A stretch of 64,000 nt of DNA. It comes from Polyangia bacterium. GTDB lineage: Bacteria > Myxococcota_A > Polyangia > JACRCY01. Position numbers and translations under genes: made by a program. A model generated the notes under the pieces. That model did not search any database, was not told where the DNA came from, and saw nothing but the letters and a program-made list of their open reading frames with translations. The DNA lies in the NCBI GenBank assembly GCA_036504295.1, contig DASXVK010000718.1, positions 339 to 64,338 of the forward strand, read 5' to 3'. Shown piece by piece: positions 1 through 64,000 of the stretch (the first letter of the stretch is position 1; the number at the start of each line of letters is the position of its first letter).

Positions 1-2066
1 TAGTCGGCGGTGTTCTTGCCCATGTCCTCGGTGGCGTTGGCCAGCTCCATCGCGTTGAAGTCGGTGCTCCAGTCGCCCTCGTTCCGCGTGGGCTGGCCCG
101 TCGCCGGGTCGAAGCCCATGTGGTCGAAGTAGCCGAGGGCGCCCGACCGCGGGTGATTGAGCTGGATGACGGCGCCGTCGTGCTGCTGGCGCAGCAGCGC
201 GAACTGCTGCGACGGCACGAAGCCCTCCCAGTAGAGCGGGGCGCCGCCGTTGGGCTGGTCCGCGCGCGGCGTGATCGGGTAGACGTTGAAGTGGCCGATG
301 GGCCCGGGCGACACCTCGACCCCGCCCATGCCGGCGACGAGCGGCCGCAGCCCCATCGCGTCGACGAGCGGGGCGTAGTCGCCGATGACGTCGTGCTCGG
401 TCTCGATCGCGACGTCGAGCCCCGCGGCGACGATGCTGAGCAGGCGCTCCTCGAGCGTGCAGGCCCCGTCGGGCGACGGGTCGGAGTGGAGGTGCGAGTC
501 CATCGCGAGCCAGCCGGTGCGGTCGACCGTCTCGGGCAGGCTCGCGGCGACGGTGGTGGTGGCGCCGGCGGCGATGGTCACGTCCTCCGCGTGGACCTCC
601 GCGAAGAAGCCGCGGCTGGCCTCGACCCGGTACTGGCCGGGGGGCAGCGCGAGCCGCGCGACGCCGTCGGCGGTGAAGGCGAACGCCGCGAGGTCGTGGG
701 GCAGGGCGCGCTCGCCGAGGCCCTCGATGGGGTCGGGCAGCGCCGGGCTCACGGCCTTCACCTGCACCTTGCCGGCGGCGGCGGCGCCGTGGCCGTCGTC
801 GACGAGCACCTCGAGCGTGCCCTCGACGGGGAGCGTCAGGTCCTGGGTCATGGCGCCGGGCGGGACGGTGATCTCGACCGGTGCGCCGTGGGCGCGGCGG
901 GCCGCGCTCCCGAGCGGCGTCGCCGGCGACGTCGCATAGAGGGTGTAGTCCCCGGGCGCCAGCTCGAGCGCGAAGGCGCCCTCGGCGCCGGTCGTCGTGG
1001 CGGTGACGCCGGCGCCGCCGGGGCGCGTGAACGCGTGCACGCGGGCCCCGACGACGGGCGCGCCGTCGCGGGTGACGCCGCCGCTGAGCGCCGTGCCGCC
1101 GGCCTCGCCCGTGAGCGCGCGCCGGGCGCGCTGCAGCCCCTCGACGTCCTCGGCGACGAGCCAGTGGAAGGTCCAGGTCGCCGTGTCGCACGGCGCGACG
1201 GTCGGGTGCTCCCCGGCGAGGAATGTGACCGCGATGCCCTGCACGTCCAGGCTGAGCACCAGCCCGCCGGGAGCGTAGAGGCCGTAGGCGATGCCGTCGC
1301 CGACCGCGCCGAAGAAGTCGCGCTGGCCGCCGTGCGTCCCGACGAAGCCGCGCCCCGGGTCCCACGGCGCCATCGTGCCGCTCACCTGGAACGCGGCGCC
1401 GCGCGGCACCTCGATCGCCTCGGGGCCGAGGTTGCGCACCGTCGTCGTCACCTCGAGCGACGAGGCGCCCGGGGCGAGGCGGTAGTCGATGGTCACCCAC
1501 AGCGGCAGGCCCGCGATCGGCAGCCACCAGGTGGCGAACGGCAGCGCGACGGCCGGGCCCTCGGCGCGCACGGCCGCGGGCTGGCCGTCCTCGCCGTCGT
1601 TGACGAGGGTCACGCGCACGACCTCGCCGATGCTGACCTCGGCGATCGGCGCGAGCTCCTTGAGCTGATCGCGCCCGCGCGAGCGGCGCAGCCCGTTGGC
1701 CGGGGCGGTGACGGGGGCGACGAGGTCGGCGTCGGACGGCGTGCCCGCGACGTTCACGTAGCCGTCCGAGACGCGCTCGCCATCGATGGTGAAGACGACC
1801 TTGCAGTTGTAGAGCTTGTAGTCGCCCGCGCGCGAGAGCGCCTGCGGCCCGGCGACGAGCGCCTCGGCCGCGTCCGGCCCCAGGCGCCCGCCGCGCGCGC
1901 GGCTGCAGTCGAGCGGAGCGGCGAGATCGAGCGTCGAGGCGGGCTCGTTCGCCGGCTGGATGGCCGGCGCCGGGCACGCCCCGCCATCCGGCGTCGCGGA
2001 GGGGGAGCTGTCGCAGGCGGCGAGGGCGAGGGCGGCGAGGCCGAGGAGCAGAAGGCGCGAGCGCAT
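1..2066 (-). CDS. Lipoprotein with a PHP/CehA-like metal-dependent phosphoesterase domain; the 3' end runs off the window
   Basis: Absent from the ORF track because it has no in-window stop. The reverse-complement reading from ATG at 2066 gives MRSRLLLLGLAALALAACDSS (lipobox LAAC) and stays open down to position 3. The C-terminal part contains LAMDSHLHSDPSPDG and QLNHPRSG, which are PHP/CehA-type hydrolase-like motifs. Track ORF 120..2843 (+) is its antisense shadow. Confidence 0.6.
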   Translation of the reverse strand, partial: MRSRLLLLGLAALALAACDSSPSATPDGGACPAPAIQPANEPASTLDLAAPLDCSRARGGRLGPDAAEALVAGPQALSRAGDYKLYNCKVVFTIDGERVSDGYVNVAGTPSDADLVAPVTAPANGLRRSRGRDQLKELAPIAEVSIGEVVRVTLVNDGEDGQPAAVRAEGPAVALPFATWWLPIAGLPLWVTIDYRLAPGASSLEVTTTVRNLGPEAIEVPRGAAFQVSGTMAPWDPGRGFVGTHGGQRDFFGAVGDGIAYGLYAPGGLVLSLDVQGIAVTFLAGEHPTVAPCDTATWTFHWLVAEDVEGLQRARRALTGEAGGTALSGGVTRDGAPVVGARVHAFTRPGGAGVTATTTGAEGAFALELAPGDYTLYATSPATPLGSAARRAHGAPVEITVPPGAMTQDLTLPVEGTLEVLVDDGHGAAAAGKVQVKAVSPALPDPIEGLGERALPHDLAAFAFTADGVARLALPPGQYRVEASRGFFAEVHAEDVTIAAGATTTVAASLPETVDRTGWLAMDSHLHSDPSPDGACTLEERLLSIVAAGLDVAIETEHDVIGDYAPLVDAMGLRPLVAGMGGVEVSPGPIGHFNVYPITPRADQPNGGAPLYWEGFVPSQQFALLRQQHDGAVIQLNHPRSGALGYFDHMGFDPATGQPTRNEGDWSTDFNAMELANATEDMGKNTAD

Positions 2067-2126
2067 GGCGCATCTTACCGCGGCCGGGGCGGGGGGCGAA
2101 ACGGGGGGGGGCGCGCGCACCGGCGC

Positions 2127-2807
2127 TCAATCCACGGAGCCGCGCGGCCGCTCGTCGAAGGCGACCAGGCCACAGCGGCGCCAGCCCTCCCGCAGCAACC
2201 AGGTCTTTGCGCGGCGCGTCGGCGGCGCCTCGTCCGGCGGCAGCGCCCAGCGCGGCCGCGGGCCGCGCCAGCCGTCGAACCAGAAGCCGGAGGCGCACGG
2301 GTCGAGGCACTGCGCGCCGCGGATCGCCTTGCGCCAGTTTTGGAGCACATAGACGATGGCGTTGCGCGTCTCGCGCGGCGTGCGCAGCGCCCGCGCGTGA
2401 TAGCGGTCCCCCCACACCCGCCCGCGGTGGTCGAGCGCGCGGTTGAGGGCCTTGGCGCTGCGGATGGCGAAGCCGCGCAGGCCGCGGATGAGGCTGGCGC
2501 GGTCGCTCGCCTCGACGATGAGGTGCAGGTGATCGCCCTGCACGCTGAAGTGGATGATGCGAAAGTCGGGTCGCTGCGCGGCGCGGATCGCGGCCTCGAG
2601 CGCGTTGAAGGGCGCCCCCTCGCGCAGCGAGCCGACCTCGGCGCAGGCCCGGAACGTCGCGTGGACCGGGTGCCTCCCGACGTGCGGCGGGCGCCTGACA
2701 TGCGGCACGCGGGCCCGGTCGCCCGTGCGCTTGCGCCCGGCGCGCGGGCGCTGGCCGCCCCATCCGGAGGTGCGCGGGAGCTCGAGTTGGGCGACGGAGC
2801 ATGGCAT
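2127..2807 (-). CDS. REP-associated tyrosine transposase-like protein (IS200/IS605 TnpA-like Y1 HUH enzyme), solitary
   Basis: This is the last 226 aa of track ORF 2127..3224, with ATG at 2807. It has the HUH motif in FSVQGDHLHLIVEA and a catalytic-Tyr context in RNAIVYVLQNW. No tnpB or second transposase gene lies nearby. Confidence 0.75.
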   Translation of the reverse strand: MPCSVAQLELPRTSGWGGQRPRAGRKRTGDRARVPHVRRPPHVGRHPVHATFRACAEVGSLREGAPFNALEAAIRAAQRPDFRIIHFSVQGDHLHLIVEASDRASLIRGLRGFAIRSAKALNRALDHRGRVWGDRYHARALRTPRETRNAIVYVLQNWRKAIRGAQCLDPCASGFWFDGWRGPRPRWALPPDEAPPTRRAKTWLLREGWRRCGLVAFDERPRGSVD

Positions 2808-2836
2808 GCGGGACTCGCGATCTTGATTCAGCGTAT

Positions 2837-2865
2837 ATTGTAAGCACGAGGCCCGCCGGGCGCAA
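2837..2865 (-). promoter_or_regulatory. Candidate sigma-70-type promoter of the RAYT-like gene
   Basis: The minus strand reads TTGCGC, a 17-nt spacer, then TACAAT, ending about 30 nt upstream of ATG 2807. The -35 hexamer lies inside the perfect 16-bp palindrome GCAACCCCGGGGTTGC (2862..2877). Confidence 0.3.
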
Positions 2866-3015
2866 CCCCGGGGTTGCACAAAAATATTCCCGGCACAGCC
2901 TCGACGCACCGTGGAGCAGGCCCCGGGCGTCCGGCCCCCTGGCACGCGGGCACCGCCGTGCCCCCGCGCCCCGACAACCGTTGACGTCACCCCCCGAGCC
3001 GACCCATTCTGACGC

Positions 3016-4002
3016 GTGATGCGGTTGCACCCCGGCGCCCTGCTGGCGGTCGCGGCTTCCACCTTCGCGCTCTCCGGCCCCGTGCGAGCGGATCCGTCCG
3101 TGATCGTGACGGGCCGCGCCGACGCGTGCCCCGCGCCGGCCGCGGTGGCGGCCGCGCTTGCGGCGGTCGCACCCGGCGAGCGCGTCGAGGTCGGGGCTCC
3201 CGAGCAGGCCGCGTCCGCGCGCATCGACGATCTGGGCCCGCGGTACCGCGTTCAGGTCGGCCAGGCCGCGCGCACCATCGAGGACCCGGGCCGAGACTGC
3301 AAGGAGCGGGCGCGGGTCGCCGCGATCGTCGTGGCGCTCACCCTCTTCCCGCCCTCAGCGGGCGGCGCGCGTGGGGGCTCGGCCGCGCGCCCGCCGACCC
3401 CGGCCGCACCTCGCCGAGCCGCTCGCGCCGTCGACGCCGAGATGCCGGCGGGTCTCGTCGCCGCAGGCGCTGGCGCGGGGAGGCGCTCCCGGTGGCACGC
3501 GGAGATCGAGCTCACCCCGCTCGTGTCGCTGGCCGCCGGCCGTGGCGACTGGGCCGCGACCGCGGCGGGCGCGCTCCGGATCCGCGCCGGGGCCGGCCGC
3601 CTCGGGCTCAGCCTCGGCGCCGAGGCTGGCGGGGACGTCGACCGCCGCCTCACCCGCGGGGCGGCGACGCTCGGCCGTTACGGTTTCGACCTCGGCGCCT
3701 ACGCCGCGTCGCCGCTGCGGCGCATCGGGGTCGTGGGCGAGCTCGGGCTGGCCCTGGCCGCGTTGCACGCTGCCGGCCGCGACATCGGCGCGGCGGCGAC
3801 CTCGACCGGGCTCGAGCTCGGCATCCGCGCCGGCGTCGCCGCACGCGTGTGGCTCACGCGCTCCCTCGGCGTGTCGGCCACCGCCGCGGTCGTGGTCGTG
3901 CCGCAGACCCTCGACCTTGTCGCCCCACCAGCGGGTAGCCTGGGCACGACACCGCGCGTCTGGATCGGGCTGGGCCTGGGCGTCATCGCACGCCGGGATT
4001 GA
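3016..4002 (+). CDS. Secreted hypothetical protein (signal peptide, Ala/Gly-rich C-terminal half)
   Basis: The N-terminus MMRLHPGALLAVAASTFALSGPVRADP looks like a Sec signal. Of the three overlapping + ORFs here, this is the only one with protein-like composition. Its stop overlaps the start of the ECF sigma gene. Confidence 0.5.
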   Translation: MMRLHPGALLAVAASTFALSGPVRADPSVIVTGRADACPAPAAVAAALAAVAPGERVEVGAPEQAASARIDDLGPRYRVQVGQAARTIEDPGRDCKERARVAAIVVALTLFPPSAGGARGGSAARPPTPAAPRRAARAVDAEMPAGLVAAGAGAGRRSRWHAEIELTPLVSLAAGRGDWAATAAGALRIRAGAGRLGLSLGAEAGGDVDRRLTRGAATLGRYGFDLGAYAASPLRRIGVVGELGLALAALHAAGRDIGAAATSTGLELGIRAGVAARVWLTRSLGVSATAAVVVVPQTLDLVAPPAGSLGTTPRVWIGLGLGVIARRD

Positions 4003-4601
4003 AGGTTCTGCGTCCATGCGCCCACTCCCGAGGTGACGTGCCGCTGGCGGTCGACAGGGCCCTGGACGAAACGGTGCGCGCCGAGGCGCTGACGCTGGAG
4101 TCGATCTACGACGCCTGGTTCCATGAGGTGTCGCGCTGGGCCCGTGCGCTCGGCGGCCTCGACGCCGACGTCGACGACGTCGCGCAGGAAGTCTTCGTCG
4201 TCGTGCGCCGGAAGCTCGCGGGCTTCCGCGGCCAGAACCTCCCGGGCTGGCTGTACGGCATCACCTCACGCGTGGTCCGCGACCAGCGCCGGCGGGCCTG
4301 GTTCCGCCATCTCGTACGCGGCCGCGCGATGGTCAGCCTGGACGAGCTGCGGTCGCCGGCCCCGGGCCCTATGGAGGCGCTCGACGAGAAGGAGAGCCGG
4401 CGGCGGCTCCAGGCGCTGCTCGACCAGCTCAGCGAGAAGCGGCGCAGCGCCTTCGTGCTGTACGAGATCGAGGGGTACAGCGGCGAGGAGATCGCCGCCT
4501 TGCAGGGCATACCCGTGGCGACGGTCTGGACGCGGCTCCACCACGCCCGCCGCGATCTCACGGCCCTGGTCGCGCGCGCTCGCGCGAAGGAACGAGGATG
4601 A
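3999..4601 (+). CDS. ECF-family RNA polymerase sigma factor
   Basis: Region 2-like VAQEVFVVVRRKLAGFRGQNLPGWLYGITSRVVRDQRR and region 4-like LSEKRRSAFVLYEIEGYSGEEIAALQGIPVATVWTRLHHARRDL are present. The exact start is uncertain (TTG at 3999, or an internal GTG a few codons later). Confidence 0.85.
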   Translation: MKVLRPCAHSRGDVPLAVDRALDETVRAEALTLESIYDAWFHEVSRWARALGGLDADVDDVAQEVFVVVRRKLAGFRGQNLPGWLYGITSRVVRDQRRRAWFRHLVRGRAMVSLDELRSPAPGPMEALDEKESRRRLQALLDQLSEKRRSAFVLYEIEGYSGEEIAALQGIPVATVWTRLHHARRDLTALVARARAKERG

Positions 4602-5395
4602 TGCGTCGGTTGCGCGACGAAGCCCCCGCCGACGATCCCGACCTCGAGGTCGTCGCGCGTCTGGCGGCGAAGGTGCCGCCACTGCGCCCGTCGCCGTCGA
4701 GTCAGCAGGCGGTGTGGAGCGCGCTCACCCGCGCGCCCCGCGCGCGCCCGTGGCACCGGCGGGTGCCGGCGCTCGCGGCCGGGATTCTGCTTATCGCGAC
4801 GGCGGCGGCCGCCGCGGGTGTGGCCGGCACCCGATTGGCGCGGCGTCTCGAGGCACGGCGACCGGCTCCCGGCGTCCCGGACGACGCAGGGCGGGGGCAG
4901 GTCCGCGCGCCTGGAGACGCGAATGCCGCACCGGCGCCTTCGTCGCAGCCACGCCCAGCGGCGCCGTCTCAGTCGCTCGCGGGCGGCGCGCCGGTGGCCG
5001 GCGCTGCCCGGGCGGAGCCGGTGCGCTACCCCCGGACTCCCGCCCCCGCATCGCGGAGCGCGCGGCCACCCTCGCCGGCGGCCCCCACGCCGCCAGCCCT
5101 GCTGCCCGGCGCCGCGCCGGATGCGGAGCTCGTGCTGGGCGCGCTCGCGGCCTTGCGTCGCGAGCACGCGCCCGCGCGCGCCAGCGCCCTCCTCGAGCAG
5201 TACCTCCACCGCCACCCTGACGGCCTGCTCGCCGAGGATGCCTTGGCCCTTGCGATCGAAGCCGCGGCCGCTCGTGGGGACGCCGCGGCGGCGAGAGTCG
5301 CGCGCCGATACCTCGGCCAGTTTCCGGACGGCCGCTTCCGTGCCACGGCGCAGCAGGCGATCATGCGGTTCAGCAGCGACGGCGGTGCCGAATGA
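4598..5395 (+). CDS. Putative anti-sigma factor (single TM helix, helical-repeat C-terminal domain)
   Basis: It has a 4-nt ATGA overlap with the sigma gene. There is one hydrophobic helix (VPALAAGILLIATAAAAAGVAG), a Pro/Ala-rich linker and a TPR-like end (LLEQYLHRHPDGLLAEDALALAIEAAAARGD). Confidence 0.6.
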   Translation: MMRRLRDEAPADDPDLEVVARLAAKVPPLRPSPSSQQAVWSALTRAPRARPWHRRVPALAAGILLIATAAAAAGVAGTRLARRLEARRPAPGVPDDAGRGQVRAPGDANAAPAPSSQPRPAAPSQSLAGGAPVAGAARAEPVRYPRTPAPASRSARPPSPAAPTPPALLPGAAPDAELVLGALAALRREHAPARASALLEQYLHRHPDGLLAEDALALAIEAAAARGDAAAARVARRYLGQFPDGRFRATAQQAIMRFSSDGGAE

Positions 5396-5533
5396 AGCGT
5401 TCGGCCTCGTGCGCCCACTCCCCTCACCAGGGATGGAGGCTCGCCATGCGCATGATGCTCCTCTGCGGCCTGTTGCTGGCCGCGTGCACGCGACAGCTCC
5501 AGGTCGGCGATCTCACCGGCGACGGCGGCCCGC
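5384..5533. repeat. Copy A of a duplicated about 150-bp promoter-proximal/RBS/lipoprotein-signal cassette
   Basis: It aligns without gaps to 6140..6289. I counted about 71% identity over the 62 nt upstream of the ATG and about 88% over the first 80 coding nt. Confidence 0.8.
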
Positions 5534-6108
5534 AGCGCGATGCGCCGGTCGATGGGGGGGTCGCGGGCGACGGGGCCGCCGCCGACGCCCGTGACGCCGG
5601 TGCCGGGCAAGACTGCACCGGCTCCGTCGGCATGGGCGGCAGCTGCGACCGGTCGAGCGGCCTGGTCTGTTACCAGGGACACTGCGCTCCCGTGTGCGAG
5701 GTCTTCGGGATCGACGGTGGCACGCTGTGCAATCAATGGCCGAGCAACGGTGGCACGGTCGCGTGCTGCGGCCCTGACCAGCAGTGCTGCTCCGTCAGCA
5801 TCCACGACATCCAGGGCTGCCAGCCCGCCGCCGAGCCCTGCCCGACGCCCTGCGGCGAGAACGCCCTGTGCCGCGTGGCGCAGTGGTGCGCCGTCGCCTA
5901 CAACCCGTTGCACCTCCCGCAAGACGACACCTGCGACATCACCGGGTGGTACTCGCAGAAGACGTGCGCTGACAGCTGCCCCCCCGAGGCGCAGTGCGGC
6001 CGCGAGTGCTGCGGCGCCAGCAGCCGGTGCGCCGGGAGCTGCTGCGTCCCGGTTCGGCCCGACGGCGGCCAGGGCGATGCGGCGATCCCGGATGCGGCGA
6101 CGGACTGA
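5446..6108 (+). CDS. Cysteine-rich secreted lipoprotein, hypothetical
   Basis: ATG 5446 is preceded by GGAGG. The signal is MRMMLLCGLLLAAC (lipobox LAAC). The mature part contains more than 20 Cys (for example CCGPDQQCCS and CGRECCGASSRCAGSCC). Confidence 0.6.
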   Translation: MRMMLLCGLLLAACTRQLQVGDLTGDGGPQRDAPVDGGVAGDGAAADARDAGAGQDCTGSVGMGGSCDRSSGLVCYQGHCAPVCEVFGIDGGTLCNQWPSNGGTVACCGPDQQCCSVSIHDIQGCQPAAEPCPTPCGENALCRVAQWCAVAYNPLHLPQDDTCDITGWYSQKTCADSCPPEAQCGRECCGASSRCAGSCCVPVRPDGGQGDAAIPDAATD

Positions 6109-6139
6109 GCGTCCCTGCGGGCGCGGTGGCTTCGACGGA

Positions 6140-6289
6140 GGTGCCGATCGAAGCTCTGGGCGTCGTTTGACCACTCCCCTTCATTCGCCGGGAGGCTCGC
6201 CATGCGCGTGATGCTCGCCTGCACTCTGTTGCTGGCCGCGTGCACGTGGCAGCTCCAGGTCGGGGATCTCACCGACGACGGCGGCGCTC
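6140..6289. repeat. Copy B of the duplicated promoter-proximal/RBS/lipoprotein-signal cassette
   Basis: See 5384..5533. The shared peptide is MR(M/V)ML..LLLAAC(T)xQLQVGDLT(G/D)DGG. Confidence 0.8.
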
Positions 6290-7038
6290 CGCCTGACGCG
6301 CCGGCCGACGCCGCGCTCGCCGACGATGCGGCGGAACGGCCCGCGCCTCCGCCGCCCCTCGACCCGGCGCTACAGCAGTGTGACGGCTATCCCACGGTCC
6401 TGATGCCGCTCGACGGCGAGGCCGGTGTCGCCCGCGACGCGGCCCGCGAGCAGCTCCGCCTCGCGACGGGCGCCAGCATCGCCCTCTGGACGACCGGCGA
6501 CGTGAGTCAGATGTTCGACGTCAACGCGGCCCTCGCCGTGCGCGTGGGTGACTCGCCGGAGGCGCTCGACGTGGGCCTGCGGGCGTTCTTCGGCACCTGG
6601 CAGGAGGCGTTTGGCTTCACCCTGGACCCGCTGGCGACGACGTTCGCGGGCGCGACGTCGCCTCCCCGGATCGAGGTGCGGCTCCGCTCGTGGGGCACGG
6701 AGTGGCTGATCTGGGCCGCGTACCTCGACGTCCTGCGGCTGCCGCCGGTCGTGCGCGCGTGCGAGCGACTCGACCTGGCCCAGGTGCACGCGGCGATCGT
6801 CGGAACGCCCATCCCCGGCTGCGGCGACTTGGGCTCCACCTGGCTGTTCGAGCCCAACGACATCGCCGTCGAGGCCTCGGGCCTCCTGCTCTGCCTGCCG
6901 GAGCGGGGCTGTGCCACCGACGAGGCTCCCAGCATCCGCTGGGCCTGGCAAGTGAGCGTGGGGCAGGCGGGCGCGCCGAAGGTTTACCTCGACGGTGCGA
7001 CGGGGCAGATCCTGATGGTCGTCCAGAGCTGCATCTGA
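6202..7038 (+). CDS. Secreted lipoprotein, hypothetical (mature domain unrelated to the 5446..6108 product)
   Basis: GGGAGG RBS; signal MRVMLACTLLLAAC. The mature region has normal globular composition. Confidence 0.6.
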   Translation: MRVMLACTLLLAACTWQLQVGDLTDDGGAPPDAPADAALADDAAERPAPPPPLDPALQQCDGYPTVLMPLDGEAGVARDAAREQLRLATGASIALWTTGDVSQMFDVNAALAVRVGDSPEALDVGLRAFFGTWQEAFGFTLDPLATTFAGATSPPRIEVRLRSWGTEWLIWAAYLDVLRLPPVVRACERLDLAQVHAAIVGTPIPGCGDLGSTWLFEPNDIAVEASGLLLCLPERGCATDEAPSIRWAWQVSVGQAGAPKVYLDGATGQILMVVQSCI

Positions 7039-7068
7039 GGCCGGCTCCTTGCGCGCGCCGCTCCGTCG

Positions 7069-7479
7069 GTGCACCGTCGGGAGATGAAATTCACCGGCAT
7101 CTGCCCCAGGTGCCGCAACAATCGCATCCTCTTCCTCGAGCAGGCGCGGCTCCCGTCGTGCGACTCGTCGAACGGAACGGTCCCGATCGCCCCCGCGACC
7201 GTCGAGACGGCGGGCTGGCCCGGTGGCCGCATCTCCTCCGGGACCATGCAGACCGCGATCTGCGCGCGCTGCGGGTTCGTGGAGTGGTACGCGGTCGGCT
7301 TTCAGCAGCTCGAGCAGCTGGCGCAGCACCCCGCCTCGGGCGTCCGGCTCATCGTCGGTCCGCCCCCCGCGCCTCCGACGAGGGGCAGCAGGCCGCGGAA
7401 GATCGGCCACGGGACGCGGCCGGGCAGGTCGGCCGCGCGCCGCGCCGCCGCGCCCCGCGCCTCGAGGCGGTCGAGGTAG
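7069..7479 (+). CDS. Small putative zinc-ribbon protein
   Basis: Two CxxC pairs are present (CPRC near the N-terminus, CARC about 60 aa later). The start is GTG 7069 or ATG 7084. The last about 60 codons are low-complexity and overlap the 3' end of the convergent radical SAM gene. Confidence 0.4.
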   Translation: MHRREMKFTGICPRCRNNRILFLEQARLPSCDSSNGTVPIAPATVETAGWPGGRISSGTMQTAICARCGFVEWYAVGFQQLEQLAQHPASGVRLIVGPPPAPPTRGSRPRKIGHGTRPGRSAARRAAAPRASRRSR

Positions 7480-8303
7480 CGCGGCTCGGGGGCGCCCGAG
7501 CGCGCCGCCGCGCGGTAGAGGCGGTCGTAGCCCGGCACGAGGTCGGGGTGCGCCTCGGCGAGCGCCGCGCGGTAGGTCTCGGCCTGCACGCCGGGGCGCA
7601 GCGTGAGCCCGCCGAGGCAGACGAAGTCGGCGCCGGCCTCTCGCGCCTGCTGCACGAGCGCCGCGACCTGCGCGGGCTGGTCGGCGAGGCCCGGCAGCAG
7701 CGGCATGCCCATGACGCCGGCGGCGAGCCCGCGCGCCTTCGCGCGGGCTATCAAGGCGAAGCGCGTCGCGATGGGGGCCGCGCCCGGCTCGAAGCGCGCG
7801 CGGAGCGCCTCGTCGACGGTCGCGATGCTGAAGGAGAGGATCGCGCGCGCCCGCGCGTTGATCGCCGCGAGCAGGTCGAGGTCGCGCTCGACGAGCGCCG
7901 ACTTGGTGAGCACGTGGACGGGCAGGCCCTGCGCCAGGCACACCTCGAGCACGCCGCGGGCGAGACCGAACCGCGCCTCGGCCGGCTGGTAGGAGTCCGA
8001 CACCCCGCCGCCGAGGAGCACGAAGCCGGGCTCGCGCCGGCCCGCGAGCTCCTGCGCGAGCAGCGCCGGCGCGTTGCGCTTCACCTGGATGTCACGGGCG
8101 AAGTCCCCGGCCACGTGGTAGCGCTCGGCCCGGCCGTCGCAGTAGAGGCAGCCGTGCTCGCAGCCGCGGTACAGGTTCATGCCGTAACGGCCGAGGAACC
8201 ACGGGTCCGTCGTCCCGGCGCGGCGCGTGATGCTCTTGGCCAGAACCTCGTGGTACGCGGCGTTCACGACGCCGCCATCGTACACCGCCGCAGGGACCTG
8301 CAT
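7302..8303 (-). CDS. Radical SAM protein (SplB/COG1533-like)
   Basis: This is the C-terminal 333 aa of track ORF 7302..9149, with ATG at 8303. It contains DPWFLGRYGMNLYRGCEHGCLYCDGR, which carries the CxxxCxxC radical SAM cluster motif. Confidence 0.8.
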   Translation of the reverse strand: MQVPAAVYDGGVVNAAYHEVLAKSITRRAGTTDPWFLGRYGMNLYRGCEHGCLYCDGRAERYHVAGDFARDIQVKRNAPALLAQELAGRREPGFVLLGGGVSDSYQPAEARFGLARGVLEVCLAQGLPVHVLTKSALVERDLDLLAAINARARAILSFSIATVDEALRARFEPGAAPIATRFALIARAKARGLAAGVMGMPLLPGLADQPAQVAALVQQAREAGADFVCLGGLTLRPGVQAETYRAALAEAHPDLVPGYDRLYRAAARSGAPEPRYLDRLEARGAAARRAADLPGRVPWPIFRGLLPLVGGAGGGPTMSRTPEAGCCASCSSC

Positions 8304-8312
8304 CCAAGCGGG

Positions 8313-9425
8313 GTGCTGAACTACATCGCCCTCGCGGTGCCGTTCTTCTTCGTGCTCATCGGCGGCGAGCTGCTCCTCGCGCGGCGCCGGGGCGTCGCGC
8401 TCTACCGCTTCGGCGACGCGATCACGGACCTGAGCTGCGGCGTGATGCAGCAGGTCGCGCTCGTCTTCTACGCGGCCTTCCTGCTCGGGGTGTACGTGCG
8501 GCTCTACGACGGCCACCGGCTGTTCACCTTCACCTCGAAGGGGTGGCCGTGGGTCATCGCGTTCGCCGCGGTCGACTTCCTCTACTACTGGTGGCACCGG
8601 GCGAGCCACCGGGTGAACGTGCTCTGGGCCGCCCACGTCGTCCACCACCAGAGCGAGGACTACAACCTCGCCGTCGCGCTCCGGCAGGCGATCCTCACCA
8701 GCTGGACCGGCATGCCGTTCTACCTGCCGCTCGCGCTCCTTGGCGTGCCGCCGCTCGTCTACGCGACGACGCAGGCGTTCTCGACGCTGTACCAGTTCTG
8801 GATCCACACGCGGCTCGTCGGCCCGGTGGGCGGCCCGCTCGGCTGGATCCTCAACCTCCCGGCGCACCACCGCGTGCACCACGCCGTCAACCCGCGCTAC
8901 CTCGACCGCAACTTCGGCGCGACCCTGATCGTCTGGGATCGGCTCTTCGGCACCTACGCCGACGAGACCGAGCCGCCGGTGTACGGGATCACCCACCCGC
9001 TCGGCAGCTACAACCCGCTCTGGGCCCAGACCCACTACCTCGTGGAGCTCGGGCGCACCGCGTGGGCCGCGCCTCGCCTCGCCGACAAGCTGCGCCTCTG
9101 GCTGATGCCGCCGGGCTGGGTCCCGGCGGGGCTGCCGCGCCGCCCCCACCGGCCGGGCGCCGCCCCCAACGACCCGCAGGTGAGCGGCGGGGTGAAGCTC
9201 TACGTGGCCGCGAACTTCGCCGCCGTCGTCGTGGTCGCCACGGTGCTGATGCTGCTGCAGGAGCGGCTGCCGCTGCTGCCGCGCGCCGGCCTGGCGCTGC
9301 TCGTCTTCGGCGCGCTCGTCACGCTCGGGGGGCTCCTCGAGCGCAAGCCCTGGGCGCGCCGGGCCGAGGCGCTGCGCCTCGCGCTCTCGGCCGCGGCCGC
9401 GCTGGCGCTCGCGGTCCTGCGTTGA
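8313..9425 (+). CDS. Fatty acid hydroxylase / sterol desaturase family membrane protein
   Basis: This is the last 370 aa of track ORF 6690..9425. His boxes are WWHRASH, HVVHHQSEDY and HHRVHH. The first usable start is GTG 8313. Extra C-terminal TM helices are present. Confidence 0.8.
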   Translation: MLNYIALAVPFFFVLIGGELLLARRRGVALYRFGDAITDLSCGVMQQVALVFYAAFLLGVYVRLYDGHRLFTFTSKGWPWVIAFAAVDFLYYWWHRASHRVNVLWAAHVVHHQSEDYNLAVALRQAILTSWTGMPFYLPLALLGVPPLVYATTQAFSTLYQFWIHTRLVGPVGGPLGWILNLPAHHRVHHAVNPRYLDRNFGATLIVWDRLFGTYADETEPPVYGITHPLGSYNPLWAQTHYLVELGRTAWAAPRLADKLRLWLMPPGWVPAGLPRRPHRPGAAPNDPQVSGGVKLYVAANFAAVVVVATVLMLLQERLPLLPRAGLALLVFGALVTLGGLLERKPWARRAEALRLALSAAAALALAVLR

Positions 9426-9434
9426 CGCGACCCG

Positions 9435-9938
9435 TCAGGCGGCCGTAGGTCGCGGGGGGCGCTCCGGGTGGCCGGCCCGCCTGAAGAGCGCGCCGTAGAT
9501 CATCGAGGCCACGCAGATGTGGGTCGTGGCGACGAGCACCATGAGCGCCGTGAGCACCCCGCCCAGCACGTAGCCGAGCGTCCGGGCGCCGGCCCCGAAG
9601 GCGAGCGCCGTGGCCGTGAGCCAGACCGCCGCGACGCCGCACGCGAAGCGCCGCGGCGGCCCGTTCGGGGGCAGCGGGCGAGTGCGCGTGAGCCGCCGCA
9701 GCCCGTAGTTGTAGATGAGGTCGAACGGGTGGAACGGCAGCACGGCCCCGAGCGCCGCGAGCGGCACCAGGGCCCACAGGACCGCGGGCGCGGCGAACAC
9801 GGTCGCGAGCCCGGTGATGACGGCGCAGAGCGCCGGTGAGAAGCGCATCCAGGGCTGGACCTCGGCCAGCGCCTCGTCGGGAAGGCCGACGAAGCCCTGG
9901 GTCTCCAGGCGAGCTCGGGTCGCAGACGAAACGGCCAT
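9435..9938 (-). CDS. Small membrane protein, DUF4395-like
   Basis: ATG 9938 is preceded by AAGGAG. It has four hydrophobic helices. The family call rests only on overall resemblance. Confidence 0.5.
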   Translation of the reverse strand: MAVSSATRARLETQGFVGLPDEALAEVQPWMRFSPALCAVITGLATVFAAPAVLWALVPLAALGAVLPFHPFDLIYNYGLRRLTRTRPLPPNGPPRRFACGVAAVWLTATALAFGAGARTLGYVLGGVLTALMVLVATTHICVASMIYGALFRRAGHPERPPRPTAA

Positions 9939-10100
9939 GACGTGCTCCTTGCGCGGCCGTCGCCCCTCCGATCCCTCTATATGCGGCCGGGCGAGGGCTC
10001 GTACCACGCTCGCCGTCGAACGGGAGGCAAGGCGCTGGCGTTGCCCCCGCGCAGTGTGCGAACCTCGGGCGAGGCGCGGCGCTCGCGCCGAGGAGGGCCT

Positions 10101-10511
10101 ATGAGAACCAGGTCTGCGCGGTGGTCAGTCGGCGTGTTCGCAGCGGCGCTGCTCGCCGGCGTCGCGCTGTGGCAGGCGGCGCCGCCCGCCGCGGCGAAGC
10201 GCGCCGATCCCGGACTCGCCCGCGTCGAGGCCGCGCGCGGCGCGTTCGCGGCGGTGCGCGCCCGCTACGCGGCCGGCATCGACTCGGCCGAGGCGGTCTA
10301 TGCGTGGTCGGTGCGCTGGCTGAAGTCCCAGCGGCCGCTGAGCGCGGACAAGGCGGCCGCCTTCCGGGATCACCTCGACCGCATGAAGGCCCTCGAGCAG
10401 GCGGCCGGGAAGCGCGTCGAGACCGGGCTCGCGTCGCCCGCGGAGAAGCATGGGACGGCCTACTACGTCGCCGAGGCCGAGGCGTGGGCGGCGCAGGGCG
10501 CGACCGACTAG
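10101..10511 (+). CDS. Secreted helical hypothetical protein
   Basis: ATG 10101 follows AGGAGG. The signal is MRTRSARWSVGVFAAALLAGVALWQAAPPAAA. Composition is protein-like, unlike the overlapping Arg-rich frame of track ORF 10121. Confidence 0.55.
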   Translation: MRTRSARWSVGVFAAALLAGVALWQAAPPAAAKRADPGLARVEAARGAFAAVRARYAAGIDSAEAVYAWSVRWLKSQRPLSADKAAAFRDHLDRMKALEQAAGKRVETGLASPAEKHGTAYYVAEAEAWAAQGATD

Positions 10512-10681
10512 CGCCGGCGCCGGCGCTGCCCGGGGCGCCGGCCGAGGCCGCGCTCCTCGCCGAGGTCGAGGCCTGGCGCGCCGACCTGGCCGCCCGCCTC
10601 GCGCGGCGCGAGCCCGCGCTGCCGGCGGCCCAGCTCGACGACCGGGTCCTCGGCGCCATCACCGCGCGCCTCCTCGCGCGG

Positions 10682-12559
10682 GTGCGCGCCGCCGGCCCGC
10701 GCCCCGCGCCCGAGGCGCTCGGCCGCGTGTACGAGCGGCTCCTCGACCGCGCCGTCGTCGTCGGCCCGGGCCGCCGCGTCCGCCTCGAGCCGCGGCCGGA
10801 GCGGCGCCAGCGCGGCGGGGTGTACTACACGCCGCCCGCCGTGGTCGCGGACGTCGTCGCACGGACGCTCGGGCCGCTGCTGGCCGGCCGCTCCGGGCGT
10901 GCGGCGGCCGGGCTGTGCGTCGTCGACCTCGCCTGCGGCGGCGGCGCGTTCCTGGTCGGGGCGCTGCGCCACCTGCTCGCCTGGCACCGCGATCGCGCCG
11001 TCGCCGAGCTGCCCCGGACCCGCGGCCGTCTCGTCAGGGATGCCGGCGGCGCCTGGCGGCTCACCCGGGCCGCGCGCCTGCGCGTGCTGCGCGCGCACGT
11101 CTACGGCGTCGACCTCGACCCCCGGGCCGTCGCGGTGAGCCGGCTCGCGCTGCTGCTCGCCGCCCTCGACGGCGACCCCGCCCCGCGCGCCCTGCCGGAC
11201 CTCGCGGCGAACCTCGTCTGCGGCAACGCGCTCCTCGGCCCCGACTTCGCCGCCGCGCCCGCGACGCGGCGCGCCGCGCGGCCGCTCGACCTCCGCGCCG
11301 CCTTCCCCGCCGCCTTCCGCCGGGGCGGGTTCGACGCCGCGATCGGCAACCCCCCGTACCTCGACGCGGAGCTGATGAGCGCCCGCCTCCCGGGCTGGCG
11401 CGCCTACTGCGCCGGGCGCTACGCGGCGGCCACCGGCAACTGGGACGCCTTCTGCGTCTTCGCCGAGCGCGCGGTCGAGGTCCTGCGCGAAGGCGGCCGC
11501 GCGGGCCTGGTCGTGCCCAACAAGCTCCTCGCCGCGGACTACGCCGCCGGGGCGCGGCACGTGCTGGCGGGCCGCAACACCCTCCTCGCGGTCCGCGACT
11601 ACGCGGCCGTGAAGCTCTTCGCCGCGGCCGTGTACCCGGTCGTCGTCGTCGCCCGCCGCGGCGCCCCCGGCCGCCGCCCCCGGCCGGTCCGCTGCGAGCG
11701 CATGGCGCCGGCGCCGGGCGGCGGCACGCTCGTGGCCGAGGCGCGCGAGGTCGCGTACGCGGCCTGCTGCGGCGACGCCCGCCGCCCCTGGCGGCTCTTC
11801 GGCGACGCCTCGGAGCGCGGGCTCTGTGCGCGCATGCGGGCGCTCGGCACGCCGCTCGACCGGGTGGCGACCGTGCTCGGGGCCGCGACCGTGAGCGAGG
11901 CGTACGCGATCCGGCCGCTCGTCGGTGAGGACGACGGCGCGCCGGGGGGGCTCCGGCTCGTCAACAGCGGCACCATCGATCGGTACGTGAGCCTCTGGGG
12001 CGAGCGGCCCTGCCGCTACCTCGGCGCGTCCTTCGCCCGGCCGGTGGTCGCGCGGGCGCGCCAGGCGGCGCTCCCGCCAGCGCGCCTGCAGCAGGCGCTG
12101 CGGCCGAAGCTCGTCGTCGCCGGCCTGACCCGCGTGCTCGAGTGCTTCGGCGACGAGCGCGGCGGCTGGCTGGCCGGCAAGTCGACCAGCGTCGTGCTGC
12201 CGGCGGTCGACTTGCGCTACCTGCTCGGGCTGCTCAACAGCCGGCTGCTCACGTTCTACGTCCTCGCCGAGCTCGGCGGCAACCGCCTGCAGGGCGGGTA
12301 CCTGCGGCTCGGCCCCCCGCAGCTCCGGACGCTGCCCATCATCGCGCCGGGCGACGCGACGCTGCGGGCCGAGATCATCGCGCTCGTCACTCGGCGCCAC
12401 GCCCAGCCGGCCCTCGACCGCCAGATCGACGACGCCGTCTACCGCCTCTACGGCGTCAGCCCCGCGGAGCGCGCGGCGGTCGAGGCCGCCTACGCCGCCG
12501 CGGTGCGGCCGCCGCCCGCGCCGCACTGGCGCGGCGCGTCGGGCGCTGTAGGATTGTAG
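10682..12559 (+). CDS. Eco57I/TaqI-type gamma-class N6-adenine DNA methyltransferase with a TaqI-like C-terminal target-recognition domain
   Basis: Motif I is VVDLACGGGAFL and motif IV is IGNPPY. GGVYYTPP is upstream, and the C-terminus has LLGLLNSRLLTFY...GGYLRLGPPQLRTLPI. The frame is open from 10508, but the first ATG/GTG/TTG after the upstream gene's stop is GTG 10682. The true start is therefore unresolved (see finding). Confidence 0.75.
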   Translation: MRAAGPRPAPEALGRVYERLLDRAVVVGPGRRVRLEPRPERRQRGGVYYTPPAVVADVVARTLGPLLAGRSGRAAAGLCVVDLACGGGAFLVGALRHLLAWHRDRAVAELPRTRGRLVRDAGGAWRLTRAARLRVLRAHVYGVDLDPRAVAVSRLALLLAALDGDPAPRALPDLAANLVCGNALLGPDFAAAPATRRAARPLDLRAAFPAAFRRGGFDAAIGNPPYLDAELMSARLPGWRAYCAGRYAAATGNWDAFCVFAERAVEVLREGGRAGLVVPNKLLAADYAAGARHVLAGRNTLLAVRDYAAVKLFAAAVYPVVVVARRGAPGRRPRPVRCERMAPAPGGGTLVAEAREVAYAACCGDARRPWRLFGDASERGLCARMRALGTPLDRVATVLGAATVSEAYAIRPLVGEDDGAPGGLRLVNSGTIDRYVSLWGERPCRYLGASFARPVVARARQAALPPARLQQALRPKLVVAGLTRVLECFGDERGGWLAGKSTSVVLPAVDLRYLLGLLNSRLLTFYVLAELGGNRLQGGYLRLGPPQLRTLPIIAPGDATLRAEIIALVTRRHAQPALDRQIDDAVYRLYGVSPAERAAVEAAYAAAVRPPPAPHWRGASGAVGL

Positions 12560-12605
12560 CGCTGCAGCGGCAAAGTCAGTCTTCCTATCGATCGGAGGTC
12601 ATGTC

Positions 12606-15344
12606 GTGGCCGCTCAAGAGCCCCCGCCCCTCGTCGCCGATGCCGCCCAGGCCGCCCTCGCCAACCCGGCCCTCATCGACGAGCTGCACACGCTGTGGCG
12701 TGAGCGCCCGACCTCGGTCAGCCCCGAGTGGCAGCTCTTCTTCGCCGGCTTCGAGCTGGCCACCTGCCCGCGGCCGTGCGAGGCCGGCGATCAGGCCCAC
12801 GACCAGTCGCAGGTCGCGAGCCTCATCTACGCCTACCGCAGCCAGGGGCACCTCATCGCGCGCATCGACCCGCTCAGCGACGGCCCGCGCAGCCACCCGG
12901 CGCTCGCCCTCGAGACCTTCGGCCTGACCGAGGCCGACCTCGACCGGGTCTTCGACACCGGCCACCTCGGCGGCCCCGCGCGCGCGACGCTGCGTGAGAT
13001 CATCGGCATCCTGCAGGACACCTACTGCCGCTCGATCGGCGTCGAGTACCTCCACATCCAGGACCTGCGGCTCCGGCGCTGGCTGCAGGCGCGCATGGAG
13101 CCCGATCGCAACCGGCCGGTCTTCGGCCGCGAGAAGCAGCGCGAGACCCTCGCCTGCCTCGTCGACGCGGAGCTCTTCGAGACCTTCCTGCAGAGCCGCT
13201 ACCCGGGCCAGAAGCGCTTCTCGCTCGAGGGCGCCGAGGCGCTCATCCCCGCGCTCCACGCCATCGTCGAGCGGGCGCCCGAGGTCGGGGTCGAGGAGCT
13301 GGTGCTCGGCATGACGCACCGCGGCCGGCTCAACGTGCTCGCGAACATCCTCGACAAGTCGTACGCGATGATCTTCTCGGAGTTCGAGGACGCGTTCCTG
13401 CCCGGCAGCTACGGCGGCGACGCCGACGTCAAGTACCACAAGGGTTATCACAGCGTGCACAAGAACGTGCACGGCAAGGACCTGCAGATCAGCCTCACCT
13501 CCAACCCCAGCCACCTCGAGGCGGTCGACCCGGTCGTGCTGGGCCGCGTGCGCGCCAAGCAGCGGCGCGAGGGCGACACCAAGGAGCGGCGCGAGGTGAT
13601 CCCGCTCCTCATCCACGGCGACGCCGCGTTCGCCGGGCAGGGCATCGTCGCCGAGACGCTCAACCTCTCGCAGCTCGACGGCTACCGCGTCGGCGGGACC
13701 ATCCACCTCGTCGTCAACAACCAGATCGGCTTCACGACCACGCCGCGCGAGGGCCGCTCGACGGTGTACGCCACGGACGTGGCGAAGATGGTCGAGGCGC
13801 CCATCTTCCACGTGAACGGCGACGATCCCGAGGCCGTCGTGCACGTGGCCGAGCTGGCGCTCGAGTTCCGCCAGACCTTCGGTCGCGACGTCGTCATCGA
13901 CATGCTGTGCTACCGGCGCTGGGGCCACAACGAGGCCGACGAGCCCGCCTTCACCCAGCCGGTGCTCTACCGCAAGATCAAGGATCGGCCGTCGGTGCGC
14001 AAGCTCTACACGGCGCGGCTCGTCGAGGGCGCGGCGCTGTCGCGGGCCGAGGAGGAGGACCTGGCCGCGCGCTTCCAGCAGCGGCTGCAGGACGCCTTCG
14101 AGCAGGTGCGCACCTACCACCCGGTCCCCGAGGTGACCGCCTTCACGAGCCTGTGGACCGGGCTCAAGGTGCCCTACTCGCACGAGCCGGCGCCGACGGC
14201 GGCCACGCACGCGACCCTGTGCGAGGTGGCGCGCGCGATGACCACGGTGCCCGACGGGTTCGCGCTGAACCCGAAGGTCGCGCGCCGCCTGCCCGAGGTG
14301 CGCAAGGCCGTCGAGGAGCACGGCACGATCGACTGGGGCGCGGCGGAGCTGCTCGCCTTCGGCAGCCTGCTCGACGACGGGCTGCCGGTGCGCCTCTCGG
14401 GCCAGGACTCGACGCGCGGCACTTTCTCGCACCGCCACGCGGTGTGGCACGACACGGCGTCGCAGGAGCCCCACGTGCCGCTCAACCACATCCGCCCGGG
14501 GCAGGCCAAGTTCTGCGTCTACAACAGCCTGCTCTCCGAGGCGGCGGTGCTCGGGTTCGACTACGGCTACTCGCTGGCCGAGCCCTACATGCTCGTTGTC
14601 TGGGAGGCGCAGTTCGGCGATTTCGCCAACGGCGCGCAGGTGATCATCGACCAGTTCCTGACGAGCTCGCTGGCCAAGTGGCAGCGGTCGAGCGGCCTGG
14701 TGATGCTGCTGCCCCACGGCTACGAGGGGCAGGGGCCCGAGCACTCGAACGCCTACCTCGAGCGCTACCTCGCCGCCTGCGCCGAGGACAACATCCAGGT
14801 CGTGAACCTCACCACGCCGGCGCAGTACTTTCACGCGCTGCGGCGCCAGCTCAAGCGGCCGTTCCGGCGGCCGCTGGTCGTGATGGCGCCGAAGAGCCTG
14901 CTGCGCCACCCGCAGTGCGTCTCGCCGGTCGACGAGCTCAGCGAGGGGCGCTTCCACGAGGTGCTCGATGACCCGGCGGCGCCAGAGGCGGCGCGGCGCC
15001 TCGTCCTGTGCAGCGGCAAGGTGTACTACGACCTCGCCGCGCGGCGCGACCGCGACAAGGTCGAGGGCGTCGCGCTCGTGCGGATGGAGCAGCTCTATCC
15101 CTGGCACGCCGCGCGGATGCGGGCGCTCGTGGACCGCTACGCGAGCGCGGCCGAGATCGTCTGGGCGCAGGAGGAGAGCCAGAACCGCGGCGCCTGGACC
15201 TACATGTTCCCGCGGCTGCTCGAGCTCTTCCCGGGCAAGCCGATCCGCTACGCCGGCCGCCCGCCGGCGGCGAGCCCGGCCACCGGGTCGCACGCGGTGC
15301 ACGTGCGCGAGCAGGACAAGCTCGCGCGCGAGGCGCTCGGGTGA
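12606..15344 (+). CDS. sucA: 2-oxoglutarate dehydrogenase E1 component
   Basis: The 912-aa ORF has GTG at 12606, 7 nt after GGAGG. It shows full-length resemblance to SucA (for example YCRSIGVEYLHI, LVVNNQIGFTT, WEAQFGDFANGAQ). Confidence 0.95.
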   Translation: MAAQEPPPLVADAAQAALANPALIDELHTLWRERPTSVSPEWQLFFAGFELATCPRPCEAGDQAHDQSQVASLIYAYRSQGHLIARIDPLSDGPRSHPALALETFGLTEADLDRVFDTGHLGGPARATLREIIGILQDTYCRSIGVEYLHIQDLRLRRWLQARMEPDRNRPVFGREKQRETLACLVDAELFETFLQSRYPGQKRFSLEGAEALIPALHAIVERAPEVGVEELVLGMTHRGRLNVLANILDKSYAMIFSEFEDAFLPGSYGGDADVKYHKGYHSVHKNVHGKDLQISLTSNPSHLEAVDPVVLGRVRAKQRREGDTKERREVIPLLIHGDAAFAGQGIVAETLNLSQLDGYRVGGTIHLVVNNQIGFTTTPREGRSTVYATDVAKMVEAPIFHVNGDDPEAVVHVAELALEFRQTFGRDVVIDMLCYRRWGHNEADEPAFTQPVLYRKIKDRPSVRKLYTARLVEGAALSRAEEEDLAARFQQRLQDAFEQVRTYHPVPEVTAFTSLWTGLKVPYSHEPAPTAATHATLCEVARAMTTVPDGFALNPKVARRLPEVRKAVEEHGTIDWGAAELLAFGSLLDDGLPVRLSGQDSTRGTFSHRHAVWHDTASQEPHVPLNHIRPGQAKFCVYNSLLSEAAVLGFDYGYSLAEPYMLVVWEAQFGDFANGAQVIIDQFLTSSLAKWQRSSGLVMLLPHGYEGQGPEHSNAYLERYLAACAEDNIQVVNLTTPAQYFHALRRQLKRPFRRPLVVMAPKSLLRHPQCVSPVDELSEGRFHEVLDDPAAPEAARRLVLCSGKVYYDLAARRDRDKVEGVALVRMEQLYPWHAARMRALVDRYASAAEIVWAQEESQNRGAWTYMFPRLLELFPGKPIRYAGRPPAASPATGSHAVHVREQDKLAREALG

Positions 15345-15415
15345 GCGGGCGGGGGGTGTCCCCGCCCGCCCGGAGTCGCTAAGGTAGGCCACACGCCGGC
15401 CCGCTGCGGCCGGCG
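15345..15415 (+). other. Two GC-rich stem-loops in the sucA-sucB spacer
   Basis: GCGGGCGGGG-ggtgt-CCCCGCCCGC lies at 15345..15369, directly after the sucA stop. CGCCGGCC-cgctgc-GGCCGGCG lies at 15394..15415. There is no T-tract, so it is more likely an mRNA-stability or processing structure than a terminator. Confidence 0.35.
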
Positions 15416-15432
15416 CACCAGTCGAGGAGCAC

Positions 15433-16890
15433 ATGCGCGTCGATGTGACGGTACCGCCGGTCGGGGAGTCCATCACCGAGGGGGTCCTCGCGGAGTGGCT
15501 GAAGGGCGAGGGGGACCTGTGCCAGGTGGACGAGCCGCTCTATACGCTCGAGACCGACAAGGTCACGATGAACATCAACGCCGTCGCCGCCGGCCGGCTG
15601 CACATCACGGTGGCCGCCGGCGCGACGGTGACGATCGGGCAGACCGTGGGCGCCATCGACACGGCGGCGACGAGCGCCGCGGCGCCGGCCCCGGCGCGGC
15701 CGGCGGCGCCGCCCGCGGCCACCGCCCCCGCGCCCGCCGCGGCGCCCCCGCCCGCCCCGCCGCAGCCCCCGGGGCCGCCGATCACGCCGCCCGCGGGTCT
15801 GCCGCAGGCGCGCGCCAAGGCGCAAGGCGAGCGCGCGCTCTCGCCGGCGGTCAGGCGGGTGGTCGAGGAGCTGAAGCTCGACCCGCACGCCGTGCCCGCG
15901 ACGGGCAAGGGCGGCCGGCTGACGAAGGAGGACGTGCTGCGCGCCGCCGCCGGCGGCGGCGCCGGGGTCCCGACCGGCCCGGGCGCCGCGCCCGATGCAC
16001 CGACGGCGCAGGGCGGCGCCGCCGGCCCCGCCACCGCGGCCACCGAGGCCGAGGCGGCGCCGGCCTCGACGCACGTCGGGGCGGGCGCGGCCCCGGCCCC
16101 GGCCGCCTCCGCCGCGCCCGCGTTGGCCCTGCCGCGGCCGTCGGGCGACGGCGCCGGCGCGGCCGCGCCCGCGCCGGCCGGCGCCCCCGGCGCGCGGCAG
16201 ACCCGCACCCCGCTCACCCCGCTGCGCGCGCGCATCGCCGAGCGCCTCCTCGCGGCCAAGAACCAGACGGCCATGCTCACCACCTTCAACGAGGTGGACA
16301 TGACCAACGTGATGGCGCTGCGGGCCCAGTACCGCGACGCCTTCAAGCAGAAGCACGGCATCGACCTCGGCTTCATGTCGTTCTTCCTCAAGGCCGCCGT
16401 CGACGCGCTCAGGACCGTGCCCGAGGTGAACTCCCAGATCCAGGGCGACGAGCTGGTGCGCAACCACTACTACGACCTCGGCGTCGCCGTGAGCACCGAG
16501 CGGGGCCTGGTGGTGCCCGTCGTGCGCGACGTCGACCGGCTCTCCTACGCCGGCGTCGAGCACGCGATCGCCGAGCTGGCCCGCAAGGTGCGCGAGCGCA
16601 CCATCTCGCTCGCCGAGCTCAGCGGCGGGGTCTTCACCGTCACGAACGGCGGCATCTACGGCAACCTGCTGTCGACGCCGATCCTCAATCCGCCGCAGAG
16701 CGCGATCCTCGGCATGCACGCCATCAAGAAGCGGCCGATCGCGGTCGGCGACGCCGTGGTCGTGCGCCCGATGATGTACCTGGCCGTGTCCTACGATCAC
16801 CGCGTGATCGACGGCCGCGAGGCCGTGACCTTCCTCAAGCGCATCGTCGCCGTCATCGAGAACCCCGACCGCATGATGCTGGAGATCTGA
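15433..16890 (+). CDS. sucB: Dihydrolipoyllysine-residue succinyltransferase (E2)
   Basis: It has a lipoyl domain with [11 protein letters not shown] and an E3-binding motif [16 protein letters not shown]...[11 protein letters not shown]. The catalytic motif is [11 protein letters not shown]. The Ala/Pro linkers are long. Confidence 0.9.
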
Positions 16891-16891
16891 G

Positions 16892-18286
<1,395 letters not shown>

Positions 18287-18334
18287 GGGAGCGCGGCGGC
18301 GGCGCAGCCGCCCTGTGGCGCAGCCTGCCGTGCT

Positions 18335-18469
18335 TCCGCCCGGCGGATGCAGTCCGCAAGCCTCTCCGAAACGATGTGCCGCGCAACTTCCCCAAAGGGG
18401 AAGTCCTCGCCGACATCCGTCTCCGATGTGGGTCACAACTTCCCCATCCGGGAAGTCCGGTGCCACATC
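18335..18469. repeat. Cluster of three REP-like hairpins with a CTTCC(G/C)C ... G(C/G)GGAAG core
   Basis: TCCGCC-c-GGCGGA lies at 18335..18347. ACTTCCCC-aaa-GGGGAAGT lies at 18386..18404, nested in GATGT...ACATC (18373..18417). ACTTCCC-catcc-GGGAAGT lies at 18438..18456, nested in GATGTGG...CCACATC (18425..18469). The last two form a tandem about 52-bp unit. Confidence 0.55.
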
Positions 18470-18552
18470 GTCTTCGCCGAGCCGATCGGCACGCAATCCT
18501 CGCGGCGTGATCGGGATTGACGCGGGCCCGCGGCGCGCGTCAGGCTGCGGGG

Positions 18553-18735
18553 ATGGAGGTGCTCCTGCTCGGCGACCCGCGCCTGCGCGAGGTCGCGCGC
18601 GACGTCCCGCGGCCGGATGACCCCGAGGTCCGCGCCGCGGCCGCACGCATGCAGGCGACGCTCGCGGCCTTCCGCGCGCGGCACGGCTTCGGCCGCGCCA
18701 TCGCGGCGCCGCAGATCGGCGCGCCGCTGCGCTGA
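18553..18735 (+). pseudogene. def: Peptide deformylase N-terminal fragment (about 60 codons only)
   Basis: MEVLLLGDPRLREVARDV...FRARHGFGRAIAAPQIGAPLR then TGA. This matches the PDF N-terminus through the GxGxAAPQIG motif. The EGCLS and HExxH motifs are missing. The next 22 nt lead straight into the 3' end of the convergent giant gene. Confidence 0.6.
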
Positions 18736-18757
18736 TATGTGAGGCGGGACGCGCGCG

Positions 18758-21700
18758 CTACTGCGCCGTGCCGACGAGCGACCGCGTGAGGTCGAGCTCG
18801 GGCGTGAGGCCCTCGGTGTAGCGCACCTTCAGCAGGCCGCTCGCGGGCCCGTAGGCGGTGGTGGCGAAGGTGACGCCGACGTTGCACCATGCGCCGGGCG
18901 CGAGCGCGGCGCCGCAGTCGCCGCCCGTGCCGGGGTAGCCGCCCGTCAGGAAGAACGGGCCGGTGAGGTCGGCGGCGATGGCGGTCGTCGGGACCGCGCC
19001 CTGGTTCGTGAGGCCGAAGACGTGGTCGGTCGAGCTCCCGGCCGTGATGACGCCGAAGGCGTAGGGGCCGCACCCCTCGCCGCAGCCGGGCCCGAAGTCG
19101 GCGAGCACGAGGTAGGGGCGCGTGGTGGCCGTGCCGCGCAGATCGCGCGCCGCGGTGCGGCCGCCGCCTGCGTCGGCGTAGTCAAGGGCGAACGTCCCGG
19201 TCACGACGCGGTCGCCGGCCGGAACGAGCTCGACCACCACGGTGCAGCTCGCGCCGTGCGCCAGCGCCGCCCCGCAGTCGCCGCCGCCGGCGTAGCGGAA
19301 GTCGGCGGTGGCGAAGGCCGCGGGCGTGAGGCTCGCGTCCTGGGCGCCCTGATTCGTCACCGTGAAGGTGTGCGGCGTGGCGTGGCCCCAGGTGCCGTAG
19401 TCGAACGGGCTCATGGGGGGACCGCTGCCGTCCCAGTCGAGGATCTGGACGAACGCGCGCGTCGTCGCGGTCGCCGTGACCGCGCGGCTCGCGCCGTGCC
19501 CGCCCCCCGCGTCGGTGTACGCGAGCGTGATCGTGCTCGCCCGCGCGCCGTCGCCGGTCGGGGTGAACGCCACGTTCACCTGGCAGGTGGCGCCGGCCGC
19601 GATGGTCGCGCCGCACGTGCCCGCGGCGACGTAGGAGCCGTTGACCCAGGCGAAGCCGGTGCCGCCGTCGACGGTCCCGGCGGTGACCGTGGCGCCCGTC
19701 CGGCCCCCGTTCGTCACGTGGAAGGTGCGGGTGGTCGCGACGCCCCAGGTGCCGAGGTCGAAGGGCGGCGGGTTCTGGCCGGACGCGCCGCCGGACCACT
19801 CGGAGACGGTGAGGTAGGCGCCGTCGGTGGCGGTGGCGCTGAGCGCGCGGACCGCGTGGCGGCCGCCGTCGTAGGCGAGGTCGATGGCGCTCGCGTGCGG
19901 GCCGGCCGTGCCCGGCGTGAAGGTGACGCTGATCTGGCAGCTCGCGCCGGTGGCGAGCGTGGCGCCGCAGGTGCCGCTCGCCGCCAGGCTGCCGCCGCCG
20001 AACGCGAAGCCGTCGCCGAGCGGGGCCGCGGCGATGCCGGTGGCCCCGGCGCCGCCGAGGTTGCGGGCGTAGAAGCCGCGCGTGACGGGCCGCCCGGTGA
20101 TGCCGAAGTCGTACGGCGGGCTGTTCGCGGCCGGCGCCCAGTCGCGGTTCTCGCTGACCACGACGAGCGGCGCGGTCGTGGCGACCGCCGTGAGCGCCCG
20201 CGTCGCGTGGCGGCCGCCGTCGTAGTCGAGCGTGAGGGTGCTCCCGTGGCGCGCGTCGTCGGCGGGCGGGGTGAACGTGACGCTGGCGCTGCAGCTCGCG
20301 CCGCGCGCGAGTGAGGCGGTGCAGGTGCCGCTCTGCGCGTAGCTCCCGCCCTGGAAGGCGAAGCCGTCGCCGAGGGCCGCCGCGGCGATGCCGGTCGCGC
20401 CCGCCCCGCCGACGTTGATCACCCACGCCGTGCGGGTAACGGGCACGCCCGTCGTGCCGAAGCTCATCGGCCCCGCGCCCGGCCCGCCCGGCGGCTCGGG
20501 CCCGTCGGAGATGACGAGCCGCGGCGCGCTCGTCGCCGTGCCCGTGAGCCCGCGGGTCGCGGTGCCGTCCTGGTACGTCAGGGCGAGCGTGCCGCCGCGC
20601 AGGCCGTCGCTGCTGGGCAGGAAGCTGACGCTCACGGTGCAGCTCTCGCCCGCGGGGAGCGACGCGCCGCAGGTGCCGCCGCCCATCGGCAGCAAGCCGG
20701 TGAGGCCGAAGGCGCCGCCGAGCTGCGCGACGTCGGGCGCGAGGCCGGTCGCCGTCCGCGCGCCGACGTTGCGCACGGTGAAGGTGTGGCTCAGGGCGAT
20801 GCCGGCGGTGCCGTAATCGAACGGGGCCGCGCTCATGCCGTTCCCGCCGCCGCCGCCGTCCCAGTCCGAGATGACGAGGAGCGCCTTCGAGGTGGCCGTG
20901 GCGGCCAGGCCGCGCGTCACGGTCCCGCCGCTGAAGGCGAGCGTGAGCGTGCTCGCGTGCGCGCCGTCGCCGCTCGGGGTGAAGGTGACGCTCACGGTGC
21001 AGCTCGCGCCCGCGGCGAGCGTCGCGCCGCAGGTCGTCGCGGCCGGGAAGGACCCGCCGGTGTAGGCGAAGCCGTCGCCCAGGCCGCCGCCGTCGCCGAG
21101 GCCGGTCGCCGGGCCGCCGCCGCGGTTGGCGAGCGTGAAGACGTGCGTCGCCGCGGCGCCGACGGTGCCGTAGTCGAACCGGTCGCCGTTGCGCCCGCCG
21201 TCGGGGTAGTCGCCGAGCTCGAGCACGGCCGCGGTGGTCGCGTGCGCGGTGAGGCCGCGGGTCGCGGTCTGCGCCCCGAGGCCGTCGTCGTAGCTGAGCG
21301 CGAGCGTGCTCGCGTGGGCTGAGTTGTCGGCGGGCGGGGTGAACGCGACGCCGATCCAGCACCGCGCGCCCTTCGCGAGCGTCGTGCCGCAGTCGCCGCC
21401 GCCGGGCCAGCCGCCGCCCTGGAAGCCGAAGCCGTCGCCGAGCGCCGGGCTGCCGGGGCCGAGGGTCGTGATGTCGCGCGCCCCGGCGTTGACGAGCGTG
21501 AGCCGGCGCCACACCGGTGCGCCGGCGGTGCCGAAGTCGATCGGCTGCTGCCCCGGGCCGCAGCCGTCGCACTCGGTGACGAGCAGCAGCGCCCGCGTCG
21601 TACCGGTGCCGGCGAGGTCGCGCCGCGCGTGCTGCGCGCCGAGCCCGTCGTCGTAGGTGAGGTCGATCTGACCCGTGACGGCGCCGCCGGCGGCGGGGGC

Positions 21701-24700
21701 GAACTCGACGGCGAGGCTGCAGCGGGCGCCCGGGGCGAGCGGCAGCGTGGTGCAGTCGCCGCCGGTGCCGGGGAACGTCCCGCCGGTGAAGCGGAAGGGC
21801 GGGGCGAGCGCGCCGGTGAGCGTGGTCACGGCGCGCGCGCCCGCGTTGGTCACGGTGAAGGTGTGGCCGACCGGCATGCCCGCGGTGCCGAAGTCGTAGG
21901 GGTGGTCGCTCGGGCCGCTGTCCGGCCAGTCGGTGATGACGAGCAGGGCGCGATCGGTGCCCGCGCCCACGACCGTGCGGGTCGCGGTCCGGGCCGCGCC
22001 GCCGTCGTCGTAGTCGAGCGCGAGCGTCGCCCCGGCCGGGGCGGTGGCGGTCGGGTGGAACGTGACCACGACCGTGCACGAGTGCCCCGCGAGGAGCGTC
22101 GCGCCGCAGTCGCCGCCGGTGCCCGGGTAGGTGCCGTCCTTGTAGGCGAACGGCGCGGCCAGCGCGCGCCCCCCCATGGCGGTCGCCTGGTCGGCCCCGG
22201 CGTTGACGACCGTGAAGGCGTGCTCGGTCGTCGACCCGAGCGGCCGGGTGCCGTAGTCGAAGACCGGCGGCCCGCTGTCGCCTTCCTTGTTCTGGATCAC
22301 GAGGAGCGCGCGCTTCGTGCCGGTGCCGCGCACGTCGCGGCGCGCGCTCTGCGTGGCGGTCCCGTCGAAGTAGCCGAGCGCGACCGCGCCGGTCGCGGGC
22401 CCGGGGAGGGTCGGGGCGAACGCGATCACGACCTGGCACCGGGTGCCGGCCGGGATGGTCGAGCCGCAGGTCCCGTTCGTGCCGGGGTAGGCGCCGCCCT
22501 CGTAGCCGAACCCGGCCCCGATCGCCGGGGTCGTGATGGCGGTCGCGGCGGCGGCGCCGTGGTTCGTGACGTAGAACCCGTGGCTCACGCTGGCGCCCAG
22601 GCCGAACGTGCCGAAGTCCCACACCGGGCCGATGTTCGCGATGTCGAAGTCGGTGACGGTCAGGACGGCGCCGCTCGCTCCGGCGCCGGCGACCGCCCGG
22701 CTGACGGTCCGGGTCTGGGCGCCGTCGTCGTAGTCGAGGCTGAGCGTGGCCGTGGCGCTCGGCGCCGCGGTCGGGGTGAACGCGACGACCACGGAGCAGG
22801 CCTCGCCCGGGGCGAGGGTGGCGCCGCAGCTCCCGCCGGCGGCGCTGAACGGCGCCGCGAGCGCGGCCGGGTGCAGCGCGGTCGCCGCCACGAGGCCGAC
22901 GTTCGTCAGGTAGAAGGTGTACGTCGCGGTCGCGCCCAGGCCCACGCGGCCGAAGTCGTGCGTCGCCGGGTCCGCCGGCAGGCCGAAGGCGGTGTAGTAC
23001 TCGAGCGGGAAGTCGGTGACGACGAGGCGGGCCTGGTCCGTGCCCGCGCCGCTCACGCCGCAGGTCGCGCTCTGGGCGGCGGCGCCGTCGTGGTAGCCGA
23101 GCGTGAGCGTGCCGGTCGCGGGCGCGGGGCCCGCCGGCGTGAAGGCCACGGCGAGCGTGCAGATCGCGCCCGGGTCGAGCGTCGCGCCGCAGCTCCCGCC
23201 GAAGCCCGGGTAGGGGCGGCCGCCGGCGAAGCCGAACGGCGCGGCCAGCGCCCCGAGGGTGAGCGCGGTCGCGGGCCGCCCGCCGGTGTTCATGACCGCG
23301 AACAGGTGGTTGAGGCTGTGCCCCGTCGCGATGGTGCCGTAGTCGAACGCGGTCCCGTCGTAGAAGCTCAGCTGCGCGAGGGCGGCCGCGGTGGCCGTGA
23401 GGCCGCGCGTCGCCGTCCGGCCGGCGCCGTACGTGAGCGTCAGCGTGCTCGCGTGCGTCCCCGGCTGCGCCGGCGGCGTGAAGGTGACGAGCACCGTGCA
23501 GCTCGCGTTCTTCGCGAGGCTCGCCCCGCACGTGCCGCCGCCCGGGTACCCGGCCCCGGCCCATTCGAAGCCGTCGCCGAGCGTGGTCCCGGCGCCGAGG
23601 TCGGTGACGTCGGTCGCGCCCTGGTTGCGGACCCAGAAGGTCCAGCTCGCCGGCACCCCGGCGGGGCCGAAGTCGAAGACGCTGCCGCTCCTGCCGCCGC
23701 CGGCGAAATCGTCGATGGTGACGAGCGGCGCCGTCGTCGCGACCGCGCTCAGGCCGCGGGTCGCGGTCTGGGTCCCGAGGCCGTCGTCGAAGGCGAGAGC
23801 GAGCGTGCTCGCGTGGGCCGCGTCGTCGCTGGGCGGGGTGAACGTGAGGGCGACGGTGCAGCGCGCGCCCGCGGCGAGCGTCGCGCCGCAGGTGCCGCCG
23901 CCGGGGTACGCGCCGCCGGTGAAGCCGAAGCCGTCGCCGAGCGCCGGGCTGCCGGCGCCGAGCGCGGTGATGTCCCGGGCGCCGGTGTTCGTGACCGACA
24001 CGGTCCGGCTGACGGGCGCCCCGGCGGTGCCGAAGCTCACGACCGCCGGGATCGTCGCGCAGCCCTCGCAGTCCGTGATGAGGAGGAACGCGCGCGACGT
24101 GCCGGTGCCGGTGACGTCGCGCCGGGCGTGCTGGGCGCCCACCCCGTCGTCGTAGGTGAGGTCGATCTGGCTGGCGGCGAGCCCGCCGCCGGCCGGGGCG
24201 AGCTCGACCACGATGGTGCAGCGCGCGCCCGGGGCGAGGGGCAGCGCGTCGCAGTCGCCGCCGGCGCCGGGGAACGCACCCCCCTTGAAGCGGAACGGGG
24301 CGCCGACGGCTCCGGTGAGCGCGGTGACGGCGCTCGCGCCGGCGTTCGTCACGGTGAACGCGTGCGCGACCGGCTGGCCCGCGGTGCCGAAGTCGTAGGG
24401 GTGGTCCGGCGTGCCGCCGTGGGCGTCGTCGCTGATCGCGAGGAGGGCGCGGTCGGTGCCCGCGCCGATCACCGTGCGGGTGGCGGTCCGCGCGACGCTC
24501 CCGTCGTGGTAGCCGAGCGTGATCGCCGCGCCGGCGTGGCCGGCGGTGGTGGGGTGGAACGTGACGACGAGGGTGCACGTGGCGCCGGCGCCGAGCGCCG
24601 CGCCGCAGTCGCCGCCGGTCCCCGGGTAGGCGCCGTCCTTGTAGGCGAACGGGGCCGCGAGCGCGGCGGCCTGGAGCGCGCTCGCGGCCTGCGCGCCGGC

Positions 24701-26152
24701 GTTCACCACCGTGAAGGTGTGCTCGGCCGCCGCCCCGAGCGGGAGGGTGCCGTAGTCGAAGAGCGGCGGGCCGCTCTCGTCGGGCTGGTCCTGGATGACG
24801 ACGAGCGCGAGGCCGGTGCCGGTGCCGCGCACCGGGCGGGTCGCGGTCTGCGCCGCCGCGCCGTCGTCGTAGTCGAGGGCCACGGCGCCCGTCGCCGGGC
24901 CGGCCGCGACCGGCGTGAACGCGACCACGAGCTGGCACTGCGTGCCCGCGGCGATCGCCGCGCCGCAGGTGCCGCCGGCGCCCGGGTACGCGCCGCCGGC
25001 GTAGGCGAAGCCTGGGCCGATGGCGGCGGCGGTCACCGCGGTGGCCGGGCCGCCGCCCGAGTTGGCGACGTAGAAGGTGTGCATCCCGGTGACGCCCACG
25101 CCGAGCGTGCCGAAGTCCCACGCCGGGCCGAAGCTCGTCACGTCGAAGTCGGTGATCGTGAGGACGGCGCCGGTGGCCCCGGCGCCCGTGAGGGGCCGGC
25201 TGGTGACGCGGAGCGCGGCGCCGTCGCTGTACGCGAGGCTCAGCTCCGCGGTCGCGCGCGGGGCCGCGGCCGGGGCGAAGCCGACCATGACGATGCACGC
25301 GTCGCGCGGGGCGAGGGTCGCGCCGCAGGTGCCGCCCGCGCCGGGGAAGGCGCCGCCGGCATAGCCGTACGGCGCCGCGAGCGGGCCCGCGAGGAGCGAC
25401 GTCGCCGGCGCCAGACCCACGTTCGCGACGTGGAAGGCGTGGGTCGCGGTCGTGCCGAGGCCCACGCGGCCGAAGTCGTACGCCGCCGGGTCCGGCGGCA
25501 GGCCGTAGTCGGTGTAGTAGGCGAGCGGGAAGTCGGTGACGACGAGGTGGCCCTGGTGCGTGCCGGCGCCGGCGAGCCCGCAGCTCGCCGTCTGCGCGGC
25601 GGCGCCGTCGTGGTAGCCGACGCTGAGCGTGCCCGCCGCGGCGACCGGGTCGGCCGGCGTGAACGCGACGACGATGGCGCAGGTCGCGCCCGGGTCGAGC
25701 GTCGTGCCGCAGCTCCCGCCGAGGCCGGGGTAGGCGCCGCCGGCGAAGGCGAAGGGCGCGGCGAGCGGCGTGCCGGCGAGCGCGGTCGCGGTCTGGCCGC
25801 CGTCGTTCGTGAGCCGGAAGACGTGCGTGACGCTGCGCCCGGTGGCGAGGGTGCCGTAGTCGAACGCGGGCGCCTCGGCGAAGGTCAGGTGCGCCGCCGG
25901 CGCGGCGTCGGCGGGCGTGGCGGCGTCGCCACCGTCGGCGGGCGTGGCGGCGTCGCCGCCGTCGGCGGGCGTCGCGGCGTCGCCGCCGGCGTCGCCGCCG
26001 CCGTCGGCCGCCGGCGCGGCGTCGCCGCCGTCCGTCGCCGCGGCGCCGTCGGCCAGGCTCGCGTCCACCGCGGGGGCTTTGCCGCTGTCACACCCGCCCA
26101 CGCCGCCCAGCACCAGTGCTCCGAGGAACAGCCCGACCGCGACTCGCACCAT
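18758..26152 (-). CDS. Giant surface lipoprotein (2464 aa) made of about 20 tandem choice-of-anchor-D / HYDIN-ASH-like Ig-fold domains
   Basis: ATG 26152 follows GGAGGA. The signal is MVRVAVGLFLGALVLGGVGGC. An about 119-aa unit then recurs 20 times. Its pattern is FD(F/Y)G..G......F.V.N.G...T.......L...F...GG.YPG.GG.CG..L..G..C...V.F.P......A...L.Y.DG...........G.GT. The upstream part of track ORF 18758..27502 is a spurious extension. Confidence 0.85.
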   Translation of the reverse strand: MVRVAVGLFLGALVLGGVGGCDSGKAPAVDASLADGAAATDGGDAAPAADGGGDAGGDAATPADGGDAATPADGGDAATPADAAPAAHLTFAEAPAFDYGTLATGRSVTHVFRLTNDGGQTATALAGTPLAAPFAFAGGAYPGLGGSCGTTLDPGATCAIVVAFTPADPVAAAGTLSVGYHDGAAAQTASCGLAGAGTHQGHLVVTDFPLAYYTDYGLPPDPAAYDFGRVGLGTTATHAFHVANVGLAPATSLLAGPLAAPYGYAGGAFPGAGGTCGATLAPRDACIVMVGFAPAAAPRATAELSLAYSDGAALRVTSRPLTGAGATGAVLTITDFDVTSFGPAWDFGTLGVGVTGMHTFYVANSGGGPATAVTAAAIGPGFAYAGGAYPGAGGTCGAAIAAGTQCQLVVAFTPVAAGPATGAVALDYDDGAAAQTATRPVRGTGTGLALVVIQDQPDESGPPLFDYGTLPLGAAAEHTFTVVNAGAQAASALQAAALAAPFAYKDGAYPGTGGDCGAALGAGATCTLVVTFHPTTAGHAGAAITLGYHDGSVARTATRTVIGAGTDRALLAISDDAHGGTPDHPYDFGTAGQPVAHAFTVTNAGASAVTALTGAVGAPFRFKGGAFPGAGGDCDALPLAPGARCTIVVELAPAGGGLAASQIDLTYDDGVGAQHARRDVTGTGTSRAFLLITDCEGCATIPAVVSFGTAGAPVSRTVSVTNTGARDITALGAGSPALGDGFGFTGGAYPGGGTCGATLAAGARCTVALTFTPPSDDAAHASTLALAFDDGLGTQTATRGLSAVATTAPLVTIDDFAGGGRSGSVFDFGPAGVPASWTFWVRNQGATDVTDLGAGTTLGDGFEWAGAGYPGGGTCGASLAKNASCTVLVTFTPPAQPGTHASTLTLTYGAGRTATRGLTATAAALAQLSFYDGTAFDYGTIATGHSLNHLFAVMNTGGRPATALTLGALAAPFGFAGGRPYPGFGGSCGATLDPGAICTLAVAFTPAGPAPATGTLTLGYHDGAAAQSATCGVSGAGTDQARLVVTDFPLEYYTAFGLPADPATHDFGRVGLGATATYTFYLTNVGLVAATALHPAALAAPFSAAGGSCGATLAPGEACSVVVAFTPTAAPSATATLSLDYDDGAQTRTVSRAVAGAGASGAVLTVTDFDIANIGPVWDFGTFGLGASVSHGFYVTNHGAAAATAITTPAIGAGFGYEGGAYPGTNGTCGSTIPAGTRCQVVIAFAPTLPGPATGAVALGYFDGTATQSARRDVRGTGTKRALLVIQNKEGDSGPPVFDYGTRPLGSTTEHAFTVVNAGADQATAMGGRALAAPFAYKDGTYPGTGGDCGATLLAGHSCTVVVTFHPTATAPAGATLALDYDDGGAARTATRTVVGAGTDRALLVITDWPDSGPSDHPYDFGTAGMPVGHTFTVTNAGARAVTTLTGALAPPFRFTGGTFPGTGGDCTTLPLAPGARCSLAVEFAPAAGGAVTGQIDLTYDDGLGAQHARRDLAGTGTTRALLLVTECDGCGPGQQPIDFGTAGAPVWRRLTLVNAGARDITTLGPGSPALGDGFGFQGGGWPGGGDCGTTLAKGARCWIGVAFTPPADNSAHASTLALSYDDGLGAQTATRGLTAHATTAAVLELGDYPDGGRNGDRFDYGTVGAAATHVFTLANRGGGPATGLGDGGGLGDGFAYTGGSFPAATTCGATLAAGASCTVSVTFTPSGDGAHASTLTLAFSGGTVTRGLAATATSKALLVISDWDGGGGGNGMSAAPFDYGTAGIALSHTFTVRNVGARTATGLAPDVAQLGGAFGLTGLLPMGGGTCGASLPAGESCTVSVSFLPSSDGLRGGTLALTYQDGTATRGLTGTATSAPRLVISDGPEPPGGPGAGPMSFGTTGVPVTRTAWVINVGGAGATGIAAAALGDGFAFQGGSYAQSGTCTASLARGASCSASVTFTPPADDARHGSTLTLDYDGGRHATRALTAVATTAPLVVVSENRDWAPAANSPPYDFGITGRPVTRGFYARNLGGAGATGIAAAPLGDGFAFGGGSLAASGTCGATLATGASCQISVTFTPGTAGPHASAIDLAYDGGRHAVRALSATATDGAYLTVSEWSGGASGQNPPPFDLGTWGVATTRTFHVTNGGRTGATVTAGTVDGGTGFAWVNGSYVAAGTCGATIAAGATCQVNVAFTPTGDGARASTITLAYTDAGGGHGASRAVTATATTRAFVQILDWDGSGPPMSPFDYGTWGHATPHTFTVTNQGAQDASLTPAAFATADFRYAGGGDCGAALAHGASCTVVVELVPAGDRVVTGTFALDYADAGGGRTAARDLRGTATTRPYLVLADFGPGCGEGCGPYAFGVITAGSSTDHVFGLTNQGAVPTTAIAADLTGPFFLTGGYPGTGGDCGAALAPGAWCNVGVTFATTAYGPASGLLKVRYTEGLTPELDLTRSLVGTAQ
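20891..25891. repeat. Intragenic segmental duplication of a 7-domain (about 2.5 kb) block
   Basis: Residues 88-926 (nt 23375..25891) and 927-1754 (nt 20891..23374) are collinear domain by domain. Their similarity is clearly higher (roughly two thirds identity by eye) than between neighbouring domains within a block. Confidence 0.7.
25907..25987. repeat. 27-bp tandem repeat x3 in the lipoprotein linker (encodes DAATPADGG x3)
   Basis: The units are at 25907..25933, 25934..25960 and 25961..25987, with 1-3 substitutions between them. Confidence 0.9.
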
Positions 26153-26373
26153 CGTCCTCCGCTCAGGCCGCGCCCGCAGGCCGCGGGCCGGCGCATCTGC
26201 ACCGATGTTCGACGTACAGGTATGCGGAACACAAGGAGAAACCAGCGGCGGGCCGCCGCAAGTCCGCTCCGCGCGCGGCCGCGGTGCCACGTCACATGCC
26301 CCGGTCGTCATGCGGAGACCACGCGCGACCCGCCCGCGAGTTTCCTCGCGGCGAGCGGCGCCGGCCCCGGGCC

Positions 26374-27486
26374 CTACGCGACGCCCGCGACCCGCGCCGC
26401 GAGCTGCAGCGCGAACACCGCCATCGCCTTCTGCACGTCGAGGCCGGGCTCGCACAGCTTCAGCCCCATGCCCGTCGGCACGGTGCGGTCCGCCCGGGCG
26501 CTGAAGAGCTTGCGCCAGGCGACGCGCGCCCGCGCCGCGATCGGGGCCAGCCCCGGCGGCGTGAGCTCCATGTCGACGACGGCGTTGCCCGGCGGCGGCG
26601 CGATGGTGCGCACGAAGAGGCCCGAGATGCTGACGTTGTAGGACAGGCCGTGGCGCCAGCGGCCGCCCTCCTCGCGGAAGCGGACCAGCACCGCGCAGGG
26701 GAACCGCGGCGCGGCGCGCAGGCGGCCGTGATCGCGGATGGTGGCCTCGTTCGCGAGGAAGACCAGCTCGTCGGGCGGGCGGCGCGCGTCGTAGAGGTGC
26801 CGGAACCCGCTCTCGAGGGCCGCGGCGGCGGTCTCGGACGACACCTCGCCGTCGACGAGGAGGATGCCCGGCGGGGTCTCGCCCAGGCGCTCGCCGGCGA
26901 GCGCCAGGAAGCTCGTCGGCTCGCACCCCGGCAGGCGGTGGTCGAGCACCACGAGGTCGACCCCGTCCCCGTCCTCGAGGACCCTGAGCGCCTCGACGCC
27001 GTCGCCCACGCGGACGACGTGGAAGCCCGCCTGGCTCAGCAGGAACGTGAGCAGCCGGCCCCGGGTGGGCGCCGTGTCGGCGAGCAGCACGGTGCGCTGC
27101 TGCGACGGCGTGCCGAGCTGCGGCGCCTCGCTGGCCAGGGCGAGGTAGCCGCCCAGCTCGTGGTCGAGCTCGTCCTCGGCGAGCAGGTCGTCGGCGCCGA
27201 GCGAGGCCGCGCGCAGCGCGCCGTCGAGGCTGAGGGCGGGCACGATGGCGATGAGCGGCACGCCCTGCAGCGCCGGCGTGCCCTGCACCGCCTCGGTGAT
27301 CTGCGCGAGGTCCGGGGCCGCGAGGTGGACGAGGATCGCGTCGGGGCTCACGTCCTCGGCGGCGACGGCCTCGAGCTCGGCCGCGGTGGCCGCGAACCGC
27401 AGCACGCCGCTGGCGGCCTCCGCCGCGCCCTGCAGCGCGCGGTCGCGCGGTGTGAACGGGCCCAGGGCGAGGAACGAGCGCGGCAT
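26374..27486 (-). CDS. Pseudo-receiver + receiver + PilZ domain protein (predicted c-di-GMP binding)
   Basis: ATG is at 27486 (MPRSFLAL). The first REC-like domain has His where the phospho-Asp is expected (AILVHLAAPD). The second has DLVVLDHRLPG. The C-terminus carries the PilZ signatures RAAPR (RxxxR) and NVSISG (D/NxSxxG). Confidence 0.7.
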   Translation of the reverse strand: MPRSFLALGPFTPRDRALQGAAEAASGVLRFAATAAELEAVAAEDVSPDAILVHLAAPDLAQITEAVQGTPALQGVPLIAIVPALSLDGALRAASLGADDLLAEDELDHELGGYLALASEAPQLGTPSQQRTVLLADTAPTRGRLLTFLLSQAGFHVVRVGDGVEALRVLEDGDGVDLVVLDHRLPGCEPTSFLALAGERLGETPPGILLVDGEVSSETAAAALESGFRHLYDARRPPDELVFLANEATIRDHGRLRAAPRFPCAVLVRFREEGGRWRHGLSYNVSISGLFVRTIAPPPGNAVVDMELTPPGLAPIAARARVAWRKLFSARADRTVPTGMGLKLCEPGLDVQKAMAVFALQLAARVAGVA

Positions 27487-27529
27487 CCCGCGATGTTCCC
27501 ATTGCAGGCCGCGCGGCGTCAACCTCGCG

Positions 27530-28198
27530 CTACGGCGCCTGATCCCGCAGCTTCAGCCGCGCCTCGGGGAACGCGCGCCCCCACAGCCGGCGCGGTTTGC
27601 GCCCCTCGTCGCGCACCGCGGCCGCCGGCTGGAACGCGATCACCCCCATCCCGCAGTGGCTCACGACCAGCGACGCCGGCGGCGGCGTGTCGGCGTCCCG
27701 GCGCGTGAGCAGCTCGAGGAAGTCCGCGGCCTCGTAGAACCACAGCGCCCCGGCCCGGCACCCTACCTGCAGCTCGACGAGCCACGGCCCCAGCTGCGCG
27801 ACGACGTGGGTGGCCTTGCTGACCCAGCACTCGTGCGGCGCCGGCCGCCGCGCCGCGCGCTTGTAGAGCGCCATCGCGTCGACACCGGAGCGCAGCCGGC
27901 GGACCGTGATCGCCGCCTCCGCGAAGAGCTTCGGGTCGCGCGGCACGAGGGTGGCTTGCAGCCGCCACGGCTCGAGCTTGAGCTGCTTGAGCAGCCGATC
28001 CTTGGGGTCGCAGGTCGCCGGCTCCTCGGGGCCGCGCTCCAGCGCCACGACCACGCGCTTGTAGTGGCGGTAGAAGGTCTCGAGGTGCGCCTGCCACTCC
28101 GCCACGCCGGGCGGCGGAGGCTCGGCGCCGGCGGGCGCGGCCCGCGCGAGCAGAGCGAGCAGGACGGCGGCGAGCGCGACGGGGGTGCGGGCGCGCAT
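27530..28198 (-). CDS. Secreted hypothetical protein
   Basis: ATG is at 28198, with signal MRARTPVALAAVLLALLARAAPAGA. This is the last 222 aa of the otherwise spurious track ORF 27530..30265. Confidence 0.55.
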   Translation of the reverse strand: MRARTPVALAAVLLALLARAAPAGAEPPPPGVAEWQAHLETFYRHYKRVVVALERGPEEPATCDPKDRLLKQLKLEPWRLQATLVPRDPKLFAEAAITVRRLRSGVDAMALYKRAARRPAPHECWVSKATHVVAQLGPWLVELQVGCRAGALWFYEAADFLELLTRRDADTPPPASLVVSHCGMGVIAFQPAAAVRDEGRKPRRLWGRAFPEARLKLRDQAP

Positions 28199-28264
28199 GC
28201 CGCGATCATAGCACGTGGCGGCGCGCGGGGGTGGTATGCTCGCCCGCTCGAAGGAGGCAGGACC

Positions 28265-28948
28265 ATGACCAAGGCGGATGGCGGGGCGCGCGCGGGCGGG
28301 GGCAAGGGCGAGGCGCTCGGCAAGGCGTTCATCGGCATCGCGGGCCTCATCGGCGCGGGCAAGACCACGCTCGCGGCGTCGCTCGCCCAGCAGCTCGAGC
28401 TGGCGGTCCACTACGAGCCGGTCATCGACAACGAGTACCTCGACGACTTCTACCGCGACACGAAGCGCTACGCCTTCGCGATGCAGATCTACCTGCTCAA
28501 CCGGCGCTTCCAGCAGCACCAGGAGATCATCTGGCGCGGCAACGGCGGCGTGCAGGACCGGACGATCTACGAGGACGCGATCTTCGCCAAGACGCTGCGC
28601 GACCTGGAGCTGATGGACAACCGGGACTACGAGACCTACCTCACGCTGTTCCGCAACATGTCCAACTTCATGTGCCGGCCCAACGTCATCATCTACCTGG
28701 ACGTGACGCCGGAGAAGTCCCTCGAGCGCATCAAGCTGCGCGCGCGCGGCAACGAGGTCGGGGTGGGCGTCGAGTACCTCACCCGGCTCTACGCGAACTA
28801 CGAGGAGTTCCTCGGCGAGATCAGCCGGCTCATCCCGGTGATCCGCGTGCAGTGGAACGAGTTCATGGAGACGGAGAAGCTCGCGGACGCCATCACCCGC
28901 GAGTACACGAGCCACAGCTTCCTCCGGGAGCTGACGCAGCGGGTGTAG
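28265..28948 (+). CDS. Deoxynucleoside kinase family protein
   Basis: ATG 28265 follows AAGGAGG. The P-loop is GLIGAGKTT, and dNK-like motifs YEPV..N.YLDDFY, LLNR and QDRTIYED are present. Confidence 0.85.
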   Translation: MTKADGGARAGGGKGEALGKAFIGIAGLIGAGKTTLAASLAQQLELAVHYEPVIDNEYLDDFYRDTKRYAFAMQIYLLNRRFQQHQEIIWRGNGGVQDRTIYEDAIFAKTLRDLELMDNRDYETYLTLFRNMSNFMCRPNVIIYLDVTPEKSLERIKLRARGNEVGVGVEYLTRLYANYEEFLGEISRLIPVIRVQWNEFMETEKLADAITREYTSHSFLRELTQRV

Positions 28949-28963
28949 CCGGGGCGGCCGGAC

Positions 28964-30352
28964 ATGCGACGCCGTCACGGGTGGGTCGTGCTCGGCGCGC
29001 TGCTCGCGGCGCTCGCGCCGGCGGCCGCGCGCGCGCAGGCGCAGGCGCCCACGCTGCCCTTCACGAAGTACACGCTGCCGAACGGCCTCACCGTCATCCT
29101 CTCCGAGGACCACCGCCTGCCGCTCGTCGCCGTCAACGTCTGGTACCACGTCGGGCCGGTGCAGGAGGCGACGGGCCGCACCGGCTTCGCGCACCTCTTC
29201 GAGCACATGATGTTCCAGGGCTCGAAGCACGTGCCCGCGCGGCAGATCAGCATCCTCGAGGCCGCCGGCGCCTCGAGCATCAACGGCACGACCGACTTCG
29301 ACCGGACCAACTACTTCGAGACGATGCCGCGCAACCAGCTCGCGCTCGCCCTGTGGCTCGAGAGCGACCGCATGGGCTTCCTCGCCGACGCGATGTCGCC
29401 GGCGAAGCTCGAGAACCAGCGCGCCGTGGTGCAGAACGAGCGGCGGCAATCGGTGGAGAACGCGCCGTACGGCATGGCCGGCGAGCGGATGATCCAGCTG
29501 CTCTATCCGCCGGGCCATCCGTACCACGCCAACGTCATCGGCTCGCACCAGGACCTCGAGGCGGTCCAGCTCCCGGACGTCGTCGAGTTCTTCCGCAAGT
29601 ACTACGCGCCCTCCAACGCGTCGCTCGCGATCGTCGGCGACTTCGATCCCGCGAAGGCCCGCGCGCTGGTCGCCAGGTACTTCGGCGCGCTGCCCGCCGG
29701 GCCCAAGGTCGAGCCGGTGAAGCCGATCCCGCTCGCCATCGCGAAGGAGAAGCGCGCCGCGCTCACCGACCGCGTGCAGCTCCCGCGCCTCTACCTCGCC
29801 TGGCTGTCGCCGAGGATCTACCAGCCCGGCGACGCCGAGGCGGACCTGCTCGCCAAGGTGCTCGGCGGCGGCCGCTCGAGCCGGCTGTACCAGCGGCTGG
29901 TCTACGAGAAGAAGATCGCCCAGGACGTGACGGCGCTCCAGTACTCGCTCATCCTCGGCTCGCACTTCGTCGTCGCGGTCACGGCCAAGCCCGGGCAGTC
30001 GCTGGCCGTCATCGAGCGCGAGATCGACGCCGTGCTCGACGAGCTGCGGCGCGCGCCGATCCCGGCGGCCGAGCTCGGCCGCGCCAAGCGCACCCGCGAC
30101 GCGCGCTTCCTGCGCGCCCTCGAGAGCCTCGGCGGGTTCGGCGGCAAGGCCGACCGCCTCAACCAGTACGAGCACTACCTCGGCGATCCAGGCTGGCTCG
30201 ACCGGGACCTCGCGCGCTACCGCGCGGTGACCGCGACCGGCATCCAGGACCTCCTGCGCACGCACCTGACCCGCGACCGGCGGGTGGTCGTGGCGGTCAC
30301 GCCGCGCGTGGACCAGCCGGCGACGCCGGTGGCGCAGGGAGGTGCGAAATGA
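28964..30352 (+). CDS. M16 (pitrilysin/insulinase) family zinc peptidase, catalytic subunit type
   Basis: It has a signal peptide and the inverted zinc motif HxxEH in GFAHLFEHMMFQGS. Confidence 0.9.
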   Translation: MRRRHGWVVLGALLAALAPAAARAQAQAPTLPFTKYTLPNGLTVILSEDHRLPLVAVNVWYHVGPVQEATGRTGFAHLFEHMMFQGSKHVPARQISILEAAGASSINGTTDFDRTNYFETMPRNQLALALWLESDRMGFLADAMSPAKLENQRAVVQNERRQSVENAPYGMAGERMIQLLYPPGHPYHANVIGSHQDLEAVQLPDVVEFFRKYYAPSNASLAIVGDFDPAKARALVARYFGALPAGPKVEPVKPIPLAIAKEKRAALTDRVQLPRLYLAWLSPRIYQPGDAEADLLAKVLGGGRSSRLYQRLVYEKKIAQDVTALQYSLILGSHFVVAVTAKPGQSLAVIEREIDAVLDELRRAPIPAAELGRAKRTRDARFLRALESLGGFGGKADRLNQYEHYLGDPGWLDRDLARYRAVTATGIQDLLRTHLTRDRRVVVAVTPRVDQPATPVAQGGAK

Positions 30353-31809
30353 GCCGCGCCGGAACCCTCCTCGCGGCGCTCGCGCTCGCCCTGGCGGCCG
30401 CCCCCGCCGCGAGCCGCGCCCAGGCGCCGGCGGACGCGGCGGCGTGGCGCGCCGTGCAGCCCAAGCCCGCGGGCGCGATCACGTTCCGCTCACCCAGGGT
30501 GCAGAAGCTCAAGCTCCAGAACGGCATCCCGGTGTGGCTCGTGGAGCGCCACGGCCTGCCGCTGCTCACCGTGACCGCCATCGTCCGCGCGGGGTCGGAG
30601 CGGTCGACGGCGCAGACCGCCGGCCTGCCGAACCTCGTCAACCGCATGCTCGTCGAGGGCACGACCACGCGCGGCCCCATCGCCATCGCCGAGGAGAGCG
30701 ACGCGCTCGGCGCCCGCCTCGGGCGCTACACCGGCATGGACGTCAGCCTCGTCGCGATGGACATCCTCGCCGAGGCGCTCGACGCGTCGCTCGACCTCTT
30801 CGCCGACGTGGTGCTGCGCCCGGCGTTCGCGCCGCCCGAGCTCGAGCGCGTGCGCCACGAGCTGCTCGCCGACGTGCTGCAGCTCAAGGACGAGCCGGCG
30901 CGCATGTCGGTGCAGCTCGCCGAGACCGTCCTCTACGGCCCGCAGCACCCCTACGGCATGCCCATCCGCGGCACCGAGTCGTCGCTCAAGCGCCTCGCTC
31001 GTGCCGACGTCGCCGCCTTTTACCAGGCCCACTACGTCGCGCCGAACGCCATGCTCCTCGTCGTCGGCGACACCACGCCGCAGGCGATCCTGGCGAAGCT
31101 CGAGGCCCGCTTCGGCGCGTGGCCCGGCGGCACGCCGCAGCCGGTGACGCTGCCGCAGCCGCCGGCGGTCGCCGGCCCGGTGATCTACCTCCTCGACCGG
31201 CCGCGCGCGCCGCAGGCCTTCGTGCGCTTCGCCGCGCTCGGCCTCGCGCGGCGCGACCCGGCGTTCGAGGTCGGCGAGCTCGCGAACGAGGTCTTCGGCG
31301 GCGCCTTCAGCAGCCGCCTCAACATGAACCTGCGTGAGCAGCAGGGCTACACCTACGGCGCCCACGCCTACCTCGTCGGGCGGCGCACCCCGGGCCCGTT
31401 CACCGGCGGCGCCGCGGTGAAGACGGCCGTCACGGCCGACGCGATCCGCGAGCTGCTCGCCGAGCTCGACGGCATGCGCACGCGGCCGCCGACGGCGGCG
31501 GAGCTCGACGAGGCGCGCGGCCGCATGCTGCTCTCGCTCGCCGGCCACTTCGAGACCACCGGCCGCACCGCCCGCACCCTGGACACGCTGATGGTGCACG
31601 GCTTCGCCCCGACCTACTACGACGGCCTCGGCGCGCGCCTGCGTCGCCTGGGGCCGAAGGCGATCGCGCGCTTCGCCCCGCGCCTCTACGACGCGAGGCG
31701 TCTCGTCTTCGCCGTCATCGGCCCGCGCCGCGAGCTCGAGGCGGACCTGGCGAAGGTCGGCACCGTCACGGTCGTCGACCAGGCCACGCTCGACCGCCTC
31801 TTCCCCTGA
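30349..31809 (+). CDS. M16 family peptidase-like protein lacking the HxxEH motif (non-catalytic partner type)
   Basis: It has an ATGA overlap with the preceding gene and a signal peptide (MSRAGTLLAALALALAAAPAASRA). The equivalent position reads GLPNLVNRMLVEGT. This is the last 486 aa of track ORF 28231..31809. Confidence 0.8.
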   Translation: MSRAGTLLAALALALAAAPAASRAQAPADAAAWRAVQPKPAGAITFRSPRVQKLKLQNGIPVWLVERHGLPLLTVTAIVRAGSERSTAQTAGLPNLVNRMLVEGTTTRGPIAIAEESDALGARLGRYTGMDVSLVAMDILAEALDASLDLFADVVLRPAFAPPELERVRHELLADVLQLKDEPARMSVQLAETVLYGPQHPYGMPIRGTESSLKRLARADVAAFYQAHYVAPNAMLLVVGDTTPQAILAKLEARFGAWPGGTPQPVTLPQPPAVAGPVIYLLDRPRAPQAFVRFAALGLARRDPAFEVGELANEVFGGAFSSRLNMNLREQQGYTYGAHAYLVGRRTPGPFTGGAAVKTAVTADAIRELLAELDGMRTRPPTAAELDEARGRMLLSLAGHFETTGRTARTLDTLMVHGFAPTYYDGLGARLRRLGPKAIARFAPRLYDARRLVFAVIGPRRELEADLAKVGTVTVVDQATLDRLFP

Positions 31810-31823
31810 GCCCGAGGTGCCCG

Positions 31824-32219
31824 ATGCCGATCCGCCCCACGCGCTTCTCCGCCGCCGTGCTGCTGGGCGCCGTCCTCTCATCGACCGGCTGCCTGGTGAG
31901 CGGGCCCGACCAGCCCCGCTTCACCGTCATGCGGACCGGGCTCGTCTATCCCCGCCGCGCCCCCGACTGCGTGATCGACTTCCCCAGCCTGCGGATCGAG
32001 GAGGCGATGGCGCGCCGGCTCCCGCAGGTCGGGATGATCACGCTCACCGGCGGCGGCGCGACGGACTTCACCCCCGCGCTGCGCGAGCAGGTGCGGGCCA
32101 CGGCCTGCTCCCTCGGCGGCGAGATCGTGCTCTTCAACGCGGCGATGGACCTCGCGCCCGGCCACGGGATGAGCCAGTTCTTCGTCTTCCGCGCCCGGCC
32201 CGAGGCGCCGCCGCCGTAG
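31824..32219 (+). CDS. Small lipoprotein, hypothetical
   Basis: The signal is MPIRPTRFSAAVLLGAVLSSTGC with a lipobox. Confidence 0.55.
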   Translation: MPIRPTRFSAAVLLGAVLSSTGCLVSGPDQPRFTVMRTGLVYPRRAPDCVIDFPSLRIEEAMARRLPQVGMITLTGGGATDFTPALREQVRATACSLGGEIVLFNAAMDLAPGHGMSQFFVFRARPEAPPP

Positions 32220-32259
32220 CTCCCCGTCAGGCAACAACGAGGCTCGCCTGCGGCTCGCC

Positions 32260-32775
32260 TCAGGCGCGCAGCTCGCCGAACCGCACCAGGAAGAGCTGCT
32301 CGGCGGTCGCCGGCCCGAGCGGCACGATGGTCTCGCCGAGCGCCGCCGCGGTGAGGCCCCACGGCGCCGGCGGGGGCGCCATCAGGTCGCGCAGCTCCGT
32401 CGCGAGCATCACCTCGTCGGCGTGGTGCACCGCCTCCGGCATCGGCCAGGGCAGCCCGTACTGCGCGACGATCACGGCGAGGAGCCGGTCCTCGGCCTCG
32501 CGGAACGCGGGCGCGGTGTGCTTGAGCGGCCGTGGCAGGTCGCTGACGTACGCCTCGGCCGCGTCGTGCAAGAGGCCCCACAGGCTCAGCTCCGGCGGCA
32601 GCAGGCGCGACACGCGCACCGAGTGCTCGGCCACCGAGTAGAAGGTTCGGCAGTGGCCGTTGAAGCGGCACTGCAGCGCCAGGCTGTGCGCGATGTCCGC
32701 GATGTCGACGTCCGCCGCCCGCGGCTCCAGCGGAAAGAACTGCCGCCCCGTGAAGGTCTCGATCCACGCCGCCAT
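32260..32775 (-). CDS. HD-domain phosphohydrolase
   Basis: The H...HD...D pattern is present: VAEHSVRV and LLHDAAEAYVSDLPRPLK. Confidence 0.75.
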   Translation of the reverse strand: MAAWIETFTGRQFFPLEPRAADVDIADIAHSLALQCRFNGHCRTFYSVAEHSVRVSRLLPPELSLWGLLHDAAEAYVSDLPRPLKHTAPAFREAEDRLLAVIVAQYGLPWPMPEAVHHADEVMLATELRDLMAPPPAPWGLTAAALGETIVPLGPATAEQLFLVRFGELRA

Positions 32776-32841
32776 CGCGGTAGTCTACGCCGCGCCCCCC
32801 CGCCGTGCACGCGGGGGCGCGCCCGCCGACACGAGCGCGGT

Positions 32842-33525
32842 TCAGCGCGTCCGATGGGCGTACTGGGCGAGCGCCCGGCGCAGGTCCGCGGCCGCCCACG
32901 GGACCCTCAGGCCCTGCGCCTGACCCGCGAGGAGGGACGAGGCCGTCGTCGGGCGCCGGTAGAGCACGGCCGCCCGGTCGGCGTCGTTCGTGACGGTCGC
33001 GCCGGCGAGCGCGCTGACGGCGAAATCGGCCTCGCGGTCAGCGTACGCGTACACATCCGCGCGCTCGATCCCGGTCGTCCCGGTCGGCCCGGCCACGACC
33101 GATACCTCGGTGCCGAGCCTGAGACCGCCGACCATGAAGCGGTCCAGGGCCGCGGCGTTGTTGAGGACGAGCAGCACGCTCGACCGCTCCGCGCCGCCCG
33201 GCGCTCCCCGGCTGCCGCCGGTCGTGGTCACGAGGGAGGGGGAGCTGAAACGGCCCCCGGGCTGATGCCCGAGCACGACACCGCCGCCGTGCGGGCCGCC
33301 GGGCCCCGCCTGCGCCCCCGCCGGAAGGATCACGATCCCGTGGCTGTTCGCGAGGACCTCCGGCGGGATCCGCTGCCCGGGCGCGCGGCTCGTCATCTCC
33401 TGCAGGACGGTGCGCGCGTTCGTGACGAGCGCGAGGGCGTCGTCACGCTCGTCGGCGGGCGCGCGGCCGCCCGTGAGCATGACCGCGGCCATGTCTGCAA
33501 TTATCAGCAATGAACGGGTACTCAT
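32842..33525 (-). CDS. SYLF (Ysc84-like) lipid-binding domain protein, secreted
   Basis: ATG 33525 follows AGGAAG and an N-terminal hydrophobic segment is present. The body resembles SYLF domains (GIVILP, GGGVVL, LGTEVSVVAGP). This is a moderate-confidence family call. Confidence 0.6.
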   Translation of the reverse strand: MSTRSLLIIADMAAVMLTGGRAPADERDDALALVTNARTVLQEMTSRAPGQRIPPEVLANSHGIVILPAGAQAGPGGPHGGGVVLGHQPGGRFSSPSLVTTTGGSRGAPGGAERSSVLLVLNNAAALDRFMVGGLRLGTEVSVVAGPTGTTGIERADVYAYADREADFAVSALAGATVTNDADRAAVLYRRPTTASSLLAGQAQGLRVPWAAADLRRALAQYAHRTR

Positions 33526-33709
33526 CTGAGTTTTCTTCCTCTCGGCTGCCGGACGCGTGCGCCTCGACGGCCACATGGGCCCAAGTGACGGCGGGGCGGC
33601 GCGGCGTCAAGGGCCGTCGCCCGCGTCCCCGCGGGTGCGGGGGCCCCGCGCGCTCGTGCCCTGCGGCCGCGCCTGCGCTATGCTGCGCGCACCGCACGAG
33701 AGGTCCCCG

Positions 33710-35488
33710 ATGACGCGCACCCGTCTCACGCTCTTCGCCACCGCCGTCGCGGTCGCCGCCGGCGTCGCCGCCGCCCGCTCCGCGGCCGCGTGCACGAACT
33801 TCATCATCACCCGCGGCGCCGCCGCCGACGGGTCGACGATGATCACCTACGCCGCCGACGCGCACAACCTCTACGGCGAGCTGTACTACACGCCCGCCGG
33901 CCGCCACGCGCCGGGCGCGACGCGCGAGATCATCGAGTGGGACACCGGCAAGCGCCTCGGCCGCATCCCGCAGGTGCCGGTCACCTACTCGGTGGTCGGC
34001 AACATGAACGAGCACCAGGTCTCGATCGGCGAGACCACGTTCGGCGGCCGCAAGGAGATCGAGCAGTCGAAGGGCGACATCGACTACGGCACCCTCATGT
34101 ACGTCGCCCTCGAGCGCGCCCGCACCGCCCGGGAGGCGATCCAGGTCATGACCGACCTCGCCGTGCGCCACGGCTACAACAGCGAGGGCGAGTCCTTCTC
34201 CGTCGCCGATCCGCGCGAGGCCTGGATCCTGGAGATGATCGGCAAGGGGCCGACGGAGAAGGGGGTCGTGTGGGTCGCCCGCAAGATCCCCGACGGCTAT
34301 GTCGCGGGCCACGCGAACCAGGCCCGCATCCGCCAGTTCCCGCGCAACGACCCGCAGAACACGCTCTACGCCAAGGACGTGGTCGACTTCGCCCGCAAGC
34401 GCGGCTGGTTCAAGGGCAAGGACGCGGACTTCAGCTTCGCCGACACCTACGCGCCGCTCACCTGGGACGCGCTCCGGGCGTGCGAGTCGCGCGTGTGGAG
34501 CATGTTCCGCCGCGTCAACGCCGACGCGCGCCGCTACTTCGACTGGGTCAACGGCAACGAGAAGGCGCCGATGCTGCCGCTGTGGATCAAGCCCGACCGC
34601 AAGATCGGCGTGCACGACCTCATGGAGCTCATGCGCGACCACTTCGAGGGCACGCCCTACGACCTCTCGAAGGGCGTCGGCGCCGGGCCCTACGAGCTGC
34701 CCTACCGCTGGCGGCCCATGACCTACAAGGTCGACGGCGCGAAGTACATCAACGAGCGCGCGACCTCGACCCAGCAGACCGGCTTCTCCTTCGTCGCGCA
34801 GATGCGCGCGTGGCTGCCGGGCCCGATCGGCGGCGTGCTGTGGTTCGGCGTCGACGACACCTACAGCACGGTGTACGTGCCGATGTACTGCGGCATCCGC
34901 GAGGCGCCGAAGGCCTTCGCCGTGGGCACCGCCGACTTCAAGACCTTCTCGTGGGAGTCGGCGTTCTGGGTCTTCAACTTCGTCGCGAACTACACCTACT
35001 CCCGCTACCGCGACATGATCCGCGACGTGCGGCAGGTGCAGGGCGAGCTCGAGGCCGGCTTCCTCGCGCGGCAACCCGAGGTCGAGGAGACGGCGCTCAA
35101 GCTCTACCGCCAGGGCCCGGGGCTCGCGCGCGACTACCTGACGGAGTACTCGGCGAAGCAGAGCGCGGCCGTGCTGCAGCGCTGGCGCAAGCTGGGCGAG
35201 CAGCTCATCGTCAAGTACCTCGACGGCAACGTGCGCGACGAGAGCGGCAAGCCGACGCACCCCGGCTACCCCGAGGCGTGGAACCGCCGGATCGCGCGCG
35301 ACAGCGGCGAGTCGTGCAAGGTCCGCCGGCTGGCGAACGAGCCGCCGGAGGAGGCGCCGAAGCCGGCGGTGGCACCGGCGGGCGCGCACGGAACGCCGCC
35401 GGTGAAGGCGCCGTCGCAGCAGCCGCAGCCGCAGCCGCCGAAGCCGGGGCAGAAGCCGGTGGCGCCGGGCCAGCCGCCGCGACCGTAG
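33710..35488 (+). CDS. Peptidase family C69 dipeptidase (secreted), with a Pro/Gln-rich tail
   Basis: A signal peptide is followed directly by the nucleophile Cys in AACTNFIITRGAAADGSTMITYAADAH. Length and motifs are typical of C69. Confidence 0.85.
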   Translation: MTRTRLTLFATAVAVAAGVAAARSAAACTNFIITRGAAADGSTMITYAADAHNLYGELYYTPAGRHAPGATREIIEWDTGKRLGRIPQVPVTYSVVGNMNEHQVSIGETTFGGRKEIEQSKGDIDYGTLMYVALERARTAREAIQVMTDLAVRHGYNSEGESFSVADPREAWILEMIGKGPTEKGVVWVARKIPDGYVAGHANQARIRQFPRNDPQNTLYAKDVVDFARKRGWFKGKDADFSFADTYAPLTWDALRACESRVWSMFRRVNADARRYFDWVNGNEKAPMLPLWIKPDRKIGVHDLMELMRDHFEGTPYDLSKGVGAGPYELPYRWRPMTYKVDGAKYINERATSTQQTGFSFVAQMRAWLPGPIGGVLWFGVDDTYSTVYVPMYCGIREAPKAFAVGTADFKTFSWESAFWVFNFVANYTYSRYRDMIRDVRQVQGELEAGFLARQPEVEETALKLYRQGPGLARDYLTEYSAKQSAAVLQRWRKLGEQLIVKYLDGNVRDESGKPTHPGYPEAWNRRIARDSGESCKVRRLANEPPEEAPKPAVAPAGAHGTPPVKAPSQQPQPQPPKPGQKPVAPGQPPRP

Positions 35489-35614
35489 CGCCGTCCCGGG
35501 GCGGCGCGACCATCCGCACCGAACTGGACAAAACGCGCCACTTCGACCCGACATGGGCGCCCATCGCGCCGCAAGTGGCCGTCGGCTGCCAGTTCCGCCG
35601 ACATGGGGAGAGAG

Positions 35615-36397
35615 ATGGAGACGAAGCTCACGGCCGTGGAGGCGCGGGTCCTCGGATGCCTGGTGGAGAAGGAGCTCGCGACGCCCGAGTACTACCCGCT
35701 CAGCCTCAACGCGCTCGTCAACGCGTGCAACCAGAAGAACAACCGCGACCCCGTGATGACGCTCGCCGAGCCGGAGGTCCGCGCCGGGCTCGAGGGGCTG
35801 CGGCAGCGGGGCCTCGCGCTGCAGGCGGCCGAGAGCGCCCGCGTCGCGCGCTACGGCCACAACCTCGGCGGCAAGCTGCACCTCGCCGAGGAGGAGACCG
35901 CCGTCCTCTGCGAGCTGCTCGTGCGCGGCCCGCAGACGGCCGGCGAGCTGCGCGGCCGCGCCGCGCGCCTGCGCCCGTTCGCGGACGTCGGCGCGGTCGA
36001 GGCCGTGCTCGAGGGCCTGATCGCGCGCCAGCTGCCGCTGGTCGCGAAGCTGCCGCGCCAGCCCGGCCGCAAGGAGTCGCGCTACGCGCAGCTGCTCGCC
36101 GAGGCGCCGGTGGAGGCGCAGGTGGCGGCGCCGGCGGTCGCGCCGGCGTTCGCGCCCGCCATCGAACCGCCCGCGGCAGCAGAGGAGCTCCTCGCGCCAC
36201 CGCTGGCCGCCGCTCCACCCGCTGCTGCCGCGCCGCCGCGGCCCGCCGCCCCGCCCGCCGCGGCGCCGCCCGCTTCGACTCCCGCCGACGAGCGTGTCGC
36301 GGCGCTCGAGGACGAGGTGCGCGACCTGCGCAGCGAGATCGAGATCCTCAAGGACGACCTGCGCCGCGTGCAGGAGCGGCTCGACCGGATCGCGTGA
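35615..36397 (+). CDS. YceH/DUF480 family protein with a long Ala/Pro-rich linker and a C-terminal coiled-coil extension
   Basis: METKLTAVEARVLGCLVEKELATPEYYPLSLNALVNACNQKNNRDPVM closely parallels the E. coli YceH N-terminus. ATG 35615 follows GGGGAGAG. Confidence 0.8.
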   Translation: METKLTAVEARVLGCLVEKELATPEYYPLSLNALVNACNQKNNRDPVMTLAEPEVRAGLEGLRQRGLALQAAESARVARYGHNLGGKLHLAEEETAVLCELLVRGPQTAGELRGRAARLRPFADVGAVEAVLEGLIARQLPLVAKLPRQPGRKESRYAQLLAEAPVEAQVAAPAVAPAFAPAIEPPAAAEELLAPPLAAAPPAAAAPPRPAAPPAAAPPASTPADERVAALEDEVRDLRSEIEILKDDLRRVQERLDRIA

Positions 36398-36630
36398 GGC
36401 GGCGCCCGCGGCCCGCGAGCGGCGACGGCAACCAGGCGCTTGCCGTGACGTCGCTGCAGGTGACCGACGCCACCACGCCTTTTGCGCTGACGCTCTTCGC
36501 CCCTCTTCTGCGCCGCGCGCGGCGCGCCGGGAGCGAGCGGCGCCGGGGCGGCGGGGGCGAAGTACCCGTACACGAGTTATCGCCGCGCGCTCCCGAGCTA
36601 CGGCGTCCACGAGGCGCACCCCCGCCCGCG

Positions 36631-36667
36631 GCTGCCGTAGGATGTCGGGACGCCGCGCTACGGCAGC
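36631..36667 (+). other. 10-bp-stem hairpin upstream of the low-GC gene
   Basis: GCTGCCGTAG (36631..36640), a 17-nt loop, then CTACGGCAGC (36658..36667). There is no T-tract. Confidence 0.4.
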
Positions 36668-36737
36668 TCCGTCAGGTTGACGAACGCTATGTGAAGCAGC
36701 CCGTGAGGGCGAACCCAGGGATGCTCAAGGCGTCCGG

Positions 36738-37268
36738 ATGGAAATGAGCATGAGGTACTACTCGATCCTATTCAGCAGCAGCAAGACATTCGGAGTAGCC
36801 CGGTTCAATACGGAGGAGTTGCTCTTCCTTCCAGCTGACGGGCCGGTAGTGGGTTGGCAGCCGCTCACGGGCACACTGGGCAGAGGGGAGGAATCCGATT
36901 ACCTTGCGAGCAACCTGGCTTTCCGGATCTGTTCTGCTCGTATGCGCGCGATCTTAGAGGAGCTCGCGACCCCGGCCGATGTGCTCCAGTGGTTACCGGT
37001 TCACGTGGCGAACAGCCGGGCCGAACTGCGCGAGTACCACGTACTGCACTTTCCTGCTCCGCCCGACGTGATTGACCGCGACCGAAGCATCATCATGGAT
37101 GACGACGTCATCGTCAAAGTGCTACTTTGCGCCGAATCCGCGGCGCGCCATGCCGTGTTCTCCTATCCTGGCGGAGGGAGCACGACATTTCTTGTCAACG
37201 GGGAAGTAAAGAAGCGGCTGCAGAAGGCTGGTTGCACTGGGATCCAGTTCTTCCCTGAACCTCGGTGA
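36738..37268 (+). CDS. Imm11/DUF1629-like putative polymorphic-toxin immunity protein (orphan)
   Basis: GC content is clearly below the window average. The start is one of ATG 36738, 36744 or 36750 (MRYYSILF). Its organisation and C-terminal TFLVNGEVKKRLQKAGCTGIQFFPEP resemble DUF1629 family ends. The family call is tentative. Confidence 0.45.
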   Translation: MEMSMRYYSILFSSSKTFGVARFNTEELLFLPADGPVVGWQPLTGTLGRGEESDYLASNLAFRICSARMRAILEELATPADVLQWLPVHVANSRAELREYHVLHFPAPPDVIDRDRSIIMDDDVIVKVLLCAESAARHAVFSYPGGGSTTFLVNGEVKKRLQKAGCTGIQFFPEPR

Positions 37269-37482
37269 CGATGCGAGTGGGTCTGTGCGGGCGTGACCGG
37301 GCGGGCGCGGCTGTGTCTCTCGCAAGCAACGGGTGCGCGCCGATGTCCGCCCTGTGCTCCAGAGATCACGAAGCTGCCGCGGCCGGCGGCGAAGCAGCGG
37401 CCGCGCTGCCGTTCGTGCTCACTTTGCCGGATCACCGGCTGCATCCCGTAGTGAACGCCTGATCCGCCGTTAAGCGGCCGGC

Positions 37483-37553
37483 CACTTCTCCTTCTGGCGG
37501 AAGTGATGTTCGCCGCTGCAGGGCGGCAACGGGCACTTCCGCTGGCGGAAGTG
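37483..37553. repeat. Two REP-like palindromes upstream of the ORF6N gene
   Basis: The imperfect CACTTCtccttctggcgGAAGTG lies at 37483..37505. The perfect 20-bp CACTTCCGC-TG-GCGGAAGTG lies at 37534..37553. Confidence 0.7.
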
Positions 37554-37631
37554 AACCGTGATACCCGGCGCCCCGCTCTGACGGGCGCGTGGCGGGCGAA
37601 ATCCGGACGGCGTCCGAGATCCGGACAGTCC

Positions 37632-37650
37632 CGCCACGACGGTCGTGGCG
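37632..37650. promoter_or_regulatory. 19-bp perfect palindrome, possible operator upstream of the ORF6N gene
   Basis: CGCCACGAC-G-GTCGTGGCG lies about 120 nt upstream of ATG 37772. It is preceded by the direct repeat ATCCGGAC at 37601 and 37619. Confidence 0.25.
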
Positions 37651-37771
37651 CATCCCTGCGTTCTGCCGGGTGTAGGGGTCTGGCACGACTCGTGCTTTCT
37701 TTTTGGCGGCGCGCCTCATGACGGCCCCGGTTCGCCATGGCATGTTGGAATCAGCGCGCGGTGGGAGCGAC

Positions 37772-38314
37772 ATGAGCGAGACCACACCCGCGCAGTCCGC
37801 ATCCGAGGCGCTGACGCTCGTGAGCTACGGCGGCGCGAGCCGCCCCATTCTCTTCATTCGTGGCTGCAAAGTGATGCTCGACGCCGACCTCGCCTCGCTC
37901 TACGGCGTCCGGACCTCTGCGCTGGTGCAGGCGGTCAAGCGGAATCGCTCGCGGTTTCCCTCGGACTTCATGTTCCAGCTCACAAGCGAGGAGGTCGCGG
38001 TCTTGAGATCACAGTCTGTGATCGCAAGATCGTGGGGCGGCCGACGCACGTCGCCGTATGCCTTCACCGAGCAGGGCGTGGCGATGCTCTCGAGCGTGCT
38101 ACGGAGCGAGCAGGCCGTGCAGGTGAACATCGAGATCATGCGGGCATTCGTGCGCCTGCGCGAGCTGCTGGCGTCCAATGCCGATCTCGCTCGGAAGCTG
38201 GCGGCGCTCGAACAAACGTACGACGCCCAGTTCAGGGCGGTGTTCGACGCGATCCAGGCGCTGATGGCGCCGCAGCCCCGGCCGAAGGCGAGGATCGGCT
38301 TTCACCCGAAGTAG
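37772..38314 (+). CDS. ORF6N (KilA-N-related) DNA-binding domain protein
   Basis: ATG 37772 follows [51 protein letters not shown]...[42 protein letters not shown] matches the ORF6N family signature almost motif for motif. Confidence 0.8.
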
Positions 38315-38336
38315 CGCCCAAATCGGCAGGCGGCGC

Positions 38337-38358
38337 CCACTTCCGCTGGCGGAAGTGG
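38337..38358. repeat. Third copy of the CACTTCCGC-TG-GCGGAAGTG palindrome (22-bp perfect)
   Basis: CCACTTCCGC-TG-GCGGAAGTGG begins 23 nt after the ORF6N stop. Confidence 0.8.
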
Positions 38359-38448
38359 ATGGCACCGCCACGGCTCCGCCACGAACGCTCCCCGCGCGCG
38401 CCCTGACCAGGCCACGGTGGCGCCGCGCGCCGCGCGCACGATCCACCC

Positions 38449-39525
38449 ATGGCCCACCTCCGCCGCCTCGCCCAGCACCTCATCGCCGCCGCCTCGTCCG
38501 TCGGGGTCAGGGTCGCTCGCCGCCTCCCCGCGGCCTGGCGTCGCCTCGCCGCCAGCGCGCCCTGCCGCGCCGGGGCGTGGCTGCTGGGCGCGTTCATCCT
38601 CTGCAACGCCGCCGGCGAGCTGCTGCGGCCCGGGTTCGCGGCGGATCACGTGTGGATCCGTACGGCGCAGCTCGTGCCCGGGTGGCGCGTCCCGGCGTTC
38701 GCCCTCGCGCTGGCGCTGCTCGTGCCGGAGCACCGCCTCCGCGCCCGTCCGCGTCTGCGCGCCGCCGCGGCCGCGCTGGCCGCCGCGTTCGCGGTCGCGG
38801 CGCTCGTCGATGCGGGCCGCTTCTACGCGCTGCTCGGGGCGGGGCGGATCGCGACGCCTGCCATCGTGCCGTTCAGCGCGCTGGTCGCCGCCCTCCTCGC
38901 GGCCACGGCGACGCGACTGCGGGGCCCGGGCGCGAGCGCGAGCGACGGCGGCACCGCGCGCGCCGTTGCGACCACCGCCGGCGTGCTCGTGATCGCTCTC
39001 GGCGCGCTGGTCGCGGCCTACGGCCTCACCGACTACGCCCGCCCGGCCGACTGCGCCGTGGTGCTCGGCGCCCGCGCCTACGCCGACGGCACCGCGAGCC
39101 TCGCGCTGCACGACCGCACGATGACCGGCGTGGCGCTCTACCGCCGCGGTTTCGTGCGGCGCCTGGTCATGAGCGGCGGGGTCGAGGCGAACGGGGTGTC
39201 CGAGCCGGCCGTGATGCGCGCGATCGCGCTCGAGGCGGGGGTGCCAGCGCAGGACATCATCCTCGACGAGCAGGGCCGCGACTCGTGGGCGACGGTGCGC
39301 AACGCGCGGGCGCTCGCGGCCCGTCACGCATGGCGCGAGGTGCTGCTCGTCAGCCACTACTACCACCTGCCGCGGCTGCGGCTCGCGGCCGACCGCGCCG
39401 GCCTGCCGGCCCGCACCGTCCCGTGCCACCAGACCCGCCGGCTCGCGCACGAGCCGTGGTCGATCGTGCGCGAGGGCATCGGCCTCGCGTACTACTACCT
39501 CGTCCACCTGCCGCCGCGGGCGTGA
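38449..39525 (+). CDS. DUF218/YdcF (ElyC/SanA-like) membrane protein
   Basis: N-terminal TM helices are followed by AVVLGARAYADG...LYRRGFVRRLVMSGG...EPAVMRAIALEAGVP...ILDEQGRDSWATV...LLVSHYYHLPR. Confidence 0.75.
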   Translation: MAHLRRLAQHLIAAASSVGVRVARRLPAAWRRLAASAPCRAGAWLLGAFILCNAAGELLRPGFAADHVWIRTAQLVPGWRVPAFALALALLVPEHRLRARPRLRAAAAALAAAFAVAALVDAGRFYALLGAGRIATPAIVPFSALVAALLAATATRLRGPGASASDGGTARAVATTAGVLVIALGALVAAYGLTDYARPADCAVVLGARAYADGTASLALHDRTMTGVALYRRGFVRRLVMSGGVEANGVSEPAVMRAIALEAGVPAQDIILDEQGRDSWATVRNARALAARHAWREVLLVSHYYHLPRLRLAADRAGLPARTVPCHQTRRLAHEPWSIVREGIGLAYYYLVHLPPRA

Positions 39526-39530
39526 GCGCG

Positions 39531-39559
39531 TTGCAACCGTACGGGTCCAACGTCAAAAT
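39531..39559 (+). promoter_or_regulatory. Candidate promoter of vapBC (would give a leaderless or near-leaderless mRNA)
   Basis: TTGCAA (39531..39536), a 17-nt spacer, then CAAAAT (39554..39559). ATG is at 39566 with no Shine-Dalgarno in between. Confidence 0.25.
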
Positions 39560-39565
39560 ATCCGT

Positions 39566-39766
39566 ATGGCGCACCGACCCGCGACCGTGAAGAAGACCTA
39601 CAATCTACCGCCTGACCTCGTAGCCCGCGCGCGCCGGATCCTTCGCGCAAAGACCGAGACCGAGGCTATCATTCGGTCCCTCGAGCAGGTCTCGGCCGGG
39701 CAGGAGATCGAGCGAGCGATTCGCAAGGCTGGCAGCCGGCTCCCCGCGTTCGGCCCCTTGCGGTGA
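39566..39766 (+). CDS. vapB: Type II antitoxin, VapB family
   Basis: It is 66 aa. YNLPPDLVARARRILRAKTETEAIIRSLEQV resembles the VapB antitoxin fold. Its stop overlaps the toxin start (GTGA). Confidence 0.7.
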   Translation: MAHRPATVKKTYNLPPDLVARARRILRAKTETEAIIRSLEQVSAGQEIERAIRKAGSRLPAFGPLR

Positions 39767-40209
39767 AGGTCATCTTCGACACTTCGATCTGGGTCGAGCA
39801 GCTCCGTCGTTCCGCGCTGGATCCGCTCCTTCCCCTGCTCCGGGGCAAGCACCAGATCTGGATGGACGGCCTCGTCGCAGCCGAGCTGCTCGCGGGGTGC
39901 CGGTCGAGGATCGAGCGCCGCGTCGTCGATGGACTGCTGTCGCCGTTTCGCCGAACTGGACGGCTGCTCGCGCTCGGCGAAGGCCCGCTCCGCGCTGCCG
40001 GTGTCGCGCTCTCGAAGCTGCGCGAGGGCGGCCTGACGCTGAAGAACCCGGGCGCGGCCCTGCTGGACGCGATGATCGCCGCGACGGCCGTGCACCAGGG
40101 CGCGCTCCTCGTCACCCTGAACTCCGGCGACTTCGCCAAGCTTCGCTCCCAGCTCGCCCTGACCGTCGAGAGCCTCGACGAGTTCGCGGCGCGGCTCGCG
40201 GCCACGTAG
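39763..40209 (+). CDS. vapC: PIN-domain ribonuclease toxin VapC
   Basis: MKVIFDTSIWVE carries the first acidic residue. ...AAELL...DAMIAATAVHQGALLVTLNSGDF has typical PIN spacing. Confidence 0.8.
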   Translation: MKVIFDTSIWVEQLRRSALDPLLPLLRGKHQIWMDGLVAAELLAGCRSRIERRVVDGLLSPFRRTGRLLALGEGPLRAAGVALSKLREGGLTLKNPGAALLDAMIAATAVHQGALLVTLNSGDFAKLRSQLALTVESLDEFAARLAAT

Positions 40210-40260
40210 CCGCGCTCCGACGGCCGTGGCCAGTCCACCTGCCCCCGCGGGCCTGCGCGC

Positions 40261-42156
40261 TCACGCCCGTGCGCGATCGCGCTCCCCGAGCACGTCCCGC
40301 ACCACGGTCTCGAGCTCGACGAGCGAGAAGGGCTTCTTCAGGAACCGGGCGTCGGCGGCGCGCAGCGCGGCGTCGTCCTCGGGCGCGACCTGGCCGCTGG
40401 TGAAGATGACGGGCGCGCCCGGGCGCAGGTCGCGCATGGCGCGCGCCGCCGCGCGGCCGTCCATGCGCGGCATCGTGACGTCGCACAGGACGAGGACGAT
40501 CTCGGCGCCGCGGGTGCGGAAGAGCTCGACCGCGGCGACGCCGTCCGGCGCGGTGAGCACCGTGAAGCCCATCACCTCGAGCATGTCGGCGAAGACCTCG
40601 ACCACGCTCGGCTCGTCGTCCACGACGAGCACGGTCCCGCCCCCCGTCCACGGCGCCGCGGGCCGCGGCTCGGCCGGCGCCGCGACCGCCTGGTCGCAGG
40701 CCGGGAACGCCACCGTGAGCTCGGTCCCGCGGCCGGGTTGGCTGGCGACGCGGATGAAGCCGCGGTGGCCCTTCACGACGCCGACGACGGCGCTCAGGCC
40801 CAGGCCCCGGCCCGTCGGCTTCGTCGTGAAGAACGGGTCGAAGATGCGCGCCAGCGTCGCCTGATCCATGCCGCATCCGGTGTCCGCGACCGTGAGCCAG
40901 GCGTAGCGCCCCGCGGGCTTGGTCGCGTACCACTCCAGGTGGTTCCAGCCCGGCGCGAGCGAGAGCGGCGTGTCCGCGGTCATCTCCCCCGAGGACACCA
41001 CCACCTGGCCGCCGCCGTCGCCGAGCGCCTGGGCCGCGTTCATGATGAGGTTCATCGTGAGCTGCCGGATCTGGGTCGCGTCGCCCTCGACCGTGGGCGC
41101 CGTCGGGCTCAGGCGGAAGACGAGCTCGGCCCGCCGCGGCACGGCGATGCCGAGCAGCGTCGGGATCTCGCCCACGATCTGGTTGAGGCTGAGCCGCGCC
41201 TGCGCCCGCGGGGCGCCGCCGCTGTAGGTGAGCATCTGCTGGCACAGGTCGGCGGCCTTGCGGGCGGCGTGCACGATGTCGCCGACGGCGGGGAGCGCCG
41301 GCGCGTCCGGGTCCAGCGTCATGGCCGCGACCTCCGCGTTGCCCATGATGCCGGTCAGGATGTTGTTGAAGTCGTGGGCGATCCCGCTCGCGAGCAGGCC
41401 GAGGCTCTCCAGCTTCTGCGTCTGGCGCACGGCGTCCTCGAGCTCGCGACGGCGGGCCGCTTCGGCCTCGACCCGCCCGACCGCCTGCTCCAGCCGCCCG
41501 GCGAAGTCGCGGTACAGCGTCCGGAGCTGGCTGACGAGCACGAGGAAGGGGACCAGCGCCAGGCCGAAGAACGCCTCCTGGGTGATGACGAAGAGCGGGA
41601 GATGGCGCGGCGCCGTGGGCCGGAAGTCGAGGAGCCCCCCGGTGGGGTCGCTGGCGAAGGGCCACGCCTGCAGGTCGACGACCGTCGCGCCGAGCGGATA
41701 GAGCACGCAGAACCACAGCGCGAGCCCCAGCGCGTGCCGCACCTCGAGGACCACGCCCGCGGCCATCAGCGTGAGCAGCGGGATGACGATGATCGTGCTG
41801 TGGGAGACATCGCTCGACATCAGCCCCACGACCTCGAGCGCGAGGTCGCAGCCGAAGGCGAGCACGAGCGCGGTCCGCAGCCGCCCGCTGGTGGCGCGCG
41901 CCGCGACGAGGCTGAGGCCCACGGTCACCGCCAGCACGACGAGATCGATGGCGCACATGCCCAGCACGAGCCCGGGCCGCCAGCTCCACGTCGAGCTGAC
42001 GTACGCGAGGAAGAGTGACGTCGAGAGCAGGAGGAAGTAGCGCAGGCCGACGAGGAGGCGGGCCGCGTCCTGGCCGCCGGGGCGCAGCATCACCGACTCG
42101 ATCAGGAGGTCGAGCGACTGCTTGAATCCGTGGAACACCTGGCTCTTCGGCTGCAT
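40261..42156 (-). CDS. Hybrid sensor histidine kinase / response regulator with a multi-TM N-terminal sensor
   Basis: About six TM helices are followed by a coiled coil and an H-box (LLASGIAHDFNNILTGI). N/G boxes (MNLIMNAAQA, DTGCGMD, GRGLGLS) are present. The C-terminal REC has VLVVDDE...VLCDVTMPRMDG...KP. Confidence 0.9.
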   Translation of the reverse strand: MQPKSQVFHGFKQSLDLLIESVMLRPGGQDAARLLVGLRYFLLLSTSLFLAYVSSTWSWRPGLVLGMCAIDLVVLAVTVGLSLVAARATSGRLRTALVLAFGCDLALEVVGLMSSDVSHSTIIVIPLLTLMAAGVVLEVRHALGLALWFCVLYPLGATVVDLQAWPFASDPTGGLLDFRPTAPRHLPLFVITQEAFFGLALVPFLVLVSQLRTLYRDFAGRLEQAVGRVEAEAARRRELEDAVRQTQKLESLGLLASGIAHDFNNILTGIMGNAEVAAMTLDPDAPALPAVGDIVHAARKAADLCQQMLTYSGGAPRAQARLSLNQIVGEIPTLLGIAVPRRAELVFRLSPTAPTVEGDATQIRQLTMNLIMNAAQALGDGGGQVVVSSGEMTADTPLSLAPGWNHLEWYATKPAGRYAWLTVADTGCGMDQATLARIFDPFFTTKPTGRGLGLSAVVGVVKGHRGFIRVASQPGRGTELTVAFPACDQAVAAPAEPRPAAPWTGGGTVLVVDDEPSVVEVFADMLEVMGFTVLTAPDGVAAVELFRTRGAEIVLVLCDVTMPRMDGRAAARAMRDLRPGAPVIFTSGQVAPEDDAALRAADARFLKKPFSLVELETVVRDVLGERDRARA

Positions 42157-42196
42157 GACACGCCGTCTCCCTCGGCGTCTGCGGCGGACCGCCGCG

Positions 42197-43255
42197 TCAG
42201 CGTTGCAGCGCGATCCGCGTGACCGGGTACTCCTTGATGCCGCGCGCCGCGAGCGGCCGCGTGGCGCCGCCCGGCGCGCGCAGCGTGCCGGTGGCCGTGA
42301 CGAAGCTCTCGCACAGGTCCCACGCGAACACGGTCGGCAGGCCCGCGCGCATCTCGGCGGGCGGAATCGCCTGGCGGTAGACGTGCGCGCCGTCGTTCGT
42401 GAGCGTGAGCTCGAGGCGGTGGCCGGCCTCGTCGTGCGCCGCCACGGTCGTCAGGACCGGGAACCGCGTCCCGGTGGCCGGGTCCCGTGTGAAGGCGCGG
42501 TGCACGAAGGTGCCGGCGTCGCACGGGAAGCTCAGGCTGGTGTCGCCGTCGCGCAGGTAGAGGCGCCCGAGCGCGGGCGTGGCGCGCACGTTCATGCCCG
42601 CGATCAGCAGCCGTGATCCTGCGGCCTCGCCGTGGACCAGCACCCAGTTCCAGTGCGTCGTCGGGTCGATGCCGAAGAGCCAGCGGCCGCGGTTCGTGTC
42701 GACGTAGCCCCAGCCGTCGATGGCGACGGTGGCGCCGTCGACGACGAGCGAGCCGGTCACGGTGGCGAGCGGCTCGATCAGGTCCCAGGCGAGGTGGCCC
42801 AGGCGCAGGGCCCCGAAGCGGCCGGCGAACGACGCGATGGGCGCGTACTCCGCGGCGAACGCGAGGTCCCACGCGATCGCGTGGCCGGCGCCGGCGATCG
42901 CGCCCGCGGTGGCGTAGCCGTCCGGGCCGCGGGTGACGGCGCTCTCGGCGACGAGGCACTCGTAGTCGGTCGTCGAGCGCGTCACCTGCGCCAGCGGGTA
43001 GTCGTGCCGGCTCACGCACACCGGCGCTCCGGCGTGGCCGGCGGCGTCGCGCGGGAAGACCTGCACCGAGATGACCCCGGGCAGCCCCCACCCGCTGCCG
43101 AAGACCACGATGCCGTCGGCGTGGGCGGAGAAGAACTTGAAGTACACCCACTCGATGGCGAGCGGCTTGGTCCGCTCCGACTCGGGCCGCCAGTGCAGCC
43201 CCGGGCCCACCGGCGCCACGCCCGCGTGCGCGCGCGTGCGCCTCAGCGGATCCAC
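42197..43255 (-). CDS. Conserved hypothetical beta-rich protein, possibly CrtC/AttH-like hydratase fold
   Basis: This is the C-terminal about 350 aa of track ORF 42197..44314. Candidate starts are GTG 43255 (13-nt overlap with the upstream gene) or GTG 43219. The W/Y/G-rich sequence (AIEWVYFKFF, DGWGYVDTNRGRW) only loosely recalls carotenoid hydratase-like proteins. Confidence 0.45.
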   Translation of the reverse strand: MDPLRRTRAHAGVAPVGPGLHWRPESERTKPLAIEWVYFKFFSAHADGIVVFGSGWGLPGVISVQVFPRDAAGHAGAPVCVSRHDYPLAQVTRSTTDYECLVAESAVTRGPDGYATAGAIAGAGHAIAWDLAFAAEYAPIASFAGRFGALRLGHLAWDLIEPLATVTGSLVVDGATVAIDGWGYVDTNRGRWLFGIDPTTHWNWVLVHGEAAGSRLLIAGMNVRATPALGRLYLRDGDTSLSFPCDAGTFVHRAFTRDPATGTRFPVLTTVAAHDEAGHRLELTLTNDGAHVYRQAIPPAEMRAGLPTVFAWDLCESFVTATGTLRAPGGATRPLAARGIKEYPVTRIALQR

Positions 43256-44718
43256 GACACCACCTGCCGCGCCGTGAGCCGCCGCCGGAAGAAATCGACC
43301 GCGCTCCGCGCCTGGTAGCTGACGTAGTGCGGCACGAGGCCGTACGGGAACATCTTCCGGACGATGTCGACGTTGTACTCGGAGCGGAGCACGAGGTAGA
43401 ACTCGTCCGGGCTCAGGGTCCGCAGCTTCAGGAAGAACGCGTCCCACTCCGTGTCGCTGAAGCACGTCGAGGAGAAGTTGCGGAAGAGGTCGCTCCAGAT
43501 GTCGTAGCGGCCGAACCGCTCCCACCAGGCGTCCTCGAACCGCCGCCGCAGGGTGTCCCCGGAGAAGTCGCCGCTGGCGAGCGCGTCGAGGGCGATGCCG
43601 GCGGCCGCGTGGCCCATGACCATGCCCGGGCGGACGCCCTCGCCGATGTACGGCGTGGCGTGGCCGGCGGCGTCGCCGGCGAGCATGTAGCGTCTGCCGG
43701 CCATCTGACCGACGGGCTGCAGCACCGGCGACGGCTTGAAGAAGGCCGACCCCGGGATGACCGCCGCGCCGGGGAACATGTCCCGGTAGCCGCGCAGCTC
43801 CTGGAAGAGCTCGTCGGCCTGCCGCTCGAGGTTGCGCTGGTAGTGCTGGGCGTTCGCGTACGGGGCGATGCTGCTGATGCCCACGTCGCAGATGGTGCCG
43901 GCGAAGGCGGCGGGCGGCCGGCCGTCGACCAGCGCGCGCAGCCGCACGTTCGTCGTCGTCTTGAACCACCGCTCGAGGTAGTCGGTCATCGCGGCGGAGA
44001 GGCCGGCGTTCGGGTAGGACCAGGACCCGGCGCCGTGGGTGATCGAGTCGTCGAGGCCGAGCGACACCTCGTGCGGGTCCGGCACCTTCGCGCCGAGCAC
44101 CTTGAACGCGAGCACGCCGCAGACGATGGCCGAGTCGTTGCGGTAGCCCTGCATCTTGTCGAGGAGCAGCGAGCCGGTGCCGGCGCAGTCGATGACGACG
44201 CGCGCCCGGATCCGATCGGTCTCCTCGAACACCTTCTCCGGGCCGAAGGGGTACTGCACGGTGAGCTCGATCACCTCGCTGCCGTCCGGGAGCGCGCTGT
44301 AGCTGGCGTCGCACACCTGCTTGTGCCAGCGGATCTCGATCTGCGGCGGCAGGTCGCGCTCGGCGAGGTCGATGAGGCCGTTGACGTCCACGAGCGCCAC
44401 GCGGCCGGGCGGCAGGGTCTTGCGCACCGGGTCGCCGTGCGAGTAGTACGCGACCTTGTCGTACCAGGTGATCACGGTGCGCCCGAGGTCGGGCAGCGCG
44501 CCGGGCAGGTCCGCCGGGAACGTCACGCGGGCGTTGTACTCGGGCATGAGCGCCGCCCGGTCCTGCTCGGTCATGGCCTCGAGCACGAGCGCCCGCAGCG
44601 GGCTCGCCGGCTCGCGGCGGAAGCGCTCCTTCAGGCGCACGACGGCGCCGGCGGCCGCGGTCCCGTTGCCGATGATCACGACGTCGAAGACGTCGGCTTG
44701 CGCGGTCCGATCACCCAT
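43243..44718 (-). CDS. FAD-dependent oxidoreductase, geranylgeranyl-reductase-like, with a C-terminal extension
   Basis: It has a dinucleotide fold (DVVIIGNGTAAAG) and GDAAGHATPYIGEGV. ATG 44718 follows AAAGGGGG; the alternative start is GTG 44736. Confidence 0.8.
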   Translation of the reverse strand: MGDRTAQADVFDVVIIGNGTAAAGAVVRLKERFRREPASPLRALVLEAMTEQDRAALMPEYNARVTFPADLPGALPDLGRTVITWYDKVAYYSHGDPVRKTLPPGRVALVDVNGLIDLAERDLPPQIEIRWHKQVCDASYSALPDGSEVIELTVQYPFGPEKVFEETDRIRARVVIDCAGTGSLLLDKMQGYRNDSAIVCGVLAFKVLGAKVPDPHEVSLGLDDSITHGAGSWSYPNAGLSAAMTDYLERWFKTTTNVRLRALVDGRPPAAFAGTICDVGISSIAPYANAQHYQRNLERQADELFQELRGYRDMFPGAAVIPGSAFFKPSPVLQPVGQMAGRRYMLAGDAAGHATPYIGEGVRPGMVMGHAAAGIALDALASGDFSGDTLRRRFEDAWWERFGRYDIWSDLFRNFSSTCFSDTEWDAFFLKLRTLSPDEFYLVLRSEYNVDIVRKMFPYGLVPHYVSYQARSAVDFFRRRLTARQVVSWIR

Positions 44719-44930
44719 GGGGCCCCCTTTACCCACGGCGCCCCTGCGCGCCGCCGAGTGGCCCTACGATAACACGGCCAGCCCGCGCCGGTGCGTGCGC
44801 GGGCTCACATTCGTGGCGGGCCGCGCTCAGACCCCCGCCACCCCCTCGTGCGTACCCGGCCCTGGCCCGCGCCTGCGACCTGCACCTGGGCCGCGGCGCG
44901 GGGTCCAACCTTCGACCAGCCGGAGCCACC

Positions 44931-47900
44931 ATGCGCACCGCCCGCTTCGTCCTGCTCTTCGTGGTCGTCCTCAACTGCGCGCACGGCGAGCGCGCGCGGA
45001 GCCTGCCGCCGCCCGGCGCCGATCCCTTCGCCGGGCTCGCGCCGCTCGCCCGCGACGAGCCCCAGCCGTTCACGTTCCGGCCCGGCGCGCCGCCCCCGCC
45101 CACGACCACGCGGGTGGAGCCGCTGCCCTTCCCGCCCGCCAGCCAGCGGGCGCCGGCGAGCCGCCCCAGCGTGGCCCCGACGCCCCTCAAGGTGCTGCGC
45201 AGCCAGCCCACGGGCGAGAACGCGCTCGTCGGCGCGGTCACGGTCACCTTCAACCAGCCCATGGTCCCGGTCGCGAGCCTCGCGGAGCTCGCCACCCGCG
45301 CGGCCCCGCTCGTGCTCGCCCCCGCCGTGAAGGGGCGCTTCCGCTGGCTCGGGACCCAGACGCTCGCCTTCGAGCCCGACGGGCGGATGCCCTTCGGCAC
45401 CGAGTACACCGCGAGCGTGCCCGCGGGGACGCGCGCCACGAGCGGCGCGCGCCTCGAGCGGGCGGAGCAGTGGCGCTTCGCCACGCCGCGCCCCGAGCTG
45501 CGGCGCGCGCTGCCGGCCGCCTACACCGACCAGGCCCGGCCCGACACCGCGGTCGCCCTCGAGCTGAACCAGCCGGTGGCGGCGGCCGAGCTGCTCCGGC
45601 GGCTCACGCTCGCCGGCATCCCCGGCCGCGACCTCGTGGTCGTGCCCCGCGCGGAGTGGGCCGCGCTCCCGGACCTCGGCGCCGCGATCGCGCGCCTCGA
45701 CCCGGAGCGCACGATCGTCCTGCGGCCCCGGCGGCCGCTCGCCGCCGGCGCCTGGCAGCACGTCACGATCGCCGCGGGCCTGCGCGGCGAGGGCGGGCGG
45801 CCGAGCCTGCGGGCGCTGCACCACCCCTTCTCGACCTACCGCCCGCTCAAGGTCGAGGAGATCGCCTGCGGCGACCGCTGGCGCTGCAACCCCGCCCAGG
45901 GCGTCATGGTGCGCTTCAACAACCCGCTCGCCCCGGCCGCGGGCGCGCCGGTCGTGACGGTCACGCCCGCGCCGCGGGACCTCGACCAGGAGCCGGGCGC
46001 GAGCTGGGTGATGCTGCGCGGCGACTTCGATCCGCGCACGGCCTACACGGTCACGGTCAAGGCGGGGCCGGTCGACGTCCATGGCCAGAAGCTCGGCGCC
46101 GACGTCCGGCGCACGCTGCGCACGGGCGACATCACGCCCGAGGTGCGCTTCCCGGCCCAGAACGTCACCGCCCTCGAGCGTCGCGGCACGCGCCAGGTGC
46201 CGCTCGAGGTCCGCGGCCTCGGCGGGGCCCGGCTGCGCCTGGTCGCGGTCGACCCGGCCCAGCTCATGACCCTGATCGAGCGCCTGCGCAGCCCGTGGGG
46301 CTACGGCCAGGGCCGCGGCGATCCGCTCGCGCGCATCAAGGGCCTCCGGCCCGCGCGCCACCTCGTCACCGGCGTGGGCCGCAACGGCAAGACGACGCTC
46401 GGCCTGCCCACCGACGAGGCGCTCGGCCCCAGCGGCGCCGGGACCGTCTTCGCCGAGGTGCGGGCGGACGGCCTGCGGCGCGACGACCGCTGGGCCAACC
46501 CCTACCGCCTCGCCCTGGTGCAGGTCACCGACGTCGGCATCATGGCGCGCTACGACGAGGACCAGATCGTCGCCTTCGCCACCAGCCTCGAGAGCGCCGC
46601 GCCGCTCGCGCACGCCGCGGCCGAGCTGCGCGACCGCACGGGCGAGGTCATCTGGCGCGGCGCGACCGACGCCGACGGCGTCGTGCGCGCGCCCGGCCGG
46701 CGCGTCCTCGGCAAGCCCGCGCCCTACGCGCTCTGGATCCGCCACGCCGACGACCGCGCCTTCGCGCTGCTCGACGGCGCCGGCGACGACCACGGCTACA
46801 ACGGCACCTACGCGCACGCGAGCGCCATCCCGCCCAAGGAGACCCTCCGGCTGCACCTCTTCACCGACCGCTCGCCCTACCGCCCCGGCGACAAGGTGCA
46901 CGTGAAGGGGCTGCTGCGCGTGGTCGGCACGACGGCGCGGGGCGAGGTCACGGGGCTGCCGCCGGGGGTCGGCCGGGTCGAGTACGAGGTGCTGAGCGCC
47001 CGCGACGCGAAGATCGCGGCCGGGACGCTCGCGCTGACGAAGAGCGGCAGCTTCACCGTCGACGTCACGCTGCCGCCGGCCGCCGACCTCGGCGCCTACC
47101 GCGTGCGCGTCAAGCCCGCCGCGGGCCCCTTCCCGGACTGGGTGGCCGGGGCGTTCCAGGTGGAGGAGTACCGCGCGCCCGAGTACGCGGTGAAGGTGGA
47201 GCCGGGCGCCGGCCCGCACTTCCAGGGCGGCACGCTCGCCGCGCGCGTCGGGGCGGACTACCTCTTCGGCGCCCCGATGGCGGGCGCCGCCTGCGCCTGG
47301 ACCCTGAGCCGCGCCGGGGCGCGGTTCAGCCCGCCGGGCCACGAGGGCTTCAGCTTCGGCGACCCGGAGGCGTGGCGGCCGGACTGGCGCGTCGTCGATG
47401 GGCCGCGGCGGCACCGCGAGGGCTGGCGCCGCGGCTTCAGCCTGGCGCGGGACGGCGCCGACGGCGATATCGTCGCGTCGGGCGAGGGCGTGCTCGACGC
47501 GCGCGGCCGGCTGGCCGTCGGCGCGAAGCTGGCCGCCGACCCGCAGGCGAAGACCGTGGGTCCGCTCGCCTTCACGCTCGAGGCGCAGGTGATCGATCGC
47601 AACCGCCAGTCGATCGCCAGCCGCGCGACCATCGTCGCGCACCCCGCGGCCCGCTACGTGGGCCTGCGCCCCGACCGCACCGTGGTGCGCGCCGGTGAGC
47701 GGGTCAGCGTGCAGGCGGTGCTCGCCGACCTCGACGGGCGGCGCCAGCCCGGCGCGGCCCTCACCATCGAGGCGGCCCTGGTGACGACCAAGGTCACCCC
47801 GGTGCAGGAGGGGGACGGCTGGACCTACAAGTACGAGGACCACGAGCGGCGCGCCGCCTCCTGCGCGGTCACGACCGCCGCGCGGCCCGAGGCCTGCGCG

Positions 47901-50900
47901 CTCGCGCTGCCCCGGCCCGGCGGCTACCGGCTGCGCGCCGAGGCCACCGACGAGGCGGGCCGCCGCACGCGCACCTCGGTGTGGGTCTACGCCGCCGGCC
48001 CGGGCTACGTGCCGTGGCGCCTCGAGAACGCGTCGCAGCTCGAGCTCGTGCCCGACAAGCGCGAGTACCGTCCCGGCGAGACCGCGCGCATCCTCGTCAA
48101 GTCGCCGATCACGCCGGCGGTGGGGCTGCTCACGGTCATGCGCGGCGGCATCGACGAGGCGCGGCGCGTGCGCTTCGAGGGCACAGCGCCGATCGTGGAG
48201 GTGCCGATCCGCGCCTACCACCTGCCCGAGGTGCACGTCGGCCTGAGCCTGGCGCGCGGCCGCGTCACCGACGGCAGCCTCGGGGCCGCGGCGGAGGACC
48301 TGGGCCGGCCCGCGCTCGCCCACGGCACGGTGCGCCTGCCCGTGGTGCTCGACGAGCGGCGCGTCACCGTGACGGTCGCTCCGGCGCGCCCGACGGCGCG
48401 GCCGCGCGATCGGCTCACGGTGGCGCTGCGGACCACGGACGCCGCGGGGCGGCCGGTGCGCGGCGACGTCGCCGTCATGGTCGTCGACGAGGGCGTGCTG
48501 TCGCTGCTGCGCTACGCGACGCCCGATCCGCTCGCGGTCTTCTACGCCGCGCGGGGCGCGGGGGCGCCGCTCGTCGACCTGCGCAGCGCGCTCCTCGGCC
48601 GGCGCGAGGACCTCAAGCTCGCGCGGCTCCATGCGAGCAGGCGCCGCGGCCACGCGAACCAGGCGCTGGCCCGGGGCGCCTTCGCGCTCCGTGGCCACGG
48701 CGGGCACGGCGCCGGCGGCGGCGGGCTCGGCGGCCCGCCGAAGGCGGTGGCCTCGCCGGACGCGGCCGCCGCGCCCGGGGGGCCGGAGGAGGCGAAGGCG
48801 GAGCGGCTCGACGACCTCACGACCGGGGCCGACGAGGCCCGCACGAAGTCGGCCGGCCCCACCTGGCAGGCCCGCACGCTCTTCGCGACGACGGCCTACT
48901 TCAACCCGGCGGTCGCCACCGACGCGGACGGCCGCGCGCAGCTCACGATCCCGCTGCCCGACAACCTCACCACCTTCCGCATCATGGCCGTCGCCGCCGA
49001 CGAGGCGCGCCCCGACCGCTTCGGCCACGGCGAGGCCCAGGTCACCGTGCGCAAGCCGCTCCTCGTGCGGCCGTCGCTGCCGCGCTTCCTCAGCGTCGGC
49101 GACCGCTTCGAGGCCGCGGTCATGGTGCACAACGACACCGGGGCGGCCGGGGTCGCGACCGTCCTCGCCCGCGGCCGCAACGTCGGCCTCGCGGGCGACC
49201 TGCGCCGCGAGGTGCGCATCCCGGCGGGCGAGGGGCGCGAGGTGCGCTTCCCGCTCAGCGCCCTGCACGCCGGGCCGGCGCGCCTGCAGCTCGCCGCCCT
49301 GCTCGGCCGCGAGCGCGACGCCGCCGAGGTGCAGGTGCCGGTGCTCCTGCCGGTGACCACCGAGGCCTTCGCCACCTACGGCATGACCGAGGGCAGCGTG
49401 CGCCAGCCGGTGGTCCCGCCCGCGGGCGCGCTGCCCGGCTACGGCGGCCTCGAGGTGTCGCTCGCCTCGACGGCGCTCAACGGCCTCGAGGACGCCGTGC
49501 GCCAGCTCGTCGAGTACCCCTACGAGTGCACCGAGCAGACCGCGAGCCGCGTGATGCCGATCTTCAGCCTCGGCAAGATCCTGGCCGAGTTCCGCCTCGC
49601 CGCGGTCGCGGACCAGGGCGCGCGCAAGGCCCTCGCCGCGCGCGGCGTGAGCCGGCTCGTCGCCCAGCAGCGCTACGACGGCGGCTGGGGCTACTGGGAC
49701 GGCGCGCGCCTGAGCTGGCCGTACGTCAGCGCCTACGCGACCTACGCGCTCCTGCGCGGGAAGGAGTCGGGCGAGGCGGTGCCCGCGGCGGCGCTCACGC
49801 GCGCCCGCGCGTTCCTGAAGGACCGCCTCGACCACCCGCTCACGCAGTACTACGAGCACCTCGACTACACGTCCCAGACGGCGAGCGCCTGGGTGCTCGG
49901 GGAGCTGGGGCAGCACGAGCGCGGCCACCTCGCCCGGCTCTACAACAAGCGCGGCGAGCTGCCGCTCTTCGCCCGCGCGTGGCTCATGACCGCGCTCTTC
50001 CGCGCCGAGGGCCGCTCGGGCCGCGTGCGCGCGCTGCTGCGCGACCTCGACAACGCCGCGATCCAGACCGCGGCCACGGCGCGCTTCGCCGAGCACGCGA
50101 CCGAGAGCCTGCGCGTGCTCATGCACTCCGACGACCGCACCGACGCCATCGTCCTGCGCGCGCTGCTCGAGGTCGACCCCGGGCACCCGCTCATGCCGAA
50201 GGTCGCGCGCGGCCTCCTCGACGGGCGCATCAAGGGCGCCTGGTCGACGACGCAGGCGAACGCCTACGCCCTGGTCGCCCTCGCGCGCTACTACCGCCAG
50301 GTCGAGCGCGCGGTCCCCGACTTCGCCGCCGGCCTGTGGTACGGCGACGGCGCGCTCGGGCAGGCGGCGTTCAAGGGCCGCGAGATGAAGGCGGTCGCGC
50401 ACGAGGTGTCCCTCGCCGCCCTGGCGCGGCTCGGCGCCCGCGACCTCACCCTGGCGAAGACCGGCCCCGGCGCGCTCTACTACCGCATCGGCCTGCGCTA
50501 CGCCCCCGCCGACCTGCGCCTGCCGCCCGAGGAGCAGGGCCTGAGCGTGAGCCGCGTCTACGAGCCGATCCGCGACGCCGCGGGCCAGCGCGAGGACACG
50601 GTGCGCCGCGGCCCCGACGGCACGTGGGAGATCACCGCCGGGGCCACGGTCCGCGTCCGGGTCGTCGTGGTGGTGCCGGACCAGCGCTACTACGTCGCCA
50701 TCGCCGACCCGCTGCCCGCCGGCCTCGAGGCGGTGAACCTCGGCTTCGTCACCTCCGCCCGCAGCCGCCTCGGCGGCGAGCTCGACGACCGCACCTACGA
50801 CGTCTGGTCCTGGTACGCCCTGCTCGCCTTCGACCACCGCGAGCTGCGCGACGACCGCGCCGTCCTCTTCGCCGACCGCCTCCCGGCCGGCGTCTACGAG

Positions 50901-51032
50901 TACACCTACCTCGCCCGCGCGACGAGCCTCGGGCGGTTCGTCGTGGCGCCGGTGAAGGCGGAGGAGATGTACCACCCGGAGACGTTCGGCCGGTCGGCGA
51001 CGACGGTGGTGGAGGTGCGGGCCAAGCGTTGA
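44931..51032 (+). CDS. Bacterial alpha-2-macroglobulin family protein with an intact thioester
   Basis: It is 2033 aa with an N-terminal signal. The thioester motif YPYECTEQTASR has CTEQ at nt 49527..49538. The context is MG-domain-like beta-rich sequence. Confidence 0.9.
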   Translation: MRTARFVLLFVVVLNCAHGERARSLPPPGADPFAGLAPLARDEPQPFTFRPGAPPPPTTTRVEPLPFPPASQRAPASRPSVAPTPLKVLRSQPTGENALVGAVTVTFNQPMVPVASLAELATRAAPLVLAPAVKGRFRWLGTQTLAFEPDGRMPFGTEYTASVPAGTRATSGARLERAEQWRFATPRPELRRALPAAYTDQARPDTAVALELNQPVAAAELLRRLTLAGIPGRDLVVVPRAEWAALPDLGAAIARLDPERTIVLRPRRPLAAGAWQHVTIAAGLRGEGGRPSLRALHHPFSTYRPLKVEEIACGDRWRCNPAQGVMVRFNNPLAPAAGAPVVTVTPAPRDLDQEPGASWVMLRGDFDPRTAYTVTVKAGPVDVHGQKLGADVRRTLRTGDITPEVRFPAQNVTALERRGTRQVPLEVRGLGGARLRLVAVDPAQLMTLIERLRSPWGYGQGRGDPLARIKGLRPARHLVTGVGRNGKTTLGLPTDEALGPSGAGTVFAEVRADGLRRDDRWANPYRLALVQVTDVGIMARYDEDQIVAFATSLESAAPLAHAAAELRDRTGEVIWRGATDADGVVRAPGRRVLGKPAPYALWIRHADDRAFALLDGAGDDHGYNGTYAHASAIPPKETLRLHLFTDRSPYRPGDKVHVKGLLRVVGTTARGEVTGLPPGVGRVEYEVLSARDAKIAAGTLALTKSGSFTVDVTLPPAADLGAYRVRVKPAAGPFPDWVAGAFQVEEYRAPEYAVKVEPGAGPHFQGGTLAARVGADYLFGAPMAGAACAWTLSRAGARFSPPGHEGFSFGDPEAWRPDWRVVDGPRRHREGWRRGFSLARDGADGDIVASGEGVLDARGRLAVGAKLAADPQAKTVGPLAFTLEAQVIDRNRQSIASRATIVAHPAARYVGLRPDRTVVRAGERVSVQAVLADLDGRRQPGAALTIEAALVTTKVTPVQEGDGWTYKYEDHERRAASCAVTTAARPEACALALPRPGGYRLRAEATDEAGRRTRTSVWVYAAGPGYVPWRLENASQLELVPDKREYRPGETARILVKSPITPAVGLLTVMRGGIDEARRVRFEGTAPIVEVPIRAYHLPEVHVGLSLARGRVTDGSLGAAAEDLGRPALAHGTVRLPVVLDERRVTVTVAPARPTARPRDRLTVALRTTDAAGRPVRGDVAVMVVDEGVLSLLRYATPDPLAVFYAARGAGAPLVDLRSALLGRREDLKLARLHASRRRGHANQALARGAFALRGHGGHGAGGGGLGGPPKAVASPDAAAAPGGPEEAKAERLDDLTTGADEARTKSAGPTWQARTLFATTAYFNPAVATDADGRAQLTIPLPDNLTTFRIMAVAADEARPDRFGHGEAQVTVRKPLLVRPSLPRFLSVGDRFEAAVMVHNDTGAAGVATVLARGRNVGLAGDLRREVRIPAGEGREVRFPLSALHAGPARLQLAALLGRERDAAEVQVPVLLPVTTEAFATYGMTEGSVRQPVVPPAGALPGYGGLEVSLASTALNGLEDAVRQLVEYPYECTEQTASRVMPIFSLGKILAEFRLAAVADQGARKALAARGVSRLVAQQRYDGGWGYWDGARLSWPYVSAYATYALLRGKESGEAVPAAALTRARAFLKDRLDHPLTQYYEHLDYTSQTASAWVLGELGQHERGHLARLYNKRGELPLFARAWLMTALFRAEGRSGRVRALLRDLDNAAIQTAATARFAEHATESLRVLMHSDDRTDAIVLRALLEVDPGHPLMPKVARGLLDGRIKGAWSTTQANAYALVALARYYRQVERAVPDFAAGLWYGDGALGQAAFKGREMKAVAHEVSLAALARLGARDLTLAKTGPGALYYRIGLRYAPADLRLPPEEQGLSVSRVYEPIRDAAGQREDTVRRGPDGTWEITAGATVRVRVVVVVPDQRYYVAIADPLPAGLEAVNLGFVTSARSRLGGELDDRTYDVWSWYALLAFDHRELRDDRAVLFADRLPAGVYEYTYLARATSLGRFVVAPVKAEEMYHPETFGRSATTVVEVRAKR

Positions 51033-51165
51033 CGGCCAAACCCCTCCTCACAGCCCCCGCAGCCCCTCCGGCTTCAACGGGATCCGGCCCGCGACCGCCG
51101 CGTCGAGCAGCGCGAGACTCGCGCGAGGCTGCGCCGCCGCGGGCCGCGATCCCCAGGGCCTCGGT

Positions 51166-51549
51166 TTGTGGTACGCTGCCTCGGTGCGCAAGGTGGTCTT
51201 GGCGGTGTCCGCCGCGAGCCTGGTGGTGGCGGGGATCGCGCTCATGAACCAGGTCCGCGGGGGGCCGCCGAAGCCGCGCGAGGTCGCCCAACCCCTCACG
51301 GACGTGGCGGCCAAGGCTCCGGCGATAGACGTCGACCCGAGCGAGGCGCCCGAGCGGCGCCTGGCCCGGCTCGCCCCCTCCTCGCAGGCCGTGCGGCCCG
51401 CGGTGCCGCCGGCGGAGATGCCCGACCCGGCGCGACCCCCGCAGTGGACCAAGACGCTCGCGGCGCCGGGACCGCCGCAGCCGCCCGATCCGTTCGTGCC
51501 ACCGCCCATCGCCGTCGATCCGGATCGGGGGCGCCCGCCGGCGCCGTGA
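51166..51549 (+). CDS. Membrane-anchored Pro-rich hypothetical protein
   Basis: It starts with TTG and has one N-terminal helix (VVLAVSAASLVVAGIALM) followed by a Pro-rich tail. Coding status is uncertain. Confidence 0.4.
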   Translation: MWYAASVRKVVLAVSAASLVVAGIALMNQVRGGPPKPREVAQPLTDVAAKAPAIDVDPSEAPERRLARLAPSSQAVRPAVPPAEMPDPARPPQWTKTLAAPGPPQPPDPFVPPPIAVDPDRGRPPAP

Positions 51550-51588
51550 CGGCCGTGAGGTCTTCCGCCGCGCCAGCGTGAGCCGACC

Positions 51589-53133
51589 ATGCGCCCCATC
51601 CTCCTCGCCCTGCTCGCCGCCGCGCTGGCCGTCCTCGCAGCGCCGCCGTTCGACCTGTGGCCCCTGGCCCTCGTCGGCCTCGGCCCGCTGTACCTCGCCG
51701 CGCGCGCGGTCTCGCCCTGGCGCGCCGCCGGCCTGGGCTGGCTCGCGGGCACCGCCGCGAACCTCGCCGGCCTGAGCTGGGGGGTCGGCCTCCTCGAGAC
51801 CTTCGTCCACCTCGGGCGCCCGTCGGCGATCACGGTGACCGTCGCGGCGTGCGTGTACCAGGGGCTGGTGTGGGCGCTCTGGGCCGGGGCGTGCCGACTG
51901 CTCGCGCGCCGTACCGGGCTCGCTTGGCTCGTGAGCGGGCCGCTCGTCCTCGCCGTCATCGAGGCCACGGTGCCGTTCGTCTTCCCCTGGTACTTCGCCA
52001 TCACCGCGGCGCGGGCCTGGCCGCTCGCCCAGGTCGCCGAGCTCGGCGGGCCGGTGGCGGTCTCGGCGCTGCTCGTGCTCATCAACGTGATCGTCGTCGA
52101 CCTCGGCGCGGCGGCGCTGCAGCGCGAGCGGGCGGCGCGGGATCTCCGCGTCGCCGCCGTGGTCGCGGCCGCGGTCCTCGTGGTGGGGCTCGCGCGCGCC
52201 GGCCACGTCGCATGGGCCCGCGGCCGCGCGCCGGCGCTGCGCGTGGGCGTGGTGCAGCCGAACTTCGGCATCGTGTCGCAGGAGGCGCGCAAGCACACCG
52301 GCCAGCGCTACATCGAGGGCCTGCGCGCCGTGACGGGCGAGCTGGCGGGGCAGGGCGCCGAGCTGATCGTCTGGCCCGAGTCGGCGTTCCCCTTCCTCTT
52401 CGACCGGCAGCTCACCCGCGAGTACGCACCCGGCCACCCGTGGGAGCTGCGCCCGCCGCACCGGGGCCGGCTGCTCGCCGGCGCCCTCACGCACCAGTTC
52501 GATCGGCCCTATGTCTTCAACAGCGCCGTCCTCTTCACCGCGGACCGGAAGGTGGCCGGCATCTACGACAAGAACCACCTCCTCGCCTTCGGCGAGTACA
52601 TCCCGTTCGCCGACTCCTTCCCGGACTGGGCCGGGCGCATGCGTGCCCGGCTGCCCGATTCGCCGGACATCGAGCCCGGCGCCGAGCCCCTCATCCTCGT
52701 CGACGGCGCGCTGAGGGTGGCCCCGCTCATCTGCTACGAGGACATCCTGCCCGCGGCCGTGCACCGTGCCGCGCGCCGCGGCCCCAACCTCCTCGTCACC
52801 CTCGCGAACCACGCCTGGTTCGGCGGCAGCGGCGCGCCGCGCCAGGCGGCGGTGCTCGCCCACTTGCGCGGCATCGAGACGCGCCGCGACCTCGTGCGCG
52901 CCACCAACACCGGCGTCAGCACCATCGGCGACGCGCTCGGCCGCATCCGGGGCGCGAGCGACCTCGTCGAGATCCCGCGCGACCAGCCGGGGCGGCCCAC
53001 GACGCTCGCGGGCGAGGTGCGCCTGGTCGAGACCTTCGCGCTCGGGCCCTACACCGCGCCGGTGTTCCCGTGGGCCTGCTGCGCCGGTCTCGTGCTCGCC
53101 GCCGTCCGCGCCCGGCGGCGCCGGCCGTCGTAG
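51589..53133 (+). CDS. lnt: Apolipoprotein N-acyltransferase
   Basis: A multi-TM N-terminus is followed by a nitrilase-like domain with VWPESAFP, AVLF..DGK..YDKNHLLAFGEYIP and the catalytic Cys in ICYEDILP. Confidence 0.9.
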   Translation: MRPILLALLAAALAVLAAPPFDLWPLALVGLGPLYLAARAVSPWRAAGLGWLAGTAANLAGLSWGVGLLETFVHLGRPSAITVTVAACVYQGLVWALWAGACRLLARRTGLAWLVSGPLVLAVIEATVPFVFPWYFAITAARAWPLAQVAELGGPVAVSALLVLINVIVVDLGAAALQRERAARDLRVAAVVAAAVLVVGLARAGHVAWARGRAPALRVGVVQPNFGIVSQEARKHTGQRYIEGLRAVTGELAGQGAELIVWPESAFPFLFDRQLTREYAPGHPWELRPPHRGRLLAGALTHQFDRPYVFNSAVLFTADRKVAGIYDKNHLLAFGEYIPFADSFPDWAGRMRARLPDSPDIEPGAEPLILVDGALRVAPLICYEDILPAAVHRAARRGPNLLVTLANHAWFGGSGAPRQAAVLAHLRGIETRRDLVRATNTGVSTIGDALGRIRGASDLVEIPRDQPGRPTTLAGEVRLVETFALGPYTAPVFPWACCAGLVLAAVRARRRRPS

Positions 53134-53176
53134 CCGTCCCCCTTGGCGGCGCCCGAACGGCGCCGTATGGTGAGCC

Positions 53177-53518
53177 ATGCACGGAGGCCTCCGCACCATG
53201 TGCCGCGTCTGCAGCGTCCTCGCGCTCTTCGGCCTGGCGCCGCTCGCGAGCTGCACCGAGTCGAACCACCGCTTCCTCCAGGACCTCGACGTGTGGTGCC
53301 GCATCAACACGACGGTCGAGGCGGACCCGGCCATCAAGCCCGCGGACAAGGCCCACGAGATCGGGCGCCGGTTCCGCGCCACGAACCCGTCGCCCGAGTT
53401 CCAGACCTTCTCCTACAAGCTCATCGGCAAGAGCGAGGCCCAGGCCTACCAGATGATCAAGGACGAGGCGGCGCGCCGCGGGCGCAAGGGCTGGGAGTGC
53501 CCGGCGCTGAAAAAGTAG
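53177..53518 (+). CDS. Small lipoprotein, hypothetical
   Basis: The signal carries a lipobox (LAPLASC). The mature part is charged. Confidence 0.55.
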   Translation: MHGGLRTMCRVCSVLALFGLAPLASCTESNHRFLQDLDVWCRINTTVEADPAIKPADKAHEIGRRFRATNPSPEFQTFSYKLIGKSEAQAYQMIKDEAARRGRKGWECPALKK

Positions 53519-53637
53519 TCAGCGGCCGGTGACGATCGCCGCGATCGGCCTGTTCAAGGTTCAAACATTGAACTTCACGCCGTCCAATTCTTGGACGCTC
53601 GTTGCCGTAAGTCCTTAGAAACCCGTGATGTGTCCTG

Positions 53638-53653
53638 TGGCACAGTGCCTGCT
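53638..53653 (+). promoter_or_regulatory. Sigma-54-type -24/-12 promoter element upstream of the RHS gene
   Basis: TGGCAC-agtgc-CTGCT differs from the consensus TGGCAC-N5-TTGCW at one position only, with GG and GC correctly spaced. It lies 58 nt upstream of ATG 53711, in a locally AT-richer leader. Confidence 0.5.
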
Positions 53654-53710
53654 TGTCGCGCCCACATGCCTTGTACGGAGTACCAGCCCCATCCGCAGGG
53701 AGGCAGATCG

Positions 53711-56700
53711 ATGCGACATCGCCAGGGCATCGCTTCCACGGCCACCACGCTCCTCGTTGCGCTCGCGCTCACCGGCTCAGCCCCGCCGGCCGCGGCGCAA
53801 GGCAGCGTGGACTCGTACTACGGGTCCTTCGCGACCGAGGTGCCGATCGCGGTCCCGGAGTTCCACGGCCTCGCCCCCGACGTCAAGCTCGTCTACTCCT
53901 CGACGGGCGGCAACGGCATGGCGGGGGTCGGCTGGTCGGTGACCGGCTCGTCCTACATCGCGCGGGCGAGCGCCGGCAAGGGCGTGCCGCGGTATGACGG
54001 CGGCGACATCTTCTTCCTCGACGGCCAGGAGCTGGTGCCGTGCGGCACGCTCGGCGGCACGCACTGCACGAAGATGCAGAGCTTCCAGCGCATCACCTGG
54101 GACGGTGGCGCGAACGCCTGGTACGTCTGGCGCAAGGACGGCACCAAGGCGACCTACACCGCGCTCAACCAGACCGCGCAGGGCACCTTCCGCTGGGCGC
54201 TGGCGCGCGTCCAGGACCCGCGCGGCAACGCCGTCACCTACGGCTACTGGTGCGACGGCGGCAACGAGTGCTACCTCGAGACGATCAGCTACAACGGCAC
54301 GACCATCACGTTCTTCCGCGAGGGGCGCCCCGACCCCGTCACCTACGCGATCGGCGGCTCCACGACCTGCTACGACACCTGCTACGACACCTGCTACTCG
54401 CAGTGCTGCGCCGGCTACGACAAGTACGGCAGCTGCAGCTCCTGGTACGACTGCAACCCGGTCCAGTGCAACGCGCACCAGTGCAACCCGCACGCCTGCC
54501 CCGGCCAGGGCATGGGCAAGGTCAACTACCGCCTGCGCAGCATCTTCGTCTGGATGCCGGGCGTCTCGCACGTCCGCGCCTACCGACTGAGCTACGGCCA
54601 GGACGCGCTCGGCCAGTCGCTGCTCACGAACGTCCAGCAGTACGGCCGTGACGTCACCCACGACGGCGCCGGCCTCATCAACGGGGGCTCGGCGCTGCCG
54701 GCGACGAGCATGGGCTACGAGAGCGGCGGCTTCTCCTTCGCCGGCGGCAGCATGGGCTGGCCCACCGGCGGGTACGTCTCCATCGACCGCGACACCACCG
54801 GCGACCAGCGCGACGGCGGCATCGCCTTCGCCGACTTCAACGGCGACGGCAAGCTCGACATCGTGTGGTCGATGTGGGAGTGCAGCGGCTGGTTCGGCGG
54901 CGGCTGCGCCGCGCACAACGAGATCCTCATCAACACCGGCAGCGGCTTCGTCCCCGGCCCGAGCTGGCCGACCTCGGGCTATCTCTCGATCGACAAGGAC
55001 TCGAGCGGCAACCAGCAGGACGGCGGTGTCCGCCTGCTCGACCTCAACGGCGACGGCAAGACCGACATCGTCTGGTCGCTCTACAAGTGCAACGGCTGGT
55101 ACGGCAGCGGCTGCGCCGGCTACAACGAGGTGTGGCTCTCGACGGGCAACGGCTTCGTGCGCGGCCCGAACCTGCCGACCGGCGGCTACGTCTCCATGGA
55201 CAAGGGCGGCGGCCAGACCGTCGACGGCGGCGTCCGCTTCGCCGACATCAACGGCGACGGCCTCCCGGACCTCGTATGGTCGATGTGGGAGTGCACCGGC
55301 TGGTACGGCGACGGCTGCCAGGCCCACAACGAGATCTGGCTCAACACGGGCAACGGCTGGACCCCCGGCCCCGGCTGGCCGACCTCGGGCTACATCTCGA
55401 TCGACCGCGGCGGCGGCGACCAGCGTGACGGCGGCGTGCGCCTCGTGGACATGAACGGCGACGGCAAGGCCGACGTCGTCTGGTCGCTGTACAAGTGCAA
55501 CAGCGGGTGGTACGGCGCCGGCTGCGCCGGCTACAACGAGATCTGGCTGTCGACGGGCAGCGGCTGGGTGGCCGGGCCGACCTGGCCGACCGCGGGCTAC
55601 GTCTCCATGGACGGCGACTCGACGGGCAACCAGCAGGACGGCGGCATCCGCTTCGCCGACATCAACGGCGACGGCAAGATGGACATCGTCTGGTCGCTGT
55701 GGGAGTGCCGCGACGGCTGGTACGGCGCGGGCTGCTCCGGCCACAACGAGATCTGGCTCAACGCCGGCAACTTCTTCACGCCCGGGCCGGCCTGGCCCTC
55801 GGGCGGCTACATGGCCATCGACGGCTGGAACGGCTACGTCCAGGACGGCGGCATGCGCCTCGTCGACCTCAACGGCGACGGCAAGGCCGACCTCGTCTGG
55901 TCGATGTGGGAGTGCACCGGCTGGTACGGCGCCGGCTGCCAGGCGCACAACGAGGTGTGGCTCTCGACGGGCACCGGCTTCGCCTCGGGGCCGGGCTGGC
56001 CGACCGCGGGCTACATCGCCCTGGACCGCGGCAACGGCGAGATGCGCGACGGCGGCATCCGCTTCGTCGACATCAACGGCGACGGCAAGCAGGACCTCGT
56101 CTGGTCGATGTGGAAGTGCAACGGGTGGTTCGAGGGCGGCTGCGCCGCCCACAACCAGATCATCCTCGGCGCCGGCGGCCGCGACCTCATGACCTCCATG
56201 ACGAACAACGCCGGCGGGACGACCGACGTCACGTACGTGCCGTCGACGGCGTGGGCGAACACCGCCATGCCGGCGGGCCTCGTGCTGCAGACCGTCGCGT
56301 CGGTGCGCACCGGCGACGGCCGCACCGCCTCGTCCACGGCGAGCTACCGCTACGAGGGCGGCCTGTGGTCGAACGCGGAGCGCCGCTTCCTCGGCTTCCG
56401 CAAGGTGACCGCGGTGCTCGACGCGGCCGGCAACTACACCGAGACCTACTACCACCAGCACGTCGGCTGCATCAGCAAGCCGGAGGCGACGTACTTCCGG
56501 GACGCGGCCGGCAACATCTTCAGCTACTCGACCTACGGGTACCAGGAGAACGGGGCCCCGCCGTACACCTCGCTCCTCACCGACCGGTGGGACTACGAGT
56601 GCAACCAGTCGGGGAGCTGCAAGCGCGTGGTGACGCAGCTCGGCTACGACGGCTACGGCAACGCCACGACCACCTACGAGTACGGCGACTACGACGCCTC

Positions 56701-59700
56701 TGGCGACGAGCGCACGGCGGTGCGCGGCTACTACCCGAACTGGGGCAGCTACATCGTCGGCCTGGCCGCCTACGAGAACGTCTACGCCGGCATCGGCACC
56801 GGCGGCGAGCTCGTCAAGCAGAGCCTCTACGAGTACGACGCGAACACCACCTACGCCGCGGCGCCCACGGTCGGCAACATGGCCCGCGTCAAGATGTGGG
56901 ACAGCTCGACCAGCGGCTACTCGACGACGAGCAGCACGTACGACCAGTGGGGCAACCGGATCTCGCAGACGGACCAGGTCGGCAACACGACCACCTTCTC
57001 GTTCGATCCGACCTACCACCTCTATAACATGGCGAGCTGCAGCCCCCTCGGTCACTGCTCCAGCCGGAGCTGGGACGCGGTGCTCGGCGTGCGCAGCGCC
57101 GAGACCGACGTCAACGGCTACACCACGACCTGGGCCCACGACGCCTTCGGCCGCGTCACGCAGGAGACGCTGGCGAACGGCAACGTCTCGACCCACCAGT
57201 ACCTCGACTGGGGCAACCCGTCGTATCAGCGCACGCGCAGCACGATCTGGGACGGCACCAGCGACGGGCAGTGGGAGGAGACCTACCAGGACGGCATCGG
57301 CCGCAAGTACCGGGTGGCGAAGAAGGCGCCGGCGGCGAGCCCGGCCACCTGCTACGACACCTGTTACCAGACCTGTTACGACCAGTGCTACGACAGCTGC
57401 GCGGGGACGTACTACAACTGCAACCCGCACAGCTGCAACCCGTACAGCTGCAACCCGCACGCGTGCGGCGGCACCGCCGCCGGCGTCCTCACGAAGGACA
57501 CGATCTTCTCCGACGCCTCGAGCCGCGTGTGGAAGCAGTCGGCGTGGTACGCCGCCGGCGAGACGCCGAAGTACGAGCTGTACGCGTACGACGGCGCGGG
57601 CCGGCTGCGCACCGTCACGCACCCGGACGGCGCCGCGGCGCAGCGCTACTACGGCAACGGCTACGTCCTCGACTACGACGAGCTCGGCCACGAGCGCGTG
57701 GTGTGGAAGGACGCGTTCGGCCGCGTCTCGCAGATCCGCGAGCGCAACGCCGGCGCCTACGCCTACACGACCAAGCAGTTCGACGTGCTCGGCCGCCTGC
57801 TGCGCCAGGTCGACGCGGCCGGCAACGTGACCACCGCGGCCTACGACTCCCTCGGCCGCAAGTACAGCGAGTGCACGCCCGACACCGGCTGCACGAGCTA
57901 CGCCTACGACGCCGCCGGCCGGCTGCTCCGGCAGACCGACGCCAAGGGCCAGACCATCACCCACACCTACGACGCCCTCAACCGCATCAAGACGCGCGCG
58001 ACGGCGACCGAGAACGCGGTCTTCACCTACGACGAGGCGGGTTACGGCGCGAGCAAGGGCCACCTCACGACCGTGACCACCGGCAGCACGTCGGAGAGCA
58101 ACACCTACGACTTCGCCGGCCGGGTCGTCGCCTCCACCCGGTGCGTCGCGGGCATCTGCTACACCATCGGGCGCGCCTACGACGCCGCCGGGCGGCTCGC
58201 GAGCGTCACCTACCCGGACGGCGAGGTCGTCACCTACGGCTACGACGCGACCTCGCGCCTCACGAGCGTCAGCGGCTACGTCACGTCGATGACCTACGAC
58301 GCCCGCGGCCACCTCGTCGGCGCGGCGTACGCCAACGGCACGACCGGCAGCTTCGCCTACGACGCGAACCGGCAGTGGCTGACGAGCGCGGCGTGGAACG
58401 GCCCCGCGGGCGCGCTCTTCCAGGCGAGCTACGGCTACGACGCCGACGCCCACCTCGTCTCGATGGCCTCGACGACGAACCCGCTCGCGACCGCGACCTT
58501 CGGCTACGACGAGCTGAACCGCCTCACGAGCGTCAGCGGCGGCCAGAGCCACAGCTTCGCCTACGACTGGCTCGGCAACATCACGAGCAACTCGGCCGTC
58601 GGCGCGTACGCCTACGGCGACGCCGCGCACCGTCACGCGGTGACCGCCGCGGGCACGAACGCCTACGCCTACGACGCGAACGGCAACATGGTCTCGGGCG
58701 CGGGCCGCACCATCGCCTGGGACGCGCACAACCGGCCCGTGGGCGTCACGAAGAACGGCCAGACCACGACCTACGCCTACGACGCCCTCGGCGCGCGCGT
58801 CATGAAGAGCGGCCCGGCCGGCACCTCGTACTACTTCGGCTCGCTGCTCGAGGTGAGCGGCGGCAGCCTGGTGAAGTACTACTTCGCCGGGCCCATGCTC
58901 GTCGCCAAGCGCGACGCCACCGGGCCGTACTGGTACCACCAGGACCACCTGTCGTCGGTGCGCGTCCTCACGAACGCGTCCGGCCTGAAGGTGCGCGGCT
59001 ACGACTTCGCGCCCTACGGCGAGCAGGTCGCCACGAGCGGCGCGACCAGCAACACGGTCGGGTGGGGCGGCCACCGGCTCGACGACGAGAGCGGGCTCGT
59101 CTACATGAACGCCCGCTACTACGACCCGCAGCTCGGCCGCTTCCTCTCGGCGGACTCGGTCGTGCCCGACGAGGTGAACCCGCAGGCGCTCAACCGCTAC
59201 GCCTTCGCCTACAACAACCCGATCTCGAACACCGACCCGACCGGCCACGTGCCCGTCGTCGCGGCCATCATCGTCGTCGCCACGGTCGCGGCCTCGACCG
59301 CGCCCGCCTGGGTCCTCGCGGTGGCCGTCATCGGCGCCGCCTGCACCATCGCCGGGTACGTCCTCAAGGACCCGCTGCTGATGACGCTCGGCAGCATCGC
59401 GCTCGGCTTCGCCGGCGGGTTCGTGGGCGGGGCCGGGTTCCTCGCCGGGCCGGGGATGGCCGGAGGCATCGTCTCAGCCACCGTGGCGGCGATCACGTCG
59501 CCGCTGAGCCCGCTCGATCCGGGGATCAAGCAAGCCATCGGCTGGATCTACACCGCCCAGGGCCTCATCTTCACGGCGAAGAAGTTCCTGTCGCAGGAGC
59601 GGGACCTCGAGGGCTGCGGCGGGGCGAAGGAAGGCCGGTCGGCGGCGAGCGCGGCGGAGGCCAAGGCGAAGGTCGACCAGCTGCTCAAGGATCACCCGGG

Positions 59701-60181
59701 TGGCGTCGACGCGAAGCTCGTCTACGGCGACATCATGTCGAGCGACACGGCGACCAAGGTCGGCCTGCAGCACTCGACCGTCGGCCTCTACGACCACCAG
59801 ACCGGCGAGTGGCTCGGCGAGATCGGCGGCAACCCCGGCGGCTCGGGCCTCTACCTCGGCGGCGTCGAGCCCGGCCACGCGAACTACATGTGGTCGATCT
59901 CGAACGTCTCGAAGGACCAGCTCTACCGCGCCATCGACGCGGCCTACTCGGTGCGCGACTCGCTGGGCGGCTACGGCCAGAACTGGGTGTGCCACAACGT
60001 GGCGGCCCGCATCTCGCGCGAGCTCGGCAAGGCGTACGACTGGTCCCTGGTCGGCGGCGGCGAGGCGGCCTGGGCCGAGTTCGGCTACGGCCGCCGGTAC
60101 TGGGGCTGGAACTGGAGCGCCGGCAGCGGCCTGAACGCGCTCCTCATGCTCGGCAAGGGCGCGGCCGCGGTCCAGGACTGA
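53711..60181 (+). CDS. Secreted SpvB-domain + FG-GAP-like propeller + RHS/YD-repeat cocoon protein (TcB-TcC-like fusion) with a C-terminal cargo domain
   Basis: ATG 53711 follows GGGAGG, with signal peptide MRHRQGIASTATTLLVALALTGSAPPAAAQG. The SpvB-like part includes VKLVYSSTGGNGMAGVGWSV. Seven FNGDGK-type repeats follow, then a TcdB-mid-like YRYEGGLWSNAERRFLGFRKV and many YD repeats (YDAAGRL, YDALGR, YDANGN). The RHS core ends YYDPQLGRFLSADS...NPISNTDPTGH and is followed by 310 more residues. Confidence 0.9.
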   Translation: MRHRQGIASTATTLLVALALTGSAPPAAAQGSVDSYYGSFATEVPIAVPEFHGLAPDVKLVYSSTGGNGMAGVGWSVTGSSYIARASAGKGVPRYDGGDIFFLDGQELVPCGTLGGTHCTKMQSFQRITWDGGANAWYVWRKDGTKATYTALNQTAQGTFRWALARVQDPRGNAVTYGYWCDGGNECYLETISYNGTTITFFREGRPDPVTYAIGGSTTCYDTCYDTCYSQCCAGYDKYGSCSSWYDCNPVQCNAHQCNPHACPGQGMGKVNYRLRSIFVWMPGVSHVRAYRLSYGQDALGQSLLTNVQQYGRDVTHDGAGLINGGSALPATSMGYESGGFSFAGGSMGWPTGGYVSIDRDTTGDQRDGGIAFADFNGDGKLDIVWSMWECSGWFGGGCAAHNEILINTGSGFVPGPSWPTSGYLSIDKDSSGNQQDGGVRLLDLNGDGKTDIVWSLYKCNGWYGSGCAGYNEVWLSTGNGFVRGPNLPTGGYVSMDKGGGQTVDGGVRFADINGDGLPDLVWSMWECTGWYGDGCQAHNEIWLNTGNGWTPGPGWPTSGYISIDRGGGDQRDGGVRLVDMNGDGKADVVWSLYKCNSGWYGAGCAGYNEIWLSTGSGWVAGPTWPTAGYVSMDGDSTGNQQDGGIRFADINGDGKMDIVWSLWECRDGWYGAGCSGHNEIWLNAGNFFTPGPAWPSGGYMAIDGWNGYVQDGGMRLVDLNGDGKADLVWSMWECTGWYGAGCQAHNEVWLSTGTGFASGPGWPTAGYIALDRGNGEMRDGGIRFVDINGDGKQDLVWSMWKCNGWFEGGCAAHNQIILGAGGRDLMTSMTNNAGGTTDVTYVPSTAWANTAMPAGLVLQTVASVRTGDGRTASSTASYRYEGGLWSNAERRFLGFRKVTAVLDAAGNYTETYYHQHVGCISKPEATYFRDAAGNIFSYSTYGYQENGAPPYTSLLTDRWDYECNQSGSCKRVVTQLGYDGYGNATTTYEYGDYDASGDERTAVRGYYPNWGSYIVGLAAYENVYAGIGTGGELVKQSLYEYDANTTYAAAPTVGNMARVKMWDSSTSGYSTTSSTYDQWGNRISQTDQVGNTTTFSFDPTYHLYNMASCSPLGHCSSRSWDAVLGVRSAETDVNGYTTTWAHDAFGRVTQETLANGNVSTHQYLDWGNPSYQRTRSTIWDGTSDGQWEETYQDGIGRKYRVAKKAPAASPATCYDTCYQTCYDQCYDSCAGTYYNCNPHSCNPYSCNPHACGGTAAGVLTKDTIFSDASSRVWKQSAWYAAGETPKYELYAYDGAGRLRTVTHPDGAAAQRYYGNGYVLDYDELGHERVVWKDAFGRVSQIRERNAGAYAYTTKQFDVLGRLLRQVDAAGNVTTAAYDSLGRKYSECTPDTGCTSYAYDAAGRLLRQTDAKGQTITHTYDALNRIKTRATATENAVFTYDEAGYGASKGHLTTVTTGSTSESNTYDFAGRVVASTRCVAGICYTIGRAYDAAGRLASVTYPDGEVVTYGYDATSRLTSVSGYVTSMTYDARGHLVGAAYANGTTGSFAYDANRQWLTSAAWNGPAGALFQASYGYDADAHLVSMASTTNPLATATFGYDELNRLTSVSGGQSHSFAYDWLGNITSNSAVGAYAYGDAAHRHAVTAAGTNAYAYDANGNMVSGAGRTIAWDAHNRPVGVTKNGQTTTYAYDALGARVMKSGPAGTSYYFGSLLEVSGGSLVKYYFAGPMLVAKRDATGPYWYHQDHLSSVRVLTNASGLKVRGYDFAPYGEQVATSGATSNTVGWGGHRLDDESGLVYMNARYYDPQLGRFLSADSVVPDEVNPQALNRYAFAYNNPISNTDPTGHVPVVAAIIVVATVAASTAPAWVLAVAVIGAACTIAGYVLKDPLLMTLGSIALGFAGGFVGGAGFLAGPGMAGGIVSATVAAITSPLSPLDPGIKQAIGWIYTAQGLIFTAKKFLSQERDLEGCGGAKEGRSAASAAEAKAKVDQLLKDHPGGVDAKLVYGDIMSSDTATKVGLQHSTVGLYDHQTGEWLGEIGGNPGGSGLYLGGVEPGHANYMWSISNVSKDQLYRAIDAAYSVRDSLGGYGQNWVCHNVAARISRELGKAYDWSLVGGGEAAWAEFGYGRRYWGWNWSAGSGLNALLMLGKGAAAVQD
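54758..56179. repeat. Seven tandem 68-70-codon coding repeats (propeller blades)
   Basis: Repeat starts are at track-ORF residues 390, 459, 528, 596, 665, 735 and 803. Each has WPT.GY.S.D......DGG.R..D.NGDGK.D.VWS...C.GW.G.GC..(H/Y)NE. Confidence 0.8.
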
Positions 60182-60202
60182 CCCACCCCTGAGGAGCTGT
60201 CA

Positions 60203-60244
60203 GCGGGCGGCGGGCCTACGGGGGGCTCCCGCCCGCGTCTTTTG
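60203..60244 (+). terminator. Rho-independent-type terminator after the RHS gene
   Basis: GCGGGCGG (60203..60210) pairs with CCGCCCGC (60229..60236) and is followed by GTCTTTTG. It begins 22 nt after the stop codon. Confidence 0.55.
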
Positions 60245-60306
60245 TCCGCGGCCTCACCCGCCCACCCGCGCGTGCACGCGCTGCCCCTCTGGGGTATCCT
60301 GACACG

Positions 60307-61398
60307 ATGGGGACCGCCTCCGGAGGCGCGCTGCTCGCCGGCAAGTACGAGCTCGTCGAGCCCGCCGGCGCGGGCGGGATGGCGACGGTGTGGCGCGGCC
60401 AGATGCACGGCGCGGCCGGGTTCGTGCGGCCGGTCGCGGTCAAGCGCATCCGGCCCGAGCTGCTCATGGCGCCGGACTTCGTCGTGATGTTCGTCGAGGA
60501 GGCGCGGCTCGGGTCGCAGCTCCTGCACTCGAACATCGCGCAGGTGTACGACTTCGAGCAGGAGGACGACGGCGCCTACTTCCTGGTGATGGAGTGGGTC
60601 GAGGGCATCGACCTCCGGCGCTACGTGCGCACCTACGCCGAGGGCGGGCAGCGCACGCCGTGGCCGCTCGTCACCGCGGTCGCCGTCGAGACGCTGCGCG
60701 GCCTGGGCGCGGCCCACGAGCGCGTCGACCCGCTCGGCCAGCGGGCGCCGGTCATCCACCGCGACGTGACGCCCCAGAACATCCTGCTCGGCACGAACGG
60801 GCTCGTGAAGCTCACCGACTTCGGGCTCGCGCGGGCCATGGACCGCGCCCGCACCACCCACCCCGACATCGTCAAGGGCAAGCTCGCCTACCTCGCCCCC
60901 GAGGTCGCGAACGGCCAGCCGGCGACGGTGCAGAGCGACCTCTTCAGCCTGGGCGTGGTGCTGTGGGAGGGCCTGGCCGGGCGGCCGCTGTACCACGGCG
61001 TCACCGACATCGAGGTGCTGCTCAAGGTGCGCGCCGTCGACGTGCCGCCGCTCACCGCCGTGCGCGACGACCTGCCGCCCGAGCTCTGCGCGGCGGTCGC
61101 GCGCGCGCTCGCGCCGCAGCCCGCGGACCGCTTCGGCTCGGCGCGCGAGCTCCTGCGCACGCTGACGCGGATCCTGCGCGGGGTCAGCCACTCGACCGAT
61201 TCATACGCGCTCGCGCACAGCGTGATCGAGGCGCGCTGCATCCTCGGCGCGCCGCCGCGCGACATCTTCGTCCCCCCGCCGGCGGCCACGCCGCCGCCGG
61301 TGCCGCCCCCGCGGCGCCGCGTGTCGCACACCGACCCCGTGATCGCGACCGACCGCGTGCTCGACAGCCTCCTCGGCCGGCCCGGGCGCAAGCGCTAG
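60307..61398 (+). CDS. Eukaryote-like Ser/Thr protein kinase (kinase domain plus a short Pro-rich tail)
   Basis: It has a Gly-rich loop (GAGGMATVW), VAVK, the catalytic loop HRDVTPQNILL, DFGLAR and APE (LAYLAPE). Confidence 0.9.
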   Translation: MGTASGGALLAGKYELVEPAGAGGMATVWRGQMHGAAGFVRPVAVKRIRPELLMAPDFVVMFVEEARLGSQLLHSNIAQVYDFEQEDDGAYFLVMEWVEGIDLRRYVRTYAEGGQRTPWPLVTAVAVETLRGLGAAHERVDPLGQRAPVIHRDVTPQNILLGTNGLVKLTDFGLARAMDRARTTHPDIVKGKLAYLAPEVANGQPATVQSDLFSLGVVLWEGLAGRPLYHGVTDIEVLLKVRAVDVPPLTAVRDDLPPELCAAVARALAPQPADRFGSARELLRTLTRILRGVSHSTDSYALAHSVIEARCILGAPPRDIFVPPPAATPPPVPPPRRRVSHTDPVIATDRVLDSLLGRPGRKR

Positions 61399-61451
61399 CG
61401 GCGCGGCGCCGGCCCATTGCGGTCATCGCCAGCGGGTGTATCGTCGGGGGC

Positions 61452-62504
61452 ATGGCGACAGTCACGGTCCTCGGCGCGGGCATGATGGGCACCGCGCTGT
61501 GCACGCCGCTCGCCGACGCCGGGCACGAGGTCCGGCTGGTGGGTACGCACCTCGACGGCGCGCTGATCGCGGCCATGAAGGCGGACGGCGTGCACCCGAA
61601 GCTCAAGCTGCCGCTGCCCGCGCGGGTCACGCCCTTCGCCCTCGAGGAGCTCGCCGCGGCGATGGCGGGCGTCGACTTCGTCGGCGTGGGCGTGAGCTCG
61701 GCGGGCGTGCGCTGGGCGGCGCGCACGCTCGCGCCGCACCTCGCGCCCGGGACGCCCGTCCTCGCCGTGACCAAGGGGCTCGAGGAGGCGCCGCCCGGTG
61801 AGCTCCGGGTGCTGCCCGACGTCTTCCACGCCGAGCTGCCCGCGTCGCTGCGGGCCACGATCGCGCCGGCGGCCATCGGCGGCCCCTGCATCGCCGGCGA
61901 GATCGCGCGGCGCGTGCCGACGGGTGTCGTCTTCACCGGCCGCGACCGCGCCGTGCTCGAGCGGCTCGCGGCCGCCTGCGCGGCGCCGTACTACCACGTC
62001 CGCGTCTCGACCGACGTCGTCGGCGTCGAGGCGTGCGCGGCGCTCAAGAACGCGTACGCGATGGCGGCGGGGATCGGCGCCGGGGTGCACGAGCGCGCGG
62101 GCGGCCAGCCCGGCCCCGTCGCGCACCACAACTACGAGGCGGCCGTCTTCGCCCAGGCCTGCCTCGAGATGGACCGGCTCGTGCGCGCGCTCGGCGGCGA
62201 CCCGGCGCAGGTGCCGCACCTGGCCGGCGCCGGCGACCTCCTCGTCACCACGAGCGGCGGGCGCTCGAGCCGCCTCGGGCGCCTGCTCGGCCTGGGGCTC
62301 TCCTTCGCGGAGGCGCGGGCCCGCATGGCCGGCGACACGCTCGAGAGCGCCGACACCGTCGCGGTCGTGGGCGGGGCGCTGCCGCGCCTCTGCGCGCGCG
62401 GGGCGCTCGCGGCGGGCGCGCTGCCGCTGATGGAGCACCTCCACGAGGTGATCGTCCTCGGCCGCCCGGTCGCGATGCCCTTCGCGCGCTTCTTCCGCGA
62501 CTAG
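61452..62504 (+). CDS. NAD(P)H-dependent glycerol-3-phosphate dehydrogenase family protein
   Basis: This is the last 350 aa of track ORF 60390..62504. It has a Rossmann fold (VTVLGAGMMGTAL) and GPCIAGEIA, ACAALKNAYA and LLVTTSGGRS motifs, as in GpsA-like enzymes. Confidence 0.75.
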   Translation: MATVTVLGAGMMGTALCTPLADAGHEVRLVGTHLDGALIAAMKADGVHPKLKLPLPARVTPFALEELAAAMAGVDFVGVGVSSAGVRWAARTLAPHLAPGTPVLAVTKGLEEAPPGELRVLPDVFHAELPASLRATIAPAAIGGPCIAGEIARRVPTGVVFTGRDRAVLERLAAACAAPYYHVRVSTDVVGVEACAALKNAYAMAAGIGAGVHERAGGQPGPVAHHNYEAAVFAQACLEMDRLVRALGGDPAQVPHLAGAGDLLVTTSGGRSSRLGRLLGLGLSFAEARARMAGDTLESADTVAVVGGALPRLCARGALAAGALPLMEHLHEVIVLGRPVAMPFARFFRD

Positions 62505-62507
62505 GCC

Positions 62508-64000
62508 ATGCGGGACGCGCCGCTCGTCGTCGGCCTCGACTGCTCGACCCACGGCGCCAAGGCCGTGGCCTTCGGGCTCGACGGCGCGCCCGCGGCCGAG
62601 GGGCGCGCGGGCTTCGACCTGCTGACGCCCGCCCCGGGCTGGTACGAGCAGCGCGCGGCCGAGTGGGAGCGCGCGGCGCTCGACGCGCTCGCCGCGATCG
62701 GGGCCGCCGCCGGCCCGCGCGTGCGCGCGATCGGGATCACGCACCAGCGCGAGACCTTCGTGCCGGTCGACGCGGCGGGGGGCGCGCTGCGCGCCGCGAT
62801 CGTGTGGATGGACGAGCGCGCCTTCGCCGAGGTGGAGGCGCTGCGCGCGGCCCTCGGCGAGGACCGCTTCCACGCGATCACCGGCAAGCCGCTCGCGATG
62901 ACGCCGTCGGTGACGAAGATCCTGTGGCTGCGCGCGCACGAGCCGGCGGTGTTCGCGGCGGCGGCGCGGTGGCTCGACGTGGGCGGGTACCTCGCCCGCG
63001 CGCTCACCGGCGCCGACGTGACCTCGGTCGGCTCCGCCGAGCCGATGGGGCTCGTCGACCTGCGCGCCGGGCGCTGGAGCGACGCGGTCCTCGCCGCGGC
63101 CGGCCTCGCCGCGGACCGCCTGCCCGCGCTGCTGCCCGTGGGCGCCGTCGCCGGCGGCCTCACCCCCGCGGCGGCCGCGCGCACGGGCCTGGCCGCGGGC
63201 ACGCCGGTCGTCGTCACGGCGGGCGACGGCCAGGTCGCGGCGCTCGGCGCGCAGGTCTTCGGGCTCGAGCGCGCCTACCTCAACCTGGGGACCGCGATCG
63301 TCGCGGGCACGGTGGCCGGGGAGTACCGCACCGATCGCGCCTTCCGCACCATGGCCGGCGCGCTGCCCGGCACCTTCCTCCTCGAGAGCGACCTCAAGGG
63401 CGGCACCTTCACCCTCGACTGGCTGCGCGAGCGGGTGCTCGGCGGCGCGGCGCTCGCCGACCTCGAGGCCGCGGCCGCGGCCGTGCCCGCCGGCAGCGAG
63501 GGCCTGGTGCTCGTGCCCTACCTCGCGACCGTGATGAACCCGTACTGGGACGACGCCGCGAGCGGCATCCTCGTCGGGCTGCGCGGCGCGCACGGCCCCG
63601 GGCACCTCATGCGGGCGGCGCTCGAGGGCATCGCGCTCGAGGAGCGGCTGCACTTGGACCTCATCGGCGCGGCCGCGGGGCAGCGCATCGCCGCGGTGCA
63701 CGTCCTCGGCGGCGGCGCGGCGAGCGACCTCTGGTGCCAGATCCTCGCCGACGCCCTCGACCGTCCGGTCACGCGCGCCCGCACGACCGAGGCCACGGCG
63801 CTCGGCGCCGCGATGCTGGCCGCGGCGGGCGCGGGGCTCGCGCCCTCGGCGCGCGGCGCCGCGGAGCGCATGGGCGGGGCGGGGCGCGCCTTCACGCCGG
63901 GGCCGGCGGCGCCCCGCTATGCGCGCCTCTTCGAGGAGGTGTATCGTGGGCTGTACCCGGCGCTGCGCGACGCGCTCGGGCGGCTCGCGGCCTTCACGCG
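62508..64000 (+). CDS. FGGY-family carbohydrate kinase (xylulokinase/glycerol kinase-like); the 3' end runs off the window
   Basis: It is not in the track because there is no in-window stop. ATG 62508 reads MRDAPLVVGLDCSTHGAKAVAF...GITHQRETFVPVD...VWMDERA...GGGAASDLWCQILADAL and stays open to the window end. Confidence 0.8.
   Translation, partial: MRDAPLVVGLDCSTHGAKAVAFGLDGAPAAEGRAGFDLLTPAPGWYEQRAAEWERAALDALAAIGAAAGPRVRAIGITHQRETFVPVDAAGGALRAAIVWMDERAFAEVEALRAALGEDRFHAITGKPLAMTPSVTKILWLRAHEPAVFAAAARWLDVGGYLARALTGADVTSVGSAEPMGLVDLRAGRWSDAVLAAAGLAADRLPALLPVGAVAGGLTPAAAARTGLAAGTPVVVTAGDGQVAALGAQVFGLERAYLNLGTAIVAGTVAGEYRTDRAFRTMAGALPGTFLLESDLKGGTFTLDWLRERVLGGAALADLEAAAAAVPAGSEGLVLVPYLATVMNPYWDDAASGILVGLRGAHGPGHLMRAALEGIALEERLHLDLIGAAAGQRIAAVHVLGGGAASDLWCQILADALDRPVTRARTTEATALGAAMLAAAGAGLAPSARGAAERMGGAGRAFTPGPAAPRYARLFEEVYRGLYPALRDALGRLAAFT

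Follow-up and report, generated by a model that had tools for sequence, protein, structure and literature searches.

A putative self-contained RHS cocoon toxin of the TcdB/TcaC class with a two-part cargo and a candidate lipoprotein immunity gene in a Polyangia bacterium

Introduction

The TcdB/TcaC class of polymorphic toxins was described by Zhang, Aravind et al. in 2012, with sce3516 of Sorangium cellulosum as an example (PMC3482391). The Tc toxins are described as assembled in the cytoplasm and released through lysis (PMC10847048). Two further systems place a hydrophobic C-terminal part inside a comparable shell. The C-terminal domain (CTD) of the bacterial teneurin-like protein BiTLP, inside its shell, permeabilizes Escherichia coli only if exported (PMC13018210), and the pore-forming Tse5-CT is handed to the target membrane by its own Rhs shell (PMC10684867).

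Here we analyze a 64-kb stretch of DNA from a Polyangia bacterium (the window), which encodes a 2156-aa protein related to these systems. We favor, with moderate confidence, the reading that this protein belongs to the TcdB/TcaC class as a self-contained RHS cocoon toxin that is exported by Sec, encloses an envelope-acting cargo and is countered by a lipoprotein immunity protein. Its most likely role is that of a self-contained antibacterial toxin with a target in the envelope.

Domain architecture

The toxin gene lies on the forward strand at 53711–60181 (ATG at 53711, TGA at 60181), with a GGGAGG ribosome-binding site at 53698–53703, 7 nt ahead of the start codon. A database record for the same contig holds a matching 2156-aa product (P0002). 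The GC3 of 0.97 is host-like and the neighboring genes are housekeeping genes in Pfam scans of the window; judged by its sequence, the setting is a Myxococcota-like chromosome. The protein is divided as follows.

53711..53797, forward strand: predicted Sec-type signal peptide, aa 1–29, read from the sequence, with predicted cleavage between AAA and QG
53819..54745, forward strand: SpvB/TcB-type N-terminal domain (Pfam SpvB, aa 37–114, E 1.8e-14)
54746..56260, forward strand: seven-bladed FG-GAP β-propeller (Pfam FG-GAP, 9e-27; FG-GAP_3, 2e-24)
56042..56458, forward strand: TcdB_toxin_midN segment (Pfam PF12256, aa 778–916, E 3.6e-34)
56459..59008, forward strand: RHS/YD-repeat shell (seven RHS_repeat matches, 2.6e-45; YD_repeat_2x; RHS_core)
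59009..59248, forward strand: RHS-associated core with aspartyl autoprotease motif (Rhs_assc_core TIGR03696, aa 1767–1846, E 8.8e-22)

A sequence-only reading had described a TcB-TcC-like cocoon fusion preceded by a signal peptide, and the Pfam and NCBIfam matches, together with our own reading of the sequence, bear this out. The profile HMMs recover the SpvB, FG-GAP, TcdB_toxin_midN, RHS_repeat and RHS core parts of that layout; TcdB_toxin_midC, which had also been anticipated, was not detected in the 2156-aa protein. The N terminus, MRHRQGIASTATTLLVALALTGSAPPAAA followed by QG, resembles a Sec/SPI signal when judged by eye, and the ortholog P0003 has an equivalent N terminus. In comparison with the PDB, the N-terminal domain matches those of SpvB (6p0x) and YenB (4igl). 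It contains a Cys-rich insert (aa 220–265, nt 54368–54505) that is missing in P0003, and a second such insert (aa 1214–1254, nt 57350–57472) lies inside the RHS shell. The propeller consists of seven blades of ~68 aa, seen as 204–210-nt repeats, and every blade carries a Cys pair in the pattern W.C..W[YF]G.GC. With 49 Cys in total and paired Cys in every blade, the protein would be expected to fold in an oxidizing compartment, either the envelope or the outside of the cell, after export by Sec.

The relatives of the shell in the PDB are Rhs 8h8a, BiTLP 9pt5, T6SS Rhs proteins and TcdB2-TccC3. The core ends in NPISNTDPTGH, the autoproteolysis-type motif already recognized from the sequence, with H1846 as its last residue and VPVV following; cleavage is predicted after H1846. 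In an alignment to BiTLP, whose catalytic residues are R2103, D2116 and D2140, the corresponding R1802, D1815 and D1842 are all present, and by this alignment the aspartyl-autoprotease core is intact.

The toxin has more than 1000 homologs, mostly in Myxococcota and often several per genome, and the C-terminal domain differs between paralogs, as in polymorphic toxins. By its domain organization it is a member of the TcdB/TcaC class. The combination of domains is no anomaly; it is the defining architecture of this class (PMC3482391), known since 2012 and abundantly represented in Myxococcota.

The cargo

The 310-aa length given earlier for the cargo beyond the cleavage motif (aa 1847–2156) is confirmed. 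As judged from alignment and modeling, it comprises two parts, a hydrophobic helical module and a rare His...Cys-His domain, followed by a tail.

59249..59611, forward strand: hydrophobic helical module, cargo residues 1–121 (alignment, AF2, hydropathy)
59636..60046, forward strand: rare α/β domain with invariant H2021 and C2094-H2095
60047..60181, forward strand: Gly/Trp-rich C-terminal tail, predicted to be disordered (pLDDT 31–41), and stop codon

The module contains four hydrophobic helices, a conserved K-D-P turn, the signature TSPLSPLDP..K..IGW.YTA and an amphipathic fifth helix. It is modeled by AF2 at a pLDDT of 92–98, has a Kyte-Doolittle hydropathy of 1.6–2.8 and includes only two charged residues in its first 89. 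It matches nothing in Pfam, NCBIfam or the PDB. The module is conserved throughout the family and recurs in 55 of the 85 homologs with a recognizable cleavage motif.

The second part is far rarer, forming one cluster only among 1.84 billion representatives searched, with a distant relative in P0039 (27% identity, E 4e-8) and no sequence match in Pfam or the PDB. C2094 sits at the N terminus of a helix in the AF2 models, which draw on four supporting sequences only. Foldseek returned weak but repeated matches to H-box/NC and NlpC-P60-like proteins (Aichivirus 2A, a Bacillus cereus cysteine peptidase and a Marseillevirus LRAT protein; E 0.002–0.7, TM 0.4–0.56), and a permuted papain-like hydrolase of the LRAT/NlpC-P60 type is possible on the basis of these models. 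An hhalign comparison with an approximate PLAAT3 sequence found nothing.

A candidate immunity gene upstream

The sequence-only reading held that the toxin has no adjacent immunity gene. Downstream this stands: the Ser/Thr kinase gene that had been reported as a close neighbor has its ATG at 60307, leaving only 125 nt after the toxin stop. Upstream it does not, as a small lipoprotein gene ends 192 nt before the toxin ATG.

53198..53518, forward strand: 106-aa lipoprotein, candidate cognate immunity protein (signal peptide and lipobox LAS/C; GC3 0.98)
53519..53710, forward strand: 192-nt gap 5' of the toxin gene, holding the ribosome-binding site and a palindrome
60203..60245, forward strand: G+C-rich hairpin (60203–60236) followed by TCTTTTGT

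Among 5.8 billion proteins searched, the lipoprotein family has two members, this one and the product of an ORF at L002:1547–1867 (67% identity, blastp E 1e-55), which sits 66 nt downstream of the one other gene seen to encode this cargo. The lipoprotein is thus probably the cognate immunity protein, an assignment drawn from two loci, since the contig of the third cargo carrier (L001) ends 123 nt past the stop. Immunity would then probably be encoded next door, on the upstream side of the toxin gene. A lipoprotein in this role also favors an envelope-acting, antibacterial or self-protective function over the eukaryotic target that had been among the options proposed before.

The upstream position counts against an immunity role, as immunity genes usually lie downstream. 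In some paralogs with other cargo types, for example three tandem Archangium genes, no small gene is interleaved, and immunity may not be universal in the family. Myxobacteria are predators. We considered it rather unlikely, but worth weighing, that the toxin is directed at prey or distant competitors, that enclosure in the shell is the sole self-protection and that the lipoprotein serves some unrelated or accessory purpose in the envelope. Such a use would suit the predatory habit and the many family members with no obvious small gene alongside, as well as the unusual position of the lipoprotein. Against it, the lipoprotein and the cargo type occur together in two different genomic contexts while both are otherwise virtually absent from databases, and in the sister teneurin-like proteins (TLPs) the shell gave the producer no protection and immunity genes were required (PMC13018210).

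As for transcription signals, a short palindrome, GTTCAAacaTTGAAC, occupies 53559–53573 between the lipoprotein and toxin genes. The toxin gene had been credited with its own promoter-like element, but a sigma-70 scan of 51000–61000 found no promoter-like site. The stem-loop and T-tract described after the stop are there: a G+C hairpin of 14 pairs begins 22 nt past it, and with the following T-run it plausibly forms an intrinsic terminator, which a simple terminator scan missed because the run is short.

Conserved neighbors and delivery

Two genes upstream of the lipoprotein recur near BC-fusion toxin genes in many Myxococcota genomes.

51166..51549, forward strand: small (127-aa) proline-rich protein bearing a hydrophobic anchor at its N terminus (gene call in L005, translation)
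51589..53133, forward strand: apolipoprotein N-acyltransferase, Lnt (Pfam LNT_N and CN_hydrolase)

The proline-rich protein, with motifs PLTDVA... and PPQWT...PPDPF.PPPIAVDP.RG, has no match in Pfam or NCBIfam. Its homologs adjoin BC-fusion genes at the related loci L003, L004 (two copies), L006 and L008 (tblastn E 6e-32 to 5e-21; 4e-6 for the partial copy in L008), and in a genome scan five of six loci with the gene had a BC gene alongside. Lnt (TIGR00546, 228 bits, above the cut-off of 133) recurs beside the proline-rich gene and the toxin genes and is adjacent in L003, L004, L009, L010, L011 and L014. The proline-rich membrane protein is our best candidate for an accessory factor of the toxin, where no partner gene had been recognized.

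In Pfam scans covering ~37 ORFs of the window, nothing matched TcA (VRP1/TcA_TcB_BD), PAAR/VgrG/Hcp or TpsA/TpsB, in agreement with the reported absence of TcA, T6SS parts and a two-partner secretion gene. Delivery may, as had been suggested, follow an undescribed route; that of the TLPs likewise proceeds without known machinery (PMC13018210, 2026). We regard it as highly improbable that the protein is the BC part of a tripartite Tc (ABC) toxin acting on eukaryotes (insects, nematodes or amoebae), with its TcA elsewhere in the genome. The SpvB domain, propeller, TcdB_midN and RHS core are indeed TcB-TcC parts, orphan TcC genes distant from TcA are known (PMC7861908), Tc survey tables include one Sorangium entry, and a TcA could lie beyond the 64 kb. 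Yet the signal peptide and Cys-pair-rich blades do not suit a protein that is assembled in the cytoplasm and freed by lysis. Neither the Pfam lists of seven related loci with gene calls nor the scans of the window contain a TcA-type domain, the cargo-linked lipoprotein resembles an immunity protein, and similarity to TcdB2-TccC3 and YenB is restricted to the N-domain and core.

Proposed mechanism

In the self-contained antibacterial reading that we favor, the core of the exported toxin would cleave itself and the cargo would be kept inside the shell. At the target envelope, the helical module would partition into the membrane, a role with precedents in Tse5 and BiTLP, whose CTDs are hydrophobic (PMC10684867, PMC13018210), and would either harm it directly or bring the attached enzyme domain there. 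The latter would act from the periplasmic side on an envelope substrate, phospholipid or peptidoglycan. The periplasm-facing lipoprotein would shield the producer, and TcA would play no part.

One difficulty is that TM-like helices, of which there are four near the end of this Sec substrate, would be expected to stop transfer, so that the cargo might anchor in the inner membrane of the producer and might then not be enclosed in the shell. Such an anchor would fit a surface recognition or adhesion protein with a teneurin-like social function, held in the envelope by its C-terminal helices or the proline-rich partner, its toxicity secondary or lost. Propeller and shell together make up a superfold of the adhesion type, and TLPs and RHS proteins are tied to social behavior (PMC13018210). 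The intact autoprotease residues, the toxin-like variation of the C-terminal domain among paralogs and the linked immunity-like gene nevertheless make this distinctly unlikely.

Comparison with known systems

Members of the TcdB/TcaC class share a signal peptide, SpvB, an integrin-like (FG-GAP) propeller, RHS repeats and a variable C-terminal toxin; they are chromosomal, occur in delta-proteobacteria/Myxococcota and are expected to have immunity genes (PMC3482391). The protein described here differs from the catalogued toxins in that its cargo matches none of their families (no Pfam match) and its immunity candidate is upstream. In the literature examined, we found no description of the conserved hydrophobic post-cleavage module or the proline-rich/Lnt neighborhood.

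The TcB propeller has six blades. In the Tc BC subcomplexes (TcdB2-TccC3, 4O9X/6SUF; YenB-YenC2, 4IGL), too, an RHS cocoon with aspartyl autoproteolysis encloses a cargo of ~30 kDa and is combined with an SpvB-like N-domain, a β-propeller and a TcdB mid region; fused BC arrangements are known among Tc toxins. The present toxin is set apart by its Sec signal peptide, Cys-pair-rich blades, seven FG-GAP repeats, the hydrophobic helical module that opens its cargo and the lack of a TcA within reach; the similarity in sequence, confined to the N-domain and the core, has E values of 3e-11 and 3e-4.

The second cargo domain weakly resembles LRAT/PLAAT (H-box/NC) and permuted NlpC/P60 proteins such as Aichivirus 2A (7ZV1) in having a His before the Cys and, in the AF2 models, a Cys at the N terminus of a helix packed on a β-sheet. 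It has WVCHNV in place of an NCEHF motif and no sequence-profile similarity to these proteins, and a second catalytic His is not kept in P0039.

Tse5 (RhsP1) of Pseudomonas aeruginosa (8CP6) likewise surrounds a hydrophobic C-terminal part with an Rhs shell (PMC10684867, PMC9637101), but is a T6SS effector that has no signal peptide, SpvB domain or propeller. The TLPs consist of TIP, FN-plug and NHL domains instead of SpvB, FG-GAP and TcdB_mid, their CTDs average ~15 kDa against 31 kDa for this cargo, and their adjacent immunity genes lie downstream (PMC13018210) whereas the adjacent candidate here lies upstream. Sequence comparison did not establish homology between the helical module and the BiTLP CTD. 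What the protein would have in common with BiTLP (9PT5/9IFO) is a Sec-dependent, Myxococcota-enriched YD/RHS-shell toxin design, with a CTD that is cleaved at the RHS core and enclosed; the CTD of BiTLP is also hydrophobic, and it is toxic from the periplasmic side (PMC13018210).

Domain architecture of the toxin protein

53711–60181 (+): toxin gene, 2156-aa product with SpvB domain, propeller, RHS shell and cargo

The longest open frame of the toxin gene runs from a TTG at 53591 to the stop at 60181, and its likely start, judged from the nucleotide sequence, is the ATG at 53711, which has a GGGAGG 7 nt upstream and gives a product of 2156 aa. An identical 2156-aa product (P0002, JGI 3300035523) is already recorded for this contig. 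The N terminus, MRHRQGIASTATTLLVALALTGSAPPAAA/QG, reads as a Sec-type signal peptide, and P0003, another carrier of the same cargo domain, has an equivalent N terminus. The Pfam and NCBIfam scans bore out every domain named in the sequence-only reading with the exception of TcdB_toxin_midC, which was not detected in the toxin. The SpvB domain lies at aa 37–114 (E 1.8e-14) and TcdB_toxin_midN at aa 778–916 (E 3.6e-34), FG-GAP (E 9e-27) and RHS_repeat (E 2.6e-45) are both recognized, and the RHS-associated core (Rhs_assc_core) occupies aa 1767–1846 (E 8.8e-22). The propeller is built of seven blades of ~68 aa, with a conserved Cys pair in every blade. The core ends in NPISNTDPTGH at residue 1846, with the DPTGH motif present, and alignment to BiTLP, the bacterial teneurin-like protein (TLP) of solved structure, shows that the catalytic Arg and the two Asp residues of the aspartyl autoprotease are kept (R1802, D1815 and D1842). 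The remaining 310 aa form the cargo, which we infer to be enclosed within the RHS shell.

The toxin also contains two related Cys-rich inserts of ~45 aa each (CYDTCY...CNPHAC.G), encoded at 54368–54505 and 57350–57472 and placed in loops, one in the SpvB-like domain and the other in the RHS shell. The two are 77–80% identical in DNA, and the orthologue P0003 (66% identical) lacks both; among 123 proteins compared, just three others contain the CNPH.C motif. The sequences of the inserts suggest a disulfide-knot module that was duplicated and inserted twice.

A strong hairpin at 60203–60236 begins 22 nt past the toxin stop and is followed by TCTTTTGT, as first described from the sequence. The promoter-like element also attributed to the gene found no support, in that a sigma-70 scan returned no such site for it. 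Upstream of the toxin gene, the 192-nt gap is relatively rich in A+T and contains a short palindrome, GTTCAAacaTTGAAC (53559–53573), that could be a regulator site or a chance occurrence. The toxin gene has a lower G+C content (0.69–0.71) than the window (~75%). Because its GC3 stays at 0.97, with a GC1 of 0.59, this dip reflects amino-acid (first-position) composition, and we rejected recent horizontal acquisition as its explanation.

A hydrophobic module at the start of the cargo

The first 121 residues of the cargo form a module that is common to 55 of the 85 homologues with a recognizable cleavage motif, irrespective of the sequence that follows it. The module comprises four hydrophobic helices (Kyte-Doolittle 1.6–2.8), of which the second and third are joined by a conserved K-D-P turn, and ends in an amphipathic fifth helix; AF2 models it at pLDDT 92–98, and its first 89 residues hold only two charged ones. 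The signature SP.SPL (S84, P85, S87, P88 and L89) and G98 are invariant, and at least 90% of sequences retain K94 and W99. We found no match to the module in Pfam, NCBIfam or the PDB. An alignment to BiTLP extends 55 residues past the cleavage site; because the module profile fails to retrieve BiTLP from the PDB, we set this extension aside and do not take it as homology to the BiTLP C-terminal domain (CTD). Two characterized systems are precedents for hydrophobic cargo in an RHS shell: Tse5-CT is passed by its shell into the target membrane, where it forms pores (PMC10684867), and the BiTLP CTD, which sits inside its shell, permeabilizes E. coli only on export to the periplasm (PMC13018210).

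A rare, putative enzyme domain completes the cargo

The second part of the cargo is an α/β domain (residues ~130–266) with an invariant H2021 and C2094-H2095, the Cys lying at a helix N terminus in the AF2 models; the tail (residues 267–310) is predicted to be disordered. The domain is extremely uncommon: HMMER, run in full against 1.84 billion representatives, yielded a single cluster, P0001, and a metagenome scan with the cargo-domain alignment added no further loci. The orthologue P0003 is 66% identical to the toxin overall and 83% in the cargo, P0001 is ~61% identical in the cargo, and P0039 is a distant cargo relative (27% identity, E 4e-8). P0001 (1–1480 of its contig, L002) lacks ~440 aa of RHS shell relative to the toxin, jumping from ~aa 1250 to ~1690, and its open frame runs off the start of the contig; deletion or decay of the gene copy could account for this, as could an assembly artefact.

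The cargo has no Pfam match at E ≤ 10 and none in NCBIfam, and the enzyme-domain profile retrieves only chance matches from PDB sequences. Since a Foldseek search with the model of the whole 310-aa cargo returned only noise, we modeled the enzyme domain alone (pLDDT 74, pTM 0.75, built from four sequences). Foldseek matched this model weakly but repeatedly to proteins of the H-box/NC and NlpC-P60-like kinds, namely a Marseillevirus "lecithin retinol acyltransferase" (E 0.12), Aichivirus 2A (7zv1; E 0.13, TM 0.56), a Bacillus cereus cysteine peptidase (3kw0; E 0.69) and a kobuvirus polyprotein; a further match was to a Tupanvirus protein (E 0.002). In the LRAT/PLAAT-like permuted NlpC/P60 fold, a His on a β-strand precedes the Cys, which begins a helix. 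At the level of sequence profiles, the LRAT/PLAAT H-box and NCEHF-type pattern finds no match in the domain, and hhalign against human PLAAT3 (an approximate sequence) gave a probability of 0.2%. As the structural matches are weak, if recurrent, and the profile tests negative, we assign the domain to the H-box/NC, NlpC-P60-like (LRAT/PLAAT-like) hydrolases tentatively, as a reading with appreciable but less than even chances on the models.

An upstream lipoprotein is a candidate immunity protein

53198–53518: lipoprotein gene, 106 aa, signal peptide and lipobox LAPLAS/C, GC3 0.98

The absence of an immunity gene downstream of the toxin, claimed from the sequence, was upheld: the interval from the toxin stop to the next gene (60182–60306) has no room for one. 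Long overlapping and antisense open frames do occur at the toxin 3′ end, as expected at 70–75% GC, and we rejected them as genes on the grounds that their boundaries differ among the three carriers. That an immunity gene is missing altogether no longer stands, as a candidate lies upstream of the toxin gene. P0001 is followed, 66 nt downstream on its contig, by a gene for a lipoprotein 67% identical to that of the window (E 1e-55), and a search of 5.8 billion proteins with a profile recovered no family members beyond these two copies. Lipoprotein and cargo are linked at both loci that can be inspected, the P0003 contig ending 123 nt past the stop. Searches by tblastn found no homologue in the related loci L001 (which carries P0003) and L008, and a metagenome scan with the lipoprotein alignment found no further loci. 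That two very rare genes adjoin each other in two separate contexts argues strongly for a functional linkage, and the obvious reading is that the lipoprotein is the predicted cognate immunity protein.

Archangium violaceum (CP137851) carries three tandem BC-type (TcB-TcC-type) toxin genes at 9.08–9.10 Mb, with one cargo type among themselves. No small gene separates the first two, and in the third the N-terminal match begins ~950 nt upstream of the called start.

A proline-rich protein gene and lnt accompany the toxin genes

51166–51549: proline-rich protein gene, 127 aa, N-terminal hydrophobic anchor, motifs PLTDVA, PPQWT and PPDPF.PPPIAVDP.RG

In the window, the toxin gene is preceded, in order, by the proline-rich gene, lnt and the lipoprotein gene. 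Neither Pfam nor NCBIfam has a family for the proline-rich protein, whose homologues directly adjoin BC-fusion genes in A. violaceum and in three other related loci (L004, L006 and L008). The protein may serve the toxin, Lnt or both. L004 has two copies, each immediately upstream of a toxin gene, the proline-rich gene having been duplicated along with the toxin gene. A search of species-representative genomes recovered six loci: five adjoin a BC gene, the sixth is cut by the contig end, and Lnt directly follows the proline-rich gene in four. The conclusion that the toxin has no partner was accordingly revised, a conserved proline-rich gene with lnt being found upstream and in related loci.

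The order of proline-rich gene and lnt is kept beside BC-type toxin genes across Myxococcota (window 51166–53133; A. violaceum, L004, L009–L011 and L014). An additional gene of L004 (14746–15432), lying between lnt and the second toxin gene, encodes a protein that is membrane-anchored and carries a SurA-N-like chaperone domain (Pfam E 2e-5, just under the cut-off); it has no equivalent in the window.

Chromosomal setting

The neighbors are ordinary chromosomal genes: 2-oxoglutarate dehydrogenase genes, M16 peptidases, a C69 peptidase, an α2-macroglobulin, Lnt, a Ser/Thr kinase, a glycerol-3-phosphate dehydrogenase and an FGGY kinase. No TcA-, T6SS- or two-partner-like gene was found among the ~37 ORFs scanned, so the earlier statement of their absence holds within the 64 kb.

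Several further features were observed. An orphan Imm11-family immunity gene (36738–37265, +; Pfam E 9.4e-6, above the cut-off) shares a patch of lower GC with ORF6N and PIN genes (37703–38311 and 39616–40206). In L001 the toxin gene directly follows the C69 peptidase, roughly at the place of this patch in the window; the patch may be what is left of an older toxin cassette. A very large ORF of HYDIN/ASH-type Ig-like repeats (18758–26300, −; Pfam E 9e-80) probably encodes a giant surface protein, and its open frame continues across a PilZ response-regulator gene (26374–27552). An Eco57I-like DNA methylase gene (9941–12559, +) abuts sucA, and a weak IS200-type Y1 transposase remnant lies at 2127–3251 (−).

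A model for toxin action

The architecture, conservation and genetic linkage of the toxin are direct observations. We infer its trafficking and activity, and consider it most likely a self-contained antibacterial. The protein would be exported by Sec, fold and form its disulfides in the envelope, and undergo autoproteolysis with the cargo kept enclosed. At the target, the hydrophobic module would partition into the membrane, and the module, the enzyme domain or both would damage the envelope; the periplasm-facing lipoprotein would protect the producer. Because four late TM-like helices should stop Sec transfer, the cargo could also end up anchored in the inner membrane of the producer rather than enclosed in the shell.

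For delivery of an enclosed cargo, we entertain, as an unlikely proposal, that the module and the proline-rich protein, possibly with Lnt, do the job of TcA. They would form a built-in, TcA-independent route by which variable enzyme domains pass from a BC-type cocoon into or across the target membrane, the propeller being tethered or gated on the producer envelope by the proline-rich protein. How Sec-exported RHS/YD-shell toxins exit the producer and open on the target is an acknowledged open question (PMC13018210). The toxin locus provides three experimental footholds: a hydrophobic module conserved ahead of toxin domains of many kinds; a proline-rich membrane protein, likewise conserved, that travels, with Lnt, alongside toxin genes across Myxococcota; and a rare, clean pair of toxin domain and lipoprotein suited to a toxicity and rescue test. 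The module and the proline-rich/Lnt/toxin neighborhood are modestly new leads on delivery.

Relationship to known toxin systems

A full-protein search found 1194 proteins with the same domain set at E ≤ 1e-20, mostly from Myxococcota (Archangium, Cystobacter and Polyangia), often several per genome, with a few from other phyla. The solved structures nearest in sequence are Rhs and TLP shells. TcdB2-TccC3 matches at the core only (aa 1749–1856), and YenB and SpvB at the N-domain only.

Relative to the BC subunit of Tc (ABC) toxins, the protein has the SpvB-like, propeller and midN parts of TcB, with midC undetected, and the RHS shell, autoprotease residues and hypervariable, presumably enclosed, cargo of TcC. 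Pfam scans of the 64 kb and the Pfam lists of seven related loci with gene calls contain no TcA-type domain. Tc toxins are assembled in the cytoplasm without a signal peptide and released by lysis (T10SS), whereas this toxin has a Sec signal and, at odds with cytoplasmic assembly, a Cys pair in every propeller blade. T6SS Rhs effectors have a PAAR/prePAAR or VgrG-binding N terminus and T6SS or Eag chaperone genes nearby; scans of the toxin and of the window turned up no PAAR, VgrG, Hcp or DUF1795.

The TLPs, a sister family characterized in 2026, are Sec-dependent YD-shell toxins enriched in Myxococcota, with a cleaved, enclosed CTD and an adjacent immunity gene (PMC13018210). Their architecture of FN-plug, NHL propeller and YD shell, usually with a TIP, differs from that of the toxin, which carries SpvB, FG-GAP and TcdB_midN in its N-terminal half instead; BiTLP aligns with the shell and core only (aa 1568–1901, PDB sequence comparison).

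By its architecture the toxin belongs with the TcdB/TcaC-class polymorphic toxins described by Zhang et al. 2012, who cite a Sorangium example (PMC3482391). The toxin shares with this class a signal peptide, an SpvB domain followed by an integrin-like β-propeller, central RHS repeats and a variable C terminus, paralogue C termini diverging downstream of the common module. The class also leads one to expect an adjacent cognate immunity gene, a role for which the lipoprotein gene at 53198–53518 is the predicted candidate. The toxin gene is real and ordinary in kind, with a new cargo domain within a known and populous toxin class, and what looked like a Tc-like gene devoid of partners proves typical of a large toxin family of myxobacteria.
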